Source of the DNA: Patescibacteria group bacterium
GTDB taxonomy: Bacteria; Patescibacteriota; Minisyncoccia; UBA6257; JAAZHW01
NCBI GenBank assembly: GCA_026415775.1
Contig: JAOAGL010000001.1
Coordinates: 270,233-334,232, forward strand
Reading direction: 5' to 3'
Length of the DNA stretch: 64,000 nt
Under the pieces are notes generated by a model. The model worked only from the letters and a program-made list of their open reading frames with translations. It was not told the origin of the DNA and did not search any database. Both the position numbers and the translations under genes were made by a program. Shown here one piece after another: positions 1 to 64,000 of this stretch (positions within the stretch are counted from its first letter, which is position 1; the number at the start of each line of letters is the position of its first letter).

Positions 1-315
1 GAAGCAGGGCCTGCAATGGGATAAATTTCAATAATTTCATAAGTATTGGGGTTTTTTAAAATCAGCTTTAATGTTTTTAAATCAACCAGAATGTAGTAAT
101 CATAATAGGAACGAGCGGAAAGAGATTGATGAGCGCAAATAAAAGTAATGATCAGGAAAAGTATTAAAAACAGCCATTTTAAAATTTTTAAAAAACGCAT
201 TTTAACCTCCTTAAAGTTCTAGAATTATATTATTGATTTAATTATTTTTCGCAAGAGATAATTTTATTCTGCTTTTTATTGCGAATTTAATAAAATTTAT
301 TTAAAATTAGATTAT

Positions 316-1374
316 ATGAGAATTATTAGCGGTATACGACCAACAGGTGTTATTCATTTAGGCAATTATTTAGGAGCCATTCGTAATTGGTTGAATTTGC
401 AAAATAAAAAAACCAATCAGTGTCTGTTTTTTGTTGCCGATTACCATAGTTTTACGGATCCACCCGTTTCTCAAAAGGAAAAAACAGAAATGATTGAAAA
501 TATGATGATTGATTTTTTGGCCTTAGGGTTTAACCCCCAAAAATCTATTTTGTTTATTCAATCACAGGTAGAGGAGATTTTGGATATTGCCTGGTTAATT
601 AGTTGTTTAACGCCTATTGGTGAATTGGAGCGAATGACGCAATTTAAGGATAAAAGTCAAAAACAAGCTGGCAATGTTAATGCTGGTCTTTTTACTTATC
701 CTTGTTTAATGGCAGCTGATATTTTAACTTTCAAAGCTGAAGCTGTTCCTGTTGGCGAGGATCAATTGCAGCATTTGGAATTTACTCGCGAAAGCGCCCG
801 TCGATTTAATCGTTGTTTTGTTAAAACATTTCCTGAACCTAAAGCGCTTTTGACGGATGTGCCGCGTTTGATGAGTTTAAAGAATCCTTTGGAAAAAATG
901 TCAAAATCAGACCCAGATTCCTACATCTATGTTTTAGACGACCCCAAAATTATTAATCAACGAATTCGTTCGGCCACTTCTGCGACAAATGAATTTTTTG
1001 AAGGAATTCATTTATCCGCGAATGATTTTGTATTTGAGGTGAGGGCAAGTTACACTAATCATCCCGAAATTGAAAAGATGCAAGCCGCGATTAGAAATTT
1101 ATTATTAATGTATAAAGAATTTTGTCCAAAAGAATTTAAGAAGTTATTTAAAAATGAAAATGAAATCAATATTGAAAATTTGCGCTATGCGGAAATCAAA
1201 AACAATTTAGCTGAAGCCATTGTTGATTATTTTAGCTCGGCGCGCGCAAAAAAATCAGAATATCTTAAAAATAAAAAGAAGGTGATAAAAATTTTTGAAG
1301 AAGGGAGCAAGAAAGCGCGAGAAATAGCTCGGAAAACACTCAAAGAAGTCAAGCAGAAAATAGGTGTAATTTAA
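316..1374 (+). CDS. trpS: tryptophan--tRNA ligase
   Basis: Class I aaRS N-terminus 'GIRPTGVIHLGNYLGA' (HIGH-type motif) and a 'KMSKS' motif (..LEKMSKSDPDS..). 352 aa. Confidence 0.85.
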   Translation: MRIISGIRPTGVIHLGNYLGAIRNWLNLQNKKTNQCLFFVADYHSFTDPPVSQKEKTEMIENMMIDFLALGFNPQKSILFIQSQVEEILDIAWLISCLTPIGELERMTQFKDKSQKQAGNVNAGLFTYPCLMAADILTFKAEAVPVGEDQLQHLEFTRESARRFNRCFVKTFPEPKALLTDVPRLMSLKNPLEKMSKSDPDSYIYVLDDPKIINQRIRSATSATNEFFEGIHLSANDFVFEVRASYTNHPEIEKMQAAIRNLLLMYKEFCPKEFKKLFKNENEINIENLRYAEIKNNLAEAIVDYFSSARAKKSEYLKNKKKVIKIFEEGSKKAREIARKTLKEVKQKIGVI

Positions 1375-1457
1375 TTAATCTTGAAAAAAAACTTTGTTTC
1401 AGTAAGATAAAGCATAAGTTTAATAAGTAAAAAAGTCGTTTCGAAATCTAAATTATT

Positions 1458-1688
1458 ATGGGAGGCGTACCTACAAAACACACTACTCACGGCAAAGTTA
1501 GAAGAAGAAGATCTCATTTAAAACTTCAAGCTACTTCTTTAAAAGCATGCCCTAAATGCGGCGCTGCAATGATGCCGCATCGTTATTGTCCGAACTGCGG
1601 TTATTATAACAAAAAAGAAGTGGTTGATGTTTTAGCTAAGCTTTCGAAAAAAGAGAAAAGAAGTCGTGAAAAAGAGATAAAAAAATAA
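1458..1688 (+). CDS. rpmF: 50S ribosomal protein L32
   Basis: Short basic protein with a Cys4 ribbon (CPKCG...CPNCG) and the L32-like 'HRYCPNCGYY' segment. Confidence 0.8.
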   Translation: MGGVPTKHTTHGKVRRRRSHLKLQATSLKACPKCGAAMMPHRYCPNCGYYNKKEVVDVLAKLSKKEKRSREKEIKK

Positions 1689-1702
1689 TTTTTTAAATTA
1701 TT

Positions 1703-2191
1703 ATGGCCACGCGCCATTTCTGCCGCTCAATTCTTTTTCAGTCGCTTTACGAATGGGATTTTTATCGTACTAAAGAAAAAAAAGAAGTTGATTTAATGAA
1801 AATAATTGAGCGGAATATGCAGGATGCTTTGCCATTAATTGATGAGCCAGATTTTGTTTATCGTTTAGCCAAAAATTTAATAGATCACTTTGATGAGATT
1901 GATGATATGATTAGAAAGACAGCGCCAGCGTGGCCATTGGAACAGATTAATTTGACTGATAGAAATATCTTACGATTAGGAATTTCTGAATTAGTCTTTG
2001 GGCCAAAAGATGAAGTGCCGCCGAAGGTGGCTATTAATGAAGCAATTGAATTGGCTAAAACTTTTGGCAGTGAATCATCCAGCAAATTTATTAACGGAGT
2101 ATTGGGCACTATTTATCGTCAGATGATAGATGAAGGATTAATTAAAGAGCAAAAAACTGACAAACAGGTATCCCAAGAAGAACAAAAATAA
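1703..2191 (+). CDS. nusB: transcription antitermination factor NusB-like
   Basis: N-terminal '[13 protein letters not shown]' resembles the NusB signature (R..A.Q.LY). 162 aa all-helical protein, placed next to rnc. Confidence 0.6.
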
Positions 2192-2210
2192 AAAATAAAT
2201 TAAATTCAAA

Positions 2211-2939
2211 ATGGCTAAGGATAAATTTGAACAATTAGCAAAAACACTAAAGTTTAATTTCAAAAAAATTGATTTATTAAAACAGGCCTTCACCCATCGT
2301 TCTTATTTGAATGAAAATCATGAATGGCGTTTGGGTCATAATGAACGTTTGGAATTTTTGGGCGATGCGGTTTTGGAATTAGTAGTGAGTGAATATTTAT
2401 TTAAAAAATATCCAAATGAAAATGAAGGTTTTTTAACAAGTTTGAGAGCAAGTTTGGTTAATGCGGAAACTTTGGCGAGCGTGGCTGACAAATTAAATTT
2501 CGGACATTATGTTTTAGTTTCGCGAGGAGAGGCAAAAGATAATGGCGTTGGCCGTCGTTATATTTTAGCCAATACATTTGAAGCCTTAATTGGTGCTATT
2601 TATTTGGACGGCGGATATAAAAAATGTCAGCAATTTATAGAGAAGTTTTTGATTAAAGATAATTTGGAGAGAATTATTAAAGAAGGAAGTTATAAAGACC
2701 CAAAAAGTTTGCTACAAGAGAAGGCGCAGGCAGAGTTAGGAGTTACGCCTGCCTACAAAACTTTAGATGAGTGGGGTCCTGATCATGCCAAACATTTTCG
2801 TGTCGGTGTATTTTTTTATGATAAATTAGTTGATGAAGGAGAAGGACCTTCAAAACGCATAGCCGAACAAGAGGCTGCAAAAAAAGCTTTAAGTCGACAA
2901 GCATGGCAAGAATTTCAAGACAAAAAGAGGGGAAAGTAA
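2211..2939 (+). CDS. rnc: ribonuclease III
   Basis: RNase III catalytic signature 'ERLEFLGDAVLELVVSEYLF'. C-terminal dsRBD-like segment (..KDPKSLLQE..AKK..). Confidence 0.9.
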   Translation: MAKDKFEQLAKTLKFNFKKIDLLKQAFTHRSYLNENHEWRLGHNERLEFLGDAVLELVVSEYLFKKYPNENEGFLTSLRASLVNAETLASVADKLNFGHYVLVSRGEAKDNGVGRRYILANTFEALIGAIYLDGGYKKCQQFIEKFLIKDNLERIIKEGSYKDPKSLLQEKAQAELGVTPAYKTLDEWGPDHAKHFRVGVFFYDKLVDEGEGPSKRIAEQEAAKKALSRQAWQEFQDKKRGK

Positions 2940-2943
2940 GAAT

Positions 2944-5202
2944 ATGAAGCTTAAATCTTTGGAAATTTTAGGTTTTAAATCCTTCGCAAATAAAACAACC
3001 TTTTCTTTTCCCGCTAACTTTACAGCAATTGTTGGTCCAAATGGCAGCGGCAAATCCAACATTGTTGACGCTATTCGCTGGGTTTTGGGCGAAAGAGATT
3101 TAAAAAAAGTTAGAGTTGCGCATTCCGAAGAGGTAATTTTTAATGGCACGCCAAGCAAAGCCAAAATGTCATTGGCTCAAGTTTCTATTGTTTTGGATAA
3201 CAGCAATAATGAATTGCCTTTAGATTTTAAAGAAGTAGTTGTAACGCGTCGTTTGGAACGCGGTGGTGAGAACCAATATTTTATTAATGATTCACCAGTG
3301 CGGTTAAAAGATGTGGTAGAACTTTTAGCAAAAGCAAAGATAGGAAGCGAGGGTCTAACTATTATTAATCAAGGATTAACCGATGCTTTATTGCGCGCCT
3401 CACCGAAAGAGCGGAGAATTATGATTGAAGAAAATTTGGGATTGCGCGAACTTCAGTTAAAAAAGGAAGATGCAAAAAGGAAATTAGAAAATAGTCAGAT
3501 TAATTTGGATAAAACACAAGCATTATTAGAAGAACTTAAGCCTCACCTAAGATCTTTAAGGCGTCAGATTAATCGTTGGCAAAAAAGAGAAGAAATTTTA
3601 AAAATTTTATCTTTGTTGGAAAATGCTTATTATTCGGCTAGTTTCAAGGAGATATACTCATTAAAAAATTTATTGCAAGAAGAAAGAAAAAAAATAGAAG
3701 ATGAAAAAATAAGCGAAGAAACAAAACTGCGAGAATTAGAAAAAAATTTTGAAGAATTGGAGAAAAAGCGACCGGATTTTTCCCAACAATTTCAAAATCT
3801 AAGAAAACAAATTGATGAATTAGAACAGCAAAAAGGAATGTTATTAAAAAACCTTGGTCATTTAGAGGGTCAAATTGAAGGATTAAAACGATTTACTCCA
3901 GAAGTTAAAAACCAACCCAGCTTAAATCAATTAATTGATACTATTAAAAATATTAGAGAGGAATTAATAAATGTCCTAAATTTAGATGTGGAAAAAACAA
4001 AAATAATTATAAAAAAGATTATTGAACGCATCGATGAGATTTTCAAAGAGCCTCAATTAAATTCTAATAATGAAGAAATTCAAAAATTAGAAAATGAGAA
4101 AAATAAAATTAATCAGCAAATAGAAAATTTTAATCAAAAAATTTTAGAATATAATCAACAACTTGATGAGCTGCGTAAAAAAGATGAAGAGGTTGGTAAA
4201 GACTCCCACGGCGTTTTATTAGAAATTCAAAAACAGCGTTCATTAGTTCATCAATTGGAGCAGAAAATCAATGAAATATTTTTGAAAGAAGAGAAAAACA
4301 AACTAAAAGAAGCGGATTTGCTGATGAAACTTAAGGAAGCGGGGTTGAATAGCGAAGATTTTCAATGGGAGAAAATAAAAGATTTTGATGTTGAAAGAAT
4401 TTTCAAAGATAACAATATCTCTAATCTTGAAGATTTGGAAATGCGGATTATAAGAATGAGACGGGATTTAGCAACAATAGGCGAGATTGATGAGTTAACT
4501 TTGAAGGAAGCAAAAGAAACAGAAGAGCGTTATCAATTTTTATCGCAGCAATCTGAAGATTTAATCAAAGCCATTGCTGATTTAAAAACTATTATTGAGG
4601 AATTAACCGAGCGCATTGATAAACAATTTTCTGAATCACTAAAAATTATTAACGAGGAATTCAATAAGTATTTTCGTATGATGTTTGGTGGCGGCAGAGC
4701 AAAATTGGCCGTTACCAAAATTATTAAGAGACAGAGAAAAGAAAAAAACGACAATAATAATGGTGCAAATGAAGAACAACAGAAGGAAATTGCGGGAGAA
4801 GCCGTGGCCGTGACGGATGGCGAGAATAAAGAAGTTGAAGAAAAAGAGCCTGAATTTGAAATTGGTTTAGAAATTTTTGTTGATTTGCCAAAAAAGAAAA
4901 TAAAAAGTTTGGAAATGTTGTCTGGCGGAGAACGCAGTTTAGTTTCAATTAGTGTTTTGTTTGCTATCGTTTCGGCGATGCAGCCGCCATTTGTTGTTTT
5001 GGATGAGGTTGATGCGGCTTTGGACGAAATGAATGCGAGGCGCTTTGCTAAAATTTTAGGAGATTTAGTTGATACAACGCAATTTATTGTTGTTACTCAT
5101 AATCGCGCCACAATGGAAATGGCACAAATCCTTTATGGTATTTCAATGGCTGAAGAAGGAATTTCCAAGGCTGTTTCTCTTAAATTGGAAGAAGCGGAAT
5201 AA
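2944..5202 (+). CDS. smc: SMC-family chromosome segregation ATPase (short form, 752 aa)
   Basis: Walker A 'VGPNGSGKSN' at the N-terminus, a long coiled-coil/low-complexity middle, C-terminal ABC signature 'LSGGERSLVSISVLFAI' and Walker B 'FVVLDEVDAALD'. Confidence 0.75.
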   Translation: MKLKSLEILGFKSFANKTTFSFPANFTAIVGPNGSGKSNIVDAIRWVLGERDLKKVRVAHSEEVIFNGTPSKAKMSLAQVSIVLDNSNNELPLDFKEVVVTRRLERGGENQYFINDSPVRLKDVVELLAKAKIGSEGLTIINQGLTDALLRASPKERRIMIEENLGLRELQLKKEDAKRKLENSQINLDKTQALLEELKPHLRSLRRQINRWQKREEILKILSLLENAYYSASFKEIYSLKNLLQEERKKIEDEKISEETKLRELEKNFEELEKKRPDFSQQFQNLRKQIDELEQQKGMLLKNLGHLEGQIEGLKRFTPEVKNQPSLNQLIDTIKNIREELINVLNLDVEKTKIIIKKIIERIDEIFKEPQLNSNNEEIQKLENEKNKINQQIENFNQKILEYNQQLDELRKKDEEVGKDSHGVLLEIQKQRSLVHQLEQKINEIFLKEEKNKLKEADLLMKLKEAGLNSEDFQWEKIKDFDVERIFKDNNISNLEDLEMRIIRMRRDLATIGEIDELTLKEAKETEERYQFLSQQSEDLIKAIADLKTIIEELTERIDKQFSESLKIINEEFNKYFRMMFGGGRAKLAVTKIIKRQRKEKNDNNNGANEEQQKEIAGEAVAVTDGENKEVEEKEPEFEIGLEIFVDLPKKKIKSLEMLSGGERSLVSISVLFAIVSAMQPPFVVLDEVDAALDEMNARRFAKILGDLVDTTQFIVVTHNRATMEMAQILYGISMAEEGISKAVSLKLEEAE

Positions 5203-5256
5203 CCATTTTTATTTTTTTATTTATCAACTTTTACCAATACCAATTTAAAAAGATTA

Positions 5257-5296
5257 TTACTTAACAATCTTGACGATCGTCAAGATTGTTAAGTAA
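5257..5296. promoter_or_regulatory. 40-bp perfect palindrome TTACTTAACAATCTTGACGATCGTCAAGATTGTTAAGTAA, a candidate operator or hairpin
   Basis: Exact reverse-complement symmetry read directly from the sequence. Lies 110 bp upstream of the 5406 ORF. A second near-identical copy is at 6018-6051. Confidence 0.5.
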
Positions 5297-5405
5297 AATA
5301 TAAATTATAAATTAATAGTACAAATAAGCGTTTTAATAAATTAGAGCAATTTAAAATTAGAAAATAAAACGAGCGAAATAAAAATGAAATACAAAACAAA
5401 AGACA

Positions 5406-5987
5406 ATGCCAAGAGAAACAATTACTTTTAAAATTTTTGAAATTTTATCAGACGGAGCTAAAACGATGGATAATTTAATGTTTATCTTTTTTAACGGTTA
5501 TCGCCGTTCTTATAAACAAGCTCTAAAACAACGATGGCAGAAATATATAGAGTCAAAAAAGAAAGAGGATTTAAAAAAGATAAAGAACAATTTTTACGTA
5601 TTATTAAATAGATTAGAAAAACAAGGTTTTATTATAAAAAAGAAAGATAAAACGCAGAAAAAGAATTTATGGTTGCTTACCCCTGCTGGTAGAAAAAAGG
5701 CAAAAATGTTAATTGCTCAAACCAATTTTTTATTTGATTATCCTCATGAAAATGATGGAAAATTAAGGATTATTATTTTTGATATTCCAGAAAAAGAACG
5801 GTTTAAGCGCAATTGGTTAAGAGCAATACTTACTTATTTAGATTTTAAAATGCTTCAAAAAAGCGTGTGGATTGGTACTAATAAGATTCCTGAACGTTTT
5901 ATTTATGATTTGAAAAAATTTAACGTTTTGCCTTATGTTCATATTTTTGAAGTGAGCCAGAGCGGTACAATTGAAACAAAAAAATAA
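5406..5987 (+). CDS. putative transcriptional regulator with an N-terminal winged-helix-like region and a C-terminal Cas2/PaaX_C-like domain
   Basis: C-terminal 'LRIIIFDIPEKERFKRNWLRAILTYLDFKMLQKSVWI' fits the Cas2/VapD-like pattern (hhhhFD..R..L...L..F..LQ.SVW). The N-terminal segment (..FYVLLNRLEKQGFIIKKK..LWLLTPAGRKKAK) looks like a wHTH wing. Assignment is from motif recall only. Confidence 0.35.
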   Translation: MPRETITFKIFEILSDGAKTMDNLMFIFFNGYRRSYKQALKQRWQKYIESKKKEDLKKIKNNFYVLLNRLEKQGFIIKKKDKTQKKNLWLLTPAGRKKAKMLIAQTNFLFDYPHENDGKLRIIIFDIPEKERFKRNWLRAILTYLDFKMLQKSVWIGTNKIPERFIYDLKKFNVLPYVHIFEVSQSGTIETKK

Positions 5988-6017
5988 ATAAAATATTAAA
6001 TTTACTTTTTGATTTTG

Positions 6018-6051
6018 CTTAACTTTCTTGACGATCGTCAGAAAAGTTAAG
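6018..6051. promoter_or_regulatory. second copy (imperfect) of the palindrome, CTTAACTTTCTTGACGATCGTCAGAAAAGTTAAG
   Basis: Shares the core CTTGACGATCGTCA and the CTTAAC/GTTAAG arms with the 5257-5296 palindrome. Lies between the 5406 ORF and the rpsP promoter. Confidence 0.45.
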
Positions 6052-6136
6052 TGAGGTGAGATAGGGGAGAAATTAATATAATAAAATATAATAAAGGAGG
6101 AGTAAAAAAGGTAAATAAAAAAACAATAAATAATGT

Positions 6137-6164
6137 TTTGACTTTTGAGATTATTTGTTTATAA
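6137..6164 (+). promoter_or_regulatory. sigma70-type promoter TTGACT-N16-TATAAT upstream of rpsP
   Basis: Consensus -35 and -10 hexamers with a 16-nt spacer, about 50 nt upstream of the rpsP start. Confidence 0.5.
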
Positions 6165-6213
6165 TTAATTTTATTGAATTAACGATTGCGTCGCTTAATC
6201 TATTAGCCTTTTT

Positions 6214-6561
6214 ATGTTAGTTATAAGATTAAAACCGGTTGGAAAAAAACATCAAATTTCTTTCCGTATTGTTGTAGCTGAAAGACGTTCTAAATTAAAT
6301 GGGCGTTATAAAGAAGACCTCGGTTTTTATAATCCTTCAACTGATAAATTTTCAGTAAATAAAGAGCGCGCTAAGTATTGGTTATCAATTGGCGCTCAGC
6401 CATCAGAAACTGTTTATAATATTTTTGTAGCAGCGGGAGTTATCGAAGGACCCAAGAAGACAATTAAAATAAAAGAAGCAAAGAAAGAAGAGGGAGGTGC
6501 TGCAGTTGAAAACAAAACCAATAATGAAAATAATTCAACCAACGAAAGTAGTGCTCAATAA
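6214..6561 (+). CDS. rpsP: 30S ribosomal protein S16 with a low-complexity C-terminal extension
   Basis: N-terminus 'MLVIRLKPVGKKHQISFRIVVAERRSKLNGRYKEDLGFYNP' is typical of S16. About 30 aa of N/E/K-rich tail follow. Confidence 0.85.
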   Translation: MLVIRLKPVGKKHQISFRIVVAERRSKLNGRYKEDLGFYNPSTDKFSVNKERAKYWLSIGAQPSETVYNIFVAAGVIEGPKKTIKIKEAKKEEGGAAVENKTNNENNSTNESSAQ

Positions 6562-6589
6562 TTCAAATTGTCGTTAAAAATTTATTCTA

Positions 6590-7120
6590 ATGGAAAACAA
6601 AAAAATTTTATTCGTTGTTGCCTTCAAAGATTTTCGTGATGAGGAATTTTTTGAGCCGAAAGAAATTTTAGAGAAGGCGGGTTTTCAAATTGAAGTAGCG
6701 AGTACTGATAGAGGTGTGGCGCAGGGTGTTAATGGTGGTGAAGCAAAAGTGGATTTTTTAGACAACGAAGTTAATGTTGATGATTATGAAGCGGTGGTTT
6801 TTGTTGGCGGAGCGGGTGCGACGCGCAATATTGAGAATTCACGTTTTCATAAAATTGCGCGGGAGGCTTTTGAAAAAAATAAAATTGTGGCGGCAATTTG
6901 TATTGCGCCTTTAATTTTAGCGCGCGCTGGGATTTTGGAAAATAAAAAAGTAACCGTTTGGACGAGTGCTTTAGATAGAAGGCCGATTCAGGCGTTAAAA
7001 GATGGGGGAGCGAGTTATGAAAATAAATCAGTTGTAGTTGATGGGAATGTTATTACGGCAAATGGTCCGCAATCGGCTAAAGAATTCGGCAAGGCTATTT
7101 TGAAACAGTTAAAGAAATAA
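6590..7120 (+). CDS. DJ-1/PfpI family protein
   Basis: Class I glutamine-amidotransferase-like fold signature: 'KILFVVAFKDFRDEEFFEPKEIL', nucleophile elbow 'AAICIAPLILARAG'. Confidence 0.7.
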   Translation: MENKKILFVVAFKDFRDEEFFEPKEILEKAGFQIEVASTDRGVAQGVNGGEAKVDFLDNEVNVDDYEAVVFVGGAGATRNIENSRFHKIAREAFEKNKIVAAICIAPLILARAGILENKKVTVWTSALDRRPIQALKDGGASYENKSVVVDGNVITANGPQSAKEFGKAILKQLKK

Positions 7121-7142
7121 AAAAAGAAAAAGAAATTTTGAG

Positions 7143-7177
7143 GGCGGCGGCTGCTTTTTAGCAGCCGCCGCCTTTTT
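7143..7177 (+). terminator. rho-independent terminator (GGCGGCGGCTGC / loop TTTTTA / GCAGCCGCCGCC + TTTTT)
   Basis: Perfect 12-bp GC-rich stem followed by a T5 run immediately after the DJ-1 gene. GC island in AT-rich surroundings. Confidence 0.7.
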
Positions 7178-7262
7178 ACCCTTACAACCCAAAATAAATA
7201 CTTTAATTTCTAACTCATTTTCAGTTTATTTATCCACAACCCCTCCATTCTTGACAATTTTT

Positions 7263-7271
7263 GTGTTATAA
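7263..7271 (+). promoter_or_regulatory. extended -10 element TGTTATAAT upstream of the giant pilin-like gene
   Basis: TGnTATAAT. The same 9-mer recurs upstream of ruvB (18780-18788) and the dedA-like gene (56985-56993). The nearby TTGACA (7251-7256) is too close (10-nt spacer) to serve as a -35. Confidence 0.35.
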
Positions 7272-7324
7272 TATTTTTGAATGGGATTAAAACGCTTATT
7301 TTAAGCAATTATTTTAAAAATTTT

Positions 7325-10300
7325 ATGTCATTTTTTGATAAAAAAATTAGTTCCAAAGCATTCACCTTAATTGAAATTTTAATCTACACAGCAATTTTTG
7401 GCGTTGTGGCTGCTGGTATTATCGGTGTTGCGTGGAACATCACGCGTCTTCACACAACCCAAATTGCTTCTAATGAAATTGATGAAAATTTGCGTTATGT
7501 AATGAATTTAGTAAATTCTAAAGTTCGTGAGGCTTCACTGATTGTACAGGCAAGTGGAACGACTTTAATTTTGCGGATGCCCGATTCACTAAAAAGTCCT
7601 ACAACATTTTCTTTAAACAATGGCACTTTATACATTCAAGAAGGAAGCGCTGATCCTGTAGCAATTACTTCCAATCGTGTTGAGGTTACTTCTTTGAATT
7701 TTGAATATATAAGCGTTGCTGGTAGTAAGGGTGGCGTGCGAGTTAATATTGCGATGGCATACAAAGAGCAGCCAGGTATTGCTTCGCGTGAATACATCAC
7801 AACAGTTACTAAGGTTAATGCCATCGTTTTTGATTCAGACATTATACCAGATGTAACTAATTCAAGAAGTGTTGGTATTAATACGGCGCAATGGAAGGAT
7901 GGTTATTTTTCTAGAAATGTAATAGTTGGCGGCGATGTTTCATCAACCGGTTTTATTATCGGTGGAGCTGGTCTTTGTATGGGAACTGATTGTCGTACTT
8001 CTTGGGGTCAGGTTACAGGCGTTACTGGTTCCGGCACACAAAATTATATTGCTAAATGGACCTCTTCTGGCTCTATTGGTAATTCGCAAATTTTTGATAA
8101 TGGGACTAATGTGGGTATTGGGACGACAAGTCCCAATGTAAAATTACATATTTCGAATACTACGGCAGGAATAAACGAACTATTGCGTTTAGCTTATAAC
8201 AATTCAGTGGGTTCAGGAGCGAGATTATCATGGTGGGCAGGAGATACCGTGTCAGAAACGGGGCGGATAGAAAACTTTGTAGATGCAGGAAATCAAGTGA
8301 GTTTAAGATTTTATACTTATAATTCTGGACTCGGTGAAAGAATGCGCATTACAGCTGCTGGTAATGTTGGTATCGGCACAGCATCTCCTCCTTCTCTTCT
8401 TTCCGTCGGCGCATCATCGCAATTTCAAGTTAATTCTTCTGGTGATATAGTTAAAATCAAAAACCTTACTTATTCCTGGCCATCCTCTCATGCTGTCGGA
8501 TTTCTTAAAAACGACGGCTCGGGTAATTTAACTTGGGATACTTCTGGCGCAGTTGGCGGCACAGGTTCAGCTGGCCAAGTGGCTTTTTGGTCCTCAACAA
8601 CAACGATAACAGGCGATAGCGGTTTTTATTGGGATAATACTAACAAAAGATTAGGTTTAGGCACAACTGCACCTGGTCAACGTTTATCTGTTGTTGGCGA
8701 TATTGGTTTATCTGGTGGCGATCGTTTTATTGGCACAACCGACGCCTATGGTTTAAGCATCAGAACAAACAATACCAATAGAATTTTCATTTCCGCTGAT
8801 GGTAATGTCGGTATTGGTACTACTTCGCCAAGCAGAACATTAGATGTTCATGGTATTGCGCAATTACGCGGCGCTGCCGGCGGCACTGGTTTATTTGTTG
8901 ATTCTGGTGGTAATGTGGGTATTGGGACGACAAGTCCAGCATTTAAACTTGATGTTAGTGGATCAGCTCGAGTTACCAATGTATTTAAAGAAGGCAATTG
9001 GCGTCACGTACTTTCTTCTTATGTTACTGCTACCCCTACTAATGGTGTTTTGTTAACTACCGCCATTCCTTATGATGGTGTTACAAATAGAGGAATGCAT
9101 GGTATTCGGGTGATGGGATATGCCTTTGGAGAGTCTAGACCTATAGATTTTGAAGTGGTATTTTATCTTTATACTTCTGGTTTTAATAGCTACGGCTGGA
9201 CAAATTATGGAGCTCATGACCCAGGAACAATTAAACTTTCTTATGAAGGTAATGTTGTTAAATTATGGTGGTCTTCTAAAGTTTATTATGCTAGTTATGA
9301 AATATTTACAAAAAGTCATGGAGCACTTGGCCAAAACGATTCATGGTTTGAGGGGTGGACCATCACTGATGCAGTAGCTCCTACTTCAAATGTTGTAGAT
9401 GTTCCATATCGAAATGCAATGCCTTATGGACTTGCAATGCGCGGCAATATTAATTTAAATGGAAATTGGCTTTCTGGAGACGGAGATAATGAGGGTGTTT
9501 ATATAAATGCTTCAGGTAATGTTGGTATTGGAGCAACAAGTCCATCATATCGATTAGATGTAGCTGGTGATATTAATACATCAGGTTATTTTAGAGGTAA
9601 TGGTTCCCAAATAACTAATTTAAATGCTTCTAATTTAACAAGTGGTATTGTGCCTGCAGCACGACTTTCATCTACGCAAGCTTATTATACTTTAGATCCG
9701 ATTTTTCCAAAAACAAATCAGCAACATACAACTTTAGGAGGAGCGACAATTGGTGAAATTGCTTTGTCGTCTGCTTATGTTCAAAATAAATTGCAATTTG
9801 TTTTACCTTATAGTATTGAATATACAACCAATGGAACAACCTGGAATACTTATCCTGATCCAGTTGATAGTGATACAGTTAAAAAAATGTTTTTGGGTTA
9901 TAACGCCGGGGGTAAAATTTATCTCCGTGGTCCCAATAATGGAAATTGGCTTGGTTTGCGCATAACATGGCAGGCACCTTCGTATTATTTCTTGAATTAT
10001 TTCTATACTTACATGAGTACTTCAGGACATCAATGTGCAATTACAATAGAAAAGACATATGGAGATGATTTGAATACATGGATTACTGTTGCTACAACGA
10101 CTAATTTTTCTAGTTGGCCTGGGCATACTCTTGTTCCTCATTCGAATATTGCGTGGAATCCGACACCTACTCCAGGTACTCATTCTAAATATGTACGAGT
10201 GACTTTTACTCCCACATGGAATGGATCTTATCCTAATAATAATATTGATATTTATGCAATAGATTGGTTTGGAGAATATCCAGCTAATATCAAACCCATG

Positions 10301-13300
10301 CAATTATTTACTTGGGATTTTGATAAAAATGTTACATTTGATAATGGATTAAGAATGCCTGGTAGTATTGGTATTGGGACAACAAATCCTATTCAAAAAT
10401 TACACGTCGAAGGAAATGCTTATATTTCAGGAAGTGTCGGCATTGGCACGACAAATCCAAATACTTTACTCGATGTAAGGGGAAGAATTAACACGCCAGA
10501 AATAGCTTTTCGTAATAGTGACGGAGGTGATGATAGTGACCCTTATCGTTTAAGAAAATATCAATTTGGTTCAAGCTCTAATGAACTTCAGCTTCAGTTA
10601 AATGATGATAGTGATGAAAGATTTGCTATTTATGGTAATTCTTGTAGTGGTTATAGTTGTGGTGAATATAGTGGTAATCTTTATCATTTCTTTAAAGCAG
10701 ATGGAACGGCTTATCATGCTGGCAACGTCGGTATCGGCACAACAAGTCCCTCATATAAATTAGACGTCTCAGGAGATATTCGTGCTACAGGAACTATTTA
10801 TGGAACATTCTCTGGTACAATCAATGCTGCTAATGTTTCAGCCGGTTCATTTGGTGCTAACACTGGTGGTGGCAATTATTCCTTCCCAGCGAATCTGACT
10901 GTTAGTGGAGCTGTTGGTATTGGGACGACGAATCCGGGGGTGAAATTAGATGTAGTAGGGGGATATATTAGAACTTGGGGTGGAGAGTTTATATCATATA
11001 AAGAGAATCCTGGAGGAATTTTGGGGGCTTTAGCTTTGGAAGGAAAAAATGCTTCCTCAACCAATCCTTATATGAAAAGATGGACTTTGTTTAATATGCA
11101 AGATTATTCTGGTGTGAATGGTTTTGTCATCTATGAATATTATGATGCAAATAATGATGGTAGTTATTGTAATGATGGCGGAGCATGTAATATGAGATTT
11201 ATTATTGCAAGTGGGGGTAATGTTGGTATCGGAACTGCCACTCCTGCTTATCCATTAGATGTAGTAGGTGATGTTAGATTCTCAGGCACTCTTCAAGGTG
11301 GTTCAGTGCCATGGGCTCGTTTAACTTCTTTCCCATCAGCTTGTTCTGCTGGCAATGCAGTAACTGGATTAGGCTCAACTCTTACTTGTTCGCCATTTAT
11401 GACTAATCCAATGACTACATTGGGTGATATCATCTACGGCGGTTCCAGTGGCACACCAACCCGTTTAGCTGGCTCAGCTGGTTTTCTTAAATCAACTGGC
11501 GCTGCTGCGCCTTCTTGGAGCGCTGTTAATCTTGCTTCCTCTGATGTAACAGGCACTTTAGCAGTAACTAGTGGCGGTACAGGTTTATCTTCTATTGCGG
11601 CTGGCTCTATTCTTTATGCTACTTCTTCTAATACTTTAATTGCCATTGCTCCAACTGCCGCTAATCAGGTTTTAAGGTCAACCGCTGCTAATGCCTTGCA
11701 ATTTGGCGCATTAGTTGCTGCTGATATTCCTAATTTAGACGCTAGTAAAATTACTTCAGGAACTTTTGGTATTGCTCGTGGCGGTACTAACTCAACTGCT
11801 ACTCCCACTGCTGGCGCTGTAGCTTATGGTACTGGTTCAGCTTATGCTTTTACTGCTGCTGGTACAGCTAACCAAGTTTTAATTTCAGGCGGCACCAGCA
11901 CTCCCACCTGGTCTAACATCGCTTCATTACTCACTCAAGGCACTAACATCACTATTTCTGGCACCACCAATGCCACTATTGCCACGGTTAACAACCCAAC
12001 TTTCTCTACTTCTGTTTCAACACCATTATTAACCAGCTCAGGCGCTATTGCTATTAAACCCGGTTCTAATTCAACCACCGCTATTCAATTACAAAATACC
12101 GGTGGTACAGCCATTGTTAATGTTGATACAACGAATAGTAGAGTAGGTATTAATAATGCAAGTCCCAGCTATGCTTTAGATATTACAGGCGATATCCGCG
12201 TTACTGGTGCCATCATTGGTACAGTTTCAACAACAATTTCGGCAACCAATGTTTCAGCCGGCGCTTTTGGTTCTAACACTGGTGGCGGCAATTATTCTTT
12301 CCCAGCCAGAGTAGGAATAGGCACAACGTCACCAAGTACAGATTTGCATATAAAAGTTTCAAGCGGTGATGTGAAAATACAACTGGGTACTCAAGCAAGT
12401 GTTGTGCCAACTACTGGAGGACCAAATAATCCTTCGGCAGCGGTCGATGATTCAAGCAATGGAGGTTCGGCTGTTTGGAGTAATCCAACCAATGTTTATA
12501 CCTCTAATGACGTTTATGCGTCAGTTACAATACCAGCAGGTGTGGATCCAGATTATTATTGGAGCGATTATTTGAAAGCGACGGGTTTTGGATTTTCTCT
12601 TCCTAGCACCGCTAATATTCTTGGGATTAAGGTAGAAATAGAGGCAAAGGCGAGCGTTGCTTCGACATTAACAATAAATGAAGTATTATTAGTTAAATCA
12701 GGTTCAATTGTTGGTAGCAGCAAAAGCGGAGGACTTCTAACTGCATCAGATGCGTACTACTCATTTGGTGATACAACTGATTTGTGGGGAACAACTTGGT
12801 CTTACTCAGATATTAACAATTCCAATTTTGGCGTGGTTGTGAGTGTATTTAATCCTACAACATCAGCAAGAACGGCTTATATAGACCACATTAGAATAAC
12901 CGTTTATTATACCAGCAGTGGAGATGCAGATTGGCAGATGGCAGTATCTTCAACAAGCGGCGCTTTCATTATAAATCCTTTATTTAGTGGTGGAAGAGTG
13001 GGCATTGGAACTACAACGCCATCGGCAACTTTAGATATAAATGGGACTCTTAATGTAAATGGAATTATTCAAGGAAAGTTTTATGATAAATATACTGGCA
13101 GCATTTCCCGCACTTATTCTAGTGGAAATGGAACTTCAAGCTTGAGCACGGGCAAATATTATCCTGATTGGTTCTGTGCCCTATCTAAAGTTGATGCTAC
13201 AGAGTTAGATACTGCTACCGAACATGCTTATTGCACGGTTACTCTCGACGGTAATAATCAGTGGCTTTTAAATGCTGTAATTAGCGGCGTCTCGGATCAA

Positions 13301-13336
13301 ACGGTTTCTTGTAGTATTTATTGCATACGATTATAA
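7325..13336 (+). CDS. giant (~2000 aa) prepilin-leader surface protein with tail-fibre-like 'GNVGIGTTSPxxKLDVxG' repeats
   Basis: Best start is the ATG at 7325 (MSFFDKKISSKA|FTLIEILIYTAIFGVVAAG), a class III/prepilin-type leader. The ORF track's 7277 start is a TTG. The remainder is G/S/T/N-rich with at least 11 repeat copies, two ~50-aa paralogous segments and a Cys-containing C-terminal domain. Confidence 0.6.
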   Translation: MSFFDKKISSKAFTLIEILIYTAIFGVVAAGIIGVAWNITRLHTTQIASNEIDENLRYVMNLVNSKVREASLIVQASGTTLILRMPDSLKSPTTFSLNNGTLYIQEGSADPVAITSNRVEVTSLNFEYISVAGSKGGVRVNIAMAYKEQPGIASREYITTVTKVNAIVFDSDIIPDVTNSRSVGINTAQWKDGYFSRNVIVGGDVSSTGFIIGGAGLCMGTDCRTSWGQVTGVTGSGTQNYIAKWTSSGSIGNSQIFDNGTNVGIGTTSPNVKLHISNTTAGINELLRLAYNNSVGSGARLSWWAGDTVSETGRIENFVDAGNQVSLRFYTYNSGLGERMRITAAGNVGIGTASPPSLLSVGASSQFQVNSSGDIVKIKNLTYSWPSSHAVGFLKNDGSGNLTWDTSGAVGGTGSAGQVAFWSSTTTITGDSGFYWDNTNKRLGLGTTAPGQRLSVVGDIGLSGGDRFIGTTDAYGLSIRTNNTNRIFISADGNVGIGTTSPSRTLDVHGIAQLRGAAGGTGLFVDSGGNVGIGTTSPAFKLDVSGSARVTNVFKEGNWRHVLSSYVTATPTNGVLLTTAIPYDGVTNRGMHGIRVMGYAFGESRPIDFEVVFYLYTSGFNSYGWTNYGAHDPGTIKLSYEGNVVKLWWSSKVYYASYEIFTKSHGALGQNDSWFEGWTITDAVAPTSNVVDVPYRNAMPYGLAMRGNINLNGNWLSGDGDNEGVYINASGNVGIGATSPSYRLDVAGDINTSGYFRGNGSQITNLNASNLTSGIVPAARLSSTQAYYTLDPIFPKTNQQHTTLGGATIGEIALSSAYVQNKLQFVLPYSIEYTTNGTTWNTYPDPVDSDTVKKMFLGYNAGGKIYLRGPNNGNWLGLRITWQAPSYYFLNYFYTYMSTSGHQCAITIEKTYGDDLNTWITVATTTNFSSWPGHTLVPHSNIAWNPTPTPGTHSKYVRVTFTPTWNGSYPNNNIDIYAIDWFGEYPANIKPMQLFTWDFDKNVTFDNGLRMPGSIGIGTTNPIQKLHVEGNAYISGSVGIGTTNPNTLLDVRGRINTPEIAFRNSDGGDDSDPYRLRKYQFGSSSNELQLQLNDDSDERFAIYGNSCSGYSCGEYSGNLYHFFKADGTAYHAGNVGIGTTSPSYKLDVSGDIRATGTIYGTFSGTINAANVSAGSFGANTGGGNYSFPANLTVSGAVGIGTTNPGVKLDVVGGYIRTWGGEFISYKENPGGILGALALEGKNASSTNPYMKRWTLFNMQDYSGVNGFVIYEYYDANNDGSYCNDGGACNMRFIIASGGNVGIGTATPAYPLDVVGDVRFSGTLQGGSVPWARLTSFPSACSAGNAVTGLGSTLTCSPFMTNPMTTLGDIIYGGSSGTPTRLAGSAGFLKSTGAAAPSWSAVNLASSDVTGTLAVTSGGTGLSSIAAGSILYATSSNTLIAIAPTAANQVLRSTAANALQFGALVAADIPNLDASKITSGTFGIARGGTNSTATPTAGAVAYGTGSAYAFTAAGTANQVLISGGTSTPTWSNIASLLTQGTNITISGTTNATIATVNNPTFSTSVSTPLLTSSGAIAIKPGSNSTTAIQLQNTGGTAIVNVDTTNSRVGINNASPSYALDITGDIRVTGAIIGTVSTTISATNVSAGAFGSNTGGGNYSFPARVGIGTTSPSTDLHIKVSSGDVKIQLGTQASVVPTTGGPNNPSAAVDDSSNGGSAVWSNPTNVYTSNDVYASVTIPAGVDPDYYWSDYLKATGFGFSLPSTANILGIKVEIEAKASVASTLTINEVLLVKSGSIVGSSKSGGLLTASDAYYSFGDTTDLWGTTWSYSDINNSNFGVVVSVFNPTTSARTAYIDHIRITVYYTSSGDADWQMAVSSTSGAFIINPLFSGGRVGIGTTTPSATLDINGTLNVNGIIQGKFYDKYTGSISRTYSSGNGTSSLSTGKYYPDWFCALSKVDATELDTATEHAYCTVTLDGNNQWLLNAVISGVSDQTVSCSIYCIRL

Positions 13337-13390
13337 AATAAATAAAAAATAATCAATAAATAAAAAATAATCAATAAATAAAAAATAACA
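13337..13390. repeat. 3 tandem copies of the 18-bp AT-rich unit AATAAATAAAAAATAATC (third copy degenerate)
   Basis: Read directly from the sequence, immediately after the stop of the giant ORF. Confidence 0.5.
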
Positions 13391-13425
13391 AAGGTCTAAT
13401 TTAATAAAATCGGAACATTTCAAAT

Positions 13426-13953
13426 ATGAAAAAAAATACTTTAATAATTATTACAGGACTCATCCTAATAGTAATTATTGGTCTTATCATACTTATTAAG
13501 CCCGCAAGTAAAAATCCGAATCCCACTCCTACATTAAGCGGAGAAAATACTCCGACTAAAGGGGAAATACCCAAAGATGTTAAAGTTTATAATGCTGGTG
13601 AGTCGGCGCCAGAAGGAACAGCCGTGCCAGACAGCGTTTCCGATTATGGGTTGACAAAACTCCGCTCTTTTACGATGAAAATCGAAGATGGCGTTTTTAC
13701 CCCGCAAACCTTTATCTGTTATGAAGGCGAGATGATGAAAATTTGGATTACAGCAATTGATAAAGATTATGATGTTGTTCAGCCAGATAATGGTTTAAAG
13801 TTGATAATTAAAAAAGGCGAAACGAAATTTATTGAATCGCAAATGAATGATATCGGAAAATTTACTTTTTATTGTGAATCTTGCGGGGGGTTAAATTCAA
13901 AAGCAGTGGGTTATATGATAGTTGTTCCTAAGCCAGTCAAAAAATCACAATAA
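13426..13953 (+). CDS. membrane-anchored protein with a C-terminal cupredoxin-like domain (inferred)
   Basis: N-terminal TM helix (LIIITGLILIVIIGLIILI). The C-terminal ~100 aa follows a plastocyanin-like pattern (..VFTPQTF.C.EGE...W.....D..V.....G...I.KGET..F.....G.FTFYCESCGG....GYMIVV). Canonical His ligand positions are not conserved. Confidence 0.3.
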   Translation: MKKNTLIIITGLILIVIIGLIILIKPASKNPNPTPTLSGENTPTKGEIPKDVKVYNAGESAPEGTAVPDSVSDYGLTKLRSFTMKIEDGVFTPQTFICYEGEMMKIWITAIDKDYDVVQPDNGLKLIIKKGETKFIESQMNDIGKFTFYCESCGGLNSKAVGYMIVVPKPVKKSQ

Positions 13954-14036
13954 ACCTCTTTCCTTTTTTAAATCCAGGCGTTATAATTAAAATAATTTAA
14001 GGTCGATTTATATAGGTCGTTTTTAATTAAAAAATT

Positions 14037-14456
14037 ATGGAAAAAGTCAAAAAAACAATTCTCATTCTTATTTTAGTAATTATTTTAATTATTATTATTG
14101 TGGGAATTGCAGCTTTGATTATTAAAGGAGGCAGCGTAAAAAATCTTTTTAGTAATCAAGCGAGTGGAAAATATCATTTAGTATATGTTCAGACAGGAAA
14201 TGGAAGCGCTAGTTATTATGGGCAGATTATTAAAGAGGGAGAAAATTATGTTTTATTGAAGGACCCCGGATACATCAATATTCAAGCCGCTCAGAAAGAA
14301 GGAGAGCAGCCGCAAGTAAGTTTTGCTTTAATGAAAGACGAATTTTTCAAGCCAATTTCAGAGATGAAAATTTATAAGAGCAATATTGTTTTTATTCAGC
14401 AGTTGGCTGATGATTCTCCAATAGTAAACTTTTACAAAAATCAGTTAAGTAAATAG
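14037..14456 (+). CDS. hypothetical N-terminally membrane-anchored protein
   Basis: Single N-terminal TM (ILILILVIILIIIIVGIAALII) followed by a ~110-aa soluble domain. No recognisable motif. Confidence 0.4.
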   Translation: MEKVKKTILILILVIILIIIIVGIAALIIKGGSVKNLFSNQASGKYHLVYVQTGNGSASYYGQIIKEGENYVLLKDPGYINIQAAQKEGEQPQVSFALMKDEFFKPISEMKIYKSNIVFIQQLADDSPIVNFYKNQLSK

Positions 14457-14468
14457 GGCAAATTGAAA

Positions 14469-14519
14469 AATCCCCCAAATGCAGACTTAAACTAATTGTT
14501 AGTTTGTATTTGGGGGATT
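14469..14519 (+). promoter_or_regulatory. two-level hairpin (12-bp outer stem AATCCCCCAAAT/ATTTGGGGGATT, inner stem AAACTAA/TTAGTTT) ending 11 nt before the GGDEF gene start
   Basis: Perfect complementarity read from the sequence. No clear U-tract follows, so it is either a weak terminator for the upstream gene or an element governing GGDEF translation. Confidence 0.4.
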
Positions 14520-14530
14520 GTTTATAAATT

Positions 14531-15115
14531 ATGTCACCATCAACAAAATCAGAAATTGAAAAATTGAGAAAAGAAATTATAGCCTTGAAAAGAATAGCCA
14601 TTAAAGATCCTTTAACAGGGTTATATAATAGACGGGGATTATTGGAGCAGGGAGAGAAATTTTTGAAAATGATGGAGCGTTTAAGAGAAAATAAATTTCC
14701 AGAAAGTGGCAATTCTTTTAATTTAGGTGTTATTTTAATTGATTTAGATGATTTTAAGAAAATCAATGATGTTTATGGACATAAAACTGGTGATGAAGTG
14801 CTAAAAAAAATTGCGGAATTGCTGGAAGAATCTTTGCGTAAATCAGATATTATTAGTCGGTGGGGAGGCGATGAATTTGCAATATTAATTTTTGATATAA
14901 ACAAACCTATTTTAACAAAAATTGCCGGACGAATTCAGGAGAAAATTTGCAACCACACTTTTTTGGTTAAAAAGCGAAAAATCAATCTCACTATTAGCTT
15001 GGGCGCAACTCTTTTTTCCAATGTTAATCTGGATTTAGAGAAAGAAATAGAAAAAGCCGATAAAGCGATGTATCGCGCTAAAAAGCGAGGGAAAAATAAT
15101 TTTGTTATTATATAG
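14531..15115 (+). CDS. stand-alone GGDEF-domain diguanylate cyclase
   Basis: 'DPLTGLYNRRGL', 'ILIDLDDFKKINDVYGHKTGDEVL', an intact active site 'RWGGDEFAIL' and an I-site RxxD at the canonical spacing (RKSD-IISRW-GGDEF). Only a ~25-aa coiled-coil N-terminus, with no sensor domain. Confidence 0.8.
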   Translation: MSPSTKSEIEKLRKEIIALKRIAIKDPLTGLYNRRGLLEQGEKFLKMMERLRENKFPESGNSFNLGVILIDLDDFKKINDVYGHKTGDEVLKKIAELLEESLRKSDIISRWGGDEFAILIFDINKPILTKIAGRIQEKICNHTFLVKKRKINLTISLGATLFSNVNLDLEKEIEKADKAMYRAKKRGKNNFVII

Positions 15116-15142
15116 TAAAGGGGGTCTTAATGAAGTTAATTT

Positions 15143-16594
15143 ATGCAAAAGAAAATTAAGCGTTTAATGTTTGTTATCGCGATTCTGCTTTTTTTGTTTA
15201 TGGCGGTAATGTTTATTGTTTATTCTTGGGGATATCGCTGGAATCAAAAAGAGTGGAAATTTGTTAAAACAGGAGGACTATACTTGCGAGTTTATAATAG
15301 CAAACCAGAAATTTATTTGAATAATCAATATCTTAAAAAAGCTACGCCGGGACTTTTAAGCAACGGCATTTTTTTATCTAATTTAATTCCTGATAATTAC
15401 TTATTAAAAATTAGCAAACCAAATTATTTTTCTTGGGAGAAAGAAGTTGTAATTGAACCACAAATGGTGACGACCTTTTCTTCTATTGTTTTATTACCAA
15501 AAAATCCTTTATCAAAAAGTATCTATTCTTCTAATGAAACATCTTCTGTTGAAATTTTAGATATTTTACCCTTGAAAAATGGTAAAGAACTAATTATTCA
15601 AGCGATTGAAGAAGGAACTTCAACTAGCGCCGTGCTTTTTATTTATAATTTTAATAATCAAAACCAATTGGAAATTTATAGAAAGAAAATTAATAAAGGA
15701 GAAAATTTCAATTTAATTTCTAATTTAATAATAGCTGATAATGACGCTAATCAAATTATTTTTCCGGTTGTTGTTAACAAAACAACTAATTTTTATTTGT
15801 GGGAGAGAATAAATCCGGAAAATATAAAGAATATCTCGCAAACAATTATTTCACAATTCAAATTTAAAAACCCTATTAAAAAAATTGATTTTTATCCCAA
15901 TACCGAAAATAAATATATTATTTTAACCGGCACGGATTTAATGCTTGTTGATTTGAACAAAAACGAAATGAAAAAAATATTTTTAGACGTAAAAGATTTT
16001 GCGAGAAAGGATTACAATATGTTGGTTATAAATAATCAAGGCGCGGCATTTAGTTATAATTTGATTTTAGATACTAGCTCGCCATTGGGGATTTTAGAAC
16101 TAGAAAAAGAAAATAGCATCAAGAAAATTCAAATATCGCCAAAGAATAATTATTATAGCGTACAATTAAATAACGGAGATTTATATCTTTTAAAAAGCGG
16201 CGAAGAAATAACGCTTCTTAAATCAATATCTTTATTTGCTTTTTCAAATGATGACAAAAAATTGGCTTATATAAATAAAGATAACGAATTACATGTCAAA
16301 TATTTAACGGATTTCACTGGTGATTTTTTACAAAAAAAGGGAGAAGATGTTTTAATAAAAAAATTAACTGAGCCCATAAATAATTTAATCTGTCATTCTG
16401 ATTTAAATCATTTAATTTATCAAAGCGAGAATAAAATTTATTTTGCGGAAATTGATGTGCGCGATGCGGTGAATATTTTTGAATTAAATTTTAACGGAAA
16501 TAATTTTTATTTAGAAGGAGGGAAAAATGGAACTATTTTTACTTGGAATGAAAAGACAATCAAAAGAATAGATTTGCTTTATGAACAGCTATAA
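15143..16594 (+). CDS. membrane-anchored PEGA-domain protein with a large beta-rich C-terminal region
   Basis: N-terminal TM (LMFVIAILLFLFMAVMFIVY). 'GGLYLRVYNSKPEIYLNNQYLKKATPGLLSNGIFLSNLIPDNYLLKISKPNYFSWEKEVVIEP' fits the PEGA pattern (L.V.S.P..A.IYL.G...G.TP..L..L..G.Y.L.ISK.GY). Confidence 0.45.
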   Translation: MQKKIKRLMFVIAILLFLFMAVMFIVYSWGYRWNQKEWKFVKTGGLYLRVYNSKPEIYLNNQYLKKATPGLLSNGIFLSNLIPDNYLLKISKPNYFSWEKEVVIEPQMVTTFSSIVLLPKNPLSKSIYSSNETSSVEILDILPLKNGKELIIQAIEEGTSTSAVLFIYNFNNQNQLEIYRKKINKGENFNLISNLIIADNDANQIIFPVVVNKTTNFYLWERINPENIKNISQTIISQFKFKNPIKKIDFYPNTENKYIILTGTDLMLVDLNKNEMKKIFLDVKDFARKDYNMLVINNQGAAFSYNLILDTSSPLGILELEKENSIKKIQISPKNNYYSVQLNNGDLYLLKSGEEITLLKSISLFAFSNDDKKLAYINKDNELHVKYLTDFTGDFLQKKGEDVLIKKLTEPINNLICHSDLNHLIYQSENKIYFAEIDVRDAVNIFELNFNGNNFYLEGGKNGTIFTWNEKTIKRIDLLYEQL

Positions 16595-16640
16595 TCCAAA
16601 TTGATTTTTGGAAATAAATCTGCTACATTAAAGAGAGATT

Positions 16641-18320
16641 ATGCAACAAAATGATAAAAATGCACAATTAGCTGAGATGATTAAAAAGGCGCAACTGGCT
16701 GCTGAAGAAAGAGAGGCAGAGCGATTAGCTAATTCTTTGGGTTTGAAATATGGAGATTTAACAAAAATATCTGCTCAAACAGACGCGCTGGAATTGATTA
16801 ATGAAGAAGAAGCCAAGGTCGCTCTTTGCGCTCCTTTTTTGCTGAAACAAAAAACTATTTTATTAGCTTGTAAAAACCCTGCTTTGGAGGCAACTAAAAA
16901 TGTAATAGAAGGTTTGAGAAGTAAAGGTTATGATTTGGATATTTATGTTGTTTCTTTAAGGTCGTTAGAGAATCTTTGGCAAGGTTATCGCTTTATTGTG
17001 GGTAGAAAAAAAGAAATTACTGGCGGTATAGAAGTAGACAAAGACCATTTGGCAAGCATAATGAATGAAGTTAAAACGACCTCATCTTTAAAAGAAAAAA
17101 TACAAAATTTTGATAGTCCTTATATTTCTCAAATTTTTGAAATTATTATTGCTGGAGCAATAGCGATGGATGCTTCGGATATTCATATTGAACCAGAAGA
17201 AAGCGGCATTCGTTTGAGATATCGTTTGGATGGCGTTTTGCAAGATATTTCAGCATTAAATCAGCATCATTATCGCTCGATTATTTCAAGAATTAAATTA
17301 TTGGGCGGTATGAAAATCAATGTTCATACAGCGCCGCAAGATGGAAGGTTCACAATTAAAACTTATGATGTTGATATCGAGGTGCGTGTTTCTATTATTC
17401 CGAGCGCTTATGGTGAAACGGTTGTAATGCGTTTGCTTAATCCCAAAAACATTCAATTGGATTTAAAAAATTTAGGTTTTCGTGAAGATGATTTGGCCAT
17501 TATGGAGGAGCAAATTGGGCGCCCCAATGGTATTATTTTGAATACTGGTCCAACAGGGTCAGGTAAAACAACGACCTTATACGCTTTTTTAAGACGTATT
17601 TATAATCCAGAAATTAAGATTATTACTGTTGAAGACCCCATTGAATACCACTTGGAAGGAATAACCCAGACGCAAGTAAATCCAACGCGTAACTATACCT
17701 TTGCTTCTGGTTTGCGGTCAATTTTGCGTCAAGACCCCGATGTAATTTTAGTGGGTGAGATTCGCGATAATGAAACAGCAGAGATTGCTATGCATGCTGC
17801 TTTAACGGGCCATCTCGTTTTTTCTACTTTGCATACTAATGATGCTTGTGGTACAATTCCTCGGTTATTGGATATGAATATCCAGCCAGCAATTCTGGCG
17901 CCAGCATTAAATCTGGCTATTGCTCAGCGTTTGGTTAGAAAATTATGCCAACACTGTAAAGAAGCTGTGGAATTAACGCCAGAACAAGCTGACAAAATTA
18001 GAAAGATGGTTGAAAAAATGCCCGAAAGAGTTAAGAAGCCACAATTGGGGGATAAGATTGTTATTTATAAATCTAAAGGTTGCGAGCATTGCAATGGAAC
18101 AGGTTATAAAGGAAGAGTGGCGGTAGCAGAATTGCTGGTGGTTGATAGAGATATTCAAAATTTAATTACGCGCTCAGAGAAAATGCCGACGGCGGCGGAA
18201 ATTAAAGATATGGCTATTCAAAAAGGAATGACAACAATGGAGGATGATGCGATTTTAAAAATTTTGGATGGTATTACAAGTTTATCTGAGGCGGAAAATG
18301 TTTTGGGTAAACTTCTATAG
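16641..18320 (+). CDS. PilB/GspE-family type IV filament assembly ATPase (paralog 1)
   Basis: Walker A 'GPTGSGKTTT', Asp/His boxes, and a tetracysteine motif CQHCKE...CEHCNGTGYKGR. 559 aa. Confidence 0.85.
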   Translation: MQQNDKNAQLAEMIKKAQLAAEEREAERLANSLGLKYGDLTKISAQTDALELINEEEAKVALCAPFLLKQKTILLACKNPALEATKNVIEGLRSKGYDLDIYVVSLRSLENLWQGYRFIVGRKKEITGGIEVDKDHLASIMNEVKTTSSLKEKIQNFDSPYISQIFEIIIAGAIAMDASDIHIEPEESGIRLRYRLDGVLQDISALNQHHYRSIISRIKLLGGMKINVHTAPQDGRFTIKTYDVDIEVRVSIIPSAYGETVVMRLLNPKNIQLDLKNLGFREDDLAIMEEQIGRPNGIILNTGPTGSGKTTTLYAFLRRIYNPEIKIITVEDPIEYHLEGITQTQVNPTRNYTFASGLRSILRQDPDVILVGEIRDNETAEIAMHAALTGHLVFSTLHTNDACGTIPRLLDMNIQPAILAPALNLAIAQRLVRKLCQHCKEAVELTPEQADKIRKMVEKMPERVKKPQLGDKIVIYKSKGCEHCNGTGYKGRVAVAELLVVDRDIQNLITRSEKMPTAAEIKDMAIQKGMTTMEDDAILKILDGITSLSEAENVLGKLL

Positions 18321-18332
18321 TTTTTGAAAATT

Positions 18333-18360
18333 AAATCCGCCTCAATAATGAGGCGGATTT
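18333..18360 (+). terminator. hairpin terminator (AAATCCGCCTCA / loop ATAA / TGAGGCGGATTT)
   Basis: Perfect 12-bp stem directly after the PilB stop. A weak T-rich tail follows. Confidence 0.55.
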
Positions 18361-18386
18361 AATTTAGATAAAATTATAAAAAAATA

Positions 18387-18569
18387 GCCTTTTTAACCCG
18401 GAGGCAATTTAATCTCGCAAAACAGGGCTGCGAGCTCAAGAATTTTTTAAGGCAATCCGCACAGGGCGGACGAATAACCCAGTCGGAACCAGGTTACCCT
18501 TAAAAAAATTCCCTATAGGCTATAAATTGGGTTAAAGTATAACGCCAATTGCCCCCAGGTTAAAAAGGC
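18387..18569 (+). ncRNA. candidate structured ncRNA of unknown class (strand uncertain)
   Basis: GC-rich (~50%) island in a ~30% GC intergenic region. The 5' arm GCCTTTTTAACCCGGAGGCAATT (18387-18409) pairs with the 3' arm AATTGCCCCCAGGTTAAAAAGGC (18547-18569) at 21 of 23 positions. Internal hairpins CTCGCA-AAACAGGGC-TGCGAG and TCCGC-ACAGG-GCGGA. Confidence 0.3.
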
Positions 18570-18760
18570 CATTTATCGAGGTATTTTAAAGAGCAATCTA
18601 ATTATAGCAAAAAACATTTATTTTGTCAATAATTGACTAAAACCAGATAAGATAGTAAAGTATTTTAAATTGAAACGGTAAAAACTATTTTATCAAAAAT
18701 AGAATACCAAGTCAAGGGAGTTGTGGATAACTTTTATAATCAAAAAATATCAATAGCAAA

Positions 18761-18788
18761 TTGAAAAATACAGATGTTTTGTTATAAT
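18761..18788 (+). promoter_or_regulatory. promoter TTGAAA-N16-(TG)TTATAAT upstream of ruvB
   Basis: Hexamers read from the sequence. 15 nt upstream of the ruvB start codon. Confidence 0.4.
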
Positions 18789-18802
18789 TTTAATAATGAG
18801 CT

Positions 18803-19816
18803 ATGTCAAAAAATATTTTTAAAGCTGATCCGATTTTGGACAATGCTCTACGTCCTAAAAAATGGAATGATTTTGTTGGCCAAGAAAAGGCAAAAGAAAA
18901 TTTACGAATAATGATTGAAGCGGCGCGAAAAAGAGCCGAAGCAATAGATCATTTGCTTTTTTATGGTTGCGCTGGTTTAGGGAAAACAACGCTTGCATAT
19001 TTAATCGCTCAGGAATTAGAAGCTAATTTGAAAATCACTTCAGGGCCAGCAATTGAAAAAGCAGCAGACCTCGCTTCGCTCTTAGCTAATTTAGACGAAG
19101 GAGATGTTTTGTTTATTGATGAAATACATCGTTTGAATAAAATGATTGAAGAAGTTTTATATTCTGCGATGGAATCAAGGGTTTTAAATTTAGTTTTAGG
19201 AAAAAAATCTTCAACGCGCGCAGTTCAAATTGATTTGCCGCCGTTTACTTTAATTGGAGCAACTACACGTATAGGATTATTATCTAGTCCTTTGCGTTCA
19301 CGTTTTGGAGCAATTTTTAAATTGGATTTTTATGAAGTTGAAGATATAAAGAAAATTTTGTCTAACAATGCGCGATTGCTAAATATTGGAATTACTGACA
19401 AAGCCAAAGAAATTTTAGCAAAAGCTAGCAGAGCTACGCCGCGAGTGGCAAATCGTTTATTAAAGCGTAGCCGAGATTTTGCTACGGTGGAAGGAAAAAA
19501 CGTCATTGATGAAGAAATTGCTCAAAAAACTTTGAAATTATTTGATATTGATGAATGGGGATTAGAATCAACTGACCGCCGTATTTTAGAAGTAATTATT
19601 GACCGTTTTAATGGCGGGCCAGTTGGTATAAAAGCTTTAGCGGCGGCCACAAACGAGGAAGAAGATACTATTGAGGAAATTTATGAGCCTTATTTAATGC
19701 GACTTGGATTATTAGAAAGAACCACACGCGGTCGTATTGTAAGCGAAGCGGGTTATAAACATTTAAATCTTTATCATTTAGCTCAAAAATCAGAGCAAAA
19801 GAAATTAATTGAATAA
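18803..19816 (+). CDS. ruvB: Holliday junction branch migration helicase RuvB
   Basis: 'LRPKKWNDFVGQEKAKENL', Walker A 'GCAGLGKTTLA', sensor and arginine-finger regions typical of RuvB. 337 aa. Confidence 0.9.
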   Translation: MSKNIFKADPILDNALRPKKWNDFVGQEKAKENLRIMIEAARKRAEAIDHLLFYGCAGLGKTTLAYLIAQELEANLKITSGPAIEKAADLASLLANLDEGDVLFIDEIHRLNKMIEEVLYSAMESRVLNLVLGKKSSTRAVQIDLPPFTLIGATTRIGLLSSPLRSRFGAIFKLDFYEVEDIKKILSNNARLLNIGITDKAKEILAKASRATPRVANRLLKRSRDFATVEGKNVIDEEIAQKTLKLFDIDEWGLESTDRRILEVIIDRFNGGPVGIKALAAATNEEEDTIEEIYEPYLMRLGLLERTTRGRIVSEAGYKHLNLYHLAQKSEQKKLIE

Positions 19817-19830
19817 AAAAGAATTTTAGT

Positions 19831-21159
19831 ATGAGGAATTTTAATTCTTTTACTAAGATTTCTTTTTTGATAATCATTTTTACTTTAATTTTTATTTCAA
19901 AGGCCCGTGCGACAGGACCAATAATTATTAATGAAATAATGTATGATTTGGAGGGGGCGGATAGTGGTTTGGAATGGGTAGAGTTGAAAAATATTTCCAG
20001 CGAGCCAGTTGATTTAACTGGTTGGAAATTTAATGACGGGAGCAATCATCTATTAAATATTCCTCCAAAAAATGGTGGACAAGGAGGGATGGTAATTTCG
20101 CCTCAAGGCTTTGCTATTTTAGCTGATAAAGCGGATTTATTTTTACAAAATCATCCGAATTTTTTAGGAACAGTGATAGACACAGCAATGAGTTTAAATA
20201 ATACTGCTGCTACTCTTAGATTAATTGATAATAACGGCAATATTGTTGAAGAAGCTTCTTATATTAAAACGCAAGGAGGGAATGGTAATGGTTTTTCTTT
20301 GGAAAGAGTTAGTGATAATGTTTCTGAATTTTGTGAATCTAATATTTTAGGCGGTACGCCTGGCCAGGAAAATAATTTTAATTGCAATAAAGTGAAAGAA
20401 ATCAAATCTTCGCCAACACTTTCACCAACTAATGGCAATAATGAATTATTGACTTCTTCGCCAAGTTTTATAATCCAAGACGAAGACAATCAATCAAGCG
20501 ACCAAAGTATAATACCAACACCCACTGCTACCCCTATAAGAGTGCGATTAATTATAAATGAATTTTTACCTAATCCGATTGGTAATGACCAAGAAGGGGA
20601 ATGGATTGAAATTTTTAATGATAGCGAGATAGACATTCCATTAAGAGGGTGGCGACTAGAGGATGCAAGCGGACAAAAATATTATTTTAAGGACGAAATT
20701 ATTCAGCCAAAAAACTTTTTAGTTTTAACGTATAAAACTACCAAAATTACTTTAAATAATAATGGAGAAACATTAAGTTTATATTCGCCAAATAATGAAT
20801 TAGCCTTTCAAATCAGTTATTCGGGCAATGCCGAAGAAGGATTTTCTTATGCACGAGCTGCGGCGAATAATTGGAAATGGACTTCAATTGTAACACCAGG
20901 CAAAGTTAATCAGTTTGATAAAGAAGAGGTTGCTGATAAAAATATTCAACAAAAATTTGATATTGAAGCTATTGTTGAGAATAATTCAGAAAATAATCAA
21001 AGAAGCGTAACTCTATCAACATCGCAGAGCAACCCTCCCGCTATTAATCAAAAAAATCAAAGTAGTAATTTCTCGGAAAAAATTATTTTGTTAATAATTG
21101 GCGTTGGCGTAGTTTTTAGTATTGCCTCAGCAATTTTTATTAAAAAAGTTTTACCCTAA
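19831..21159 (+). CDS. surface protein with two lamin-tail-domain (LTD) repeats and a C-terminal TM anchor
   Basis: N-terminal signal/TM. Two LTD-like segments: 'IIINEIMYDLEGADSGLEWVELKNISSEPVDLTGWKFNDGS' and 'LIINEFLPNPIGNDQEGEWIEIFNDSEIDIPLRGWRLEDASG'. C-terminal hydrophobic helix (ILLIIGVGVVFSIASAIFI). Confidence 0.55.
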   Translation: MRNFNSFTKISFLIIIFTLIFISKARATGPIIINEIMYDLEGADSGLEWVELKNISSEPVDLTGWKFNDGSNHLLNIPPKNGGQGGMVISPQGFAILADKADLFLQNHPNFLGTVIDTAMSLNNTAATLRLIDNNGNIVEEASYIKTQGGNGNGFSLERVSDNVSEFCESNILGGTPGQENNFNCNKVKEIKSSPTLSPTNGNNELLTSSPSFIIQDEDNQSSDQSIIPTPTATPIRVRLIINEFLPNPIGNDQEGEWIEIFNDSEIDIPLRGWRLEDASGQKYYFKDEIIQPKNFLVLTYKTTKITLNNNGETLSLYSPNNELAFQISYSGNAEEGFSYARAAANNWKWTSIVTPGKVNQFDKEEVADKNIQQKFDIEAIVENNSENNQRSVTLSTSQSNPPAINQKNQSSNFSEKIILLIIGVGVVFSIASAIFIKKVLP

Positions 21160-21160
21160 A

Positions 21161-23743
21161 TTATTTTAAATCAGCTAATGTTTTTCCGATGGAGGACTGG
21201 ACTTGAAGAGGAACTGAGAGCCAATTGTTTTGTTCCATTATTTTTTGAATCTCATTTTTTATTGTTTCAATTTTTTCTTCCCTTACTTCAAAAATTAATT
21301 CATCATGAATTTGTAATAGAAGACGCACATCATTTTCTAAATTATTTTTTAATATAAATTGATGGATTTGAATCATCGCATTTTTAATAATGTCAGCGGC
21401 TAATCCTTGAATGGGAAAATTGATGGCAGCGCGCTCAGCCAAGCTACGATATTTTTGATTTCCGGAAATTAAATCATATACCCAGCGGATGCGTCCAGTT
21501 AAAGTTTTGACACAACCAGTTTGTTGGGCTTCGGCTAGGATATTAATTTGCCACTGACGAATATTAGCGAAATCATGATAATATTCGTCAATAAATTTTT
21601 TAGCTTCTTCTTTGGAAATGCCAGCTGTTTCACTAAAAGCCTTTGCACCCATTCCATAAAGAACCCCAAAGTTTAATGTTTTTGCTTGACGTCTCATTTC
21701 TGCTGTAACTTTATCAGGTGAGGTATTATTAATTTCTGCTGCGGTAATTGTATGGATATCGCCATTTTCCCAAAAAACTTTTTTCATTTTAGGATCGTCT
21801 GATAGGGAAGCAGCGATTCGTAATTCAATTTGGGAATAATCGAAACCGAGAAAGAGATGGCCTTTCTCGGCAACAAATCCTTTTCGAATTTTTTTCGCCC
21901 ACTCGCTTTCAATGGGTATGTTTTGAAGATTTGGATTTTCCGAAGAAAGTCGGCCAGTGGCCGTTCCTGTTTGATTATAAGTGGTGTGAAGCCGCGAATT
22001 TTTATCAACCATTAATGGTAGGGGTTCCAAATAAGTTGTTTTTAATTTCATTAATTCTCGATGTTGAAGAATAAGGGAGATAATAGGATGGACATCTTTG
22101 AGTTTTATAAGTTCTTCTTCGCGCGTTGAAAGGAGGCCAGTTGAGGTTTTGCTCAATTTTTTGTTAGTAATTTTTAAGTGATTAAAAAGAATGTCCGAAA
22201 GCTGTTTTGGAGAATTAAGATTGAATTCTTTTTGGGTAATGGCAAAAATTTGTTGAGTAATTTTTTGAATTTCATTTTCGACTTCATTATTTAATTTTTT
22301 AAAATGGTCAACATCAATTTTTATACCGTAATTTTCCATTTGGGCCAAAACAGGAATTAACGGCATTTCAATTTCTGAAAAAACCTTTTTAAGACCTAAT
22401 TCGTTTATTTTTTCTCGTTGCTTTTCGTATATTTTTTGAACAACCTCTAAATTGTTAATAGGGGGGAGGGGTTGTTTGAAAAGGTTATGCCAGATTTTTT
22501 GGAGAGAATAATCTTTTATTTCGGAGTTAATCAACCATTGAGCAACTTTTATATCATAAAGACCAACTTGATTAAAAAGACCCAAAGTTTTTATAAGATT
22601 TTTTAAATCGTACCCGATAATAACTTTTTCTTTTAAATATCGGGACAAGTCAAAATCTAAAACATCGATTGAGCCTTTAAAAAAACTAGTGCCATCAAAA
22701 ATTTCTAATTCGTTATTTTCAAAAAAAATAAAAATTTCATTTGGAGAGGAAGAAAGAATTTTTTTAAGAGGAAGCCAATTAATTGTAGAGGTGGTAGAAA
22801 ATTCTATACTATTCGCTAATTTTTCTTTGGATTGTTCACCGCTATTTTTCAGTTGATTAATTAAACTTTCAAATTTCCATTCATGAAAAAGAGGCATGAC
22901 TTTTTCTTTGTCAATATCATTGAATTTTAATTCTTCAAGATTTTGAATTTCGATCGGCGCTTCACAATTGAGCGTGGCCAGATATTTGCTAAAAAAAGCA
23001 CCCTCTTTTTGTTCTAAAAGAAGACTTAAAATTTTTGGTTTAATAATTTTAGCTTTTTCGGATTGTGTAAAATCTTCTTTTTCTATTTCTTGATATAAAT
23101 TTTCCAGAGAAGAGAAATTTTTTATTAATTCAATAGCGGTTTTTTCGCCGATACCTTTAACTCCTAAAATGTTGTCAGAAGGGTCACCCTTAAGAGCTTT
23201 GAAATCAACTAATTGAGCGGGGACTAATCCTTCATATCGTTGTTTAACCAAATCCTCGTTATAAATAATAGTATCTTGAATGCCTTTTTTCATTGTATAA
23301 ACTACTACCTTGTCATTTTGAACTAATTGCAAAGTATCTAAATCACCAGTTAAAATAATGATTTTTAAATCTTTTTCAGCGGAGAACTTTTTTACTAAAG
23401 TGCCGATTAAATCATCAGCCTCATAACCGGGCAATTCAAAGTATTTAATTTTTGCCTTTTCAAAGAATTCTTTAATTTTTTGAAATTGAGAAATTAATGC
23501 TTCGTCGGTTTTGGGACGTTTTGCCTTATATTCTTTGTATTCTTTGTGGCGAAAGGTGGGTTCGGCCAAGTCAAAACAAGCCGCTAAGTAATCCGGTTTT
23601 AATTCTTTAATAATTTTGAATAAAATCCGAATAGTGCCATAAACCGCACCTATTGGTTCGTTTTTTGGCGTGGTTAAATTAGGCAAGGCATGATAGCAGC
23701 GATGAATTAAAGCGTGAGAATCAATTAAAACGAGGGTCTTCAT
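21161..23743 (-). CDS. polA: DNA polymerase I
   Basis: 5'-3' exonuclease N-terminus (MKTLVLIDSHALIHRCYHA.., 'GDPSDNILGVKGIGEKTA') and polymerase motifs ('RRQAKTLNFGVLYGMG', 'LQIHDELIFEV'). 860 aa. Confidence 0.9.
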   Translation of the reverse strand: MKTLVLIDSHALIHRCYHALPNLTTPKNEPIGAVYGTIRILFKIIKELKPDYLAACFDLAEPTFRHKEYKEYKAKRPKTDEALISQFQKIKEFFEKAKIKYFELPGYEADDLIGTLVKKFSAEKDLKIIILTGDLDTLQLVQNDKVVVYTMKKGIQDTIIYNEDLVKQRYEGLVPAQLVDFKALKGDPSDNILGVKGIGEKTAIELIKNFSSLENLYQEIEKEDFTQSEKAKIIKPKILSLLLEQKEGAFFSKYLATLNCEAPIEIQNLEELKFNDIDKEKVMPLFHEWKFESLINQLKNSGEQSKEKLANSIEFSTTSTINWLPLKKILSSSPNEIFIFFENNELEIFDGTSFFKGSIDVLDFDLSRYLKEKVIIGYDLKNLIKTLGLFNQVGLYDIKVAQWLINSEIKDYSLQKIWHNLFKQPLPPINNLEVVQKIYEKQREKINELGLKKVFSEIEMPLIPVLAQMENYGIKIDVDHFKKLNNEVENEIQKITQQIFAITQKEFNLNSPKQLSDILFNHLKITNKKLSKTSTGLLSTREEELIKLKDVHPIISLILQHRELMKLKTTYLEPLPLMVDKNSRLHTTYNQTGTATGRLSSENPNLQNIPIESEWAKKIRKGFVAEKGHLFLGFDYSQIELRIAASLSDDPKMKKVFWENGDIHTITAAEINNTSPDKVTAEMRRQAKTLNFGVLYGMGAKAFSETAGISKEEAKKFIDEYYHDFANIRQWQINILAEAQQTGCVKTLTGRIRWVYDLISGNQKYRSLAERAAINFPIQGLAADIIKNAMIQIHQFILKNNLENDVRLLLQIHDELIFEVREEKIETIKNEIQKIMEQNNWLSVPLQVQSSIGKTLADLK

Positions 23744-23752
23744 AGCTTATTA

Positions 23753-24229
23753 TTAAAAATTAAAAGTTATTTCACGGATGTTTTTGTTAATAATTTTAAA
23801 TTTTATCCATACAGTTTCTCGAGGGATTATTTTTTTTATTTTTTCTGGCCATTCAATAAAGATAAGATTTGTTGGATTGGAAAAAACATCGTTAATTCCC
23901 AAGTTTTTAATTTCTGAAATTTTTTCTAAACGATAGCAATCAATGTGGTAAAGTTTTTTAAAAAAACATCTTTTGTTAATTTTAAAATCTTTGATAATAA
24001 CAAAAGTGGGACTTAAAATTGGTTGTTTAATTTTTAATGCTTTGGCAACGCCTTGGACAAAATTTGTTTTACCGACGCCTAAATTTCCTGAAAGAGCGAA
24101 GATGTGAGGGGGTGCAAATTTTTTCTGAGCGAGAAAAGTTTTTACTAAAACGTTGGCAATTTTTTTAGTTTCTTGCGGAGAATAACTTTTTAGAACAACT
24201 TTTTTCATAATAAGTTTATTATAACACAA
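23753..24229 (-). CDS. tsaE: tRNA threonylcarbamoyladenosine biosynthesis protein TsaE
   Basis: P-loop 'LSGNLGVGKTNFVQGVAKAL' followed by 'SPTFVIIKDF'. 158 aa. Confidence 0.7.
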   Translation of the reverse strand: MCYNKLIMKKVVLKSYSPQETKKIANVLVKTFLAQKKFAPPHIFALSGNLGVGKTNFVQGVAKALKIKQPILSPTFVIIKDFKINKRCFFKKLYHIDCYRLEKISEIKNLGINDVFSNPTNLIFIEWPEKIKKIIPRETVWIKFKIINKNIREITFNF

Positions 24230-24276
24230 AAATTTTTAACTTGTATTTTCCGAATATTTTTGTTTAAATATAAACG

Positions 24277-25554
24277 ATGACTGAATTTTTTGAGATTGAA
24301 GGTGGAAAAAAATTAAGAGGGGAATTAACAGTGGCTGGCAGTAAAAATGCAGCCTTAGCCATTTTGCCGGCGTGCCTTTTAACGGATGAGCCATGCATTA
24401 TTAAAAATGTTCCGCTTTTGACGGATGTATTAGTAATGATAGATTTAATTAAAAGTTTGGGCGCAGAAGTAGAATGGTTAGATGATAAAGTGGTAAAAAT
24501 TCAAGCGAAAAATTTAAATTCCAACGCCGATACAGTTTTGGTTAGAAAAATTCGCGCTTCAATTTTAATTGCGGGACCGATTTTGGCACGGTTGGGCGAG
24601 TTAAAAATTGCTAAACCCGGCGGCTGTCACATTGGCGTGCGCGGATTAGATGCTCATTTTGAAGGATTTAAAGATTTGGGAATTGAATTAATTGAAGAAA
24701 GAAGTGAAAAAGAAAAATATTATTTAAAAACGCCAGCGCAATTAAAACCAGCTAATATTTATTTAAATGAATTTAGTGTGACTGCTACGGAAAATTTGTT
24801 GATGCTTTTGTCTTCTATTGATGGAAGAAGCGAGATTCATTTAGCGGCGGCCGAGCCCCATGTTCAGGAATTGGGTGAGGTATTAATAAAAATGGGTGCA
24901 GAAATTGAAGGTTTAGGCACGCATACCATTAAAATAAAAGGCGCGCAAAAATTAAAGGGAATTGAACATACAATTGGAGCTGATTATATTGAAGCAGGCA
25001 CTTTTTTCAGTTTGGCGGCCACAACAAGAAGCAATTTGAAAATTTTAAATGTTCCCGTGGGGTATTTAGAAATGGTTTTTAGAAATTTGAAAAAAATAGG
25101 CGTTTCGTATAAAATAGAAGGCGACGCAGTATTCATCGAAGGAGAGCGAAGCTCTTTGAAAGCAGCGAAAATCCAAACTTTACCTTATCCTGGTTTCCCA
25201 ACAGATTTACAGGCGCCTTTTGCCGCCTTAATGACGCAAGCAGAAGGAGAAAGTTTGATTTTTGATACTTTATTTGAGGGGCGATTTAAATATGTTGAGG
25301 AATTAACTCAAATGGGCGCTAAAATTTTTGTTTGCGACCCCCATCGAATTATTGTTTCCGGCCCAACTCCTTTATATGGAACAAAAATCAAAAGTTTTGA
25401 TTTAAGAGCGGGCGCTACATTAATTATCGCGGCCTTGGCAGCCTCAGGAAAAAGTGAGGTTTATGGAATTGAACAAGTTGATCGCGGTTATGAAAAAATA
25501 GAAGAGCGATTGCAATCTATCGGCGCACATATTAAAAGAGTCGTTCAGGAGTAA
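24277..25554 (+). CDS. murA: UDP-N-acetylglucosamine 1-carboxyvinyltransferase
   Basis: N-terminus 'FEIEGGKKLRGELTVAGSKNAALAILPACLL' and overall MurA/EPSP-fold length of 425 aa. Confidence 0.9.
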   Translation: MTEFFEIEGGKKLRGELTVAGSKNAALAILPACLLTDEPCIIKNVPLLTDVLVMIDLIKSLGAEVEWLDDKVVKIQAKNLNSNADTVLVRKIRASILIAGPILARLGELKIAKPGGCHIGVRGLDAHFEGFKDLGIELIEERSEKEKYYLKTPAQLKPANIYLNEFSVTATENLLMLLSSIDGRSEIHLAAAEPHVQELGEVLIKMGAEIEGLGTHTIKIKGAQKLKGIEHTIGADYIEAGTFFSLAATTRSNLKILNVPVGYLEMVFRNLKKIGVSYKIEGDAVFIEGERSSLKAAKIQTLPYPGFPTDLQAPFAALMTQAEGESLIFDTLFEGRFKYVEELTQMGAKIFVCDPHRIIVSGPTPLYGTKIKSFDLRAGATLIIAALAASGKSEVYGIEQVDRGYEKIEERLQSIGAHIKRVVQE

Positions 25555-25565
25555 TAAAAAATTTT

Positions 25566-26573
25566 ATGTTTATTAAAAAAATAGGAATTGATTTAGGAAC
25601 AACAAATACCCTAGTGTTTGTACCTAAAAAGGGCGTTATTATTTTTGAACCGACAATTGTTGCTTATGATTTGCACGATAATAAAATTTTAGCCGTTGGA
25701 AAAGAAGCGAAGGAAATGCTTGGTAGAACGCCAGAAGACATTGGCGCTTATCGACCGTTGAAAGAGGGAGTGATTGCTGATTATAAAACGACTAAGGCGA
25801 TGTTAAAATACTTTATTTCTAAAGCTTTAGGCGGTTTTAATTTTTTTAAACCAACTTTAATCGTTTCTGGTCCGGCGGGTATTACTTCAACTGAAAGACG
25901 GGCGGTGATAAATGCGGCTTTAGAAGCGGGCGCAAGAGAGGTCTATGTGGTAAGAGAACCGATTTTAGCAGCATTGGGCGCTGGCATTCCTATTAATTCT
26001 GCTTCGGGTCATATGATTGTAAATATAGGCGGTGGTACAACAGAGGTGGCGGTAATTTCTTTAGGCGGAATTGTTTCTTGGGCGTCTTTGCGAGTTGCGG
26101 GCAATAAATTTGATGAGGCGATTGTTAATTATGTGAGAAAAAAATACAATTTAGCAATTGGCGAGCAAACAGCGGAAAAAATTAAAATTGAGGCTGGAGC
26201 TGCTGTGCCGTTAAAAAATAAAATCGAAACCGAAGCAAAAGGAAGAGATTTAACAACTGGATTGCCTCGCTCAATAGTCATTAATTCAAATGAAATTGCT
26301 GAAGCAATTAATCCTTATTTAGAAGAGATTGGGGAAGCAATTCGTAATGTTTTTTTGAATACCCCACCCGAATTAGCGGCTGATATTATCGAAAAAGGTA
26401 TTGTTATTTCAGGTGGAAGCGGTTTATTAAGAAATCTCGACGAATTTATTTCAAAAATTACCGGCGTCAATGCCTATATTGCTGATGAAGCGCTTTATTG
26501 TGTAGCAAAAGGAACGGGTATTATTTTGGAGCACATCGATATTTATAAACGCGCTTTATTAAGCAAAAAATAA
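25566..26573 (+). CDS. mreB: rod shape-determining protein MreB (copy 1)
   Basis: Actin-fold phosphate-1 'IGIDLGTTNTLVFV', 'GGGTTEVAVISLGG', 'GGSGLLRNLD'. Confidence 0.85.
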   Translation: MFIKKIGIDLGTTNTLVFVPKKGVIIFEPTIVAYDLHDNKILAVGKEAKEMLGRTPEDIGAYRPLKEGVIADYKTTKAMLKYFISKALGGFNFFKPTLIVSGPAGITSTERRAVINAALEAGAREVYVVREPILAALGAGIPINSASGHMIVNIGGGTTEVAVISLGGIVSWASLRVAGNKFDEAIVNYVRKKYNLAIGEQTAEKIKIEAGAAVPLKNKIETEAKGRDLTTGLPRSIVINSNEIAEAINPYLEEIGEAIRNVFLNTPPELAADIIEKGIVISGGSGLLRNLDEFISKITGVNAYIADEALYCVAKGTGIILEHIDIYKRALLSKK

Positions 26574-26574
26574 A

Positions 26575-27333
26575 ATGAATTTTGACAAATATTTTAATAA
26601 AATAATAGAAAACAATAAAATTGATGGAGGTTGGTTGTTTTTGTGTATTGATATTGAAAAAAGCTTTAAAAAAGCACTTGAATTAGCTCGGCTAATTACT
26701 AATCCCTATTTAATTTATATAATTGCTGATAGCGATTCATTACAAGAAATAAAAGAAAATTATCAAATATTTGAGCCTGGCATTAAAAGCATTATAGACA
26801 TTCAAAAACTTTTATATTTATCTACTGAAGAAAAAAAAGTTTTAATTATAAAATCGGTTGAATCTTTGTCGCTTGAGGCTCAAAATGCGCTTTTAAAAAT
26901 TACCGAAGAGCCGCCGCCTCGAACTTCATTTTTCTTTATTAGCAATGATGAGAATAGTATTTTGCCAACTCTTTTGTCGCGTTTAAGAATAATTAGAATT
27001 CCACTTTTGCCGAAAGATGGATTTTATCGCAAAAGAATCAGCAATGATTTAAAAAAAGGCATTGAACAAAAAAATTTACTGCCAATTTATCTAAAAGAAT
27101 TTTTAGGAGAAAATGAAATTGATTTTATGGAAAATTTAATTGTTTTGTTTCGCGACCAAATGCTTAATAAATTTAATATTGTAAATTATAAATACACTGA
27201 TGCCAAAGGCGAAGTTAGCGGAGATATAATTAAAATGGCCATTAAAGCGCTTGAGGGTATGAAATATGCTAATTTAAATCCTCGCCTGCAAATAGAAAAT
27301 ATACTGTTAAATATATTTAAGAAGGATTTTTAA
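26575..27333 (+). CDS. holB: DNA polymerase III delta/delta'-like clamp-loader subunit
   Basis: 'ALLKITEEPPPRTSFFFISNDENSILPTLLSRLRIIRI' matches the clamp-loader box (LLK.LEEPP...F.L......LLPTI.SR). No Walker A. Confidence 0.5.
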   Translation: MNFDKYFNKIIENNKIDGGWLFLCIDIEKSFKKALELARLITNPYLIYIIADSDSLQEIKENYQIFEPGIKSIIDIQKLLYLSTEEKKVLIIKSVESLSLEAQNALLKITEEPPPRTSFFFISNDENSILPTLLSRLRIIRIPLLPKDGFYRKRISNDLKKGIEQKNLLPIYLKEFLGENEIDFMENLIVLFRDQMLNKFNIVNYKYTDAKGEVSGDIIKMAIKALEGMKYANLNPRLQIENILLNIFKKDF

Positions 27334-27390
27334 CTTTAAAAAATGGGTTATAATTAAAAAGGATTTGCGGTCGAATCTAATTTTTAAAAA

Positions 27391-27954
27391 ATGATAATAA
27401 ATCAATTAATAGAAAAATTTAAAAAGGAAGGACAAAGTGTTTTGGATAATTTTAAAATTGAACTTGCTGGCATTAGATCAAATAGACCCCAACCAGCCCT
27501 GATTGAAAATTTAAAAGTTGAATGCCCTTCATATGGTTCTATTTTGCCATTAAAACATATCGCTTCTATTCAAGTAAGTTTACCAAATAGTTTAATTGTG
27601 CAGGTTTGGGATAAAAGCAATGTTAATGCCTGTGAAAAAGCTATTCAAGCGGCTAATTTAGGGGTCACAACCGCAATCGAAGGTTCGCAAATCAGAGTGA
27701 TTTTGCCGCCATTGTCCCAAGAACGTCGCGAACAAATTTTTCAATTAGTAAAGAAGAAAGCCGAAGAAGCCAAAATTCATTTAAGAGGAAAAAGAGAAGA
27801 TATATTAAAAGAAATGAAAGAATTGTTTGAAAATAAAAAAATTACCGAAGACGACAAATATCGAGGCAAAGATGAATTGCAGAAGGTAATTGATATTTTT
27901 AATGAAGAAATTGAAAAAATTGTAGAAAACAAAAAGAAAGAATTATACGAATAA
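27391..27954 (+). CDS. frr: ribosome recycling factor
   Basis: 'FKIELAGIRSNRPQPALIENLKVE..' and the 187-aa length are typical of RRF. Confidence 0.85.
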   Translation: MIINQLIEKFKKEGQSVLDNFKIELAGIRSNRPQPALIENLKVECPSYGSILPLKHIASIQVSLPNSLIVQVWDKSNVNACEKAIQAANLGVTTAIEGSQIRVILPPLSQERREQIFQLVKKKAEEAKIHLRGKREDILKEMKELFENKKITEDDKYRGKDELQKVIDIFNEEIEKIVENKKKELYE

Positions 27955-27970
27955 GCATTAATTAATTTTT

Positions 27971-29050
27971 ATGATGTTCGCTCTTATTTTTATTATTTCT
28001 TTAAATATTTTAATTTTTATCCACGAACTGGGGCATTTTTTAGTTGCTAAGAAAAAAGGGTTAAAAGTGGAAGAGTTTGGCTTGGGGATACCGCCGAGAA
28101 TTTTTGGCATAAAAAAAGGAGAAACGATTTATTCAATTAATGCCTTGCCAATAGGAGGTTTTGTTAAAATTTATGGGGAAGATGGCTCTAATGCTGACAA
28201 AAAAGAGAGTTTTGCTAATCGATCGGCTGGAACGCGTATTAAAATTTTAGCTGCTGGAGTATTTATGAATTTAATTTTTGGGATTGTTCTTTTTATTGCT
28301 GGATTTAATATTGGTATTCCAGCCGTGGTAGAGAGCCAGAGCCTTGCGTTTATGAAGGATATTAAAACTTCTATTTTGGAGGTTCAGAAAAATTCTCCAG
28401 CCGAAGCGGCAGGCTTGAGAATGGGTGATAGAATTTTATTACTTCAAAAAGGAGAAGAAATTATTGAAAATCCAACAGTTGAAGAATTGCAGCAATTTAC
28501 TAAAAAATACGCGGGCCAAACAATTGTTTTAAATATTGAACGCGGAAAGGAAAATTTGATTATTGAGGTGACCCCGCGGGAGAAAATTAGTGAAAATGAA
28601 GGTCCTCTGGGAGTTGTTGTTGGAGAAACAGGTTTTCTTAAATACCCTTTCTGGAGAAGTGTTTGGGAAGGGTTTAAGGCGGGTATTTCTTTATTTGCAA
28701 ATGTATTTGTAATGCTTTTTATTTTTCTGAAATCTTTGATTTTTCAAGGAAAAATGATTGGGGAAGTGGCTGGGCCGGTGGGTATTACAGTTTTAGGAAC
28801 GCAAGTTTTGAAATTGGGTCTCGCATATTTTATTCAATTTTTAGCAACACTCTCAATATATCTAGCGGCTATTAATTTAGTGCCATTTCCTGCATTAGAT
28901 GGCAGTCGCATCTTTTTTATTTTATTAGAAAAAATTCGAGGCAAGGCGGTAGCAACTAAAACTGAAAATTTAATTCATACAATAGGTTTCGCAATTTTAT
29001 TGCTGATTTTTTTCGTGATTACTTATCGCGACATTGTTAAACTATTTTAA
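27971..29050 (+). CDS. rseP: RIP site-2 zinc metalloprotease RseP-like
   Basis: HExxH 'IHELGHFLVAKK' in TM1, a PDZ-like middle (..SPAEAAGLRMGDRIL..), and C-terminal 'NLVPFPALDGS'. Confidence 0.75.
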   Translation: MMFALIFIISLNILIFIHELGHFLVAKKKGLKVEEFGLGIPPRIFGIKKGETIYSINALPIGGFVKIYGEDGSNADKKESFANRSAGTRIKILAAGVFMNLIFGIVLFIAGFNIGIPAVVESQSLAFMKDIKTSILEVQKNSPAEAAGLRMGDRILLLQKGEEIIENPTVEELQQFTKKYAGQTIVLNIERGKENLIIEVTPREKISENEGPLGVVVGETGFLKYPFWRSVWEGFKAGISLFANVFVMLFIFLKSLIFQGKMIGEVAGPVGITVLGTQVLKLGLAYFIQFLATLSIYLAAINLVPFPALDGSRIFFILLEKIRGKAVATKTENLIHTIGFAILLLIFFVITYRDIVKLF

Positions 29051-29097
29051 GGTCAAATTGAAAAAAATATAAAAAGTTATAAAATAAAAATAACACT

Positions 29098-30369
29098 ATG
29101 TTGCAGTCACAATTATTTTCTAAAGTTAGCAGAGATTTTCCAAAAGACGAGGTTTCAGTAAATGCGAAGTTATTAATTCGAGGAGGATTTGTTGACAAAG
29201 TGATGTCTGGCGTTTTTGTTTATTTACCATTAGGTTGGCGAGTTTATAAAAAAATAGAACAAATTATTAGAGAAGAAATGGTAGCTATAGGAGGTCAGGA
29301 AGTCTTCCTTTCAGTTTTAATGCCTAAGGAGTTGTGGCAAAAGACTGGTCGTTGGGATTCGTTTGGTGATGCTTTAATGAAGGTTAAAGACCGTTCTGAT
29401 AAGGAATATGTTTTGGGTCCGACACATGAAGAAATGATTGCCGAATTAGTAAGAAAAAATATTCATACTTATCGTGATTTACCAAAAGCTATTTTCCAAA
29501 TTCAAGATAAGTTTCGCGATGAACCAAGAGCAAAATCTGGTTTGTTGCGCGGCAAGGAATTTATGATGAAAGACTTGTATAGTTTTCATGCCACGCAGCA
29601 AGATTTGGATAATTATTATGAAGAGGCAAAGAAAGCTTATTTTAGAATTTTTTCGCGTTGCGGTTTAAAATCTTTTGCCGTTGAAGCTTCGGGCGGAGGA
29701 TTTACCAAAGAAAGGGTGCACGAGTTTATGGTTAAAACCCCAGCGGGCGAAGATATTACCGTTTTATGCGAATTGTGCGGCTTTGCCCAAAATAAACAAT
29801 TAGGTGAATATAAAGCTAAAAAAACTTGTCCTCAATGTGGCGGTCTTCTTAAAGAAGAAAAAACGGTTGAGGTGGGAAATATCTTTAAATTAGGTACCAA
29901 ATTCAGCGAGGACATCGGCGCGTATTTTATTGATCGTGATGGCAAGAAAAAGGCAGTGATTATGGGATGTTATGGAATAGGAGTCGGTCGTTTAATGGGA
30001 ACGGTTGTTGAAGTTTATCATGACGACAAAGGTATTGTTTGGCCGTTAAGTGTCGCTCCCTTTGCGGTTCATTTGATAAAAATTAATAATCCCGATGAGA
30101 AAATTGATAGAAAAATAAAGAAAGAAGCAGAAAAGGCTTATAATATCTTATTAAAGAATCAAATTGAAGTTTTATATGATGATCGTATGGATTTTTCTGC
30201 TGGCGAAAAATTAATAGAAGCTGATTTAATTGGCATTCCTTATCGAGCAATAATTAGCGAAAAAACCCTTCAAAAGCAATCAATTGAAATTAAAAGTCGA
30301 AATAGTGATAAGATAGAATTTATTAAATTATCACAACTGGGAAATTATTTTAAAAAAATCTTAAAATAA
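29098..30369 (+). CDS. proS: proline--tRNA ligase (short form, no INS editing domain)
   Basis: Class II motif 2 region 'FRDEPRAKSGLLRGKEFMMKDLYSFH' is ProRS-like. A Cys4 insertion and a C-terminal anticodon-binding domain are present. 423 aa. Confidence 0.7.
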   Translation: MLQSQLFSKVSRDFPKDEVSVNAKLLIRGGFVDKVMSGVFVYLPLGWRVYKKIEQIIREEMVAIGGQEVFLSVLMPKELWQKTGRWDSFGDALMKVKDRSDKEYVLGPTHEEMIAELVRKNIHTYRDLPKAIFQIQDKFRDEPRAKSGLLRGKEFMMKDLYSFHATQQDLDNYYEEAKKAYFRIFSRCGLKSFAVEASGGGFTKERVHEFMVKTPAGEDITVLCELCGFAQNKQLGEYKAKKTCPQCGGLLKEEKTVEVGNIFKLGTKFSEDIGAYFIDRDGKKKAVIMGCYGIGVGRLMGTVVEVYHDDKGIVWPLSVAPFAVHLIKINNPDEKIDRKIKKEAEKAYNILLKNQIEVLYDDRMDFSAGEKLIEADLIGIPYRAIISEKTLQKQSIEIKSRNSDKIEFIKLSQLGNYFKKILK

Positions 30370-30370
30370 T

Positions 30371-31423
30371 ATGTTTAAAAAAATATTAGCCAAATTATCG
30401 CCGGGTTTAGGAATTGATTTGGGAACAGCCAATTCACTTGTTTATTTAGAAAAAGAAGGGATAGTCATAAATGAACCATCTGTAGTGGCTTACAATCAAA
30501 AAACAGGTGAGATTTTAGCGATTGGTAAAGAGGCGCAGGCAATGATAGGGCGGACGCCGCCGCATATTGCGGCTGTTCAACCATTAACAAATGGGGTTAT
30601 TTCCGATTTTGAATTAACAGAAGAAATGCTCAAATATTTTTATAAGAAATTTCGCAAATCAAAAATGGGAATTTTACCTTATCGTCCGAGGGTTGTTATT
30701 GGAGTTCCTTGCGGTATTACTGAAGTTGAAAGAAAAGCGGTTGCTGATGCGGCTTTGAATGCTGGAGCGGGGGAAATATATTTAATTGAAGAGGCGTTGG
30801 CTGCGGCCATCGGCAGTCATATACCCATTTTTGAACCATCAGGAAATATTTTGGTTGATATTGGCGGCGGGACAACTGATATTGTCGTTGTTTCATTGGG
30901 TGGTATTGTACGGTATAAAAATTTAAAAATCGCCGGGCAGAAATTCAACGAAGATATTATTAGATATGTAAAAGATGAATATCGATTATTAATTGGAGAA
31001 ATGACCGCAGAGCAAATTAAATTAGAAATAGGAGCGGCAAAAATTAATGGCATGGAGAAAAGGGAAGCTATTGCGCGAGGGCGGGATTTGGCTACTGGTT
31101 TGCCGAAAGAAATTGTTTTAACAACTGATGAAATTGCTAAAGCATTAGACAAATCGTTGAAAGTTTTAATAGAGGCCATTCGTTTAACTATTGAAGAAAC
31201 ACCCCCAGAATTAGTTGCTGATATTTCGACAAAAAGTATTTGGTTGTCTGGCGGTGGTAGTTTGTTGCGAAACCTGGATCGTTTAATTGAAAATTATTGT
31301 GGGATGCCGGTTAAATTAGTCGATGATCCATTAACTGCTACTGTTAGAGGTTTGGGTATGGTTGTTGAGGATTTAGAAAAGTACAAGAATATTGTGAGTT
31401 ATGAATCACAAACAAAAGAATAA
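30371..31423 (+). CDS. mreB: rod shape-determining protein MreB (copy 2, heads the mreBCD-mrdA operon)
   Basis: 'GIDLGTANSLVYL', 'DIGGGTTDIVVVSLGG', 'GGGSLLRNLD'. About 45% identical to copy 1. Confidence 0.8.
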   Translation: MFKKILAKLSPGLGIDLGTANSLVYLEKEGIVINEPSVVAYNQKTGEILAIGKEAQAMIGRTPPHIAAVQPLTNGVISDFELTEEMLKYFYKKFRKSKMGILPYRPRVVIGVPCGITEVERKAVADAALNAGAGEIYLIEEALAAAIGSHIPIFEPSGNILVDIGGGTTDIVVVSLGGIVRYKNLKIAGQKFNEDIIRYVKDEYRLLIGEMTAEQIKLEIGAAKINGMEKREAIARGRDLATGLPKEIVLTTDEIAKALDKSLKVLIEAIRLTIEETPPELVADISTKSIWLSGGGSLLRNLDRLIENYCGMPVKLVDDPLTATVRGLGMVVEDLEKYKNIVSYESQTKE

Positions 31424-32180
31424 TCTAATAATTTTGATTATTATTTATTGGATTTTTTTGAATCTCCAATTTGTTTCAGCAGCAACAGAATCCAAAACTT
31501 TCTTTGAAAATTGGAGAACATTTTTTTTAAACGTGGTCAAAAACATAGATTATTGGATTAACGGCGTAATTAAATACAAAGATATTCAAGAAGAAAATAA
31601 TTTTTTAATTTTTCAAAATCGGGCATTAAAATCGCTTTTAATTGAATATCAGGATTTAAAATATGAAAACGAACTTTTGAAGGATGCCCTGCAATTAAAA
31701 AAATCAAAAAATCTTAATTTCGTTTTGGCGAATATTGTCGGGCGTTCACCATTAAATTTTTCGCAAACATTTATTATTGATAAGGGGGAAGAGGATGGTA
31801 TCAAAGTCGGACAGATAATCGTGTGGGCTGGAAAAACTTTGGTGGGAGAAGTTATAGATGTTTCGAAGAGTTTTAGCACCGCAAGGGCAATTACCGATTC
31901 AGATTTTAAAGCCGCAGTTTTTGTAGGTGAAAAGAAAAGCGAAGGACTTTTTAAGGGGAATGGTTTTTTGGAGCCTCGCATTGACCTCATACCTGTTAAG
32001 GAAGAAATTAATGCCGGTGATGTTGTATATACTTCCGGTTTGGATAATAAATTTATAAAAAATTTATATATTGGAGAAGTAGAAGAAGCGGTGAAGCCCG
32101 CTGGTAAAGTTTTTCAAGAAATAAAGGTAAAACCAGCTGTTGATTGGACAAAATTATACCAAGTACTAGTTATTCTTTAA
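31401..32180 (+). CDS. mreC: rod shape-determining protein MreC
   Basis: N-terminal TM, coiled coil (ENNFLIFQNRALKSLLIEYQDLKYENELLK), then a beta domain 'IVGRSPLNFSQTFIIDKGEEDGIKVGQIIV'. Positioned between mreB and mreD. Confidence 0.6.
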   Translation: MNHKQKNNLIILIIIYWIFLNLQFVSAATESKTFFENWRTFFLNVVKNIDYWINGVIKYKDIQEENNFLIFQNRALKSLLIEYQDLKYENELLKDALQLKKSKNLNFVLANIVGRSPLNFSQTFIIDKGEEDGIKVGQIIVWAGKTLVGEVIDVSKSFSTARAITDSDFKAAVFVGEKKSEGLFKGNGFLEPRIDLIPVKEEINAGDVVYTSGLDNKFIKNLYIGEVEEAVKPAGKVFQEIKVKPAVDWTKLYQVLVIL

Positions 32181-32184
32181 GACA

Positions 32185-32703
32185 ATGAAAAAAAATATAA
32201 GAGATTTTTTTAAAATAATTATTTTCGGTTTTTTTATTGGTTTTTTAGCGTTATTGCAAATAACTTTTATTAATTGGTTTGATATTTTTGGCGTTAAAAT
32301 AAATCTTGTTCTTATGGGGCTTTTGGCTAATATTTTTAATCCCAGCTGGATGTTAGTTCTTTTCGGTGTTTTTATTGGAGGTTTTATCTATGATTTTACA
32401 AGCCTTTTTAATTTTAGTTATTTAATTAGCTTCTTGGTTCTCGTATTGCTATTTAGATTTTTTGGGAGAAAATATTTAGTAGAAAAACACTTATTTTTAA
32501 ATTTTTTTATTGGTTTTTTGGGGACCATTGTTTTTAATTTTTTCTACGTATTAATCAATTACATTTTTTTTCAAAATAACTTTTTTAATTATTTTTTAAG
32601 TTGGCGGCATCTTTTAGAAATCGGGATAAATTCACTACTAGTTTTTATTTTAGGATTAATGGGGGAATTTTTTAAATTAATTGTAAAGATGATTAAAAAA
32701 TAA
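32185..32703 (+). CDS. mreD: rod shape-determining protein MreD-like polytopic membrane protein
   Basis: About 5 TM helices, 172 aa, located between mreC and mrdA. Confidence 0.45.
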   Translation: MKKNIRDFFKIIIFGFFIGFLALLQITFINWFDIFGVKINLVLMGLLANIFNPSWMLVLFGVFIGGFIYDFTSLFNFSYLISFLVLVLLFRFFGRKYLVEKHLFLNFFIGFLGTIVFNFFYVLINYIFFQNNFFNYFLSWRHLLEIGINSLLVFILGLMGEFFKLIVKMIKK

Positions 32704-32704
32704 A

Positions 32705-34633
32705 ATGAAGTTACATCTTAAAAAAAATAAAAAAATAAAAAGAGAAAGTGATTTTTTAGAGGCGGAGGAGATTTTATTTAATAAAGAAGCCCTTTCTAAA
32801 TTAAGCGACTTGGAAGAAACGCAGAGATTAGAATTAGATATTGGTCGATGGGGGTTAGATTTATTGTTGGTCATTTTTCTTTTTTTTATTATTTTCTCTT
32901 TTGGGTGGGTGGTTGTTTTAAATTTTTCAAAAGGAAAAGAACTAACATTGGCCGCACAGCAGAATGCCATAACTTCTATCCCGATTATTGCCAATAGGGG
33001 TTTAATTTTTGATCGATTTAATAAAGAGCTGGTTTATAATCAAGAGGTTTTTGATTTAATTCTTTTCCCCGCTTATTTGCCCACGGACAAAAAGGAAAGA
33101 GAGGAATTTTTAAAGAAAATTAAAGAAGATGAAGAAATTGCCGTTTCTTTATCAGAGGAAAAATTAGAAGAAAATAAAAATCTTGAACCGATTGTTTTAA
33201 AGAGTAATTTGTCGCGAGAAGAAGCAATAAAATATGAAAGTTATTTTGCTGATGCGGCCGCTATTCAAGTGATGAAACAAAATTTAAGACAATACCAAAA
33301 CAGCTTTGCTTTTAGTCACATTCTAGGCTATACGGGTCGTGTTTCCAAAGAGGATCTAGAGAAAAACCCTTATTATCAGAGATTTATTAAAATCGGAAAA
33401 AATGGACTAGAAGCTTTTTATGAGGATTATTTAAAAGGCGAGAATGGAGAAATTAAAATCTTACGCAATGCGGCAATGGAAATTCTTAATGAAGGAGTGG
33501 TAAAAGAACCAATCGATGGTAATAATTTATATTTAACAATAGACGCTGAGCTTCAGCAGTATAGTTATAACCGTTTGGCTCAACAGATAAAAAATTTAGG
33601 AATTAAACCGAGGGGAGGTGTGGTAATTATAACCAATCCAAATTCTGGTGAAATTTTATCACTTGTGAGTTATCCCGGTTACGATATCAACCTTTTTTCT
33701 AAGGGCATTAGCGTCGAAGAGTTTCAAAAGCTAACCAATGATAATAGTAAGCCATTATTTAATAGGGCGATTTTGGGATTATACAACCCCGGTTCAACTA
33801 TCAAGCCGATTATGGCAATGGCTGCTTTGTTAGAAAACATCATTGATCCTTACAAAAAAATTGAAACTCATGGTTATATCACTATTCCCAATCCATATTT
33901 CCCTGATAAACCTTCAATTTTTGTTGATTGGCGCAATAATGGTTATGTTAATATGATTGATGCAATCGCACGATCCAGCAACGTTTATTTTTATATTATC
34001 GGCGGCGGCTATGAAAATTATCAAGGATTGGGGATTGCGAAAATCAAAAAATATTTAGAGGAATTTCAATTTAATTTTATTACAGGAATTGATTTGCCAG
34101 CGGAAAAAATTGGTTATATTCCCGATGAAAAAACCAAAGAATCTTGGCGTGTAGGCGACACCTACAATGTTTCTATTGGCCAGGGCGATTTAACAACAAC
34201 TCCAATTCGTTTAATTACGAGTTTAAATTCCTTGATTAATAATGGTCGTTTATTAAGGCCGTATCTTGTGAAATATATCAACACCAACAACAATCAAATT
34301 ATTTTACAAAACAACCCCCAAGTTATTAAAGAAAATTTTCTTAATCCAAACTACTTAAAAATTGTAAAAGAGGGTATGGGGCAAACAGTAAAAAGCGCTA
34401 TGGGAACAGCGCATATTTTGGCTGATTTGCCATTCAGCGTTGGAGGAAAAAGCGGAAGCGCTCAAACTGCTGGTAATACAAAAATAAATGCTTTATTTTA
34501 TGGTTTTGCTCCTTTTGAAAATCCGCAAATTTCCATTCTTGTTTTAATTGAAGATGTTCCAGAGGGATCATTGAATGCCATTCCGGTGGTAAAAGATATT
34601 TTGTTGTGGTATTATAAAAACAGAGGATTTTAG
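32705..34633 (+). CDS. mrdA: penicillin-binding protein 2 (peptidoglycan D,D-transpeptidase)
   Basis: Transpeptidase motifs SxxK 'GSTIKP', SxN 'RSSN' and KSG 'GGKSGSAQT'. N-terminal TM and dimerisation domain. Confidence 0.8.
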   Translation: MKLHLKKNKKIKRESDFLEAEEILFNKEALSKLSDLEETQRLELDIGRWGLDLLLVIFLFFIIFSFGWVVVLNFSKGKELTLAAQQNAITSIPIIANRGLIFDRFNKELVYNQEVFDLILFPAYLPTDKKEREEFLKKIKEDEEIAVSLSEEKLEENKNLEPIVLKSNLSREEAIKYESYFADAAAIQVMKQNLRQYQNSFAFSHILGYTGRVSKEDLEKNPYYQRFIKIGKNGLEAFYEDYLKGENGEIKILRNAAMEILNEGVVKEPIDGNNLYLTIDAELQQYSYNRLAQQIKNLGIKPRGGVVIITNPNSGEILSLVSYPGYDINLFSKGISVEEFQKLTNDNSKPLFNRAILGLYNPGSTIKPIMAMAALLENIIDPYKKIETHGYITIPNPYFPDKPSIFVDWRNNGYVNMIDAIARSSNVYFYIIGGGYENYQGLGIAKIKKYLEEFQFNFITGIDLPAEKIGYIPDEKTKESWRVGDTYNVSIGQGDLTTTPIRLITSLNSLINNGRLLRPYLVKYINTNNNQIILQNNPQVIKENFLNPNYLKIVKEGMGQTVKSAMGTAHILADLPFSVGGKSGSAQTAGNTKINALFYGFAPFENPQISILVLIEDVPEGSLNAIPVVKDILLWYYKNRGF

Positions 34634-34679
34634 GTCGGTTACTGTCAGGGTCTTTAAGAGATCGTTTTTTTATTTTATT

Positions 34680-35147
34680 ATGAGCGAGAAAATATATTTA
34701 TCTAAAGAAAAATACGAAGAACTACAAAAAGAATTGGAAGAAAGAAAAACAAAAATTCGCAATAAAATTGCCAATGATTTAAAACACGCTAAAGAACTTG
34801 GTGATTTATCAGAAAATGCGGCTTATGCCGAAGCAAAAGAAGCAAAACAAAAAAATGACCAGCGAATCGCCGAATTGGAAAATATATTGCATAATTGCGT
34901 TGTTATTGAAAAACAAGAAAAAAATGATAAAGTAAATATAGGTTCAAAAGTAAAATTAGAAGATGAATCAGGAAATATTTTAGAGTACACCATAGTTGGT
35001 TCGTTAGAAAGCGATCCCGCTAATAAGTGCATTTCTTTTAAATCGCCATTGGGGGAATCATTATTGAATAAAAAAGCGGGAGAAGAAATAAAATTTTGTG
35101 GTCCAAATAATAATTGCAAAAAATACAAAATTTTAGAGATTAACTAA
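34680..35147 (+). CDS. greA: transcription elongation factor GreA
   Basis: 'AKELGDLSENAAYAEAKEAKQKNDQRIAELENIL' coiled-coil finger and a C-terminal FKBP-like domain. Confidence 0.8.
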   Translation: MSEKIYLSKEKYEELQKELEERKTKIRNKIANDLKHAKELGDLSENAAYAEAKEAKQKNDQRIAELENILHNCVVIEKQEKNDKVNIGSKVKLEDESGNILEYTIVGSLESDPANKCISFKSPLGESLLNKKAGEEIKFCGPNNNCKKYKILEIN

Positions 35148-35149
35148 TT

Positions 35150-36628
35150 ATGTCTACCGCTGATCAAATTAAAAAATTGAGATTGAAAAAAATAGCGGAA
35201 TTGACCAAAAACGGTGAGTTAATTTATCCTAGTCAATCGAGAAAAAATTCTTCCATTGGGGAGGTTTTGCTGCATTTTGAAAAATGGAGCAAAAAAAGAA
35301 AAAAGGTTTGTTTGGCGGGGAGAATTATGAGCTTGCGATTCCACGGAGGAATAATTTTTATTGATTTAAGAGACGGTAGTGGAAATATACAATTAGTTTT
35401 TAAGAAAGGCGAAACAAAAAATTTTGAAAACGTTGAAAATTATTTTGATGTTAGCGATTTTATTGAGGTTGATGGATATCCTTTTCAAACACAGCGCGGA
35501 GAAAAAAGTTTGATGGTTTTGGGTTGGGGATTATTAGCTAAGAGCTTAAAACCTCTACCATCAGAATGGTATGGTTTAAAAGATGTTGAAGAAAGATTTC
35601 GCAAACGTTATCTTGATATAGCTCTAAATAAAGAGATAAAAAATAGATTTAATTTGCGAGCAAAAATTATTCAGGCGCTTAGAGAATTTTTAGAGAAAAA
35701 CGAATTCATAGAAGTTGAAACACCAATATTACAAACTCTTCATGGCGGAGCTTTGGCGCGTCCTTTTAAAACCAAACTCAATGCTCTAAATATGCCCCTT
35801 TATTTAAGAATTGCGCCCGAGCTCTATTTAAAAAGATTACTCGTGGGCGGGTTTGAGAAAATTTATGAAATTGGTAAGTGTTTTCGAAATGAAGGCATTG
35901 ATAAAACACATAATCCTGAATTTACAATGATGGAGCTGTATTGGGCATATCAAAATTATGAAGGGTTGATGAATTTTATTGAAGAATTGATTATGTTTAT
36001 TTTAAAAAAGACTTTTTCTGATAGTAGCAACCCTCTGCTTTTAGTTTACGACAACAAAACAATTAATTTTGAACCGCCATGGCCAAGAATTAATTTTCTA
36101 GATTTAATTAAGAAAAAAACTAATCTAGATCCAAACATTCATAATGAAAAAGAAATTTTAGCGTTTTTGCAGAGTCGGGGAGTGGAAATAAAAGAAGAGA
36201 TGAAGAATCAAAATAAATGGGAACTTCTTGATGAAGTTTATAAAAAAATATGTATGGAAGAGATTATCCAACCTACATTTATCATTCATCATCCTGTGGC
36301 ATTATCTCCATTGGCAAAAATTCGACAAGAAAACAGAGATGAAACAGAGCGATTTCAATTAGTTGTGGCTGGTATCGAATTTGTTAATGGCTACTCAGAA
36401 TTAAATGATCCCGTTGATCAGGCTAAAAGATTTAAAAATCAAGAACAAAGAAGAAGAGCCGGAAATGAAGAAGCGTCGCCGTTTGATAAGGATTTTATTG
36501 AGGCGCTTGAATATGGTATGCCACCAACCGCTGGTGTGGGTATTGGTATCGATCGTTTGGTGATGCTTTTAACTAATGCGCCTTCAATTAAAGAGGTCAT
36601 TTTCTTTCCTTTTATGAAAAATAAATAA
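35150..36628 (+). CDS. lysS: lysine--tRNA ligase (class II)
   Basis: OB-fold N-domain and class II motifs ('FRNEGIDKTHNPEFTMMELYWAY', 'GIGIDRLVMLLT'). Confidence 0.9.
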   Translation: MSTADQIKKLRLKKIAELTKNGELIYPSQSRKNSSIGEVLLHFEKWSKKRKKVCLAGRIMSLRFHGGIIFIDLRDGSGNIQLVFKKGETKNFENVENYFDVSDFIEVDGYPFQTQRGEKSLMVLGWGLLAKSLKPLPSEWYGLKDVEERFRKRYLDIALNKEIKNRFNLRAKIIQALREFLEKNEFIEVETPILQTLHGGALARPFKTKLNALNMPLYLRIAPELYLKRLLVGGFEKIYEIGKCFRNEGIDKTHNPEFTMMELYWAYQNYEGLMNFIEELIMFILKKTFSDSSNPLLLVYDNKTINFEPPWPRINFLDLIKKKTNLDPNIHNEKEILAFLQSRGVEIKEEMKNQNKWELLDEVYKKICMEEIIQPTFIIHHPVALSPLAKIRQENRDETERFQLVVAGIEFVNGYSELNDPVDQAKRFKNQEQRRRAGNEEASPFDKDFIEALEYGMPPTAGVGIGIDRLVMLLTNAPSIKEVIFFPFMKNK

Positions 36629-36629
36629 T

Positions 36630-37868
36630 ATGCTCACGTATCTTTTAAAACAAATTAGGGAAAATCCTTCAATATTTGAAGATGGTTTGAATAAAAAGAA
36701 TAGAGATTCGGGGATTATTAAAAAAATTGTTGAGTTGGACAAGGATTACAGGAGTATTTTATCAGAAATAGAATTTCTAAGGGCTGAATTAAATATTTTA
36801 TCAAAAGAAGCTTCAAAGAATTTCAGTCAAGACCAACTAGAAAAAGCAAAAGCAACTAAACAACGCATTAAAGAATTAGAAAAAAATTTAGAGCCTCTGG
36901 AAAAACAATTAAATGAATTGCTTTATCGAATACCTAATATTCCATTGACAGATGTGCCTGTGGGTAAAGATGAAACAGAAAATGTTGTTTTGCGTGAAGT
37001 AGGTAAAAAACCTAATTTTAAATTTGAAGCAAAAGATTATTTGACTTTGGTTGAAGATAATTGGATTGATGTCAAAAGGGCGGCGAAAGTTTCAGGCACA
37101 CGTTTTGGTTATTTAAAAAATGAAGCGGTAATGATTGAATATGCTTTGGTTCGTTGGGTTATGCATTTTTTAAGAGAAAAAGGATTTATTCCTGTTGTCC
37201 CGCCTGCTCTAATTTTTTCTAAATCAATGAAAGCAATGGGTTATATTGATGAGGAAAAAGATTTAGCAGAGCGTTATTATTTCCCTCAAGATGATTTATT
37301 TTTGATTGGGACAGCAGAGCAGGCGATAGGACCAATGCACATGGACGAAGTCTTTGAAGAAAAACAATTACCCCTTCGCTATATTGCTTTCTCTCCTTGT
37401 TTTCGGAGAGAGGCTGGCTCTTATGGAAAGGACACAAAAGGTATTTGGCGTGTTCATTATTTTGAAAAATTAGAAATGTTTATTTTTTGTACTCCTGAAC
37501 AATCAGAAAAAGAGCATCAATTAATTTTATCTATTGAAGAAGAACTGATGCAGGCGTTGAAAATTCCTTATCGTGTTATTCAATTGTGCAGTGGAGATTT
37601 GGCAAATCCTTCAGCAAAAAGTTTTGATATTGAGGCGTGGTTGCCTTCTCAAAATCGTTATGCGGAAACCCATTCGTGTAGTAATTGTACAGATTTTCAA
37701 TCCCAACGTTTAAATATTCGTTATAAGAGTAAAAATGGTTTGCGTTTTGTTCATACTTTAAATGGTACTGCTTTTGCTATTGGTAGAATTTTAGTTGCCA
37801 TCATAGAGAATTATCAAAAAGAAGATGGTTCAATTGAAATTCCAGAGGTGCTCAAAAAGTATTTATAA
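36630..37868 (+). CDS. serS: serine--tRNA ligase
   Basis: N-terminal coiled-coil arm and class II core ('CFRREAGSYGKDTKGIWRVHYFEKLE', 'LNGTAFAIGRILVAIIEN'). Confidence 0.9.
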   Translation: MLTYLLKQIRENPSIFEDGLNKKNRDSGIIKKIVELDKDYRSILSEIEFLRAELNILSKEASKNFSQDQLEKAKATKQRIKELEKNLEPLEKQLNELLYRIPNIPLTDVPVGKDETENVVLREVGKKPNFKFEAKDYLTLVEDNWIDVKRAAKVSGTRFGYLKNEAVMIEYALVRWVMHFLREKGFIPVVPPALIFSKSMKAMGYIDEEKDLAERYYFPQDDLFLIGTAEQAIGPMHMDEVFEEKQLPLRYIAFSPCFRREAGSYGKDTKGIWRVHYFEKLEMFIFCTPEQSEKEHQLILSIEEELMQALKIPYRVIQLCSGDLANPSAKSFDIEAWLPSQNRYAETHSCSNCTDFQSQRLNIRYKSKNGLRFVHTLNGTAFAIGRILVAIIENYQKEDGSIEIPEVLKKYL

Positions 37869-37880
37869 TTTATAATATAT

Positions 37881-38666
37881 TTGATGCATGCGCGCTCCAT
37901 TAATACTTATCGTCTAAGACAAATTCAAAAACGACGTCAAAAAAAACGGCGGCTATTAATGACCTTTTTGATTTTAATAGTTTTTTTTGGAATATTCATT
38001 TCCATTCTTTATTCCAAAATTTTTCTTTTTCAGCGATTGATTATTGCCGGTAATAATTTAGTTTCAATTTCGGATGTTTATAGAAAAATCCAAGAGATAA
38101 ATAATAATCGAAAACTATTTTACCTTTTTGATTTAAGTGGAAACATTCTTTTTTGGAGTGATGATTTGTGTAATAAAATCAAAGAAACATCGCCCACTAT
38201 AGAGAGCGTGAACTGTCAAAAAGATTTTGTGAGTAAAACACTTAAAATCTCATTAAAAGAAAGAACCCCCCTTTTTTTATTTTATGACGAAATTTCAAAC
38301 CAGTATTTTTATGCAGATAAAGACGGCATTCTCTTTTATCAAATAAATCGCAACGATAAAGAGAATTTAATTTTAATTTATAATAAGGGGAATAACATTT
38401 ATCATTTAGGCGATAAATTAGCAATTGATTTGAAGCAAATTTTTGATTTAACTCAAATTATCAATAAAAAATTTAATTTCAAAAACTTCGAACTTACTAA
38501 TCAGGACATTATTGTAGTCTGCGACGGCGGCTTTAAAATTTTAATCAATCTTAATAAATTGTCGGAAACAACAAAATTCGTACCTAAATTATTAGAAAGC
38601 AATTTTGATTTCGGCAACTTAGAATATTTGGATTTAAGATTTTTGCCCAAAATTTATTATAAATAA
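37881..38666 (+). CDS. hypothetical N-terminally anchored membrane protein
   Basis: Basic N-terminus, one TM (LLMTFLILIVFFGIFISILY), ~200-aa extracytoplasmic domain. Possibly FtsQ/POTRA-like, but no motif supports this. Confidence 0.35.
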   Translation: MMHARSINTYRLRQIQKRRQKKRRLLMTFLILIVFFGIFISILYSKIFLFQRLIIAGNNLVSISDVYRKIQEINNNRKLFYLFDLSGNILFWSDDLCNKIKETSPTIESVNCQKDFVSKTLKISLKERTPLFLFYDEISNQYFYADKDGILFYQINRNDKENLILIYNKGNNIYHLGDKLAIDLKQIFDLTQIINKKFNFKNFELTNQDIIVVCDGGFKILINLNKLSETTKFVPKLLESNFDFGNLEYLDLRFLPKIYYK

Positions 38667-38669
38667 TTT

Positions 38670-39398
38670 TTAACGCGCAATAGTAAGACCTATAATTTTT
38701 TTAGCTCCATTATTTTTTAAAATTTTTGCTGCTTCTTGGAGGGTGGCTCCTGATGTAAAAACATCATCAATAAGAATAATATTTTGTCCGTTTATTAATC
38801 CCGGGCTTCTTACTTCAAATATATTTTTAATATTTTTATAACGCTGCTCGTAATTTTCTATTTTGGCTTGCGGCGGGTTATCAACTTTGCGGATTAAAAT
38901 ATTGTCTAGTATTTTAAAATTAAATTGGTGGGCAAAAATTTTGGCAATTTCTTCGCTTTGATTAAAACCTCTTTCGCACAGTCTTTTTTTATGTAAAGGT
39001 ATTGGTATAACAATATAACCTCCCCAATCCTCCTCAATTGTTTTAGTCGTTTTGGTCCAAAAAACATTTAAAAAATTTGCCAATGTGAAAGCGATTTCTT
39101 TAATATATTGGTATTTAAATTGATGAATTAAATTTTTAATTACGGGGTGGTCATAGAATAATGCGGAGCCCAAAAAGTCGAGGTGTGATTTTTTGTTAGA
39201 ATGCAGACATTTTTTAAAATCAACCACTCTTCTGAAGCAAATGGGGCAAATAAAACCTGAGTTAATGACAATGCTATCCAAACAATTATCGCATAAATAA
39301 AGTTGTTTTGCGGCAGGAATAAAAGATTGGCAATTAACGCAATAAATAGGAAAAAGACAATCAAAAATAAAATTTTTGACAATTTTTATTTTCATCAT
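38670..39398 (-). CDS. comF: ComF-family competence protein (double zinc ribbon + phosphoribosyltransferase domain)
   Basis: N-terminal Cys clusters (CVNCQ...CDNC...CPICFRRV) and the PRTase motif 'IILIDDVFTSGATLQEAAKIL'. Confidence 0.75.
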   Translation of the reverse strand: MMKIKIVKNFIFDCLFPIYCVNCQSFIPAAKQLYLCDNCLDSIVINSGFICPICFRRVVDFKKCLHSNKKSHLDFLGSALFYDHPVIKNLIHQFKYQYIKEIAFTLANFLNVFWTKTTKTIEEDWGGYIVIPIPLHKKRLCERGFNQSEEIAKIFAHQFNFKILDNILIRKVDNPPQAKIENYEQRYKNIKNIFEVRSPGLINGQNIILIDDVFTSGATLQEAAKILKNNGAKKIIGLTIAR

Positions 39399-39467
39399 TG
39401 TGGATAATTTTATTTAATATTTTATAATTGTTTTTTATAATAAAAAAGAGATAAAAAATTTTCAATT

Positions 39468-40508
39468 ATGCGTGTTTTGGGTATTGATATCGGGACAACA
39501 AATATTAAGGCGGTAGAATTATCTGGCACAGTTGACCAGCCAATTTTAGAAAACTATGGCATTTTAGAAACTTACGGATATCTTGAACGCAATAACGCCA
39601 CAATTCAAAGCAATTATTTTAAATTGGTGGAAGATGTAACAATTGATTTAGTAAAAAAACTCTTTTTGGTTTTAAAACCCAAAACCAAAAGGGCTGTTTT
39701 CTCTTTGCCGGTTTTTTCCAGTTTCATAACCCAATTTGACTTACCCTTTACAGACAAAAAAGAAATTGCTACGGCTGTAACTTTCGAGGCAAAAAAATAT
39801 ATACCCGTGCCATTAGAAGAGTTGGAAATTAGTTGGATGTTGGTTGGTCAAACTACAGAAGGAACAAAAGAGAAAAGTAATATTGTATTGGTAGCCACAC
39901 CAAGAGAATTGGTTGAAAAATATAGGAGAATAGGACAGGCAGTAGGTCTGAATGTGTTGGGCTGGGAAGTCGAAGGCATTTCGTTAATTCGTTCACTAAT
40001 CAAGGGTGATAAAAGAAATACTTTGATTATTGATATGGGAACACAGATTACCAATTTTTTTATTGTTGAAAATGGTTTTTTAGTAAGTTATGAAACTTTA
40101 AATATTGGAGGCGCAGAAATCACTCATGTTATTAGTCGAAGTCTAGGCGTTAATAAAGAAAGAGCGGAGGAATTTAAAAAGATAAAAGGTTTTAAGGTGG
40201 ATCCTCAAGAAATGGGTGTCGTTAATATTTTAATGCCGATTGTGGATAACTTTGGCAATGAAATTTTAAGAATGATGGATATTTATCAGCAAAAGAATAA
40301 TAAAAAAATCGAACGCATTATTATTACTGGCGGAGGAGCTAATATGCCTGGTTTGGTGGAGTATTTTGAGGATTTTTTGAATACTTCCGTTGAAAAGGGT
40401 TGGCCGTTTCAGGATATAAAGTATGTTGATTTCTTAGAGCCTCTTTTGCGCGATGTGGCACCTTTTCTTTCTATTTCCACAGGGGCGGCGCTTAAGGGCT
40501 TGGAATAG
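39468..40508 (+). CDS. pilM: type IV pilus assembly protein PilM (actin-like ATPase)
   Basis: 'MRVLGIDIGTTNIKAVEL' FtsA/PilM-type N-terminus. Followed by pilN- and pilO-like genes. Confidence 0.7.
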   Translation: MRVLGIDIGTTNIKAVELSGTVDQPILENYGILETYGYLERNNATIQSNYFKLVEDVTIDLVKKLFLVLKPKTKRAVFSLPVFSSFITQFDLPFTDKKEIATAVTFEAKKYIPVPLEELEISWMLVGQTTEGTKEKSNIVLVATPRELVEKYRRIGQAVGLNVLGWEVEGISLIRSLIKGDKRNTLIIDMGTQITNFFIVENGFLVSYETLNIGGAEITHVISRSLGVNKERAEEFKKIKGFKVDPQEMGVVNILMPIVDNFGNEILRMMDIYQQKNNKKIERIIITGGGANMPGLVEYFEDFLNTSVEKGWPFQDIKYVDFLEPLLRDVAPFLSISTGAALKGLE

Positions 40509-40536
40509 TCTGTAAAAAATATTATAATTTAAATAT

Positions 40537-41070
40537 ATGGCTGAGTTTCAAAATATAGATTTATACGCTAAAAAAAGATCTGGTGGATGGTTGGGTAGAT
40601 TATTAACCCTTTCAATAATTTTACTAATTATTTCTTTGGGGTTGTATTTTATTGCCGTATTTTATCAAAACTATCTAAATAAAAACATTAGTGATTTAAA
40701 CAATAAAATAAAATCTTTAAGCAATGAGATTTCCGAAACCGATAGAAGGGAAGTTCTAGGCTTTTATTCGCAATTAATAAATTTAAAAGCGCTGCTTAGT
40801 AATCATTTATATTCTTCCAAAATTTTTGAACGATTAGAATTGATTACTCATCCAAAAGTTGCCTTTTCCGCATTTTCTTATGATTATAAAAATAAAACTT
40901 TAAAAATAGATGGTTATTCAAATAATTTGGAGTTTTTGGCTCAACAAATGTTGGCATTTCAAAAAGTTTCCGAATTTAATAAGGTGAATTTATCCAACGT
41001 AAGAATAGCTGGTGATAAGGTCACTTTCGCTTTTGAAATTACTTTTAATCCCAATTTCGTTTTAAAATAA
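40537..41070 (+). CDS. pilN: PilN-like bitopic membrane protein
   Basis: Single TM after a short cytoplasmic N-terminus, a coiled coil, 177 aa. Position is after pilM. Confidence 0.45.
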   Translation: MAEFQNIDLYAKKRSGGWLGRLLTLSIILLIISLGLYFIAVFYQNYLNKNISDLNNKIKSLSNEISETDRREVLGFYSQLINLKALLSNHLYSSKIFERLELITHPKVAFSAFSYDYKNKTLKIDGYSNNLEFLAQQMLAFQKVSEFNKVNLSNVRIAGDKVTFAFEITFNPNFVLK

Positions 41071-41077
41071 TCAAACT

Positions 41078-41680
41078 ATGAAAGAAACAACAAAAAGAAA
41101 TTTTAGTTTAATACTGACAATCATATTCTTTTTAATATCCGTGATAACCTTCTTTAATTATACGTGGCCAAATTTACTTAAAGTTCTTGATTTAAATGAT
41201 AGTTTGAAGCTTGTTAAAGAAGAATATGCTCGTCAGAGCAAATCTTTACAGCTGGCGAAAGACATAATTAATCAGTATAAAAATTTATCAAACGTTAATC
41301 AAATGATTTCATTAACGCTCCCCAAAACCGACGAGCTTTTTAACGTTTTAGCACAATTGGATAAAATTTCTTCTGAAAGCGGAATATTAATCCAAAATAT
41401 CACCATTAAACCTCCTCTTCAAAGTGCAACATCCACGGCAACTGGTGTTGATGGTGGTAGTGCAAAAGCATCTTTAATTAACGCGGTTCAATCTGTTAAT
41501 GTTGATTTGTCTATGGTTGGCACATACGAATCTTTTAAAACTTGGTTAAATGCTATAGAAACTAATATAAGATTAATGGATGTTACCTCCATTAATTTTA
41601 CTGGCGTGGTTGCTTCGGAAAAAACAACAACTAATATTTTTAATTTCCGCGTCAATCTAAATTTTTATTATCAACCATAA
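41078..41680 (+). CDS. pilO: PilO-like bitopic membrane protein
   Basis: N-terminal TM, coiled coil, 200 aa. Position between the pilN-like gene and pilB. Confidence 0.4.
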   Translation: MKETTKRNFSLILTIIFFLISVITFFNYTWPNLLKVLDLNDSLKLVKEEYARQSKSLQLAKDIINQYKNLSNVNQMISLTLPKTDELFNVLAQLDKISSESGILIQNITIKPPLQSATSTATGVDGGSAKASLINAVQSVNVDLSMVGTYESFKTWLNAIETNIRLMDVTSINFTGVVASEKTTTNIFNFRVNLNFYYQP

Positions 41681-41681
41681 T

Positions 41682-42044
41682 ATGGAAACAGTAGAGCAAA
41701 AACCAAAAACAAATATTTTCATCTACGTTATCATAGTTATTCTTATTGCTGCTATTGCTATAGTTTATTTTGTATTTTTTGCACCTGAAAAAATTGCAAA
41801 AAAACAGACAACTGTTACAACTGTTAATGTCGCAACCCAAGAGACTGGAGCGATTACATCACAAACAACAACCGCAATAAAAACTACTGGTACAACAACA
41901 GCGGATATAACTGGTGGATTAAGCAGTTTAAAATTAACACCAGAAGAGATTTTAAACAATCCAATTTTTCAATCTTTGCATTCCTATGCTGAACCGGTAG
42001 AATTGCCCAGCCTGGGTCGTCCTAATCCATTTATTCCATACTAA
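41682..42044 (+). CDS. small Thr-rich membrane-anchored protein in the pilus operon
   Basis: TM (IFIYVIIVILIAAIAIVYFVFF) followed by a T-rich low-complexity stretch (TTVTTVNVATQETGAITSQTTTAIKTTGTTTADITGG). Confidence 0.35.
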   Translation: METVEQKPKTNIFIYVIIVILIAAIAIVYFVFFAPEKIAKKQTTVTTVNVATQETGAITSQTTTAIKTTGTTTADITGGLSSLKLTPEEILNNPIFQSLHSYAEPVELPSLGRPNPFIPY

Positions 42045-42051
42045 TTTTACA

Positions 42052-43812
42052 ATGATTCCAAATAAAAACTTTCTTGATTTATTGGTTAAAAATAACAAGA
42101 TAAACCAATCATTGGCTGATCGTTTATTAAAAGAAAGCCAAAATTTAAATCGCAATGTTGAAGATTTAATTTATGAACGCAATCTTATTTCTGATGAGGA
42201 AATAGCCAAAATTAAAAGCGAGTACTATAAAATTCCTTTAAAGACATTTACAAAAGAAGAAATAGTACCTAATGAAGTTTTGAATATTATCCCCGAGGAG
42301 GTTTCTCGAACCCACAAGATTGTTGCTTTTAAAAAAGAAAAGGATACTTTGTATGTCGGTATGCTTTATCCTGATGATACTAAGGCACAGGATATCTTGA
42401 AATTTATTGCTAAACAGAAAAAATTGAATATCGCCATTTATCTTGTTGCAAAGAGCGATTTAGAAAATTTGTGGAAAAATTATCGGTCATTTGCTACTCG
42501 CTTAAAAGAAATTCAAGATAGTGTAGAAATATTTAAACGCCAAGCAAAAGCAACCCACCAATTATATCAACAAAGAATTATTAGAATTGATGAAGCTAGT
42601 GGGGTGATTGCTGAAGAGGCGCCTGTGATTAAAATTGTTTCAACTGTTTTGGAAGAAGCGGTTAATGCCGATGCTTCTGATATACATATCGAACCGATGC
42701 GAAACAGATTAAGAGTGCGTTTCAGATTGGATGGCGACTTAAAAGAAATTATGAGCTTGCCCTTGGAATTGCAACCCGCCATTGTCGCTCGCATTAAAAT
42801 TTTGTCTGATTTAAAAATTGACGAAACACGCGTGCCTCAAGATGGACGATTCCGAACATTGCTAGACAATAAAGAAATTGATTTTCGTGTTTCAACTTTG
42901 CCAACTGCGTTGGGTGAAAAAGTGGCCATTCGTATTTTAAATCCTTATATCGGATTAAAAACAATTGAAGGGCTGGGTGTAAAAGACTACCATCAAAAGC
43001 TGATTCTAGAGGGAATTGAAAAGCCTTTTGGTATGATTCTTGTTACTGGTCCAACGGGTTCTGGTAAGACAACAACGTTATACGCTGTTCTCCAAAAATT
43101 AAATCAAGAAGACATCAATATTGTTAGTTTAGAAGATCCGGTAGAGTACTTTATTGAAGGATTAAATCAGTCTCAAGTTAAACCAGAAATTGGTTATAAT
43201 TTTGCTTCGGGGTTAAGACAGATTGTGCGTCAAGACCCTGATGTAATAATGGTTGGTGAGATTCGCGATAATGAAACGGCTGAATTAGCTGTGCACGCTG
43301 CCCTTACTGGTCATCTAGTGCTTTCGACGTTGCATACTAATAATGCTATTGGAGTTATTCCGCGATTAATTGATATGAAAATTGAGCCTTATTTGTTGCC
43401 AGCATCGCTTATTTTAATGGTTGCTCAGCGATTGGTTGGGAAGTTGTGTGATAATTGTAAACAAAAAGTTGAAGCCACAGGAATTTTAAAAGAAGAAATT
43501 GAAAAAACAATTGATTCACTGCCTTCGGAATTGAAAAAGAAATACAAAAAAGAAAAATACGAAATTTACTTACCACAGGGTTGTAAAGAATGTAATTTTA
43601 AGGGAGTGAAAGGCCGTATTCCCATTTTTGAAATTTTAAAAATGACACCGTCTTTAGAGCAGGTGATTTTAACTAATCCATCAGAAGCTAATCTCAAAGC
43701 CGAGGCGGAAAGGCAGGGAATGGTTACTTTGCGACAAGATGGCATTATCAAAGCTTTAGAAGGCATTGTTTCGGTTGATGAGGTTCTTAAAGAAACAGTG
43801 AAATTGGAATAA
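42052..43812 (+). CDS. pilB: type IV pilus assembly ATPase PilB (paralog 2, in the canonical operon)
   Basis: Walker A 'GPTGSGKTTT' and tetracysteine motif CDNCKQK...CKECNFKGVKGR. 586 aa. Confidence 0.85.
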   Translation: MIPNKNFLDLLVKNNKINQSLADRLLKESQNLNRNVEDLIYERNLISDEEIAKIKSEYYKIPLKTFTKEEIVPNEVLNIIPEEVSRTHKIVAFKKEKDTLYVGMLYPDDTKAQDILKFIAKQKKLNIAIYLVAKSDLENLWKNYRSFATRLKEIQDSVEIFKRQAKATHQLYQQRIIRIDEASGVIAEEAPVIKIVSTVLEEAVNADASDIHIEPMRNRLRVRFRLDGDLKEIMSLPLELQPAIVARIKILSDLKIDETRVPQDGRFRTLLDNKEIDFRVSTLPTALGEKVAIRILNPYIGLKTIEGLGVKDYHQKLILEGIEKPFGMILVTGPTGSGKTTTLYAVLQKLNQEDINIVSLEDPVEYFIEGLNQSQVKPEIGYNFASGLRQIVRQDPDVIMVGEIRDNETAELAVHAALTGHLVLSTLHTNNAIGVIPRLIDMKIEPYLLPASLILMVAQRLVGKLCDNCKQKVEATGILKEEIEKTIDSLPSELKKKYKKEKYEIYLPQGCKECNFKGVKGRIPIFEILKMTPSLEQVILTNPSEANLKAEAERQGMVTLRQDGIIKALEGIVSVDEVLKETVKLE

Positions 43813-43848
43813 AATTGGTTTATAATATAAAATAAAATAGAAAAACAT

Positions 43849-44922
43849 ATGGATTTATTTTATAAAGACAAATTAGAACAACTTTTAATGCTTACAGCGC
43901 AAGAAAGCGCTTCTGATTTGCATTTTTCGGTTGGCCGCAAACCAACTTTAAGAATTGATGGACGATTAGTTCCTATTGTTAAAGAGGAAGTTTACACAAA
44001 GGATATTGTGGCTGGTTTAGTTGATGCTCTTCTTCCAGCAGAAAAAAAAGAAGAATTTCTTAAAAATAGAGAAGTTGATTTTTCTTATACTTTATCCGAT
44101 AAAGCGCGTTTTCGTGTTAATGTTTATTTTCAAAGAGGCAATATGGCCGCCTCATTAAGATTTATTCCTTATAAAATTAGAACCATTGAAGAATTAAATT
44201 TGCCGCCAGTATTGCATGATTTTACTAAATATACTCAGGGATTTGTATTGGTGGTTGGTCCAGCAGGGCATGGCAAATCAACAACTCTTGCTGCCTTAAT
44301 TGATGAAATTAATCATAAAAGAACCACGCATATTATTACAATTGAAGATCCAATAGAATATGTTTTTATTCAGGATAGATCAATTATTGACCAAAGAGAA
44401 GTTTTTAGCGACACTCTGAGTTTTCATCGCGCTTTGCGTTCAGTTTTGCGACAAGATCCGGATGTAATTATGGTCGGTGAAATGCGCGACCCAGAAACAA
44501 TTCAAACTGCTATTACAGCCGCTGAAACTGGGCATTTGGTTTTTTCAACTCTTCATACTAATTCTGCTTCCCAGACAATTGATCGTATTATTGATAGTTT
44601 TCCAGCTTCACAACAAGCCCAAATCAGAACCCAGCTAGCTTCAACGTTAGTAGGTATTGTTTCTCAAAGATTAGTGCCGCGGTTAAATGGTGGTCGCGTG
44701 CCTGCTTGCGAGGTTATGATAACAAATTCTGCCATTCGCAATTTAATTAGAGATGATAAAGTTTATCAAATTGATTTAGTTATTGAAACTAGCATCCAAG
44801 AAAAAATGATTTCTTTAAATCGTTCGTTGGCAAATCTTGTAAAACAAAGCGAAATTTCTTTAGAAACAGCCCAATCGTATTCATTAAATCCGGCCGAATT
44901 AGCAAATCTTTTGGCTCGATAA
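43849..44922 (+). CDS. pilT: twitching motility/retraction ATPase PilT
   Basis: Shorter (357 aa) PilT/PilU-type ATPase with Walker A 'GPAGHGKSTT' and 'VGEMRDPETIQTAITAAETGHLVFSTLHTN'. Confidence 0.75.
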   Translation: MDLFYKDKLEQLLMLTAQESASDLHFSVGRKPTLRIDGRLVPIVKEEVYTKDIVAGLVDALLPAEKKEEFLKNREVDFSYTLSDKARFRVNVYFQRGNMAASLRFIPYKIRTIEELNLPPVLHDFTKYTQGFVLVVGPAGHGKSTTLAALIDEINHKRTTHIITIEDPIEYVFIQDRSIIDQREVFSDTLSFHRALRSVLRQDPDVIMVGEMRDPETIQTAITAAETGHLVFSTLHTNSASQTIDRIIDSFPASQQAQIRTQLASTLVGIVSQRLVPRLNGGRVPACEVMITNSAIRNLIRDDKVYQIDLVIETSIQEKMISLNRSLANLVKQSEISLETAQSYSLNPAELANLLAR

Positions 44923-44925
44923 AAT

Positions 44926-46137
44926 ATGGCTAAATTTAGATATACGGGTAGAAATGAATTAGGAGAAATTCAAAGCGGCGTTGTTGAAGCTGGCAATCGT
45001 GATTTGGCAATTCGAGTTTTGCAAGATAATAAAATTTACGTTCTGTCTCTTGAATCTTTGGAGAAAAAAGGATTTTTTGAAAATTTACTTAGAAGTTTTC
45101 AAAAAGTAAAAATCAAAAATCTGATGATTTTTACAAGGCAATTAAGCACTTTGCTTTCAGCTAAAGTTCAATTAATTGATGCTCTAAAAACTTTATACAA
45201 TCAAATAAATGACCCAATTTTAAGGGACGCTGTTTTTGATGTTTTTACTGATGTTGAAGGGGGGTTATATCTTTCCCAAGCCCTATCAAAACACCCCAGA
45301 GTTTTTTCTGATTTTTATATTAATATGATTAAATCCGCAGAATTATCAGGTCGATTGGAAGAAACATTAAATTATCTGGCTGATTATCTAGAAAAAGAGA
45401 ATAAATTAACCAGCAGATTTAGAAATGCTTTAATATACCCAATATTTATTTTAGTGGTTTTTTTGGCTGTTTTAATTTTGGTGGTTACCGTTGTGATTCC
45501 GCAATTAAAAAGCGTTTTTGTTGAAGCAGATGTAAAATTACCATTTCTCACGAGGTTTTTATTAAACATCGGTGATTTTATTTTAAATTGGGGTGTGGGG
45601 TTGATTATCTTTTTTGGCGCAGTTATTATCTTGCTTGTTAGATATATTAGAACAGAAGAGGGAAGGAGGTTTTGGCAGCAAACCACCCTTTCTATTCCTA
45701 TTTTAGGAGGCATTGTTAAAAAAGTTGCCTTGAGTCGCTTCTCTTCATCTTGTAGCGCTTTGATTAAAGGCGGTTTGCCAATTGCTAATTCTTTAGAAAT
45801 TGCTGGTAAAATTACAACAAACATTGTTTATGAAAAAATTCTTGCAAATACCGCTGAGGCCATTCGAACAGGTTCTTCCATTTCTCAATATCTTGCTCAA
45901 TATCCCGATTATTTTCCGCCAATGGTGATTCAAATGATTTCGGTTGGTGAATCCTCGGGGCGAGTAGAAGATTTATTAATGCGAGTGGCGGATTTTTATA
46001 GCAATGAAGTAGATCAGACAGTAAGCAATATAGCGGAAATTATTCAACCTATTCTAATTATTGCCTTGGGCGTTTTTATGGGCTTATTTATTGCCGCTGT
46101 GCTTTTGCCAATATATAATTTAGCCCAGGTCTTTTAA
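44926..46137 (+). CDS. pilC: type IV pilus platform protein PilC
   Basis: Duplicated GspF/PilC domain architecture with 3 TM segments. 403 aa. Confidence 0.8.
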   Translation: MAKFRYTGRNELGEIQSGVVEAGNRDLAIRVLQDNKIYVLSLESLEKKGFFENLLRSFQKVKIKNLMIFTRQLSTLLSAKVQLIDALKTLYNQINDPILRDAVFDVFTDVEGGLYLSQALSKHPRVFSDFYINMIKSAELSGRLEETLNYLADYLEKENKLTSRFRNALIYPIFILVVFLAVLILVVTVVIPQLKSVFVEADVKLPFLTRFLLNIGDFILNWGVGLIIFFGAVIILLVRYIRTEEGRRFWQQTTLSIPILGGIVKKVALSRFSSSCSALIKGGLPIANSLEIAGKITTNIVYEKILANTAEAIRTGSSISQYLAQYPDYFPPMVIQMISVGESSGRVEDLLMRVADFYSNEVDQTVSNIAEIIQPILIIALGVFMGLFIAAVLLPIYNLAQVF

Positions 46138-46195
46138 ATTTGATTTTAATATTTTAAAATATATAAAAGGTCGATTTATCAAAAAATAAATAAAA

Positions 46196-46657
46196 ATGCG
46201 TAATAAAAACAAAGGTTTTACTTTAATTGAAATGCTCGTCGTTATTGCGGTAATTGGTTTGTTGGCCGCGTTAATTTTGGTTGGTTTGTCCAGTTTTAGA
46301 ACCCGCGGTCGAGATACTAGAAGAATTGCTGATTTAAAAGAGGTGCAGAATGGTTTGGAAGTATATTATATGAAAAATGGTAATTATCCAAATGTTAATA
46401 CTTGGAGCGCATTAGAAACGGCGTTAGTTGGTGCTGGTATCGGAATCACAAGCATTCCTAAAGATCCAACAGCCACTTATAATTATGTGTATGGTGTTGA
46501 TGCAACTCAGCAACACTATGTAATTGGCGCAACAATTGAAGATGCAGCAGGTAACCAATCTTTATTGGCTAATGATATAGATGGTAACCCTGTTAATTTG
46601 GCGGGTGTTACTATTAATGTTAATTGTGAGGATCCTGTTTATTGTGTAGGAATGTAA
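46196..46657 (+). CDS. pilA: type IV pilin
   Basis: Class III signal peptide 'MRNKNKG|FTLIEMLVVIAVIGLLAALIL' followed by a ~120-aa globular domain with a C-terminal Cys pair. Confidence 0.8.
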   Translation: MRNKNKGFTLIEMLVVIAVIGLLAALILVGLSSFRTRGRDTRRIADLKEVQNGLEVYYMKNGNYPNVNTWSALETALVGAGIGITSIPKDPTATYNYVYGVDATQQHYVIGATIEDAAGNQSLLANDIDGNPVNLAGVTINVNCEDPVYCVGM

Positions 46658-47574
46658 GATTTATGGTTGGTGGTTTGTGTTTGATTGTGATTTTAATCGG
46701 GTTGGGAGTGGGGAGTTTTATTAATGTAATAACAACTCGCTTCCAGCCCGATTCTTATATTAAATTTTCTCAATTAGTCAGCGGTCGATCCCGCTGTCCT
46801 TTTTGTTTGCATCAATTAAGGTGGTATGATTTAATACCAATTTTTAGTTTTGTTTTTTTAAAAGGCCGATGTCGCTATTGTAAAAATAGAATTTCTTGGC
46901 AGTATCCTCTTGTTGAAATTATAACGGCTTTAATTTTTTTGGGTTTGTTTTTGAAAATTTATAATTTAACACCAGTGCGATTAGCTTTGGCGCAACACAT
47001 TTATTTTTGGCCGATTGTTTTGTTTTTTTTCTTTGCTATTTATTTAGCAATTCTGATTATTTTATCAATAATCGATTTTAAATATTATCTTTTGCCTGAT
47101 AATTATATTATTTTTGGTGTAGCGCTTGCTGTTTTAATGATTATTTCCTTTTATTTTATCAGTCAAAATCCAAATAACTATTTCTTTAATTGTGGCATTA
47201 ATTTCTTAGGTTCTTACATTGATTATTTTAATTGTCGGATTCCTTTTTTGTTGTCGCCGATTTTAGGGGCAATTTTAATAAGTGGCTTTTTGTTTTTAAT
47301 TTATTTCTTTAGTCGCGGCAAGGGGATGGGTTTTGGTGATGTAAAATTAGGTATTTTTATTGGATTAATCTTGGGTTTTACTAATAGCATTATAGCCCTA
47401 GCTTTAGCCTTTATTTTCGGTTCAATTGCTGGTATAATACTTCTAGTAGCCAAAAAAAGGACTTTAAAATCAATGGTGCCATTTGGTCCTTTTTTGGCGC
47501 TTGGTGTTTTAATAACTATTTTTTGGGGTTCAAATTTAGTAGATTTATATTTGTCTCTTTTTAATATTTTTTAA
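46642..47574 (+). CDS. pilD: prepilin peptidase PilD (A24 family)
   Basis: N-terminal zinc-binding CPFC...CRYC, polytopic membrane, catalytic Asp regions ('..IIDFKYYLLPD..', 'MGFGDVKL'). Overlaps the pilA 3' end by 16 nt. Confidence 0.8.
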   Translation: MCRNVRFMVGGLCLIVILIGLGVGSFINVITTRFQPDSYIKFSQLVSGRSRCPFCLHQLRWYDLIPIFSFVFLKGRCRYCKNRISWQYPLVEIITALIFLGLFLKIYNLTPVRLALAQHIYFWPIVLFFFFAIYLAILIILSIIDFKYYLLPDNYIIFGVALAVLMIISFYFISQNPNNYFFNCGINFLGSYIDYFNCRIPFLLSPILGAILISGFLFLIYFFSRGKGMGFGDVKLGIFIGLILGFTNSIIALALAFIFGSIAGIILLVAKKRTLKSMVPFGPFLALGVLITIFWGSNLVDLYLSLFNIF

Positions 47575-47579
47575 AAAAT

Positions 47580-48047
47580 ATGCGAGATATACCTATTTCA
47601 AATTCTTTATATTGGGGAGCAATTTCTTTTATGGCTGTTATTTTTGTGGCAACCGTTATTTTAAATAGCTACCTCTTTATGCTTGATAATCAATTAACCC
47701 AACAGGTTTATCTTTCACGAATTGAAGCGAATAAGGCGCGATTAATTCTACAGTATGACAGTAGAAATAAAAGAATTTTTGAGGGAGATGTGGTAATGGG
47801 ACGACTAAGTTTATATGATGCTCTTGTTTTATCATCGCGGGCGGGCAATTTGCAAATTGAATTTTCTAAATTACCAGATGGGAGAATCCATCTTTCTAAA
47901 ATCGAAAACTTCGCCAACAACGAAAGGCATTATTGGGAAATGAAAATACCAAATTTCAACTGGTCAAAACCGCTGAATGAGCCTGATATTGATTTAGCCA
48001 AAATTTTTATTAATGGCGGTACGACAGTCTATCTTATTTATAGATAA
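47580..48047 (+). CDS. hypothetical membrane-anchored protein
   Basis: N-terminal TM (ISFMAVIFVATVIL). No recognisable motif. Confidence 0.35.
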   Translation: MRDIPISNSLYWGAISFMAVIFVATVILNSYLFMLDNQLTQQVYLSRIEANKARLILQYDSRNKRIFEGDVVMGRLSLYDALVLSSRAGNLQIEFSKLPDGRIHLSKIENFANNERHYWEMKIPNFNWSKPLNEPDIDLAKIFINGGTTVYLIYR

Positions 48048-48052
48048 AAATT

Positions 48053-48874
48053 GTGGAAATTATCAATGGAAAAAATTTAGCTCAAGAAGTTTTAGATGAG
48101 TTAAAAAATTTTTTTCTACATTGCAAAATAGCTGTGGCGGTTATTTCTATTGGTAATAAAGAAGAAAATACGAGTTTTATTAAACAAAAACAAAAAGCCG
48201 CCGCTTATTTGGGAATAGAATTTTTTCATTTCCATTTTGATAAAAATCTTTCCAATAAAACTATTAGAAAAAAAATCAATGAAATTAGTAGAAAGAATTT
48301 TATAAAAGGGATTATTTTGCAGTTGCCATTGTCGGAAAAATTTAATACCAATGCTTTGGCCAATATAATTCCGATTAATAAAGACCCCGATGTCTTAAAC
48401 GAACGCCATTTTGGTCAATTTTGTTTGGGAAGGAGTAAAATTCTGCCGCCAGCAGTTGAAAGTTTAAAATTTATTTTCGAAAAATATAAAGTTGATTTTC
48501 AAAAGAAAAAAATTGGTGTTGTTGGCTTGGGACGATTAATTGGCTTTCCAATTGCTATTTGGTTATTAAGACAAAAATGCACGGTTTTTTGTGTTGATAT
48601 TAATACGGAAAATCCACAAGAAATTATTAAAAATTGCGATATTGTTATTAGCGGTGTTGGTAAAGCCAATCTAATTGATGAGAGATGGATTAAGAATGAA
48701 GCGATAGTGATTGACTTTGGTTTTGAGAAACAACAAGATACAATAAGTGGTGATGTTAATTTTGATTCAATAAAAAACAGAGTTTCTTTGATAACTCCGA
48801 CACCGGGTGGAATGGGTCCGATTTTGGTGACAATGATTTACAAAAATTTAAAGACATTAATAATGGATAAATAA
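48053..48874 (+). CDS. folD: bifunctional methylenetetrahydrofolate dehydrogenase/cyclohydrolase FolD (GTG start)
   Basis: 'GIILQLPL', Rossmann 'IGVVGLGRLIGFPIA', and C-terminal 'TPTPGGMGPILVTM' (FolD PGGVGP motif). Confidence 0.75.
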   Translation: MEIINGKNLAQEVLDELKNFFLHCKIAVAVISIGNKEENTSFIKQKQKAAAYLGIEFFHFHFDKNLSNKTIRKKINEISRKNFIKGIILQLPLSEKFNTNALANIIPINKDPDVLNERHFGQFCLGRSKILPPAVESLKFIFEKYKVDFQKKKIGVVGLGRLIGFPIAIWLLRQKCTVFCVDINTENPQEIIKNCDIVISGVGKANLIDERWIKNEAIVIDFGFEKQQDTISGDVNFDSIKNRVSLITPTPGGMGPILVTMIYKNLKTLIMDK

Positions 48875-48919
48875 GGCTTGTTTTTTTCGTGGAAGAAATT
48901 AAAATTAGGTTGATTAAGT

Positions 48920-50521
48920 ATGAAAAGATTGATTGAGAAAATTTTGAATTTTGAATCAAAAACAATTAGTGGCGGTGCAATTATAATTGCATTTTTTTAT
49001 TTATTGAATGGTGTAATTGCGTTGTTAAGAAATGGGATTTTGGCTTCGCATTTTGGGGCAAGCAGAATTTTAGATATTTACTGGGCGTCTTTTCGCGTGC
49101 CAGATTTGATTTATGTCATTTTTATTAGTGGTGCTTTATCTGCTGGATTTATTCCTTTTTTTGCCGAAAAATTAAATAAATCAAAAGAGGAGGCATGGCA
49201 ATTAGCAAATAATATTTTAAGTACAATTATTTTGGTTTTATTTATGATGGCGATTTTAGTTTTAATTGTGGCGCCATTTATTGTTCGTTTGATTGTGCCG
49301 GGTTTTGATTTGTCTTCCCAAAAAGAAGTAGCAAAATTTTTAAGAATTATGATGTTCCAACCGATTTTTTTGGGCGTTTCCGCGATTTTTGGAGGAATGC
49401 TGCAAACTTTTCGTCGTTTTTTTGTGACTTCGCTTTCGCCAATTTTTTATAACCTAGGCATTATTATTGGCGCTATTTTTTTAACAAAAATTTTTGGGCC
49501 GATTGGTTTAGCTCTAGGTGTTTTATTGGGGGCCTTTCTTCATTTAGCAATTTTAATTCCCTCACTTAAAAATATTGATTTTCAATTTAAATTTTTACCA
49601 TCTTTCAAATCGGAGAATTTAAGAAATTTAATTAGTATTGCTGGTCCGCGGACATTAAGTTTGATTTCCACGCAAATTAATTTTTTGGTTATTACTATTA
49701 TCGCTTCACATTTAGAAAAGGGGAGTTTGGCGATTTTTAATTTTGCTAATGATTTGCATTCTTTGCCTCAAAATATTTTTGCCATTTCTTTTGCAATTTC
49801 TGCCTTTCCTATTTTGGCTGCTGCGGCATTTGAGAAAGAGCAATTTATCAATTTTTTTGTTAAAACATTAAAAAATATTCTATTTTTTATTTTGCCCGTT
49901 TCGGCTTTTTATTTTCTTTTTCGGCAACAAATCGTTTTTTTAACCTTAAAATATGGAAACTTTGATTTAATGGCGCAAAATGAAACAACTTTAATTTTAG
50001 GCATTTTTTCTTTAAATATTATTTTTTCTGGACTGCTCCCATTATTAATAAGAGTATTTTTTGCTCAGAAAGATGCGTGGCGGCCATTCTTTGCGGGTTT
50101 AGGTGCTAATATTTTAAATATTGGATTAAGCTTGATTTTGGCGTCGCGAATGGGAATTAAAGGCGTTGCTATATCATTTATTGTTAGTAATTTTTTAAAT
50201 TTTCTCTTGTTAATTATTTTTATGAACAAGAGAAAAGTTTTTGAAAGAAGAAGCGCCGCTTTTCTAAATTTTAAAAAATTTATTATAAAAAATTTTATAG
50301 CAACTACCATCACCTTTATTTTATTCTTTATCATCTCTTTTTTTCTTCCTTCCCCTCAAAACAAAATAGACGCTCTTGTTTATTTAATTGGCGGAGGCGT
50401 GGTGTTTATCTCGATTTATTTATTTTTTAGTTATATCTTAATAAAAGAAGAACTTCTAAAATTATTAAGTGAGTATCCTCTAATTAAAAATATTTTTGGA
50501 CATCATGAAAAATATTCGTAA
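48920..50521 (+). CDS. murJ: lipid II flippase MurJ/MviN
   Basis: About 14 predicted TM helices, 533 aa. N-terminal 'ILASHFGASRILDIYWASFRVPDLIY' resembles the MurJ pattern (FGAS..DAF..AFRIPN). Confidence 0.65.
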   Translation: MKRLIEKILNFESKTISGGAIIIAFFYLLNGVIALLRNGILASHFGASRILDIYWASFRVPDLIYVIFISGALSAGFIPFFAEKLNKSKEEAWQLANNILSTIILVLFMMAILVLIVAPFIVRLIVPGFDLSSQKEVAKFLRIMMFQPIFLGVSAIFGGMLQTFRRFFVTSLSPIFYNLGIIIGAIFLTKIFGPIGLALGVLLGAFLHLAILIPSLKNIDFQFKFLPSFKSENLRNLISIAGPRTLSLISTQINFLVITIIASHLEKGSLAIFNFANDLHSLPQNIFAISFAISAFPILAAAAFEKEQFINFFVKTLKNILFFILPVSAFYFLFRQQIVFLTLKYGNFDLMAQNETTLILGIFSLNIIFSGLLPLLIRVFFAQKDAWRPFFAGLGANILNIGLSLILASRMGIKGVAISFIVSNFLNFLLLIIFMNKRKVFERRSAAFLNFKKFIIKNFIATTITFILFFIISFFLPSPQNKIDALVYLIGGGVVFISIYLFFSYILIKEELLKLLSEYPLIKNIFGHHEKYS

Positions 50522-52325
50522 TTTTGCTATTATTGCCCACATTGATCATGGAAAATCGACTTTGGCCGATCGTTTTTTGGAAATAACTTCAACGGTGGAT
50601 AAAAGAAAGATGAAAGAGCAGTTTTTAGATCAAATGGATTTAGAAAGAGAAAGGGGAATTACAATTAAAATGCAACCTGTTAGAATGACTTACTATTATA
50701 AAGGAGAAAAATACATCTTGAATTTAATTGATACTCCTGGTCATGTTGATTTTACCTATGAGGTTTCAAGAAGTTTGGCGGCGGTTGAAGGCGCAATTTT
50801 ATTGGTTGATGCTACTCAAGGTATTCAAGCTCAAACGATGGGCAATTATCAATTAGCTAAAAAACAAAATTTAACAATTATTCCAGCGATTAATAAAATC
50901 GATTTGCCCAATGCCCAAATTGAAGAGGTTAAGAAAGAGCTGTTAGCATTGATGGGGGTAGGAGAGGAAGAAATTTTTTTAGTATCTGCTAAAACCGGCG
51001 AAGGCGTTGCTGATTTACTTAATGCGGTAATTGAAAAAATTCCCGCTCCAATCACGAATATTACAAATAAAACAAGGGCTTTGGTTTTTGATTCGCTTTA
51101 CGATGATCATAAAGGTGTTATTTCCTATGTCAGAATTGTTGATGGCGTAATTAAGGCGGGCGAATACGGATTTTTAATGGCATCAAAAACGCCATTCAAA
51201 ATTAATGAGGTTGGAATTTTTAGACCTAATTTGGAAGCAGCCGATTGTTTAAGAGAGGGTGAAATTGGGTATATTGTAACTGGTTTAAAAGAACCTCAAA
51301 AAGTTAGGGTGGGCGATACAATTACTCTGATTTCTCCTTCAAAAATTAAACTAAAAAATTTTGATTTTGTTTTTGAGGAGGTTAAGCCATTAACAGGTTA
51401 TCAAGAGCCCGAGCCAATGGTTTTTGCGAGTGTTTACCCAATTTCCAATGACGATATAAATCTTTTAAAGAACGCTATTTTAAAGTTAAAGCTCAATGAT
51501 CCAAGTTTAGTTTACAAAACCGAATTTTTTTCTATTTTGGGACAGGGTTTTTGTTTGGGTTTCTTGGGTTTGCTTCATTTAGAAATAATAAAAGAGAGAT
51601 TGGAAAGAGAATATAAAATTGATGTTATTTTTACAACACCATCTGTTAATTATAAAGTAATTCTTAAAGATAAAAGCGAGATTAATGTTTATCGAGCTTC
51701 GGATATGCCCGATTGCGACCGCATCTTAAAAATTTTAGAACCATGGGTGCGTTTAGAAATTATTACGCCACAGAAATATTTAGGGGCTATAATGGAATTA
51801 AAAGATAGGCATCGGCTAGATTATCTTACGACTCAATATTTAGGTAATCTGCTTATTTTAATTTTTGAAGCGCCGTTAAGTGAGATTATTGTTAATTTTT
51901 ACGATAAATTAAAAAGCGCAACCGAAGGTTATGCTTCTATGAACTATGAATTTTTAGAATATAGAGAAAGCGATTTGGTAAAGTTGGAAATTTTGTTAGC
52001 TGGCGAAAAAGAGGAAAGCTTGGCGCGAATCGTTCATCGTCAATTTGCGGAAGAAGAAGGCAGAAAGATAGTTGCGAAATTAAAAAATGTTTTACCAAGA
52101 CAAAATTTTGTTGTGGCAATTCAAGCAATGATTGAAAATAAAATTATTGCCAGAGAGAACTTACCAGCATTAAAAAAAGATGTTACGGGTTATCTATATG
52201 GCGGCGATCGAACGCGAAAAATGAAGTTGTGGAAAAAACAAAAAGAAGGGAAAAAGCGCTTAAAAGAGAGGGGACGTGTCCATCTTTCTACCAAAACATA
52301 TCTCGATCTTTTAAAATTGGATTAA
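50496..52325 (+). CDS. lepA: elongation factor 4 (LepA)
   Basis: G-domain 'IRNFAIIAHIDHGKSTLADRFLE', 'DTPGHVDF', 'NKIDL', and the LepA-specific C-terminal domain. Confidence 0.9.
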   Translation: MDIMKNIRNFAIIAHIDHGKSTLADRFLEITSTVDKRKMKEQFLDQMDLERERGITIKMQPVRMTYYYKGEKYILNLIDTPGHVDFTYEVSRSLAAVEGAILLVDATQGIQAQTMGNYQLAKKQNLTIIPAINKIDLPNAQIEEVKKELLALMGVGEEEIFLVSAKTGEGVADLLNAVIEKIPAPITNITNKTRALVFDSLYDDHKGVISYVRIVDGVIKAGEYGFLMASKTPFKINEVGIFRPNLEAADCLREGEIGYIVTGLKEPQKVRVGDTITLISPSKIKLKNFDFVFEEVKPLTGYQEPEPMVFASVYPISNDDINLLKNAILKLKLNDPSLVYKTEFFSILGQGFCLGFLGLLHLEIIKERLEREYKIDVIFTTPSVNYKVILKDKSEINVYRASDMPDCDRILKILEPWVRLEIITPQKYLGAIMELKDRHRLDYLTTQYLGNLLILIFEAPLSEIIVNFYDKLKSATEGYASMNYEFLEYRESDLVKLEILLAGEKEESLARIVHRQFAEEEGRKIVAKLKNVLPRQNFVVAIQAMIENKIIARENLPALKKDVTGYLYGGDRTRKMKLWKKQKEGKKRLKERGRVHLSTKTYLDLLKLD

Positions 52326-52364
52326 CTTGAGATTTTATGATTTTCTGTGTAAAATAATAGAACA

Positions 52365-52745
52365 ATGCGGAGAATTTTACATTCCAAATTTTTACTGATT
52401 TTTCTCTTAATTTTAGCCATCATCGTTATTTTTTACTTTTCTCGCCAAATTCTTAGCGAACGAAAATTAAAAATGGAATATGAGGCAATTTTAAATAAGA
52501 TAGAAGCTTTAAAAAAAGAGAACGAGACTTTGGAAAACGAAATAGAACGATTAAAAAATCAAGAAGAATTAGAACGTTTAGCGCGGGAGCTTTATGTTTT
52601 AAAAAAATCGGGGGAAAAAGTAATGGTGGTGCCTCAAGAAATAATGCAACAGTTAGAAGAACAAAGTTCGACTGTTCAAGTGCCAAAGTCATTTTGGGAG
52701 GAAATAATAGATAATATCAAAGGATTTTTTAAAGATTTATTTTGA
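52365..52745 (+). CDS. ftsB: FtsB/DivIC-like septum formation initiator
   Basis: N-terminal TM, leucine-zipper coiled coil (ALKKENETLENEIERLKNQEE), and 'ARELYVLKKSGEKVMVV' end typical of FtsB/DivIC. Confidence 0.55.
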   Translation: MRRILHSKFLLIFLLILAIIVIFYFSRQILSERKLKMEYEAILNKIEALKKENETLENEIERLKNQEELERLARELYVLKKSGEKVMVVPQEIMQQLEEQSSTVQVPKSFWEEIIDNIKGFFKDLF

Positions 52746-52746
52746 T

Positions 52747-52818
52747 GCGGGTGTGGTGTAGCGGCAACACGTCTGCTTCCCAAGCAGAAGATCGGCGGTT
52801 CAAATCCGCTCACCCGCT
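52747..52818 (+). tRNA. tRNA-Gly (anticodon CCC)
   Basis: Cloverleaf folded by hand: acceptor GCGGGTG/CACCCGC, anticodon stem TCTGC/GCAGA with loop TTCCCAA, T-arm GGCGG-TTCAAAT-CCGCT. 72 nt, CCA not encoded. Confidence 0.85.
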
Positions 52819-52847
52819 CAGATTAGCTCTTTGATATTCAAATTTTT

Positions 52848-52919
52848 GCCGAGGTAGCTCAATGGCAGAGCAATCGCTTCGTAAGCGATGGGTTGGAGGT
52901 TCGAATCCTCTCCTCGGCT
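52848..52919 (+). tRNA. tRNA-Thr (anticodon CGU)
   Basis: Acceptor GCCGAGG/CCTCGGC, D-arm GCTC-AATGGCA-GAGC, anticodon stem ATCGC/GCGAT with loop TTCGTAA, T-loop TTCGAAT. 72 nt. Confidence 0.85.
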
Positions 52920-52957
52920 CATTCGATTTTGGTTAATAGTTAATAATAGAAAAATCA

Positions 52958-54076
52958 ATGAAGCAAATCCAGACTCAAATAGAAAATTTAAAAGAAAAAA
53001 TTGAAAATATAAAAGAGAAAATTTCTTTTTCGGAAAAAATAAAAAAAGCAAAGGAATTAGAAGAAGAAAGCAAACGTCCAGATTTTTGGGGATTTCCTGA
53101 TAAAGCCGCTCAAATCATGAAGCAATTAAATGAATTAACGGAAGAAATAAATTTTTGGTTGAATGCCGAGAAAGAAACAAATGATTTAGCAGAATTATTG
53201 AAAAAAGCCGATAATGATGATGAATTAATTTTAGAAGTCCAAAATCAATTGAATAATATTGAACATAAAATAAAAGAGAAAGAATTAACCATTTTTTTAT
53301 CAGGGCCTTATGACAGAAATGAGGCGATTATGATTATTACGGCTGGTCAAGGAGGAAGAGATGCTGAAGATTTTTGTCGGATGCTTTTAAAAATGTATTG
53401 TCGTTATTTTGAAAAGAAGAATTGGCCTTATCAAATTATTCATCAACACTTTTCTGAAGAGGGTGGTGGCTCAAAAGAAGCGGGCGGTGAAATTGGATTA
53501 AAAAATGTTTCTATAGAAATTAACACCCCTTATGCCTATGGATTTTTAAAAAACGAAAGCGGCGTGCACCGTCTTGTTAGAGTTTCACCTTTTGATGCCA
53601 AGAAGTTAAGGCACACCTCATTTGCCCTAGTTGAAGTTTTGCCTCAAATTGAAGATTTTGATTTAAAAGATGTTGAAATTAATGAAGCAGATTTAAAATT
53701 CGATTTTTTCCGTTCTTCAGGTCCCGGCGGCCAGAATGTGAACAAAAGAGAAACGGCTGTGAGGGTGGTGCATTTACCTACAGGCCTGTCTGCTTCATGT
53801 CAAACCGAACGCTTTCAGGCTCAAAACCGTGAAAAAGCGCTTCATTTATTAAAAATCAAACTATTTAATCTTTTACAGCAACAAAAAAATAAAGAAAGAA
53901 ATGTTTTAAAACAAAAAGTTGAACCTTCATGGGGTAATCAAATTAGAAATTATGTTCTCCACCCTTACAAATTAGTCAAAGATTTGCGCACAGACATTGA
54001 AACTAATCAAATTTATGAAGTTTTGGATGGGGATTTGGATTCTTTTATTCAAGCAGAGATTCTGCTAAATAGATAA
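52958..54076 (+). CDS. prfB: peptide chain release factor 2 (single uninterrupted ORF, no programmed +1 frameshift)
   Basis: 'SPF' tripeptide (VRVSPFDAKK), 'GGQ' motif (SGPGGQNVNKRETAVRVVHLPTG). 372 aa, continuous from the ATG. Confidence 0.9.
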   Translation: MKQIQTQIENLKEKIENIKEKISFSEKIKKAKELEEESKRPDFWGFPDKAAQIMKQLNELTEEINFWLNAEKETNDLAELLKKADNDDELILEVQNQLNNIEHKIKEKELTIFLSGPYDRNEAIMIITAGQGGRDAEDFCRMLLKMYCRYFEKKNWPYQIIHQHFSEEGGGSKEAGGEIGLKNVSIEINTPYAYGFLKNESGVHRLVRVSPFDAKKLRHTSFALVEVLPQIEDFDLKDVEINEADLKFDFFRSSGPGGQNVNKRETAVRVVHLPTGLSASCQTERFQAQNREKALHLLKIKLFNLLQQQKNKERNVLKQKVEPSWGNQIRNYVLHPYKLVKDLRTDIETNQIYEVLDGDLDSFIQAEILLNR

Positions 54077-54080
54077 TTGT

Positions 54081-54809
54081 TTGCAAAAACAAATCATTGA
54101 TGTTAAAATAATTAATATGAATGAGGAATTGATATATTTTCAAAATGTTTCAAAAGTTTACAATAGCCATACGGTTGCGTTGGATAATATTAATTTAAAA
54201 ATAATGAAAGGCGAATTTGTTGCTATTGTGGGCAAGTCTGGTGCTGGGAAATCAACTCTGCTTAAATTATTAATAGGCGAAGAAAAACCTACCAAAGGAA
54301 GAATATTTTTTGAAAAAATTGATATTACCAAATTAAAATATAAAGAATTCCCAAAGATTAGAAGGCAAATCGGAATGATTTTTCAAGACTTTAAATTATT
54401 GCCCGACAAAACTGCTTTTGAAAATGTAGCTTTTGCTTTGGAGGCAGCTGGTTTTTCGCCGCACGATATAAAGAAAACCGTTCCGCAAATGTTGGAACTC
54501 GTTGGATTAAGAGATAAAGTTTTTAATTTTCCTCATGAATTGTCAGGCGGAGAAAAACAGCGAGTTGCAATTGCCAGAGCAATGATTAACAAACCAGATT
54601 TATTAATAGCCGACGAACCAACAGGTAATTTAGATCCGATTAATACTGCTGAGATTATTAAACTTTTATTAAGAATTAATGAATTGGGTACAACTGTAAT
54701 GCTTGCTACCCACAATAAAAATGTGGTAGATATGCTTAATACACGAGTTGTTTCTTTAGATAATGGGCGAATTATCCGCGATGAAGAAGAAGGTCAATTT
54801 ATAATTTAA
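54081..54809 (+). CDS. ftsE: cell division ATP-binding protein FtsE
   Basis: ABC ATPase: Walker A 'GKSGAGKST', signature 'LSGGEKQRVAIARA', Walker B 'LLIADEPTGNLD'. Followed by ftsX. Confidence 0.85.
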   Translation: MQKQIIDVKIINMNEELIYFQNVSKVYNSHTVALDNINLKIMKGEFVAIVGKSGAGKSTLLKLLIGEEKPTKGRIFFEKIDITKLKYKEFPKIRRQIGMIFQDFKLLPDKTAFENVAFALEAAGFSPHDIKKTVPQMLELVGLRDKVFNFPHELSGGEKQRVAIARAMINKPDLLIADEPTGNLDPINTAEIIKLLLRINELGTTVMLATHNKNVVDMLNTRVVSLDNGRIIRDEEEGQFII

Positions 54810-54814
54810 AAATT

Positions 54815-55723
54815 ATGTTTATTTTTCTCGCAAGAATTATAAAATACGGTTTTCAAAATTTTACGCGAAATGGATTACTTTCAAGCGCTACAATTGCAGT
54901 AATGACTTTAACATTACTTCTTTGTGCGGGTTTAATTATTTTTGGCAATGCTGGGAAAACCGTTTTAAATAATTTACAAAGTAAAATTGATATTAGTATT
55001 TATTTCAAGACCAATGTAAGCGAAAATCAAATTTTAGCAATTAAGAAAAATATAGAATTATTAGATGAAGTGGCTTCGGTAGATTATATTTCTCAGGACG
55101 ATGCTTTAAATGCTTTTAGAGAGAGACACAAAAATGATGAGGTTATTTTACAGTCATTGGAAGAGTTGGGATATAATCCACTTTCAGCTTCATTAAATAT
55201 TAAAGCGAAAAATCCTAGAAATTACGCTGGCATTGCTAATTATTTAGAAAAAGAGATTCCTTCGGAATTTATTGACAAAATTAATTATAGCCAGAATCAG
55301 GTTATTATTGATCGCTTAACGAGAATAATTGATACTTTGAGAACTGCTGGTATTATTTTGGCTATTGTTTTGGGTTTTGTAGCAGCATTGGTTACTTTCA
55401 ATACTATTCGTTTGGCTATTTATTCCAATCGCGAATCAATTGGCATTATGCGTTTGGTAGGAGCAGCAAGTTCTTTAATAAGAGGCCCTTATATTTTCCA
55501 GGGTCTTATCATTAGTTTAGCTTCAACAATTTTATCAATGCTTGTTTTAATTCCAGTTTGTTATGTACTAGCACCATATCTTCAAAATTTTATTCCAGAA
55601 TTTAACATTATTCATTTTTATTGGGGTAATTGGTTTAATCTTTTTGGCACATTATTCTTAATAGGTTTAATTCTTGGTATTCTTTCAAGTATTATTGCCA
55701 TTCGTAAATATTTAAGAGTATAA
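54815..55723 (+). CDS. ftsX: cell division permease FtsX
   Basis: TM1, a large extracytoplasmic loop, then 3 C-terminal TM helices. 302 aa, directly downstream of ftsE. Confidence 0.75.
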   Translation: MFIFLARIIKYGFQNFTRNGLLSSATIAVMTLTLLLCAGLIIFGNAGKTVLNNLQSKIDISIYFKTNVSENQILAIKKNIELLDEVASVDYISQDDALNAFRERHKNDEVILQSLEELGYNPLSASLNIKAKNPRNYAGIANYLEKEIPSEFIDKINYSQNQVIIDRLTRIIDTLRTAGIILAIVLGFVAALVTFNTIRLAIYSNRESIGIMRLVGAASSLIRGPYIFQGLIISLASTILSMLVLIPVCYVLAPYLQNFIPEFNIIHFYWGNWFNLFGTLFLIGLILGILSSIIAIRKYLRV

Positions 55724-55762
55724 TTGAATTTATTAATAAATTAAGTAAAATAAAAAGCGTTT

Positions 55763-55833
55763 TGCGGGGTCGTCTAATGGTAGGACGTCGCGCTCTGGAC
55801 GCGATAATCTTGGTTCGAATCCAAGCCCCGCAG
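55763..55833 (+). tRNA. tRNA-Gln (anticodon CUG)
   Basis: Acceptor TGCGGGG/CCCCGCA, U8, D-arm GTC-TAATGGTAG-GAC, anticodon stem TCGCG/CGCGA with loop CTCTGGA, T-arm CTTGG-TTCGAAT-CCAAG. 71 nt. Confidence 0.75.
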
Positions 55834-55937
55834 CTATTTTTTTATTTATTTCTTATTTCAGATTTTTTATTTCAGACAAACTTTATTAAATATAAAAGAC
55901 TACATTTATTTTTCAAAAAAGATATAATATATCCATC

Positions 55938-56645
55938 ATGCATAATGCATCTATCATCCTCCTTTTTTTAATTACAAAAATTTTCCAATGGGTTAATAGT
56001 TTTGTATTGGCTTATCTTTTTAGTGTTGATAAAAGCTCAGTTATATTATTGTCTATAGTTGCAGTTATTTTTCTAATGTTTGTTATTATTTTTTTGGTAA
56101 AGAAATTTTTCTCAAAAAATTTAAAGAAAGCATGGATGATAATAATTGCTTTTATGGTAATAGGTGGATTAATTAACAAGTGGGTAGCGATTGTGGGTTT
56201 GCTTAGTATTTGGCTTTATGCTCTTATAGGATTAGAGGCAGAAGTATTTCATTCGTTATCTAATTATAAAAACATTCCTCGATCAATATCTTTTCTATTT
56301 TCTTTGGTTCCAATAGCGCTTTTTTATTTATTGCCGCAACAATTTCGTTTATTGCCAGAGGAAAAAAATTTAGCGCCCCAGCTTTTTTATATTATTACTA
56401 CTGTTCTTGCTTTAATTTATTCTTATTTTAAAAAATTTATTGTTAAACAAAATGATACATCTCAACAGAAAGCTCCTTTTATTTGGTTTGGTTTATTCTT
56501 TTTATTTGCCTCATGTCTTTTATATTATGTTGGATTTTATAAAACAGATGGAGACTCTTTGGTGCTTAGTTTTGTTATTCTTTTTTATATAGGCGGAGCA
56601 ACGATGACGTATGCGGGTATTAACAGATACTTACGGAATAATTGA
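55938..56645 (+). CDS. hypothetical polytopic membrane protein
   Basis: About 6 hydrophobic helices. No recognisable motif. Confidence 0.35.
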   Translation: MHNASIILLFLITKIFQWVNSFVLAYLFSVDKSSVILLSIVAVIFLMFVIIFLVKKFFSKNLKKAWMIIIAFMVIGGLINKWVAIVGLLSIWLYALIGLEAEVFHSLSNYKNIPRSISFLFSLVPIALFYLLPQQFRLLPEEKNLAPQLFYIITTVLALIYSYFKKFIVKQNDTSQQKAPFIWFGLFFLFASCLLYYVGFYKTDGDSLVLSFVILFYIGGATMTYAGINRYLRNN

Positions 56646-56708
56646 CAAACCGCATAAATACAATTATATTAAAAACAGCTTTTAAAATTCAAATAAAGGA
56701 GGAGAATA

Positions 56709-56948
56709 ATGAATTTTAAAAGAGTAAAAAAATATTTTTTAGAGATTATTTTTAGAATCTTTATGGTTTGTTTACCCATTGTTATTTTGGGGTTTATTCG
56801 ATTGGGTGTCCCGTGTTTTTTTTACCAAAATAAAAAATGGTTGATGGCAGCGGCAATAATTATTCAATTCTTCTGGTTGATTGCTTATTCAGCTGTTGTG
56901 ATGGCTTCGCTTGCCGAACAAAGAGAACAAAAATTAAAAGAAAAATAA
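56709..56948 (+). CDS. small hypothetical membrane protein (2 TM)
   Basis: 79 aa, two hydrophobic helices. A clean terminator follows. Confidence 0.3.
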   Translation: MNFKRVKKYFLEIIFRIFMVCLPIVILGFIRLGVPCFFYQNKKWLMAAAIIIQFFWLIAYSAVVMASLAEQREQKLKEK

Positions 56949-56959
56949 TTTTTATAGAA

Positions 56960-56985
56960 TAGGGCTTTCAAAAAGCCCTATTTTT
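56960..56985 (+). terminator. rho-independent terminator (TAGGGCTTT / loop CAA / AAAGCCCTA + TTTTT)
   Basis: Perfect 9-bp stem plus a T5 run, immediately followed by an extended -10 TGTTATAAT (56985-56993) for the next gene. Confidence 0.65.
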
Positions 56986-57002
56986 GTTATAATAAAACTT
57001 AT

Positions 57003-57566
57003 ATGTGGTTAACGCTTTTAATTTTATTTGTTCTGGCAATTTTTTTAGGAGAAGAGTTGATGCTTTTTGTTGGGGCGATGATACATATCGGGCTTTTGCC
57101 TTTGTGGCAAACTTTTTTTGTGATGATGTTGGCGGTTTATTTTGGCGACTTTTTGTTTTTTTATTTGGGATATCATTACGGCGATGGGTTAATTGAAAAA
57201 CTAATTAATAAAAAATTAATTAAACAAGCAAAAGCGGAAAGAATAAGAGGAATTTTTCATCGGGGTGGTACTTGGATTTTGTTTGTTTCAAAATTTGCTT
57301 ATGGTCTAAATCATTTAACACAGTTAGTAGCGGGAGCAATGAAATTTGATGTTAAAAAATATATAAAAAATCAACTTGTTGTTTCTTTAGGCTGGGTAAT
57401 TTTCTATTTATTTATTGGTTATACATTTTCCGCTGTTTTATCAGATATTTTCTTTGATATTCGAGCGTTAAGTATAGCCTTATTATTAATTTTTGCTTTG
57501 ATTTTTGCCTTGGGTTGGATTATTGATTTTATTATTACCCGCATTTTTCCTAGAGAAAATCAATAA
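57003..57566 (+). CDS. DedA/VTT-family membrane protein
   Basis: '..FGDFLFFYLGYHYG..ERIRGIFHRGGTWILFVSKFAYGLNHLTQLVAGAMKF' resembles the DedA core. 187 aa, 4-5 TM. Confidence 0.5.
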   Translation: MWLTLLILFVLAIFLGEELMLFVGAMIHIGLLPLWQTFFVMMLAVYFGDFLFFYLGYHYGDGLIEKLINKKLIKQAKAERIRGIFHRGGTWILFVSKFAYGLNHLTQLVAGAMKFDVKKYIKNQLVVSLGWVIFYLFIGYTFSAVLSDIFFDIRALSIALLLIFALIFALGWIIDFIITRIFPRENQ

Positions 57567-57626
57567 TTGCTTACCTTTATTTTTTTATTTATACTAATTA
57601 ATAGTCGGCTAAAATTAAATTTTTTT

Positions 57627-58388
57627 ATGAAGGATTATTTGCAAAAAATTACAACCAATGGCAAGGCGATTTATTTGGCTTATGATCATGGTTTTGAGCA
57701 TGGGCCAGAAGATTTGCCGGGACAATCTTTGGATCCGCAATATATTTTGGATATTGCTGTTGAGGGCGGTTATAATGCTATTATTTTTCAAAAAGGATTA
57801 GCGGAAAAATATTATAGCGGAACAATTTACGAAAAGAAAATTCCTTTAATTTTAAAAATTAATGGTAAAGCAAATATTTGGAAAGGAGGCGATATTTATT
57901 CTTATCAAAATTGTTCAGTTAAATATGCCAAAGAATTAGGAGCGAGTGCTGTTGGTTATACCATTTATTTAGGGTCAGAACACGATGGAAAAATGTTTGC
58001 CGATTTTGGCAGAATTGTTGAAGAAGCTCATCAATTAAAAATGGCAGCTATCGCTTGGGTATATCCTCGTGGTGAATTTGTCAAAGATGATTCATCAAAA
58101 GAAATAACTGCTTATGCTGCGCGAATTGGTTTAGAATTGGGGGCAGATATGGTCAAAATAAAATACTCGGGTTCTAAAGAAAATTTTGAATGGGCGGTCA
58201 GGGCGGCAGGTAAAACGAAAGTAGTTTTATCTGGAGGCCCCAAGGTAGATGAAGAAGAATTTTTGAAGATTTTGAAAGATGTAATGGCAGCTGGGGCGGC
58301 TGGTGTGGCAGTTGGAAGAAATGTTTGGTTGTCAGCCGAGCCCCTACGGATAACCGAAAAGATTAAACAAATCGTATTCGGCGCTTAA
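57627..58388 (+). CDS. class I fructose-bisphosphate aldolase (DhnA/FbaB-type; DeoC/LacD superfamily)
   Basis: Start chosen at the in-frame ATG 57627 (MKDYLQKITTNGKAIYLAYDHGFEHGP..). The ORF track's 57567 start is a TTG. Schiff-base lysine region 'ADMVKIKYSG', 'VVLSGGPK', 'AAGAAGVAVGRNVW'. Confidence 0.65.
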   Translation: MKDYLQKITTNGKAIYLAYDHGFEHGPEDLPGQSLDPQYILDIAVEGGYNAIIFQKGLAEKYYSGTIYEKKIPLILKINGKANIWKGGDIYSYQNCSVKYAKELGASAVGYTIYLGSEHDGKMFADFGRIVEEAHQLKMAAIAWVYPRGEFVKDDSSKEITAYAARIGLELGADMVKIKYSGSKENFEWAVRAAGKTKVVLSGGPKVDEEEFLKILKDVMAAGAAGVAVGRNVWLSAEPLRITEKIKQIVFGA

Positions 58389-58406
58389 TTATTCACATTT
58401 TAAAAC

Positions 58407-58434
58407 TTGACTTTATTAAAAATTAGAATAAAAT
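58407..58434 (+). promoter_or_regulatory. promoter TTGACT-N16-TAAAAT upstream of tuf
   Basis: Hexamers read from the sequence, about 57 nt upstream of the tuf start. Confidence 0.4.
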
Positions 58435-58491
58435 TTTTATAAATCTTTAAAGGTCATTTTTATTCAAGTCGATTAAATTTTAATTAAAAAA

Positions 58492-59691
58492 ATGGCAGAG
58501 AAAAAGAAATTTGAACGTAAAAAGCCACATGTTAATGTGGGTACAATCGGTCACATTGATCACGGTAAAACCACTTTAACTGCTGCAATAATGCACGTTT
58601 TAAATTTTAAGGGTTTAGTAGAAAAAGTGGAAGGCGTTGATCAAATTGATAATGCTCCCGAGGAAAAAGCAAGAGGTATTACTATTGCTTTGCATCATTC
58701 GGAATATGAGTCGGAAAAAAGACACTATGCTCATATTGATGCACCGGGACATGCTGATTACATTAAAAACATGATTACTGGTGCCGCTCAGATGGATGGT
58801 GCCGTGCTTGTTGTTTCGGCGGCTGATGGTCCAATGCCTCAAACTCGTGAGCATATACTTTTGGCGCGCCAAGTCGGTGTTCCAGCAATAATTGTTTTCT
58901 TAAATAAAGTTGATCAGGTAAGCGATCCAGAATTGATTGATTTGGTTGAAAATGAAGTTCGTGAATTATTATCTAAATATCAATTTCCTGGTAATGAAGT
59001 TCCAGTAATTCGCGGTTCCGCTTTGGCCGCATTAAATGCTAAATCAATCGATGATCCAGCTTGCAAACCAATTTTAGATTTGGTTGAAGCAATGGATAGT
59101 TATATTCCTGATCCTGTTCGTGAAGTTGATAAACCATTTTTGATGCCAATCGAAGATGTTTTCTCAATCGAAGGACGAGGAACTGTTGTTACTGGTCGTG
59201 CTGAAAGAGGGGTTTTGAAATTAAATGAAGAAGTTGAGGTTGTTGGTTTAAGACCAACTCAAAAAACAGTTGTCACCGGTATTGAGATGTTTAATAAAAC
59301 ATTAGATGAAGCTCAAGCGGGTGATAATGTTGGTATTTTGTTGCGTGGTCTAAAGAAGGAGGACGTAGAAAGAGGTCAGGTTGTTGCCAAACCAGGCAGC
59401 GTTACTCCTCATACTGAATTTGAGGCAGAGGTTTATATTTTAACTAAGGAGGAAGGAGGAAGACATACTCCATTCTTCAATGGTTATAAACCTCAGTTTT
59501 ATATTCGAACCACCGATGTTACTGGTGAAGTTACTCTTCCTCAAGGCATTGAAATGGTGATGCCTGGCGATAATGTTAATTTGACTATTAAATTAATTGC
59601 GCCGGTTGCCTTGGAAGAGAAACAAAGATTTGCTATTCGTGAAGGTGGTAAAACTGTCGGCGCGGGTGTGGTAACAAAAATTCTCAAATAA
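58492..59691 (+). CDS. tuf: elongation factor Tu
   Basis: '[23 protein letters not shown]', '[22 protein letters not shown]', 'NKVD'. 399 aa, EF-Tu throughout. Confidence 0.95.
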
Positions 59692-59719
59692 AATTTTTAA
59701 TTAGCTCTTTCCAACAACA

Positions 59720-60043
59720 ATGACTAAAAAAGATGAATTGCAACAAAAAATAAGAATAAAACTGAAAGCCTACGATCATAAAGTGTTAGATAATTCTTGT
59801 AAACAAATCGTTGAAACTGCTAGCCGTTATGTAAAAGAAATTATTGGTCCGATGCCATTACCCACTGAAATCCGACGTTATACCATTAATCGTTCAACTT
59901 TCATTGATAAAAATTCACGAGAACAGTTTGAAATCCGCATTCACAAAAGAATCCTTGACATACTTAATCCGAATCAAAAACTAATTGATGCTCTGATGAA
60001 CCTAAATTTGCCGGCAGGAGTAGACATTGAGATTAAGATGTAG
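59720..60043 (+). CDS. rpsJ: 30S ribosomal protein S10
   Basis: '[26 protein letters not shown]...[14 protein letters not shown]..' is typical of S10. 107 aa. Confidence 0.9.
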
Positions 60044-60051
60044 AGAGTAAA

Positions 60052-60113
60052 AAATAAATGCCGGGCGGCCTCTTCTCGAAATTATCTTGAGAAGAAAAAC
60101 CCGGCATTTATTT
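60052..60113 (+). promoter_or_regulatory. nested hairpin between rpsJ and rplC (outer AAATAAATGCCGGG/CCCGGCATTTATTT, inner TCTTCTC/GAGAAGA)
   Basis: Perfect 14-bp outer stem enclosing a 7-bp inner stem-loop, read from the sequence. Lies inside the S10 operon where genes are usually contiguous. Confidence 0.5.
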
Positions 60114-60162
60114 ATCCAAAATATTGATAAAAATTTTAAAATATATAAAATAACGAAAAAAT

Positions 60163-60771
60163 ATGGCTAAATTCATTCTCGCTCAAAAAATAGGAATGAC
60201 CGAAATTTTTCAGAATGACAAGATGATTCCAGTAACTGTTTTAGAAGCAGGTCCTGTTGTGGTTACGCAAATAAAGACCAAAGAGCGAGATGGTTATTAT
60301 GCCGTTCAGGTTGGTTTTGGCGCGAAGAAAAAAATTTCCAAAGCTTTAAAAGGCCATTTAAAAAACCTGGGCAATTTTAGATGGATAAAAGAGTTTAAAG
60401 TATCTGAGTCAGAAATAAATAATTATAAAGTTGGTGATAAAATAGATGTTTCAATTTTTCAAGAGGGCGAGAAAATTAAGATTTCGGGCACTAGTAAAAG
60501 CAAGGGTTTTCAAGGCGTGGTAAAAAGACATGGTTTCCATGGCGGTCCTAAAACCCATGGACAAAAAAATCGATTGCGCGCTCCCGGTTCAATTGGTGCT
60601 ACACATCCCCAACATGTTGCTAAAGGAAGGAAGATGGCTGGGCGAATGGGTGGCGAAAGAATAACTTTAAAAAATGTAAAAATTGCAAAAATAATCAATG
60701 ATAAAAATTTGATTTGTATAAAAGGGGCGGTGCCGGGAAAAAAAGGAGAATTAGTCGAGATTTTAGCTTAA
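60163..60771 (+). CDS. rplC: 50S ribosomal protein L3
   Basis: 'ILAQKIGMTEIFQNDKMIPVTVLEAGPVVVTQIKT', 'GFQGVVKRHGFHGGPKTHGQ'. Confidence 0.9.
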   Translation: MAKFILAQKIGMTEIFQNDKMIPVTVLEAGPVVVTQIKTKERDGYYAVQVGFGAKKKISKALKGHLKNLGNFRWIKEFKVSESEINNYKVGDKIDVSIFQEGEKIKISGTSKSKGFQGVVKRHGFHGGPKTHGQKNRLRAPGSIGATHPQHVAKGRKMAGRMGGERITLKNVKIAKIINDKNLICIKGAVPGKKGELVEILA

Positions 60772-60775
60772 TTTT

Positions 60776-61408
60776 ATGAAAGTGGATTTATATAATCAAA
60801 AAGGAGAAGTGATTGACCAGATTAATGTATCTGATAGAATTTTTGGTTATAAATGGAATTCCGTTTTAGTGCATCAAGTTCTTGTAGCTTTACAAAGCAA
60901 TAAAAGAAAACCTATTGCGCATGCAAAAGATAGAGGAGAAGTTTCTGGCGGCGGAAGGAAACCTTGGCGTCAAAAAGGAACAGGCCGCGCTCGTCATGGT
61001 TCTATTCGTTCTCCTTTGTGGATTGGTGGCGGTGTCACTTTTGGTCCGACCAAGGAGAAAAAATATGATAAAAAAATCAATAAAAAAACCAAACTGAATG
61101 CTTTACTATCAGTTTTGTCTAAAAAATTTTCTGATCAAGAAATTAAAATTATTGATAAAATAGAACTTGAACAGCCAAAAACCAAAGAAATGGCAAAAAT
61201 TTTAAAAAATTTTTTAAATGATAAAAAAAGAAACCAGGGATTATTGATTTTGCCAACAAACGATAGAAATCTTATAAAAAGCACTCGTAATTTATCATTT
61301 GCCCAAGCAACTACTATAGAAAATCTTGATTTAATTAATCTTTTAACTTTTAAAAACCTGATTTTTATAAAAGAAGCTGTCGAAAAATTAGAAGAGAAAA
61401 TAAAATAA
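60776..61408 (+). CDS. rplD: 50S ribosomal protein L4
   Basis: 'GGGRKPWRQKGTGRARHGSIRSPLWIGGGVTFGP'. Confidence 0.9.
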   Translation: MKVDLYNQKGEVIDQINVSDRIFGYKWNSVLVHQVLVALQSNKRKPIAHAKDRGEVSGGGRKPWRQKGTGRARHGSIRSPLWIGGGVTFGPTKEKKYDKKINKKTKLNALLSVLSKKFSDQEIKIIDKIELEQPKTKEMAKILKNFLNDKKRNQGLLILPTNDRNLIKSTRNLSFAQATTIENLDLINLLTFKNLIFIKEAVEKLEEKIK

Positions 61409-61411
61409 TAT

Positions 61412-61789
61412 ATGTCTTTATTTTCAAAGAAAAAAACTGATAAGGAGGAGAAGAAAGATGTTGAAATTAAAAAACAGGAAGAAGTTAAAAAGCCTGATTC
61501 ATTTAATAAAAATGTTTTAATAATAAAACAACCACGAGTGACGGAAAAAAGTCAATTGATGAAACAAGTTAGGCAATATGTTTTTGATGTGGATAAAAAA
61601 GCAAATAAAGCGGAAGTAAAAAAGGCTGTGGAATATATTTATAATGTTAAGGTTGAAAAAGTACGAATAATAAATATTTCCGCAAAAAAAAGACGCCTAG
61701 GAGCTACACAAGGAAAAAAGTCGGGTCATAAAAAAGCTATTGTTACTTTAAAAGAAGGATACCAAATTGAAATCATTCCTCAAAAATAA
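61412..61789 (+). CDS. rplW: 50S ribosomal protein L23 with a ~35-aa K/E-rich N-terminal extension
   Basis: Core 'IIKQPRVTEKSQLMKQVRQYVFDVDKKANKAEVKKAVEYIYNVKVEKVRIIN'. Confidence 0.8.
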   Translation: MSLFSKKKTDKEEKKDVEIKKQEEVKKPDSFNKNVLIIKQPRVTEKSQLMKQVRQYVFDVDKKANKAEVKKAVEYIYNVKVEKVRIINISAKKRRLGATQGKKSGHKKAIVTLKEGYQIEIIPQK

Positions 61790-61798
61790 GAGAAAAAT

Positions 61799-62623
61799 AT
61801 GAAAAAACTTAAACCAACAACTCCATCACGGCGGCAAATGACAATTCTTGAATATAAGAAAATTTTGACAACTAATGAACCGAAAAAACAATTAACCAAA
61901 CCTCTTAAGAAAAAAGCGGGTAGAAATTCTAGTGGCAGAATTACTGTTCGTCATCAGGGCGGAGGAAACAAAAGACTGTATCGTTTAGTTGACTTTAAAC
62001 AAGATAAATTTAATATTATTGGAACAATCAAAACGATTGAATATGATCCCAATCGAAATACTTTTATTGGTCTGGTTTCTTATGCTGATGGTGAATATCG
62101 TTATGTTTTATTGCCGGAAGGAGTAGAAGTTGGTCAGCAAATTATTAGTTCCGAAAATGCTCCAATTAAAGTCGGTAATCGCTTGCCTTTAAAAAATATT
62201 CCAGTTGGCACTAGCGTTTTTAATATTGAAATAATGCCAGGCACCGGTGGTAAATTGGTTCGTAGTGCTGGTTCAGTCGCTGAAGTGATGGGTCTCGAGG
62301 ACAAATACTGTATTTTAAAAATGCCTTCTGGAGAAATTAGAAAAGTTTTATCAAATTGTTATGCAACAATAGGCGTTCCATCAAATACAGAATACCGCAC
62401 TTTAAATATTGGGAAAGCTGGAAGAACTCGTTGGTTGGGAATTAGGCCAACAGTTCGTGGTTCTGCAATGAATCCCTGTGACCATCCTTATGGTGGAGGC
62501 GAGGGGCGTCAACCTCGTGGTACGCGCAGGCCAAAAACAGCATGGGGTAAAGTTACTGGCGGTCACAAGACACGAAAGAAAAGAAAATGGTCGAATGTAC
62601 TAATTCTTAAACGCAGAAAATAA
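61799..62623 (+). CDS. rplB: 50S ribosomal protein L2
   Basis: 'GRNSSGRITVRHQGGGNKRLYRLVDF', 'PCDHPYGGGEGRQPRG'. Confidence 0.95.
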   Translation: MKKLKPTTPSRRQMTILEYKKILTTNEPKKQLTKPLKKKAGRNSSGRITVRHQGGGNKRLYRLVDFKQDKFNIIGTIKTIEYDPNRNTFIGLVSYADGEYRYVLLPEGVEVGQQIISSENAPIKVGNRLPLKNIPVGTSVFNIEIMPGTGGKLVRSAGSVAEVMGLEDKYCILKMPSGEIRKVLSNCYATIGVPSNTEYRTLNIGKAGRTRWLGIRPTVRGSAMNPCDHPYGGGEGRQPRGTRRPKTAWGKVTGGHKTRKKRKWSNVLILKRRK

Positions 62624-62626
62624 ATT

Positions 62627-62929
62627 ATGAGCAGAAGTCTTAAAAAAGGTCCATACATTGACCCAAAGCTATTAAAGAAAATCGCTAAAATTAAACCTGA
62701 TTCTGGTCAGGTTATTAAAACTTGGTCAAGAGCTTCGGTAATTTCGCCAGAAATGATCGGATATACTTTTGCGGTTCATAACGGTAAGGATTTTATTGAG
62801 GTTAAAATTACCGAAGAAATGGTCGGTCATCGTTTAGGTGAATTTGCGCCCACTCGTAAATTTATTAAACATGGTGGTAAGATGCAAAGAGAATTAGAAA
62901 AGAAGGCGGCGACCGCATCTAATCAATAA
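62627..62929 (+). CDS. rpsS: 30S ribosomal protein S19
   Basis: '[19 protein letters not shown]...[35 protein letters not shown]'. Confidence 0.9.
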
Positions 62930-62937
62930 AAAAATTT

Positions 62938-63456
62938 ATGAACGAAAAGAAAACAGCAATAGCAAAATTAAAATATTTACATATGGCACCACGCAAAGTG
63001 AGATTTATTGCTGATTTAATTAAAGGAAAACATATTGTTGAGGCAGAAGCACAATTGCTTTATTGTCGTCGTCGCGCCGCTAAACCGATTTTAAAATTAT
63101 TACATTCAGCAATCAATAATGCTCTTAACAAGAAATTAAATAAAGACACTCTTTATATTAGTTCTATTACAGTAGATCAAGGTCCTATGTTAAAAAGGTG
63201 GTTGCCAAGAGCGATGGGGAGGGCTACTCCCATTCAAAAAAAGATGTCGCATATCACTATGGTTTTATCTGAAGGAAAGCAATTTAATCGTTTTGTTGTG
63301 CCTAAAGCAAAAATTACTAAATCTGAAAAATCAATAAAGAAGGAAAAGGTTGAAACTAAAAAAGCAGAGTATAAACAAAAAGAACAAAAGGTCGTTGAGA
63401 AAAAACCTAAAGAAGGAGCAGTTAAAAAATTCTTTAGAAGAAAAGAAATAGCTTAA
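62938..63456 (+). CDS. rplV: 50S ribosomal protein L22 with a ~55-aa K/E-rich C-terminal extension
   Basis: 'AKLKYLHMAPRKVRFIADLIKGKHIVEAEAQLLYCRRRAAKPILKLLHSAINNA'. Confidence 0.85.
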   Translation: MNEKKTAIAKLKYLHMAPRKVRFIADLIKGKHIVEAEAQLLYCRRRAAKPILKLLHSAINNALNKKLNKDTLYISSITVDQGPMLKRWLPRAMGRATPIQKKMSHITMVLSEGKQFNRFVVPKAKITKSEKSIKKEKVETKKAEYKQKEQKVVEKKPKEGAVKKFFRRKEIA

Positions 63457-63457
63457 T

Positions 63458-64000
63458 ATGGGACACAAAATTCATCCAAAATCTTTTAGATTGGGAATTA
63501 TCAAAGATTGGAGTGCAAAATGGTTAGTTTCAAAGAAGGAACTCCCAATTATTTTGGAAGAAGATATTAAAATTCGCGAATATTTAAATAAAAAATTAAG
63601 AAATACTTATATTGCCGAAATTGTCATTGAACGATTGGAAAATAATATCAACATCACTATTAAAACAGCTCGTCCGGGTTTAATAATCGGACGCGGTGGT
63701 AAGGGCGTTGAAGATTTAAAGAAAGAATTAGAAAAAATTATCAATAAACATCGTAAAGAAAAGAAATACAATCTTAACTACAACCTTTCTATAAATATCG
63801 AGGAGATAAAAAATCCGACTGCTAATGCGGCGATTGTCGCTCAAGGCATTGCAAGTGCCATTGAGAAGAGAATGCCTTACCGTCGAGTAATGAAAAAGGC
63901 AATTGAAGAAGCTAAACAAAACAAAGAAGTAAAAGGAATTAAAATTAAAGTCTCTGGTCGATTAAATGGAGCAGAAATTGCTCGAACCGAATGGCTTGAT
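63458..64000 (+). CDS. rpsC: 30S ribosomal protein S3, 5' partial (runs off the window end)
   Basis: Hand translation from the ATG at 63458 gives MGHKIHPKSFRLGIIKDWSAKWLVSKKELP.., an S3 KH-domain N-terminus. Open to position 64000, so it is absent from the ORF track (no stop). Confidence 0.8.
   Translation, partial: MGHKIHPKSFRLGIIKDWSAKWLVSKKELPIILEEDIKIREYLNKKLRNTYIAEIVIERLENNINITIKTARPGLIIGRGGKGVEDLKKELEKIINKHRKEKKYNLNYNLSINIEEIKNPTANAAIVAQGIASAIEKRMPYRRVMKKAIEEAKQNKEVKGIKIKVSGRLNGAEIARTEWLD

What the first reader, a model, noticed from the sequence alone, without database searches (positions are those of the whole stretch)
5257..6051. wHTH/Cas2-fold regulator-like gene bracketed by a 40-bp perfect palindrome and a near-identical second copy
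TTACTTAACAATCTTGACGATCGTCAAGATTGTTAAGTAA (5257-5296) is a perfect 40-bp palindrome. CTTAACTTTCTTGACGATCGTCAGAAAAGTTAAG (6018-6051) repeats its core and arms about 760 bp away. The two sites bracket a single 193-aa ORF between smc and rpsP. The C-terminus of that ORF fits the Cas2/VapD-like beta-alpha pattern (LRIIIFDIPEKERFKRNWLRAILTYLDFKMLQKSVWI), and the region before it looks like a winged helix. Two identical long operators flanking a small DNA-binding protein suggest an autoregulated switch, a paired-site (looping) repressor, or a small inserted cassette between two conserved housekeeping genes. A Cas2-fold protein with no cas1 or CRISPR array nearby is noteworthy in itself.
Basis: partly seen in the sequence, partly recalled or inferred. 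Interest (0 to 1): 0.6.

Follow-up and report, generated by a model that had tools for sequence, protein, structure and literature searches.

The report
Accessory repressor cassette with paired palindromes
A small DNA-binding protein gene (winged helix plus Cas2-like domain) sits between two copies of its own ~40-bp palindromic site as a 927-bp accessory cassette that close relatives lack, and the same gene-between-two-private-palindromes layout recurs across a large, undescribed family in Patescibacteria (CPR).

Summary
Window 5257-5296 is a perfect 40-bp palindrome. 6015-6052 is an imperfect second copy (82% identical). They flank a 193-aa ORF between smc and rpsP.

The protein has a PadR/MarR-like winged helix plus the Cas2-like PaaX_M domain (Pfam 9.6e-16; AF2 pLDDT 87; best PDB fold hit is PaaX). 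It lacks the PaaX C-terminal effector domain.

In 81 loci encoding homologues, 65 have an upstream site and 68 a downstream site. Each site is a quasi-palindrome with a near-invariant CGATCG centre. The 5-bp boxes 9-13 bp out differ from locus to locus but are shared by the two copies of one locus. Ten related loci without the gene have no such site.

Upstream sites overlap the gene's promoter. Downstream sites are neither promoters nor terminators, and nothing suggests an RNA hairpin.

A relative with 96-100% identical flanks (L201), and more distant ones, have smc and rpsP 93 bp apart. So the 927-bp unit is an accessory insertion.

Best reading: a minimal PaaX-like autorepressor with two private operators, carried on a flexible, self-contained cassette. 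Binding itself, the role of the downstream site and any nuclease or mobility function are untested. No prior description was found.

The parts
5203..6129 (.). 927-bp accessory cassette, absent from close relatives. It holds a 54-bp AT-rich leader, site U, the promoter and 5' region, gene X, site D and a 77-bp trailer.
   Evidence: blastn: window 1290-5202 matches L201 1-3907 at 96.2%, and window 6130-8149 matches L201 3917-5937 at 91.3%. L201 has 9 bp (AAATTACGC) in place of the 927 bp. L202, L203 and L206 are also empty.
5257..5296 (.). Site U: perfect 40-bp palindrome. Centre CGATCG 5274-5279. Boxes TTAAC 5261-5265 and GTTAA 5288-5292.
   Evidence: Box and centre positions follow from the family-wide symmetry and U-versus-D identity profiles.
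5270..5299 (+). Promoter-like element of gene X inside site U: TTGACG, 18-nt spacer, TAAAAT.
   Evidence: 10 of 12 matches; second-best match in 5100-6300. Family-wide, 29% of upstream sites have a -10-like box (at least 5 of 6) at the edge facing the gene, against 2% background.
5406..5987 (+). Gene X, 193 aa. Residues about 1-108 form a PadR/MarR-like winged helix plus linker helix. Residues 114-192 form the Cas2-like PaaX_M domain, which includes the conserved FDIPE...R..WLR...QKSVW.G motif.
   Evidence: An identical protein is in NCBI, named 'MAG: helix-turn-helix transcriptional regulator [Patescibacteria group bacterium]' (P0001).
6015..6052 (.). Site D: imperfect copy of site U. Centre CGATCG 6032-6037. 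Boxes TTAAC 6019-6023 and GTTAA 6046-6050. It starts 28 bp after the stop codon.
   Evidence: There is no promoter match and no T tract.
6138..6165 (+). rpsP promoter (TTGACT, 16-nt spacer, TATAAT). It lies just outside the cassette and is conserved in the empty-site relatives. Context, not part of the cassette.
   Evidence: 11 of 12. The same sequence follows smc directly in L201 and L202.

Best explanation
Gene X encodes a minimal PaaX-like DNA-binding protein. It has an N-terminal winged helix and a Cas2-like domain that (inferred, by analogy with PaaX and Cas2) makes it a dimer. It has no effector-binding C-terminal domain.

Inferred mechanism: the dimer binds a tripartite site of about 40 bp, laid out as 5-bp box, about 8 bp, CGATCG, about 8 bp, inverted box. 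The variable winged helices would read the locus-specific boxes. The conserved Cas2-like dimer would sit over the conserved centre.

Site U covers the -35 to -10 region of X's own promoter, so X would repress itself. Site D, about 45 bp after the stop codon, would be a second operator. It could cooperate with U by looping the roughly 750-bp gene, or act as a roadblock that insulates the unit from its neighbours.

The whole unit is a self-contained accessory cassette. It lies in a stretch that differs between two otherwise near-identical genomes, and it belongs to a large Patescibacteria-only family in which each paralogue has its own box sequence.

Shown: the fold, the sites, their family-wide linkage to the gene, their anatomy, the promoter overlap and the presence/absence polymorphism. 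Inferred: binding, dimerisation, repression and the role of site D.
For: Protein:
- PaaX_M scores 9.6e-16. The AF2 model has pLDDT 86.8. The best fold hit is PaaX 8a39, followed by PadR/MarR and Cas2.

The sites are a family trait:
- 93 of 137 long palindromes in 630 kb lie within 400 bp of the gene. Their centres are ACGATCGT-like without that being required by the scan.
- With relaxed criteria, 65 of 81 loci have an upstream site, 68 of 81 a downstream site and 60 both.
- A 31%-identical member also has both sites.
- There are 0 sites in 10 loci without X.

Specificity is private to each locus:
- The U and D copies of one locus share arms; different loci, including paralogues in one genome, do not.
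- Arm similarity tracks identity of the winged-helix half (partial r 0.17), not of the Cas2-like half (0.00).

The anatomy fits a protein-binding site:
- Symmetry and U-versus-D identity peak at positions 9-13 from the centre (0.92-0.98), dip at positions 2-4 and fall to background beyond 18.

Promoter:
- Window TTGACG-18-TAAAAT at 5270-5299.
- -10-like boxes are enriched only at upstream sites on the side facing the gene (29% against 2%).

Precedent:
- E. coli PaaX binds TGATTC(N27)GAATCA and represses its own promoter Px (PMC9493321).

Accessory status:
-.
Against: - No binding, dimerisation or expression data exist.
- A repressor whose only visible targets flank its own gene has no obvious use to the cell. 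No further site was found in the 64-kb window.
- Many sites are perfect palindromes over 36-64 bp. That is more symmetry than a protein needs, which hints at cruciform or hairpin formation, or at template-switch homogenisation.
- The CGATCG centre is conserved across paralogues for a reason that is not established.
- The Cas2-type Asp after strand 1 (D126) is at least 90% conserved, which leaves room for catalysis.
- Box spacing (22 bp between boxes) is similar in kind to PaaX's N27 but not equal to it.
- About 40% of downstream neighbours are convergent, so site D is not a neighbour's operator, and its role is a guess.
Confidence: 0.6

Rival explanations
1. The unit is a selfish mobile cassette. 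The palindromes are its recombination or cleavage sites, and X's Cas2-like domain is the nuclease or recombination factor. It would nick or cut at the invariant CGATCG centre, so that the segment between the two sites can be excised, inverted or copied.
For: - The cassette is present in the window and absent in genomes with 96-100% identical flanks and next to 89-92% identical Xer genes.
- At conserved sites, X lineages differ (36-48% identity) while flanking proteins are 56-83% identical.
- X alone is inverted relative to its neighbours (L043 against L050; the trxB context).
- The centre is invariant across paralogues.
- The Cas2-type Asp126 and Glu129 are conserved.
- An 18-nt inverted repeat lies at the exact ends of the 927-bp insert (p about 0.002-0.02).
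- Solo sites exist (L177; L001 at 2811).
Against: - The empty site holds no palindrome copy and shows no target duplication.
- The insert extends 54 and 77 bp beyond the palindromes.
- The outer inverted repeat is not a family feature.
- Same-genome paralogues are only 33-59% identical.
- Identical proteins always sit in the same context.
- No relatives were found in viral contigs, phages or plasmids.
- No known transposase or recombinase motif is present, and there is no invariant His or Tyr.
- The cassette lies in a mosaic tract, which is better explained by homologous recombination.
Confidence: 0.13
2. The palindromes act as nucleic-acid hairpins or cruciforms: transcription terminators or insulators, or mRNA-stabilising stem-loops. 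X would not bind them, and they would merely insulate the inserted gene.
For: - The stems are long and often perfect.
- The placement is symmetric, about 48 bp before the start codon and about 45 bp after the stop codon.
- Changes, including indels, are mirrored in both arms between related loci.
Against: - Mismatches show no G.T bias over A.C on either strand. They cluster next to the centre while positions 9-13 stay symmetric.
- Many sites are only quasi-palindromic.
- No T tract follows downstream sites (0%).
- The stems are AT-rich.
- Upstream sites lie at or before the predicted transcription start.
- The class is confined to this gene family and its boxes are paralogue-specific.
- Rfam finds nothing.
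Confidence: 0.1
3. X is an ordinary local regulator of the neighbouring housekeeping operon (here rpsP, the DJ-1 family gene and the pilin-like gene), and site D is that operon's operator.
For: - Site D lies 86 bp upstream of the rpsP -35 element.
- Some loci have a third site that brackets an extra gene (L014, L034).
Against: - Relatives run the same operon from the same promoter without X.
- Neighbours differ among loci, and about 40% of downstream neighbours are convergent.
- Downstream sites show no promoter signal.
Confidence: 0.07

Closest known systems
PaaX, repressor of phenylacetate catabolism (E. coli W, PDB 8a39; Jannaschia 3l09; TIGR02277)
   Same: - Domain order: winged helix followed by the Cas2-like PaaX_M domain.
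- A long operator made of two short inverted boxes more than two helical turns apart (TGATTC-N27-GAATCA).
- Repression of its own promoter (PMC9493321).
   Different: - X has no C-terminal effector domain (193 aa against about 305).
- It scores 28 bits against the 264.55-bit TIGR02277 cut-off.
- No paa genes are nearby.
- X has two sites that flank its gene, a conserved CGATCG centre, and several paralogues per genome with private boxes.
- It is restricted to Patescibacteria and is an accessory cassette.
Cas2 (CRISPR adaptation protein) and VapD-type toxins
   Same: - The ferredoxin-like beta-alpha-beta-beta-alpha-beta fold.
- The FD(I/M)P...R...L...Q.SV(W/Y/F) motif, with the Asp after strand 1.
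- Some homologues are annotated as Cas2.
   Different: - The Cas2 models score below their thresholds (20.7 against 23.8 bits; 21.8 against 24.5 bits).
- The domain is fused to a winged helix.
- There is no CRISPR array in 64 kb, and the neighbours are smc and rpsP.
PadR/MarR-family autorepressors with palindromic operators
   Same: - The winged-helix fold (Foldseek 5zhc, TM-score 0.68 on the target).
- An operator overlapping the regulator's own promoter.
   Different: - The Pfam PadR score is below threshold (22.9 against 27 bits).
- Dimerisation would go through a Cas2-like domain, not a C-terminal helix.
- The site is about twice as long, and there is a second site after the gene.
Genes bracketed by palindromic sites in mobile contexts (REP/RAYT units, IS200/IS605 subterminal hairpins, pdif modules, integron attC cassettes). 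Comparison from my own knowledge.
   Same: - A single small gene bracketed by two related palindromic sites.
- Presence/absence between close relatives.
- Occasional inversion.
   Different: - No HUH/Tyr, DDE or tyrosine/serine recombinase domain is present.
- The sites are not dispersed in the genome.
- There are no identical copies in new contexts.
- The empty site lacks a site copy.

Membership tests
PaaX (TIGR02277 equivalog) | Full-length match above the curated cut-off | tested here: not met
   28 bits against a cut-off of 264.55.
PaaX (TIGR02277 equivalog) | Central Cas2-like PaaX_M domain | tested here: met
   PF20803 scores 58.1 bits against 24, residues 114-192. The Foldseek top hit is 8a39.
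PaaX (TIGR02277 equivalog) | C-terminal helical effector (phenylacetyl-CoA) domain | tested here: not met
   The protein ends at residue 193, right after PaaX_M. No PaaX_C hit. Family members are 185-214 aa.
PaaX (TIGR02277 equivalog) | Linked to paa catabolic genes | tested here: not met
   The neighbours here are smc and rpsP. In other loci they are various housekeeping genes.
PaaX-like mode of action | Binds two distal inverted boxes and represses its own promoter | tested here: inconclusive
   Site anatomy and promoter overlap fit, but no binding or expression data exist.
Cas2 (CRISPR-associated) | Cas2 profile above threshold | tested here: not met
   PF09827 scores 20.7 against 23.8 bits. 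TIGR01573 scores 21.8 against 24.5 bits.
Cas2 (CRISPR-associated) | Ferredoxin-like fold with a conserved Asp after strand 1 | tested here: met
   AF2 strands and helices over residues 116-192. D126 is at least 90% conserved. Cas2 chains 5zyf and 8ia4 are among the fold hits.
Cas2 (CRISPR-associated) | Next to cas1 and a CRISPR array | tested here: not met
   No spaced direct repeats in 64 kb. The adjacent genes are smc and rpsP. cas1 was not searched for by profile across the whole window.
Transposable element (IS-like, including hairpin-ended IS200/IS605 types) | Recognisable transposase or recombinase catalytic domain | tested here: not met
   Pfam, NCBIfam, PADLOC and PHROGs give only HTH, PaaX_M and Cas2 hits. 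There is no invariant His or Tyr.
Transposable element (IS-like, including hairpin-ended IS200/IS605 types) | Near-identical copies in different contexts; target duplication | tested here: not met
   Paralogues are 33-59% identical. Identical proteins always sit in one context. No duplication is seen at the junctions.
Transposable element (IS-like, including hairpin-ended IS200/IS605 types) | Presence/absence between close relatives | tested here: met
Generic REP-like repeat | Many copies at unrelated intergenic loci | tested here: not met
   2 copies in 64 kb. 0 sites in 61 kb of loci without X. Only about 6-8 'far' sites in 630 kb.
Intrinsic terminator | GC-rich stem followed by a T tract | tested here: not met
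   The stems are AT-rich. 0% of downstream sites and 2% of upstream sites are followed by at least 6 T in 8 bases.

The most novel reading that the evidence does not exclude
The wHTH-Cas2-like proteins and their paired palindromes form a previously unrecognised class of autonomous genetic elements in CPR bacteria. In this reading, the Cas2-like domain acts catalytically on the invariant CGATCG centre of its own flanking sites by nicking or cleaving. That drives excision, inversion or copying of the cassette, or kills cells that lose it. It would be a free-living relative of Cas2 with a sequence-specific DNA substrate.
Probability: 0.12. Interest if true: 0.9.

Novelty: new variant of a known kind. 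Interest (0 to 1): 0.62.

Why it matters
CPR/Patescibacteria genomes are tiny, and almost nothing is known about how they regulate genes. This work defines a large family (at least 856 clusters at 50% identity). For each member the likely cognate DNA site can be read directly from the genome, so there are hundreds of natural protein-site pairs with private specificity. That makes the DNA recognition code of a PaaX/PadR-type winged helix directly testable. It also offers orthogonal repressor-operator parts.

The work also shows that the Cas2-like fold exists in a sequence-specific DNA-binding context on accessory cassettes. This bears on where Cas2 and PaaX came from. The cassette's presence/absence between near-identical genomes gives a rare view of gene flux in CPR populations.

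Tried and rejected
- Metagenome pattern scan. The 16-base pattern was too loose and returned random hits. Only L177 carries a true palindromic site, and it has no X gene nearby. The scan therefore could not show whether the source genome has further copies.
- First related-loci run with 45 sequences failed because there was no conserved stretch. It worked with 12 sequences.
- PDB sequence searches found only weak winged-helix matches. PaaX and Cas2 are seen by fold only.
- Viral contigs, phage records and plasmid records hold no relatives.
- RNA-hairpin reading rejected: no wobble bias and no Rfam family.
- Terminator reading rejected: no T tracts.
- Bidirectional-promoter reading rejected: -10-like boxes are found only on the gene-facing side of upstream sites. 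The -35 hexamer was mis-registered by 1 nt in that script, which does not affect the -10 result.
- Direct versus inverted orientation of the U and D copies: 30 against 16, with small margins. Inconclusive.
- Terminal inverted repeats outside the palindromes: present in the window but not general.
- Active transposition: not supported.
- CGATCG avoidance in the genome (a restriction-site idea): not seen, 8 observed against 4.9 expected.
- Literature searches found no description of this family or arrangement.

Full report
**1. The observation**

Window 5257-5296 is a perfect 40-bp palindrome, TTACTTAACAATCTTGACGA|TCGTCAAGATTGTTAAGTAA. A second copy lies at 6015-6052. It is 82% identical over 38 nt and is only an imperfect palindrome.

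The 16-nt core and the 20-nt half-site, each with up to 3 mismatches, occur nowhere else in the 64-kb window (expected 0.07 and 0.01). The two sites flank one ORF, 5406-5987 (193 aa), between smc (2944-5202) and rpsP (6214-6561). No CRISPR-like repeats are in the window.

**2. The protein**

- Pfam finds PaaX_M, described as the 'PaaX protein central Cas2-like domain', at residues 114-192 (9.6e-16; 58 bits against a cut-off of 24).
- PadR, HTH_34 and CRISPR_Cas2 hits are below threshold.
- NCBIfam PaaX and Cas2 models score far below or just below their cut-offs.
- An AlphaFold2 model built on 45 homologues has mean pLDDT 86.8. It shows a winged helix (helices 3-72, wing 76-91), a linker helix (93-107) and a beta-alpha-beta-beta-alpha-beta domain (116-192).
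- Foldseek against the PDB ranks E. coli PaaX (8a39) first. PadR and MarR regulators follow, and Cas2 chains (5zyf, 8ia4) match the C-terminal domain.
- The protein stops right after PaaX_M, so it lacks PaaX's C-terminal effector domain.
- The most conserved stretch is FDIPEKER.KR.WLR..L..L.F.MLQKSVW.G. I127, P128, E129, R135, W137, S153 and W155 are invariant, and D126 is at least 90% conserved. From my own knowledge, this Asp after strand 1 corresponds to the catalytic Asp of Cas2.

**3. The family**

Homologues are all about 185-214 aa and come from Patescibacteria/Parcubacteria-type MAGs. An exhaustive profile search finds 856 clusters (at 50% identity) with E up to 1e-30, and 2680 with E up to 1e-10.

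Several genomes hold 2-4 paralogues that are 33-59% identical. No relatives turned up in viral contigs, phage records or plasmid records. The N-terminal half is much more variable than the Cas2-like half (mean identity 29% against 50%).

**4. The palindromes are a family trait**

I scanned 80 homologous loci plus the window.

- A centre-agnostic scan for long palindromes found 137 in 630 kb. Of these, 93 lie within 400 bp of the family gene, and about 7 more were scored as 'inside' only because the stop-to-stop ORF overshoots the real start. Their centres are ACGATCGT 48 times; most of the rest are close variants such as GCGATCGC, ACGGCCGT and ACGACCGT.
- With relaxed criteria, 65 of 81 loci have an upstream site (U), 68 have a downstream site (D), 60 have both and 8 have neither. 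Some of those 8 are truncated or have a different centre.
- Even a 31%-identical member (P0080, Ryanbacteria) has both sites.
- Ten related loci that lack the gene (61 kb) have none.
- The U centre lies a median 48 bp before the start codon. The D centre lies a median 45.5 bp after the stop codon.

**5. Anatomy of the site**

The arms differ from locus to locus, also between paralogues of one genome. The U and D copies of one locus share them.

Two position-by-position measures peak at positions 9-13 from the central hexamer: symmetry within a site, and identity between U and D (0.92-0.98). Both are lower at positions 2-4 (0.65-0.74) and reach background beyond position 18. The site is therefore tripartite: 5-bp box, about 8 bp, CGATCG, about 8 bp, inverted box.

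In the window the boxes are TTAAC and GTTAA. This is exactly the part that the two copies share.

- Many sites are only quasi-palindromic.
- Mismatches show no G.T-over-A.C bias on either strand.
- No T tract follows the sites.
- Rfam has nothing.

These points argue against an RNA hairpin or an intrinsic terminator, and for recognition of duplex DNA by a symmetric protein. Because the boxes are private to each paralogue, the only locus-specific candidate to read them is X itself. Arm similarity correlates weakly with identity of the winged-helix half (partial r 0.17) and not with the Cas2-like half (0.00).

**6. Relation to transcription**

In the window, TTGACG-18-TAAAAT (5270-5299) lies inside site U. 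It is the second-best sigma-70-type match in the region. The best is the rpsP promoter at 6138-6165.

Across the family, -10-like hexamers (at least 5 of 6) sit at the gene-facing edge of 29% of U sites. The figure is 2% for background and 2-7% for the other side of U and for D sites. So U overlaps X's own promoter and D is not a promoter.

About 40% of downstream neighbours are convergent, so D cannot in general be a neighbour's operator.

**7. The cassette is accessory**

RpsP homologues led to close relatives.

- L201 has the gene order trpS, rpmF, nusB, rnc, smc, rpsP, DJ-1 family gene and a pilin-like gene. Its smc stop and rpsP start are 93 bp apart.
- Window 1290-5202 matches L201 at 96.2% and window 6130-8149 at 91.3%. 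Window 5203-6129 (927 bp) replaces 9 bp of L201.
- L202 and L203 (about 84% identical) and L206 are also empty; the L202 spacer was read and is homologous to that of L201. By parsimony the empty state is ancestral.
- Identity between the window and L201 is 100% over 1290-2790 and then drops to 85-97% through smc and beyond. The cassette therefore lies in a mosaic tract, most simply a homologous-recombination import from a diverged strain that already carried it.
- The empty site has no palindrome copy and shows no target duplication.
- An 18-nt AT-rich inverted repeat sits at the exact ends of the insert (p about 0.002-0.02), but similar repeats are not a family feature.

Evidence from other loci:

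- Genomes whose Xer recombinase is 89-92% identical to that of L030 lack X next to xer.
- At the conserved trxB and xer contexts, X lineages are only 36-48% identical while flanking proteins are 56-83% identical. X alone can also be inverted.
- Identical X proteins are always in the same context.

So turnover is real, but nothing points to active transposition.

**8. Interpretation**

The closest known system is PaaX. It has a winged helix, a Cas2-like domain and an effector domain. It binds TGATTC(N27)GAATCA and represses its own promoter (PMC9493321).

X looks like a minimal, effector-less PaaX-type repressor. It has two private operators that flank its gene, and the unit is a self-contained accessory cassette.

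X is not a PaaX orthologue: the score is far below the cut-off, there is no C-terminal domain and there are no paa genes. It is not a CRISPR Cas2 either: the scores are below threshold, the domain is fused to a winged helix, and there is no array. The membership table lists each feature.

Still unexplained:

- why the CGATCG centre is invariant;
- why many sites are perfect over 40-64 bp;
- what the downstream site does;
- what benefit, or selfish advantage, a repressor has whose only visible targets are its own flanks.

A catalytic or mobility role of the Cas2-like domain at the centre remains possible (about 0.12).

**9. Novelty**

The protein is already annotated in databases as an HTH regulator, a PaaX_M protein or 'Cas2'. 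Six literature searches found no description of four things: the paired-site architecture, its tripartite anatomy, the private specificity of paralogues, or the cassette's presence/absence polymorphism.

I rate it a new variant of a known kind (PaaX/PadR-type autoregulators), with interest 0.62.

Noticed in passing
L207 3400-3880 (smc-rpsP spacer of a relative, 605 bp): About five copies of a repeat unit, GTCATTCTGAGCG...GAAGAATCCCA, with internal hairpins fill the spacer where the window has the X cassette. The same spacer is therefore a hotspot for different insertions.
   Followed up: no
L207 3829-3872; L006 3392-3431; L020 3106-3139; L068 7024-7061 and 7084-7113: A second, unrelated palindrome class (AACATTCTCACATTCT-CAAG-AGAATGTGAGAATGTT and variants) recurs in several Patescibacteria loci. 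It may be the operator of another regulator.
   Followed up: no
L071 41-66, 150-181, 187-232: Three palindromes containing TGTTTCACGTGAAACA, which from my own knowledge is the canonical parS sequence, cluster about 3.8 kb upstream of the family gene.
   Followed up: no
L014 3799-4251 (-) and L034 4709-5212 (-): In two loci a third copy of the locus-specific palindrome (L014 centre at 4480, L034 centre at 5352) brackets an extra gene. It encodes a 150-167-aa protein with a LexA-type or HTH_11 N-terminal domain and an unassigned C-terminal half. This may be cargo or a partner in an enlarged cassette.
   Followed up: partly
window 1290-8149 compared with L201: Identity is mosaic. It is 100% over trpS to rnc (1290-2790), then 85-97% through smc, rpsP and the pilin-like gene. 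This looks like a recombination tract between strains.
   Followed up: partly
window 5206-5223 and 6112-6129: An 18-nt AT-rich inverted repeat (16 of 18 matches) lies at the very ends of the 927-bp insert. It is unlikely by chance (p about 0.002-0.02), but other family loci show nothing similar.
   Followed up: yes
L177, site centred near 6451: A solo site resembling the window's (TACTTAACATTTCTGACGATCGTCAAATTTGTTAACTA) lies between a thioredoxin-like gene and a glycosyltransferase gene. No family gene is in the stretch held. It may be the footprint of a lost cassette or a target acted on in trans.
   Followed up: partly
L003, L004, L011, L058 compared with L008, L009, L013, L031, L045; L043 compared with L050: Within conserved contexts (trxB...c3-c4; the 3' end of xer) the family gene is found in both orientations. 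This is what recombination between its flanking palindromes would produce.
   Followed up: partly
window 7277-13336: A 2019-aa ORF with an N-terminal type IV pilin-like segment. Its counterparts in close relatives are much shorter or diverge quickly (815 aa in L204; a 1220-aa product in L201 that runs past the end of the locus held; identity falls to 82% by 7880).
   Followed up: no
window 18328-18365: A 38-bp near-perfect palindrome, AAATTAAATCCGCCTCAATAATGAGGCGGATTTAATTT, with a GC-rich inner stem. It looks like a terminator and does not belong to the CGATCG class.
   Followed up: no
L209 3390-3470: A tRNA-like sequence lies directly after xer at the position where L030 carries the family gene. 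Its identity was judged by eye and not checked with a tRNA finder. The region downstream of xer is a variable spot.
   Followed up: no

Follow-up and report, generated by a model that had tools for sequence, protein, structure and literature searches.

A giant Patescibacteria gene that joins a predicted type IV pilin module to a tail-fibre-type shaft: a probable modular minor pilin

We analysed a window of 64,000 nucleotides, the whole stretch of Patescibacteria DNA considered here, and found a giant gene (Table 1) that probably encodes a modular type IV minor pilin, carrying on the pilus a fibre that binds host glycans. Its function is most likely that of a pilus-tip or pilin-anchored adhesin for host surface glycans, and the protein most likely belongs, as an extreme case, to the modular pilins known from earlier work. 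A database match of the protein identified the source organism as a Patescibacterium, and the role in host attachment put forward in a preliminary description of this DNA is therefore reasonable. NCBI holds the identical protein with the same start, MCX8015963.1, already named as a prepilin-type domain protein.

Table 1. Positions in the window of the giant gene, its parts and the related features
Feature	Position	Strand	Basis
Intrinsic terminator of the preceding gene (DJ-1/PfpI)	7142..7177	+	Read from sequence: GGGCGGCGGCTGC-TTTTTA-GCAGCCGCCGCC, then TTTTT
Extended -10-like element TGtTATAAT, candidate giant-gene promoter	7264..7272	+	Read from sequence
Giant modular pilin gene (probable)	7325..13336	+	ORF list and translation; 2,003 aa; end includes stop codon
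Class III (prepilin) leader, aa 1-12, last residue Ala(-1)	7325..7360	+	KA/FTLIE (slash, predicted cleavage site), F(+1), E(+5), Pfam N_methyl match
Mature pilin module, aa 13-175	7361..7849	+	Hydrophobic alpha1N, long alpha1 (about aa 15-69), 7-stranded beta-sheet
Mosaic tail-fibre/MAT-like shaft, aa 176-2003	7850..13333	+	14 VGIGTTxPxxKLxV capping-loop-like motifs, interspersed beta-rich domains
Inserted domain, aa 548-728	8966..9508	+	Among retrieved proteins, common only to P0011 and P0013
Inserted domain, aa 790-1000, possibly discoidin/F5/8-type-C-like	9692..10324	+	Sub-threshold Pfam match
Paralogous segment of ~50 aa, copy 1 (..NVSAGSFGANTGGGNYSFPA..)	10743..10890	+	blastn
Paralogous segment of ~50 aa, copy 2	12159..12306	+	blastn
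Beta-jelly-roll domain, aa ~1695-1864, carbohydrate-binding-module (CBM)-like	12407..12916	+	AlphaFold and Foldseek
C-terminal small beta domain, aa ~1922-2003, presumed distal tip	13088..13333	+	Cys 1951, 1970, 1996, 2000; pLDDT ~85
Recurrent partner gene: membrane-anchored cupredoxin-like protein, 175 aa	13426..13953	+	Zero His, CxxCGGL motif
Second PilB-type ATPase, link to giant gene uncertain	16641..18320	+	Pfam T2SSE 1.8e-121
T4P machinery: PilM-like and three small proteins, PilB, PilT, PilC, major pilin	39468..46657	+	Pfam T2SSE, T2SSF, N_methyl
Prepilin peptidase (PilD), expected leader-cleaving enzyme	46642..47574	+	Pfam A24_N_bact 6e-30, Peptidase_A24 1e-9

The reading frame is uninterrupted on the + strand from either a TTG at 7277 or an ATG at 7325, from which residues are counted here. 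The terminator of the preceding gene, absent from the output of a consensus terminator scan, sets the giant gene apart from the upstream transcription unit. The candidate extended -10 element lies 52 nt 5' of the ATG and the TTG only 5 nt past that element, so the TTG is probably located at or before the transcript start. The gene has no Shine-Dalgarno (SD) motif, which is normal for this genome since an SD-like motif was found in only 2 of the 51 genes of the window. The protein is 13 times the size of the canonical pilin of the window (at 46196), less than the ~15-fold first estimated. It is rich in G (12.3%), T (11.0%), S (10.8%), A (8.0%) and N (7.5%), G, A, S and T together making up 42% compared with 36-39% in the TM7x pilins (PMC11623550). 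Most of its 13 Cys residues are in close pairs, and four fall within the last 53 residues, in agreement with the Cys-containing C-terminal domain noted earlier. The composition and the paired Cys suggest an extracellular protein.

The N-terminus reads MSFFDKKISSKA up to the predicted cleavage site and FTLIEILIYTAIFGVVAAG after it, and the corresponding sequence of the canonical pilin is MRNKNKG followed by FTLIEMLVVIAVIG; these two were the only prepilin motifs detected by a six-frame scan of the window. Class III signal peptides have a short polar leader with Gly, or rarely Ala or Ser, as its last residue, then F or M at +1, E at +5 and a hydrophobic stretch of about 20 residues; the giant pilin conforms to this pattern. 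Pfam N_methyl (cut-off 21.2 bits) scored 21.3 for the full protein and 25.3 for the N-terminal module (N-module), and matched all 10 aligned relatives as well; TIGR02532 scored 16.7 on the first 180 aa (cut-off 16.3), but 12.9, under the cut-off, on the full-length protein. The open reading frame of about 2,000 aa with a prepilin-type leader is thus confirmed. The further suggestion that the leader is a PilD substrate agrees with the N_methyl match and with the PilD gene of the window, whereas residue -1 is Ala and not the usual Gly. Of 137 relatives with a recognisable motif, 123 have G at this position, 13 have A and one has S, and the closest relative, P0002, has G. E(+5) is invariant and F(+1) nearly invariant among 39 diverse relatives.

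Residues 1 to ~175 form a complete pilin module. According to the AlphaFold model (mbe3c55d54db5, pLDDT 80), a 55-residue alpha1 helix is joined to a seven-stranded sheet, the predicted counterpart of the pilin fold, in which an alpha1 helix of about 50 residues packs on an antiparallel beta-sheet. In the PDB sequence search with the N-module profiles A1 and A4, the best 15 to 19 matches were all type IV pilins. The best NCBIfam likeness is to the ComGF/GspJ-type minor (pseudo)pilins: 37 of 39 family members matched ComGF below threshold (best E 4e-8; E 0.04 for the giant pilin itself), and other relatives resembled ComGE, GspH and GspJ. All ComGF/GspJ-type matches are under the equivalog cut-offs and express a class-level likeness rather than proven orthology, suggesting by sequence that the N-module is akin to these minor pilins. 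Short family members hold the minor-pilin position: in 13 T4P operons, relatives of 163-200 aa are encoded between PilC and a PilM-like protein. Members of the N-module family are encoded on the chromosome and are widespread among Patescibacteria, with relatives present in 253 species-representative genomes; at E<=1e-3 the N-module has 8,376 cluster representatives. At least one fibre motif was also detected in 109 of the 151 top N-module relatives, so the pilin-fibre fusion is a family trait.

The remainder of the protein is a shaft homologous to phage tail fibres and, by sequence comparison, to the MAT (mosaic adhesive trimer) fibres of Bdellovibrio. A regular expression for the motif, [VIL]G[IL][GN][TAN][TAN]x[PA], found copies at aa 263, 348, 443, 495, 531, 733, 1015, 1038, 1135, 1197, 1300, 1607, 1663 and 1892, compared with a mean of 0.007 and a maximum of 1 in 2,000 composition-preserving shuffles; the preliminary description, with at least 11 copies, had undercounted them. 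The repeat closely resembles the published MAT/S74 capping-loop motif, V-G-G/N-pi-x-x-P-x-x-x-L (PMC10769870). Its tail-fibre character, proposed earlier, was borne out by PHROG tail-fibre families 9942, 18345 and 3269 (E down to 1e-32) and by phmmer matches in the PDB to the solved Bdellovibrio MAT fibres 8ojn and 8ond (Bd2133), with E 5e-6, in which the aligned segments bear the motif. More than 2,900 homologues were found, many with a C-terminal Peptidase_S74, an intramolecular chaperone marked by SDxxxK (P0008 and P0024 among them); a Pfam search detected no Peptidase_S74 in the giant pilin at E<=1, and its C-terminus is a different, Cys-rich beta domain. Individual shaft inserts are common to different unrelated giant proteins, and the two paralogous segments noted earlier are real, 72% identical over 148 bp by blastn. 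By analogy with the solved homologues the shaft would be trimeric, and three pilin modules would therefore be needed at the pilus tip, as in CofB/TcpB.

The PHROG matches, together with structural matches in BFVD, could also be expected of a prophage or tailocin tail-fibre gene with a chance pilin-like hydrophobic start, a reading that we regard as close to negligible. The neighbours of the giant gene are housekeeping genes (SMC, S16, DJ-1, GGDEF and RuvB), with no phage structural genes among them by Pfam, and the synteny is kept across genomes. Of 50,697 phage records only 7 matched, each covering 4-14% of the protein, and the chromosomal N-module family has the wide Patescibacteria spread described above.

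Several domains of the shaft and of its distal end point to binding. The jelly roll was modelled with high confidence (AlphaFold m790d9660b796, pLDDT ~97), and its top Foldseek matches in the PDB were CBM4, CBM16, CBM29, CBM11 and SGBP-B (E 3e-5 to 1e-3, probability ~1.0), a likeness at fold level with 8-16% identity and a target TM of about 0.5; no CBM match to this domain was found by Pfam or PDB sequence search. Among viral structures (BFVD) it matched tail fibre, tail protein and host-specificity proteins (E down to 3e-13), and it is also widespread as a stand-alone secreted protein of ~190 aa. The domain at aa 790-1000 matched Pfam F5_F8_type_C with E 2.7e-4 and 21.5 bits, under the cut-off of 28.2, and a PDB sequence search with it gave no match; a Pfam search with the domain at aa 548-728 gave none either. 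The C-terminal Cys-rich domain is common to P0002, P0003, P0004, P0005 and P0007, and structure comparison resolved no specific fold match for it. The CBM-like jelly roll, the likeness to phage receptor-binding proteins and the sub-threshold discoidin match together suggest a binding function.

A glycan depolymerase, breaking down capsule or cell-wall material of the host in the manner of many phage beta-helix tailspikes, would also fit a shaft that is homologous to phage tail fibres and tailspike-type S74 proteins, and one Foldseek match was indeed a capsule depolymerase of a Klebsiella phage (E 8e-4). In that match 319 columns were aligned with an rmsd of 29 A. The fold predicted with confidence at the distal end is a jelly roll of CBM type, which is non-catalytic, and Pfam, NCBIfam and PDB sequence searches detected no catalytic domain anywhere in the 2,003 aa. 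We consider an enzyme in place of an adhesin quite improbable.

The machinery for a type IV pilus is encoded in the window, with PilB, PilT, PilC and the major pilin at 42052-46657; at locus L043 the same T4P gene order lies directly 3' of a 385-aa N-module pilin. The giant gene itself is outside the T4P operon, ~29 kb away, and most long family members are likewise orphans. The second PilB-type gene had been described as adjacent; it is instead located 3.3 kb and four genes downstream, and its synteny with the giant gene, for which a comparative search had been proposed, is kept in the close relatives L001-L003 but absent near distant fibre-pilins. A recurrent companion is the cupredoxin-like partner (Pfam Cupredoxin_1 E 4e-5, below the cut-off), whose gene is directly downstream of the fibre-pilin in L003, L004, L005/L016, L008 and L011, with its CxxCGGL motif conserved, and adjoins mini fibre-pilins in L024, L052, L054, L058 and L066.

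The orphan position is consistent with a surface fibre that never enters a pilus, in which the class III signal would serve only PilD processing and anchoring by the pilin-like helix, and the fibre would project from the envelope. Homologous fibre modules are found on plain TM or Sec N-termini in other Patescibacteria proteins (P0003, P0009 and P0011-13), the recurrent membrane-anchored partner could act in docking or assembly, and the MAT fibres are surface-displayed through a separate N-terminal domain (PMC10769870). We consider this reading possible though unlikely, since the N-module is a complete pilin with alpha1 and beta-sheet, more than a TM helix, and E(+5) is invariant among the 39 relatives. 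Pilus assembly in general depends on E5 for building the filament, not for anchoring. Genes for short homologues lie within T4P operons, and the modular pilins studied by experiment are pilus-borne (PMC8179133, PMC11623550).

Among known systems, the giant pilin fits the definition of a modular pilin, a pilin module (aa 1-175) with an extra module that is not T4P-specific. Modular pilins, such as PilB (with vWA) and PilC (with a lectin module) of Streptococcus sanguinis, act as adhesins, with tip display and adhesion as proposed roles, and their catalogue includes many CPR/Patescibacteria examples, pilin-S74 architectures among them (Raynaud et al. 2021, PMC8179133). The part grafted here is ~1,830 aa compared with ~350 aa in S. 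sanguinis PilB and 860 aa in the published "most extreme" case (PMC8179133), and it is a multi-domain tail-fibre-type shaft in place of one globular domain. The grafted domains have no Pfam signature, and an InterPro-based survey of the kind published (PMC8179133) would therefore probably miss the giant pilin. In TM7x (Nanosynbacter lyticus), the modular minor pilin PilX2 was shown by experiment to be needed for efficient host binding (PMC11623550). PilX2 likewise comes from Patescibacteria, and a large accessory domain follows its minor-pilin part at the C-terminus; this module is a beta-propeller, the gene lies in a pilus locus, and the accessory part is not known to be homologous to that of the giant pilin.

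CofB and TcpB, minor pilins that sit as homotrimers at the tip of type IVb pili (PMC8179133), offer the sole precedent for a pilus capped by three identical pilin modules. As in the giant pilin, a pilin module is followed by beta-repeat and beta-sandwich domains, and they form trimers at the pilus tip; no sequence similarity of the giant pilin to CofB/TcpB was detected, and the machinery in the window is T4a/Com-like with PilT. Each of these two tip pilins is about a quarter the size of the giant pilin.

The MAT fibres of Bdellovibrio bacteriovorus (for instance Bd2133 and Bd3182; PDB 8ond, 8ojn; Caulton et al. 2024, PMC10769870) share with the giant pilin directly homologous shaft segments, the recurring VGxGxxxPxxxL capping-loop motif and mosaic domains with swappable tips, lectin-type ones included, and they sit on the surface of small cells that attach to other bacteria (PMC10769870). 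MAT-superfamily shafts are beta-helices or prisms, intertwined as homotrimers over the full length of the fibre. They begin with a Sec signal peptide and a conserved beta-rich N-terminal domain of ~130 aa, which we compared by its description; the giant pilin has the class III signal and the 55-residue helix instead. The MAT proteins are about 1,000 aa, half the length of the giant pilin, which lacks S74. S74 phage fibres and tailspikes (K1F endosialidase, T5 L-shaped fibre) have the same shaft repeat family, and the distal region of the giant pilin resembles phage receptor-binding proteins in fold; it differs from them by the lack of S74, by its chromosomal non-phage context and by a pilin N-terminus in place of a virion-attachment domain.

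Compared with the preliminary description, the pilin leader, the tail-fibre repeat and a reasonable role in host attachment stand, while the undescribed family and the general linkage to PilB do not: a motif closely resembling the repeat and the class of modular pilins are published, the N-module family is large, and NCBI already names the protein as prepilin-type. The description had listed three outcomes that would speak against it; none of them was observed, and what we found is a predicted alpha1 helix with a beta-sheet, a probable ATG start with a prepilin-type leader and a repeat resembling those of tail and surface fibres.

In the proposed mechanism, the giant pilin would be inserted into the membrane via its class III signal peptide, cleaved after Ala12 by the prepilin peptidase of the window, and held in the membrane by the hydrophobic alpha1N helix. 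The ~160-aa pilin module would then dock the protein on the type IV pilus, with the tip as the most likely place, and the remaining ~1,830 aa would extend as a long, presumably trimeric tail-fibre/MAT-type shaft. Beta-sandwich domains of lectin type, on the shaft as well as at its distal end, would bind glycans of the host-cell surface, and PilT-driven retraction would draw the ultrasmall cell onto its host. Counted against this mechanism are Ala(-1), the low full-length TIGR02532 score, the distance from the T4P operon, the three adjoining pilin modules that a trimeric shaft needs, with type IVb tip pilins as the sole precedent, and a CBM likeness that is one of fold only.

Modular pilins and MAT fibres were published in 2021 and 2024, respectively; new are the specific pilin-fibre fusion, its size and the recurrent His-less cupredoxin-like partner gene. 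Because the same fibre modules also occur on TM and Sec N-termini, the pilin module may be one of several interchangeable surface anchors in these bacteria.

The giant gene is an unbroken plus-strand reading frame running from TTG 7277 or ATG 7325 to 13336, and its product counts 2,003 aa from the ATG. NCBI entry MCX8015963.1 is the identical protein with the same start; its contig, 492 kb long, comes from a 'Patescibacteria group bacterium', and the entry bears the name 'prepilin-type N-terminal cleavage/methylation domain-containing protein'. The preliminary description was confirmed with minor corrections, since the ORF, the prepilin leader, the repeats, the paralogous segments and the Cys-bearing C-terminus are all present. 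The N-terminus reads MSFFDKKISSKA before and FTLIEILIYTAIFGVVAAG after the cleavage site; the leader motif stands, with residue -1 corrected to Ala. Across all frames of the window, prepilin motifs were detected in the giant protein and in the 153-aa pilin at 46196 and in no others.

The upstream TTG, named earlier as a refuting case should it be the true start and give a non-processable leader, was rejected. It begins 5 nt past the -10-like box and is therefore unlikely to be translated, and both NCBI and the closest homologue (P0002, MLFFRKKIKPSG followed by FTLIE, with a leader equal in length to that from the ATG) have the ATG-equivalent start. If used, the TTG would merely extend the leader to 28 aa and keep the cleavage motif. 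An SD-like motif (GGAG, GAGG or AGGA in the 20 nt before the start codon) occurs in only 2 of the 51 inspected window genes, so the AT-rich stretch before the giant ATG is normal for this genome, where initiation appears essentially SD-independent with A/T-rich leaders. The spacer to the next gene is AT-rich and holds a ~21-bp tandem repeat, aataaataaaaaataatcaat, in ~2.5 copies; it has no obvious terminator, suggesting that the giant gene and its downstream partner may be co-transcribed. Upstream lies the gene of a 193-aa protein that has both a PadR/winged-helix region and the PaaX central Cas2-like domain (PaaX_M at 1e-15, CRISPR_Cas2 match weak); no CRISPR array was noticed nearby.

Features of the window and of compared loci (prefix L) carrying relatives of the giant protein
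Feature	Position	Strand	Remark
PadR/PaaX-like protein gene	5406-5987	+
Terminator hairpin, strong	7142-7177		downstream of the upstream DJ-1 gene; read from sequence
TGtTATAAT element (-10-like)	7264-7272		upstream of the giant gene; read from sequence
Spacer, giant gene to partner gene	13337-13425
Partner gene, membrane-anchored, cupredoxin-like	13426-13953	+	immediately downstream of the giant gene
Partner-gene copies	L003:13733-14263, L004:15295-15867, L005:15859-16410, L011:7183-8858, L024:9835-10389
Small TM protein gene	14037-14456, L001:13823-14266, L003:12735-13157	+ (window)
GGDEF to second PilB block	14531-18320	+
Second PilB-type ATPase	16641-18320
T4P machinery	39468-47574		PilM-like and three small proteins, PilB, PilT, PilC, major pilin, prepilin peptidase
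Short N-module relatives, 13 loci	L030, L044, L057, L059, L063, L068-L070, L074-L076, L078, L079		match near 9001 in most
'Mini' fibre-pilin P0124	L006:3679-4449

The first ~175 aa form a pilin module, here the N-module. Pfam N_methyl was matched by the giant protein and by 10/10 aligned relatives, and TIGR02532 scored above cut-off on the isolated N-terminus and below it on the full-length protein. The AlphaFold model (10-sequence alignment, pLDDT 80) shows a helix of 55 residues and, after it, seven beta-strands, so that the prepilin alpha1 helix asked for in the preliminary description is predicted. In PDB searches with N-module profiles the best-ranked matches, made via alpha1N, were all type IV pilins, and a Foldseek search of the module against the PDB returned nothing significant, probably because alpha1N is missing from most solved pilins.

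An exhaustive HMMER search gave 8,376 cluster representatives related to the N-module at E<=1e-3, of which 399 reach E<=1e-30. The module is N-terminal in every one of the best 150 relatives, which are 157-2,003 aa long (median 543), and the giant protein is the longest known elaboration of the family. Among the top relatives, residue -1 is mostly G (123), otherwise A (13) or S (1), and 109 of 151 carry at least one fibre motif (a VGIGTTxPxxKLxV-type repeat). E(+5) and Tyr(+9) are invariant and F(+1) nearly so. Relatives are encoded at 253 loci of species-representative genomes, and nearly all of these loci belong to Patescibacteria lineages, among them Paceibacterota/Parcubacteria, Wolfe-, Jorgensen-, Harrison- and Uhrbacteria and Microgenomates. 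At 13 loci a short relative (163-200 aa) is encoded within a canonical T4P operon, in the order PilB, PilC, pilins, short relative, PilM-like, major pilin; their slot is fixed, with PilC or small pilins on one side, a PilM-like gene on the other and the major pilin after it. The ComGF minor pilin is resembled, below threshold, by 37 of 39 diverse members, and ComGE, GspH and GspJ by others; the short forms define a conserved ComGF-like minor pilin of the Patescibacteria T4P. Taken together, the fold, signatures, operon context and conserved residues show the N-module to be a genuine minor-pilin family. 'Mini' fibre-pilins of ~255-290 aa (P0124; L024, L052, L054, L058) are built of the pilin module, one VGIGT..P fibre unit and a small end domain that contains Cys; possibly the minimal form of the pilin-fibre architecture, they would make simpler objects of study.

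The repeats of the body are real, and the earlier count of at least 11 was too low: a regex for the core finds 14 copies (composition-preserving shuffles, mean 0.007, maximum 1). The two ~50-aa paralogous segments lie at 10743-10890 and 12159-12306 and are 72% identical at the DNA level; blastn on DNA recovered internal paralogous segments missed by protein self-BLAST, which gave no off-diagonal matches. The last 53 residues hold 4 of the 13 Cys. Pfam and NCBIfam searches with the whole protein and seven slices gave, beyond N_methyl, only a sub-threshold F5/8-type-C match; the body is without a Pfam model. PHROG tail-fibre families match it (phrog_9942 at 1e-32, plus 18345 and 3269), and in phmmer searches against the PDB its motif-bearing segments align to two solved Bdellovibrio fibres, 8ojn and 8ond (Bd2133). 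Both are members of the superfamily named 'mosaic adhesive trimer' (MAT), which comprises surface-displayed, intertwined-trimeric fibres with swappable lectin-type tips, whose recurring capping-loop motif V-G-G/N-pi-x-x-P-x-x-x-L (PMC10769870) closely resembles the giant protein's repeat.

The body is common to >2,900 database proteins, only a small subset of which have a pilin leader. Many end in the Peptidase_S74 chaperone, whereas the giant protein is without it. Single inserted domains are common to different, otherwise unrelated giants, some with plain TM or Sec N-termini; the main rival explanation is that the pilin module is only a membrane anchor for a cell-surface fibre. The best-supported reading is that the giant protein is a modular minor type IV pilin presenting a very long tail-fibre-like adhesin. 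A prophage origin was rejected, as the gene lies among housekeeping genes and the phage records with a match, all of them weak, number only 7 of 50,697; each covers 4-14% of the giant protein's length, and the matching genes are annotated as tail fibres. A diversity-generating retroelement target was likewise rejected, since the window holds no template repeat for the gene's 3' end.

AlphaFold on aa 1675-2003 (46-sequence alignment, overall pLDDT 83) predicts a jelly roll at aa ~1695-1864 (pLDDT ~97) and, at aa ~1922-2002, a small beta domain. Foldseek relates the jelly roll to carbohydrate-binding modules (CBM4, 1gu3, at 3.4e-5; also CBM16, CBM29, CBM11 and SGBP-B) and gives 103 matches to viral models at E<=1e-3, the named ones being tail fibre, tail protein and host-specificity proteins. 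Elsewhere the domain occurs in stand-alone ~190-aa and T9SS-sorted proteins. The insert at aa 790-1000 has the sub-threshold discoidin (F5/8-type-C) match; PDB sequence searches with the aa 745-1015 slice and the C-terminal profile gave no matches.

The partner gene recurs at wider distances than the close relatives, downstream of fibre-pilins in L003, L004, L005/L016, L008 and L011, and adjoins ~270-aa 'mini' fibre-pilins in L024, L052, L054, L058 and L066; among species representatives it accompanies 8/61 long and 1/19 short family genes. Its product in the window has zero His and thus no type-1 copper site, and a copper-protein role was rejected; a CxxCGGL motif is kept in the closest orthologues. 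The partner protein may act in assembly or as a chaperone, or it may serve for docking. A small TM protein gene (~140 aa, no known family) also adjoins the fibre-pilin and is kept in close relatives.

The neighbouring PilB paralogue noted previously exists, but 3.3 kb away. In the close relatives L001-L003 a block is kept of giant gene, small TM proteins, GGDEF, ~483-aa TM protein, PilB paralogue and RuvB; RuvB, PolA and TsaE are likewise conserved, so the block may be mere general synteny. PilB was not found near distant fibre-pilin loci, and a functional tie was rejected because the synteny is confined to close relatives. In the window, the block's genes encode a 194-aa stand-alone GGDEF diguanylate cyclase, a TM protein of 483 aa without an assigned family and the second ATPase. 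PilB1 at 42052 has an MshEN domain scoring above the Pfam cut-off, which suggests that c-di-GMP controls pilus extension. The prepilin peptidase has A24_N_bact and Peptidase_A24 domains.

Modular pilins are a described, widespread class with the pilus tip as proposed site, and CofB and TcpB are homotrimeric tip pilins (PMC8179133). The saccharibacterium TM7x needs its modular minor pilin PilX2 to bind its host efficiently (PMC11623550). We infer cleavage, pilus incorporation, trimerisation and glycan binding for the giant protein. With the ~550 Å model of Bd3182 (922 aa; PMC10769870) as the scale, its predicted 1,830-aa shaft would be roughly 100 nm long. Tentatively, and with considerable doubt, we propose that in Patescibacteria a phage/MAT-type trimeric receptor-binding fibre is fused directly onto the T4P tip subunit as a retractable 'harpoon' with a partner-gene chaperone. 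Three pilin modules would cap the pilus, the fibre would scan for host glycans, and retraction by PilT would afterwards haul the cell in to its host; the His-less cupredoxin-fold membrane protein would be a dedicated assembly/chaperone factor replacing the missing S74 chaperone.

The claim that the family is undescribed did not hold, as modular pilins (PMC8179133) and the MAT superfamily (PMC10769870) are published; both component kinds and the prepilin-type annotation are already known. What is new is the fusion of pilin and fibre shaft, the length of 2,003 aa and the partner gene. In the library searched, no paper was found that relates pilins of Patescibacteria to shafts of the MAT or tail-fibre kind, and Raynaud et al. 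list pilin-S74 architectures only as 'predicted peptidases' (PMC8179133). Surveys that find modular pilins by domain signatures probably overlook the longest ones, since no Pfam models exist for the fibre modules.

If true, the harpoon would physically link tail fibres and pili, host-recognition systems so far studied separately, and would suggest one anchoring route for MAT-like fibres. The trimeric tip model, if right, would carry the principle of CofB/TcpB over to a pilus of a very different kind and tie MAT fibres to type IV pili, a connection that the MAT authors brought up as an open question (PMC10769870). The family is a concrete candidate for host recognition and holding by ultrasmall, episymbiotic Patescibacteria, a pilin-mounted, tail-fibre-like, domain-swapping adhesin found across Parcubacteria/Paceibacterota lineages. 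To our knowledge, the pili tested so far in this role are those of Saccharibacteria only. The variable tips of fibre-pilins could encode host range in the fashion of phage tail fibres.

What the first reader, a model, noticed from the sequence alone, without database searches (positions are those of the whole stretch)
13426..18320. Accessory module downstream of the giant pilin-like gene: cupredoxin-like protein, GGDEF cyclase, PEGA-domain protein and an orphan PilB ATPase
Five + strand genes follow the giant pilin-like ORF and end at a terminator (18333-18360). Their products are a TM-anchored cupredoxin-like protein, a small TM-anchored protein, a stand-alone GGDEF diguanylate cyclase, a TM-anchored PEGA-domain protein, and a complete PilB/GspE ATPase. 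The window also contains a full canonical pilM-N-O-B-T-C-pilA-pilD operon at 39.5-47.6 kb with its own PilB. This PilB is therefore a second, uncoupled secretion/assembly ATPase placed beside a giant PilD-substrate-like protein and a c-di-GMP synthase. Inference: this may be a distinct, possibly c-di-GMP-regulated, filament or adhesin assembly system that borrows PilC/PilD/PilMNO from the main operon.
Basis: inference. Interest (0 to 1): 0.7.

Follow-up and report, generated by a model that had tools for sequence, protein, structure and literature searches.

The report
Giant fibre-pilin cassette with spare PilB
An ultra-small (Patescibacteria) bacterium keeps a 2,000-residue pilus-tip protein built like a phage tail fibre next to its own extra pilus motor ATPase, a membrane-anchored beta-propeller protein and, in some relatives, a c-di-GMP synthase; this is a good candidate for the host-recognition device, but c-di-GMP control of the motor is not supported.

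Summary
Five + strand genes (13426-18320) follow a giant pilin gene and end at a strong hairpin.

Corrections:
- The "PEGA protein" is mainly an 8/9-bladed beta-propeller behind a membrane anchor.
- The cupredoxin-like protein has no histidine, so it lacks a canonical copper site.
- A conserved hairpin sits 12 nt before the GGDEF start codon.

Comparison of about 45 related loci shows three nested layers:
1. PilB-1 is 42% identical to the operon PilB. It belongs to an old Patescibacteria clade of stand-alone PilB paralogues that sit next to ruvB.
2. One sub-clade has a fixed triad of modular pilin, propeller protein and PilB-1. The triad persists where both flanks have rearranged.
3. A narrower group has GGDEF, a small membrane protein and sometimes the cupredoxin-like protein inserted. 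Three close relatives lack GGDEF.

The GGDEF enzyme looks active. However, neither PilB has the MshEN c-di-GMP motif, even in relaxed form.

Best reading: a pilus-tip adhesin cassette with a dedicated ATPase that relies on the single PilC/PilD/PilMNO set. It is a new variant of a known kind.

By-product: a covariation-supported ~200-nt RNA with no Rfam match lies between PilB-1 and ruvB.

The parts
7277..13336 (+). Giant modular prepilin (2019 aa from TTG 7277; probably 2003 aa from ATG 7325). It has a class III signal peptide, a GspJ/PilW-like pilin module (about residues 20-180), then a fibre of about 1,850 residues with nine GxVGIGTTxP motifs and a Cys-rich C-terminal domain.
13426..13953 (+). 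g1: membrane-anchored extracellular cupredoxin-like beta-sandwich (175 aa). It has no histidine and a conserved FYC(E/D)xCGGLNS motif.
   Evidence: Present in only part of the clade, and in swapped order with g2 in L029.
14037..14456 (+). g2: small membrane-anchored protein (139 aa) with a highly conserved ectodomain of about 100 aa and unknown fold.
   Evidence: No Pfam, NCBIfam or PDB match. 34 invariant columns across 7 orthologues. 24 metagenomic loci found with it, nearly all in the same cassette. No similarity to PilN, PilO or the 120-aa operon protein.
14469..14519 (+). Conserved hairpin (19+3 bp) ending 12 nt upstream of the GGDEF start codon. Candidate attenuator, partial terminator or processing/stability element.
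   Evidence: MFE z -7.3. Retained with compensatory changes in L001 and L002.
14531..15115 (+). g3: stand-alone diguanylate cyclase (194 aa). N-terminal coiled-coil helix plus GGDEF domain with an intact GGDEF active site, guanine-specifying N/D residues and an RxxD inhibitory site.
   Evidence: Pfam 147 bits, TIGR00254 160 bits. GG[DE]EF, RxxD and the N-terminal helix are conserved in 8 of 8 orthologues.
15143..16594 (+). g4: N-terminal membrane anchor, PEGA-like beta-sandwich (about 31-110) and an 8/9-bladed beta-propeller (about 123-477). Predicted to be extracellular.
16641..18320 (+). g5 = PilB-1: PilB/GspE-class hexameric assembly ATPase (559 aa) with Walker A, Asp box, Walker B, His box and two CxxC motifs. 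It has one short N-terminal T2SSE_N-like domain and no MshEN c-di-GMP motif.
18328..18365 (.). 17-bp hairpin terminator shared by PilB-1 (+) and the convergent small RNA (-).
   Evidence: z -8.4. The sequence was read.
39468..47574 (+). Canonical type IV pilus operon pilM-pilN-pilO-(120 aa)-pilB2-pilT-pilC-pilA-pilD. It holds the only PilC, PilD and PilMNO in the window and is the presumed shared platform.
   Evidence: Only two class III signal peptides occur in the window: the giant protein and PilA.

Best explanation
This is a lineage-specific accessory cassette of the type IV pilus system of a Minisyncoccia/Paceibacteria (Patescibacteria) bacterium.

Its conserved core is a triad:
1. A GspJ/PilW-type minor ('tip') pilin fused to a very long, variable fibre that resembles phage tail fibres.
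2. A membrane-anchored extracellular PEGA-plus-beta-propeller protein.
3. A paralogous PilB/GspE-class assembly ATPase (PilB-1).

Working model (inferred):
- The prepilin peptidase PilD of the main operon cleaves the giant prepilin after Ala-12.
- PilB-1 docks on the single PilC/PilMNO platform and powers initiation of a filament that carries the fibre at its tip. The fibre may sit there as a trimer, like the CofB/TcpB tip pilins.
- The propeller protein acts on the outer face of the membrane as a chaperone or partner for the fibre.
- The variable C-terminal fibre recognises the host cell surface.

In a sub-lineage, two small membrane-anchored ectodomain proteins and a soluble, catalytically competent, product-inhibited diguanylate cyclase were inserted between the pilin and propeller genes. 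The cyclase probably supplies a local c-di-GMP signal linked to attachment. Its receptor is unknown, and it is not an MshEN-type site on either PilB.

Shown: gene content, folds, motifs, nested conservation.
Inferred: the physical partnership, tip location, host binding and the role of c-di-GMP.
For: - Triad conservation. g4-subfamily genes are followed by a PilB-1 orthologue in all 25 distinct loci that cover the junction. Spacing is 2-122 nt in most.
- A pilin-module gene lies upstream wherever the contig extends: window, L003, L005, L006, L007, L015, L029, L034, L036, L038, L040, L042, L043, L046, L047.
- The block survives a different upstream flank (window vs L003/L005) and loss of downstream ruvB (L007, L015).
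- The pilin module is a genuine GspJ-like minor pilin.
- The fibre is tail-fibre/MAT-like.
- Fibre length varies from 529 to 2019 aa with a conserved N-terminus. Relatives are often cut at contig ends. This is typical of diversifying adhesins.
- PilB-1 has all catalytic motifs. It forms a clade separate from PilB-2, with the cassette clades nested inside it.
- There is only one PilC, PilD and PilMNO in the window and none near any cassette.
- The GGDEF active site and I-site are conserved.
- Precedents from the literature: two T4P systems with large minor pilins used for host binding in Saccharibacteria (PMC12206443); modular tip pilins and trimeric CofB/TcpB (PMC8179133); Bdellovibrio MAT fibres for prey recognition (PMC10769870).
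Against: - No direct evidence exists for any protein-protein contact or for co-transcription.
- More distant PilB-1 orthologues are stand-alone genes beside ruvB. PilB-1 therefore has, or had, a function independent of this pilin.
- The wider g4 family is huge (5192 representatives). Elsewhere it sits next to murA-mreB, not next to PilB, so g4 may be a general envelope protein.
- Most loci share extended synteny (ruvB-LTD-polA-tsaE). Part of the conservation is therefore simple vertical inheritance.
- A conserved hairpin separates pilin-g1-g2 from GGDEF-g4-PilB-1.
- GGDEF is missing in L033, L034 and L038, and no c-di-GMP receptor was found.
- A second PilC elsewhere in the genome cannot be excluded.
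Confidence: 0.5

Rival explanations
1. Inherited synteny without functional coupling. PilB-1 is an ancient stand-alone PilB paralogue of Patescibacteria with its own role, for example a DNA-uptake or other type IV filament, given its constant position beside ruvB and near ruvA/ruvC. The giant pilin, g4, g1, g2 and GGDEF are surface or signalling genes that merely landed upstream. The giant pilin is then assembled by the operon PilB-2.
For: - Orphan PilB-1 orthologues (53-54% identity) in L008, L024, L025 and L026 lack pilin, g4 and GGDEF, but all precede ruvB.
- The same small RNA lies between PilB-1 and ruvB even there.
- The g4 family is Patescibacteria-wide and usually next to murA-mreB.
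- The second T4P locus of TM7x also sits with recombination genes, recAX (PMC12206443).
- The long shared synteny ruvB-LTD-polA-tsaE-murA-mreB.
Against: - In L007/L014 and L015 the pilin-g4-PilB-1 block persists although ruvB and the small RNA are gone.
- g4 to PilB-1 spacing of 2-11 nt in L006, L007 and L010 suggests co-translation.
- The PilB-linked g4 proteins form a separate high-scoring subfamily (over 320 bits against 203 or less).
- The upstream flank has rearranged without breaking the block.
Confidence: 0.28
2. This is an independent filament/adhesin system whose motor PilB-1 is switched on by c-di-GMP made by the adjacent GGDEF enzyme, as in MshE, PilF or Clostridium PilB2.
For: - GGDEF lies between g2 and g4 in 24 loci, in the same order.
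- The enzyme looks active and product-inhibited.
- c-di-GMP control of PilB-type ATPases is well established elsewhere (PMC5013675, PMC11731258).
Against: - Neither the strict nor the relaxed MshEN motif occurs in PilB-1, PilB-2 or 120 relatives.
- The PilB-1 N-terminus lacks the extra helical bundle altogether.
- GGDEF is absent from the older pilin-g4-PilB-1 loci and lost in L033, L034 and L038.
- No PilZ, EAL or HD-GYP domain was found in the 30 further ORFs scanned, which did not cover every ORF of the window. No c-di-GMP riboswitch was found anywhere in the window.
Confidence: 0.12
3. A type II secretion-like pseudopilus. The giant GspJ-like protein and a GspE-like ATPase would form a secretion piston rather than an adhesive pilus.
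For: - PilB-1 scores slightly higher on the GspE model (489 bits) than on the PilB model (470 bits).
- The pilin module is closest to GspJ pseudopilins.
Against: - Both scores are below the equivalog cut-offs.
- No GspC/D/F/L/M homologues were seen.
- Patescibacteria are generally held to lack an outer membrane (established knowledge; not tested here), so they would have no need for a secretin-based T2SS.
- GspJ-like folds are also found in T4P minor pilins such as TTHA1219 and PilW-type proteins.
- A fibre of about 1,850 residues is not compatible with a short periplasmic piston.
Confidence: 0.05

Closest known systems
Modular (tip) type IV pilins, e.g. Streptococcus sanguinis PilB/PilC and ETEC CofB / V. 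cholerae TcpB (PMC8179133)
   Different: The grafted part is about 1,850 residues of tail-fibre-like repeats. The whole protein (2019 aa) is more than twice the 860-aa 'most extreme case' cited in that survey. It is genetically tied to its own PilB paralogue and a propeller protein rather than sitting in a minor-pilin operon.
Second type IV pilus system (T4P-2) of Saccharibacteria TM7x (PMC12206443)
   Same: A Patescibacteria cell with two PilB paralogues. The second system lacks PilT, sits beside recombination genes and uses a large minor pilin (PilX2) for host binding.
   Different: TM7x locus 2 has its own PilC2 and PilM2N2O2. Here no second platform is seen near PilB-1. The pilin, propeller and GGDEF partners are different. 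Homology between PilB-1 and TM7x PilB2 was not tested.
Bdellovibrio MAT (mosaic adhesive trimer) fibres and phage tail fibres (PMC10769870)
   Same: Repeated GxVGIGTTxP-type beta-helical fibre segments with variable tips. Direct sequence hits to Bd3182 and Bd2133 and to PHROG tail-fibre families. Proposed role in recognising another cell's surface.
   Different: MAT fibres have their own conserved N-terminal anchor domain and a Sec signal. Here the anchor is a type IV pilin module. No S74 chaperone domain was detected.
MshE / PilF / Clostridium PilB2: c-di-GMP-binding PilB-type ATPases (PMC5013675, PMC11731258)
   Same: A PilB/GspE-class ATPase encoded near a c-di-GMP synthase. The ATPase core is homologous (PilF 353 bits).
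   Different: The defining tandem 24-residue c-di-GMP motif is absent, even in relaxed form.
PilY1/PilC tip-associated beta-propeller adhesins with minor pilins; the PilY1-PilMNOP-SadC surface-sensing route in Pseudomonas (my own knowledge, not tested)
   Same: A beta-propeller protein, a minor pilin and a diguanylate cyclase associated with a type IV pilus.

Membership tests
PilB/GspE-class type IV filament assembly ATPase (PilB-1) | T2SSE ATPase domain with Walker A, Asp box, Walker B and His box | tested here: met
   Pfam T2SSE 405.7 bits. GPTGSGKT, VEDPIE, DPDVILVGEIRD and TGHLVFSTLHT are present.
PilB/GspE-class type IV filament assembly ATPase (PilB-1) | Tetracysteine zinc-binding motif in the C-terminal domain | tested here: met
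   CQHC at 436 and CEHC at 481.
PilB/GspE-class type IV filament assembly ATPase (PilB-1) | Reaches the curated equivalog threshold of PilB (TIGR02538) or GspE (TIGR02533) | tested here: not met
   470 bits against a cut-off of 675.65, and 489 bits against 630.25. PilB-2 also falls below (556.5 bits).
PilB/GspE-class type IV filament assembly ATPase (PilB-1) | Encoded with its platform partners (PilC/GspF, PilM/GspL) | tested here: not met
   No T2SSF or PilM homologue within 8-10 kb in the window locus or in about 45 related loci. The only copies in the window are at 39468-46137.
MshE-type c-di-GMP-binding ATPase | Tandem 24-residue motif RLGxx(L/V/I)(L/V/I)xxG(L/V/I)(L/V/I)xxxxLxxxLxxQ at the N-terminus (PMC5013675) | tested here: not met
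   No strict, loosened or published relaxed motif in PilB-1, PilB-2 or 120 relatives. Pfam MshEN scores only 19.1 bits, below the 23.1 cut-off, and covers the T2SSE_N part.
Type IV pilin (giant protein) | Class III signal peptide: short basic leader, G/A at -1, hydrophobic helix with Glu at +5 | tested here: met
   MSFFDKKISSKA|FTLIEILIY. Pfam N_methyl 21.3 bits against a cut-off of 21.2. Orthologues have G at -1. Ala at -1 is known from Gram-positive Com pilins (my own knowledge).
Type IV pilin (giant protein) | Pilin fold: long N-terminal alpha-helix packed on an antiparallel beta-sheet | tested here: met
Type IV pilin (giant protein) | Cleavage and N-methylation by PilD and incorporation into a filament | not testable with these tools
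   PilD is encoded at 46642-47574. Processing needs experiment.
GspJ/PilW-type tip minor pilin | Forms a tip complex with GspI/GspK-like (PilV/PilX-like) minor pilins encoded alongside | tested here: not met
   The only other class III signal ORF in the 64 kb window is PilA. No further pilin genes were seen in the cassette of related loci.
GGDEF diguanylate cyclase (g3) | GG(D/E)EF active site, guanine-binding Asn/Asp, RxxD I-site five residues upstream | tested here: met
   RWGGDEF, KINDVYGHKTGD and RKSD are present. All are conserved in 8 of 8 orthologues. Pfam 147 bits, TIGR00254 160 bits.
GGDEF diguanylate cyclase (g3) | c-di-GMP synthesis activity | not testable with these tools
   Needs an enzyme assay.
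PEGA domain protein (g4) | Significant match to Pfam PF08308 | tested here: inconclusive
   No hit for the window protein at E <= 1. 8 of 14 family members hit, best E 5.6e-5. One distant hit, P0014, carries PF08308. The model shows a compatible small beta-sandwich at 31-110.
PilY1/PilC beta-propeller adhesin (g4) | PilY1-type C-terminal propeller | tested here: not met
Cupredoxin (g1) | Cupredoxin fold | tested here: inconclusive
   Pfam 24 bits, below the 27 cut-off. NosZ C-terminus E 8.5e-6. Family profile: nitrosocyanin E 8.6e-4, NosZ 0.02, CupA 0.4. No structure was predicted.
Cupredoxin (g1) | Type 1 or CuA copper ligands (His, Cys, His, Met) | tested here: not met
   The window protein contains no histidine. 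The conserved motif is FYC(E/D)xCGGLNS.
Phage tail fibre / MAT fibre (giant protein C-terminal part) | Sequence similarity to tail-fibre beta-helix repeats | tested here: met
   phrog_9942 tail fibre E 1.3e-32, phrog_18345 E 2.9e-16. PDB 8ojn (Bd3182) E 5e-6, 8ond (Bd2133) E 7e-6. Nine GxVGIGTTxP motifs.
Phage tail fibre / MAT fibre (giant protein C-terminal part) | Trimeric assembly | not testable with these tools
   Only single-chain prediction was available. The monomer model of the first fibre segment has pLDDT below 50.
6S RNA (small RNA at 18375-18578, minus strand) | Match to Rfam RF00013, or closing stem / central bubble / apical stem architecture | tested here: inconclusive
   No Rfam hit at the gathering threshold or at E <= 10. 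The covariation-supported structure has a 27-bp closing stem, a large internal loop and apical stems. The resemblance is by eye only.

The most novel reading that the evidence does not exclude
Paceibacteria/Minisyncoccia display a phage-tail-fibre-like, probably trimeric, host-recognition fibre at the tip of a type IV pilus by fusing it to a GspJ-like minor pilin. They dedicate a separate PilB paralogue and an extracellular propeller protein to launching it from the shared PilC platform. In a sub-lineage, contact of this fibre with the host is coupled to a local c-di-GMP signal through an as yet unknown, non-MshEN receptor. This would be a new way of building a pilus-borne receptor-binding protein, and a direct handle on host specificity in uncultured episymbionts.
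Probability: 0.2. Interest if true: 0.8.

Novelty: new variant of a known kind. Interest (0 to 1): 0.55.

Why it matters
How Patescibacteria find and hold on to their hosts is largely unknown outside a few cultured Saccharibacteria.

This cassette offers a concrete candidate. It is a hyper-variable fibre of tail-fibre type carried on a pilin module. Its presumed motor and partner genes are recognisable across dozens of uncultured genomes.

What it makes possible:
- The fibre's variable tip could be used to predict or compare host range.
- The triad gives a testable case of one pilus platform being served by two assembly ATPases.
- The layered evolution (orphan PilB, then pilin and propeller, then GGDEF) shows how accessory functions accrete on a minimal genome.

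The negative result on the MshEN motif matters too. If c-di-GMP acts here, it does so through a receptor type not yet described for pilus ATPases.

Tried and rejected
- MshEN c-di-GMP site in PilB-1 or PilB-2: strict, loosened and the published relaxed motif are all absent.
- PilB-1 as a recent duplicate: rejected, 42% identity and a separate clade.
- g2 as a PilN/PilO-like alignment protein: hhalign probability below 4%. No PDB, Pfam, NCBIfam or PHROG match.
- g1 as a copper protein: no His ligands.
- PDB sequence search with the g4 profile: nothing useful.
- Other c-di-GMP components in the window: none found. The 30 further ORFs scanned are housekeeping genes (aminoacyl-tRNA synthetases, SMC, RNase III, MreB/C, PBP2, GreA, RF, FtsEX and others), apart from two with no Pfam match (32185-32703 and 37881-38666). 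Not every ORF of the window was scanned. There is no riboswitch in Rfam.
- Known RNA family for the PilB-1/ruvB intergenic element: none.
- Sigma-70 promoter scan of the cassette: no more sites than in shuffled sequence (53 against 64 expected) and nothing convincing upstream of GGDEF or the giant gene.
- Literature search for a prior description of this cassette in Patescibacteria: none found.
NCBIfam and PDB scores were used instead.

Full report
**1. What is in the sequence**

The window has about 33% G+C, and almost all genes lie on the + strand.

- The giant ORF (7277-13336) most likely starts at the ATG at 7325. That gives a 12-residue basic leader followed by FTLIEILIY, a class III (prepilin) signal with Ala at -1 and Glu at +5.
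- Downstream lie g1 (13426-13953), g2 (14037-14456), g3 (14531-15115), g4 (15143-16594) and g5/PilB-1 (16641-18320).
- A 17-bp hairpin at 18328-18365 follows PilB-1 (z -8.4).
- A second strong hairpin (14469-14519, z -7.3) ends 12 nt before the GGDEF start codon. It is kept, with compensatory changes, in the two closest relatives examined.
- GGDEF, g4 and PilB-1 are tightly spaced (27 and 46 nt). The gaps giant-g1, g1-g2 and g2-g3 are 89, 83 and 74 nt.
- The canonical operon pilM-N-O-(120 aa)-pilB2-pilT-pilC-pilA-pilD is confirmed at 39468-47574.
- The giant protein and PilA are the only two ORFs in the window with a class III signal.

**2. The individual proteins**

*PilB-1.* It is a complete PilB/GspE-class ATPase.
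- T2SSE domain at 406 bits. Walker A, Asp box, Walker B, His box and two CxxC motifs are intact.
- It is 42% identical to PilB-2.
- Against solved structures it is about equidistant from PilF, PilB and GspE (353, 347 and 341 bits). PilB-2 is clearly closest to T4aP PilB (401 bits).
- NCBIfam gives the same picture: PilB-1 scores GspE 489 and PilB 470; PilB-2 scores PilB 556 and GspE 507. All are below the equivalog cut-offs.
- The PilB-1 N-terminus is short. It aligns only weakly with Pfam MshEN/T2SSE_N (19 bits, below the cut-off).
- The tandem 24-residue c-di-GMP motif defined for MshE (PMC5013675) is absent. This holds for the strict form and the authors' relaxed form, in PilB-1, PilB-2 and all 120 closest database relatives.

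*g3.* It is a 194-aa stand-alone GGDEF protein.
- An N-terminal amphipathic helix probably serves as a dimerising coiled coil (inference).
- It has an intact RWGGDEF site, the Asn/Asp pair that specifies guanine, and an RKSD I-site five residues upstream.
- All of these are conserved in eight orthologues.

*g4.* It gave no Pfam domain for this copy.
- An AlphaFold model built on 13 homologues (pLDDT 84.5) shows a membrane helix (3-28), a small beta-sandwich (31-110) and a large all-beta domain (123-477).
- Eight of 14 family members hit PEGA weakly.
- The positive-inside N-terminus (MQKKIKR) places the bulk of the protein outside the cell (inference).

*g1.* It has a membrane anchor and sub-threshold but consistent cupredoxin similarity. 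It contains no histidine, so a type 1 or CuA copper site is excluded. A FYC(E/D)xCGGLNS motif is conserved.

*g2.* It is a membrane-anchored protein with a very well conserved ectodomain of about 100 aa. It has no detectable relatives of known function and no similarity to PilN or PilO.

*The giant protein.*
- Its first approximately 165 mature residues model as a classical pilin 'lollipop'.
- The remaining approximately 1,850 residues are rich in Gly, Ser and Thr and carry nine GxVGIGTTxP motifs.
- This part matches PHROG tail-fibre families (E 1e-32) and the solved Bdellovibrio fibres Bd3182 and Bd2133 (PMC10769870).
- The protein is therefore a GspJ/PilW-type tip pilin fused to a tail-fibre-like fibre.

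**3. Comparative genomics**

Related loci came from four sources:
- exact-protein look-ups;
- a scan of GTDB species genomes with the g4 profile;
- a metagenome scan with the g2 profile;
- tblastn/blastp labelling of these loci.

This gave about 45 loci, all from Patescibacteria (Minisyncoccia, Paceibacteria, Parcubacteria). They reveal three nested layers, which a neighbour-joining tree of PilB-1 relatives reproduces.

(a) *Orphan PilB-1 next to ruvB.* The most distant PilB-1 orthologues (53-54% identity: L008, L024, L025, L026) are stand-alone genes.
- They have no pilin, g4 or GGDEF nearby.
- All are followed by ruvB after a 200-950 nt gap. ruvA and/or ruvC lie close by in all four.

(b) *The triad.* At 56-58% identity (L006, L007/L014, L015) a pilin-module gene of 529-715 aa and a g4 orthologue lie directly upstream of PilB-1.
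- Gaps are 6-43 nt (pilin to g4) and 2-11 nt (g4 to PilB-1). L015 is the exception, with a 1.4 kb insert.
- L007 and L015 have no ruvB downstream. The triad is therefore not held together merely by the ruvB synteny.

(c) *The GGDEF insert.* At 64% identity or more the order is pilin-(g1)-g2-GGDEF-g4-PilB-1-ruvB.
- This order appears in the window and in 20-odd further loci.
- L029 has g2 before g1. L003 and L005 lack g1.
- L033, L034 and L038 lack GGDEF altogether, with only 143-320 nt between g2 and g4.

Across all 25 distinct loci that cover the junction, the g4 subfamily is always followed by PilB-1.

The upstream flank of the block differs between lineages. The window has a PaaX-like regulator, S16 and DJ-1 upstream. 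L003 and L005 have FtsH, a pseudouridine synthase and a PIN protein.

Pilin orthologues keep the N-terminal 290-525 residues (33-55% identity) and in part the C-terminal domain. They vary from 529 to 2019 aa.

Many contigs begin or end inside or just after this gene. This suggests it breaks assemblies, as hyper-variable repeat-rich adhesin genes do.

No PilC, PilM or PilD homologue was seen in any flank.

Two findings temper the picture.
- First, the g4 family is very large. A profile search found 5192 representatives at 50% clustering. Only six high-scoring representatives (over 320 bits) form the PilB-linked subfamily.
- The distant members (23-25% identity, 415-440 aa) sit divergently from murA-mreB-holB, not near PilB.
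- No second g4-like gene occurs in the window. g4 could therefore be this lineage's version of a general envelope protein.
- Second, most loci of layer (c) share long synteny (ruvB-LTD-polA-tsaE-murA-mreB). Part of the conservation is simple vertical inheritance.

**4. Interpretation**

The best-supported reading is an accessory cassette of the type IV pilus system. Its core is the triad of GspJ-like fibre pilin, extracellular propeller protein and PilB paralogue.

The model rests on established knowledge of type IV filaments. Minor pilins of GspJ/PilW type prime assembly and stay at the tip. Modular pilins present grafted modules there. CofB and TcpB are trimeric tip pilins (PMC8179133).

Applied here (inference):
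- PilD processes the giant prepilin.
- PilB-1, working on the single PilC/PilMNO platform, launches a filament tipped by the fibre.
- g4 assists outside the membrane.
- The variable fibre binds the host.

Saccharibacteria provide a precedent: two PilBs and two pili. The second system lacks PilT, lies next to recAX, and uses a large minor pilin for host binding (PMC12206443). That system has its own PilC and PilMNO, unlike this one.

I put about 0.5 on this model. The main rival, at about 0.28, is that PilB-1 is an old independent paralogue and its adjacency to the pilin is inherited synteny.

- The cyclase looks active and is positionally conserved.
- However, the defining receptor motif was tested and is absent.
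- GGDEF is a late and dispensable addition.

A T2SS-like reading is unlikely (0.05).

**5. Novelty**

Each ingredient is known: a second PilB in Patescibacteria, modular tip pilins, tail-fibre-like adhesins, and links between c-di-GMP and pili.

I found no description of three things:
- the fusion of a GspJ-like pilin module to a fibre of tail-fibre type of up to about 2,000 residues;
- its fixed linkage to a propeller protein and a dedicated PilB paralogue with no platform of its own;
- the layered accretion that includes a minimal GGDEF enzyme.

I therefore class it as a new variant of a known kind, with interest 0.55.

**6. By-product: a conserved small RNA**

The 482-nt spacer between PilB-1 and ruvB holds a conserved element of about 200 nt (18375-18578) on the minus strand.
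- It has a perfect extended sigma-70 promoter at 18629-18601.
- It ends at the same hairpin that follows PilB-1.
- It folds much better on the minus strand (-111 kcal/mol, z -9.8) than on the plus strand.
- It is conserved at DNA level in 12 loci fetched earlier and in further metagenomic loci.
- A covariance model also finds it in the orphan-PilB locus L008 (E 3e-11), and weakly in L025 and L024. It is always between PilB-1 and ruvB and antisense to them. In L010 it is inverted and has no ruvB beside it.
- On 17 distinct sequences, 28 of 53 pairs show changes on both sides and 95.5% of cells pair. Slid controls give 41-60%.
- No Rfam family matches.
- Its shape (a 27-bp closing stem, a large internal loop, apical stems) recalls 6S RNA. 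That is unproven.

Noticed in passing
window 18375-18578, minus strand (promoter 18629-18601; terminator 18328-18365): A conserved structured RNA of about 200 nt lies between PilB-1 and ruvB, antisense to both, with no Rfam match. It has its own perfect TTGACA-17-TATAAT promoter with a TG extension. 28 of 53 base pairs covary. It occurs in at least 17 loci, including the orphan-PilB locus L008, and is inverted in L010. Its architecture looks 6S-like, but that is unproven.
   Followed up: yes
window 14469-14519: A strong hairpin ends 12 nt upstream of the GGDEF start codon. It is kept with compensatory changes in L001 and L002. It could be an attenuator, a processing or stability element, or a translational control element. 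Its 3' arm contains GGGGGA.
   Followed up: partly
L016-L023 (e.g. L021 9968-11281, Wolfebacteria CP011209; L018 10001-11266, Saccharibacteria): The TM/PEGA-like/propeller family of g4 is Patescibacteria-wide, with 5192 representatives at 50% clustering. In distant lineages it sits divergently from murA-mreB-holB. In L017 and L018 it follows a response-regulator-like 124-aa gene. This suggests a general envelope or cell-shape role for the family.
   Followed up: partly
L008, L024, L025, L026 (PilB at about 8001-11677): Stand-alone PilB-1 orthologues are embedded among ruvA, ruvB and ruvC in distant Patescibacteria. The conserved link between a PilB paralogue and Holliday-junction genes parallels the recAX-linked second T4P locus of TM7x, and may point to a DNA-uptake role.
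   Followed up: partly
window 7277-13336: The giant gene has a higher G+C content (0.40) than its surroundings (0.29-0.35). Its own protein was not returned by the 5.8-billion-protein search with its N-terminus (best hit 68-69%, partial proteins at contig ends). Relatives' contigs often break at this gene.
   Followed up: partly
window 13337-13388: A perfect A-rich 18-nt tandem repeat (AATAAATAAAAAATAATC, 2.9 copies) lies immediately after the stop codon of the giant gene.
   Followed up: no
window 19831-21159: A protein with two lamin-tail domains (LTD, E 1e-35) and a C-terminal membrane anchor follows ruvB. It is conserved in that position in most related loci. It is another likely surface protein.
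   Followed up: no
window 5406-5987: Three genes upstream of the giant gene (S16 and DJ-1 lie between) is a 193-aa protein that combines a PadR/winged-helix region with a PaaX-type Cas2-like domain (E 1e-15). It is a possible transcription regulator of unknown target.
   Followed up: no
proteins P0033-P0106: Many Moranbacteria and Parcubacteria PilB relatives are 700-980 aa, yet score as highly as the 560-aa ones. No single-alignment identity was reported for them. This suggests insertions, possibly inteins, in the ATPase. They were not examined.
   Followed up: no
window 25566-26573 and 30371-31423: There are two MreB-type genes in one 64-kb window. The first is identified by synteny with L001 next to murA/holB. 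The second scores 422 bits on Pfam and is followed by mreC and a PBP2-type transpeptidase.
   Followed up: no
window 41682-42044: A 120-aa ORF is wedged between pilO and pilB2 in the canonical operon. It has only a weak DUF948 hit and may be an uncharacterised pilus assembly component.
   Followed up: no
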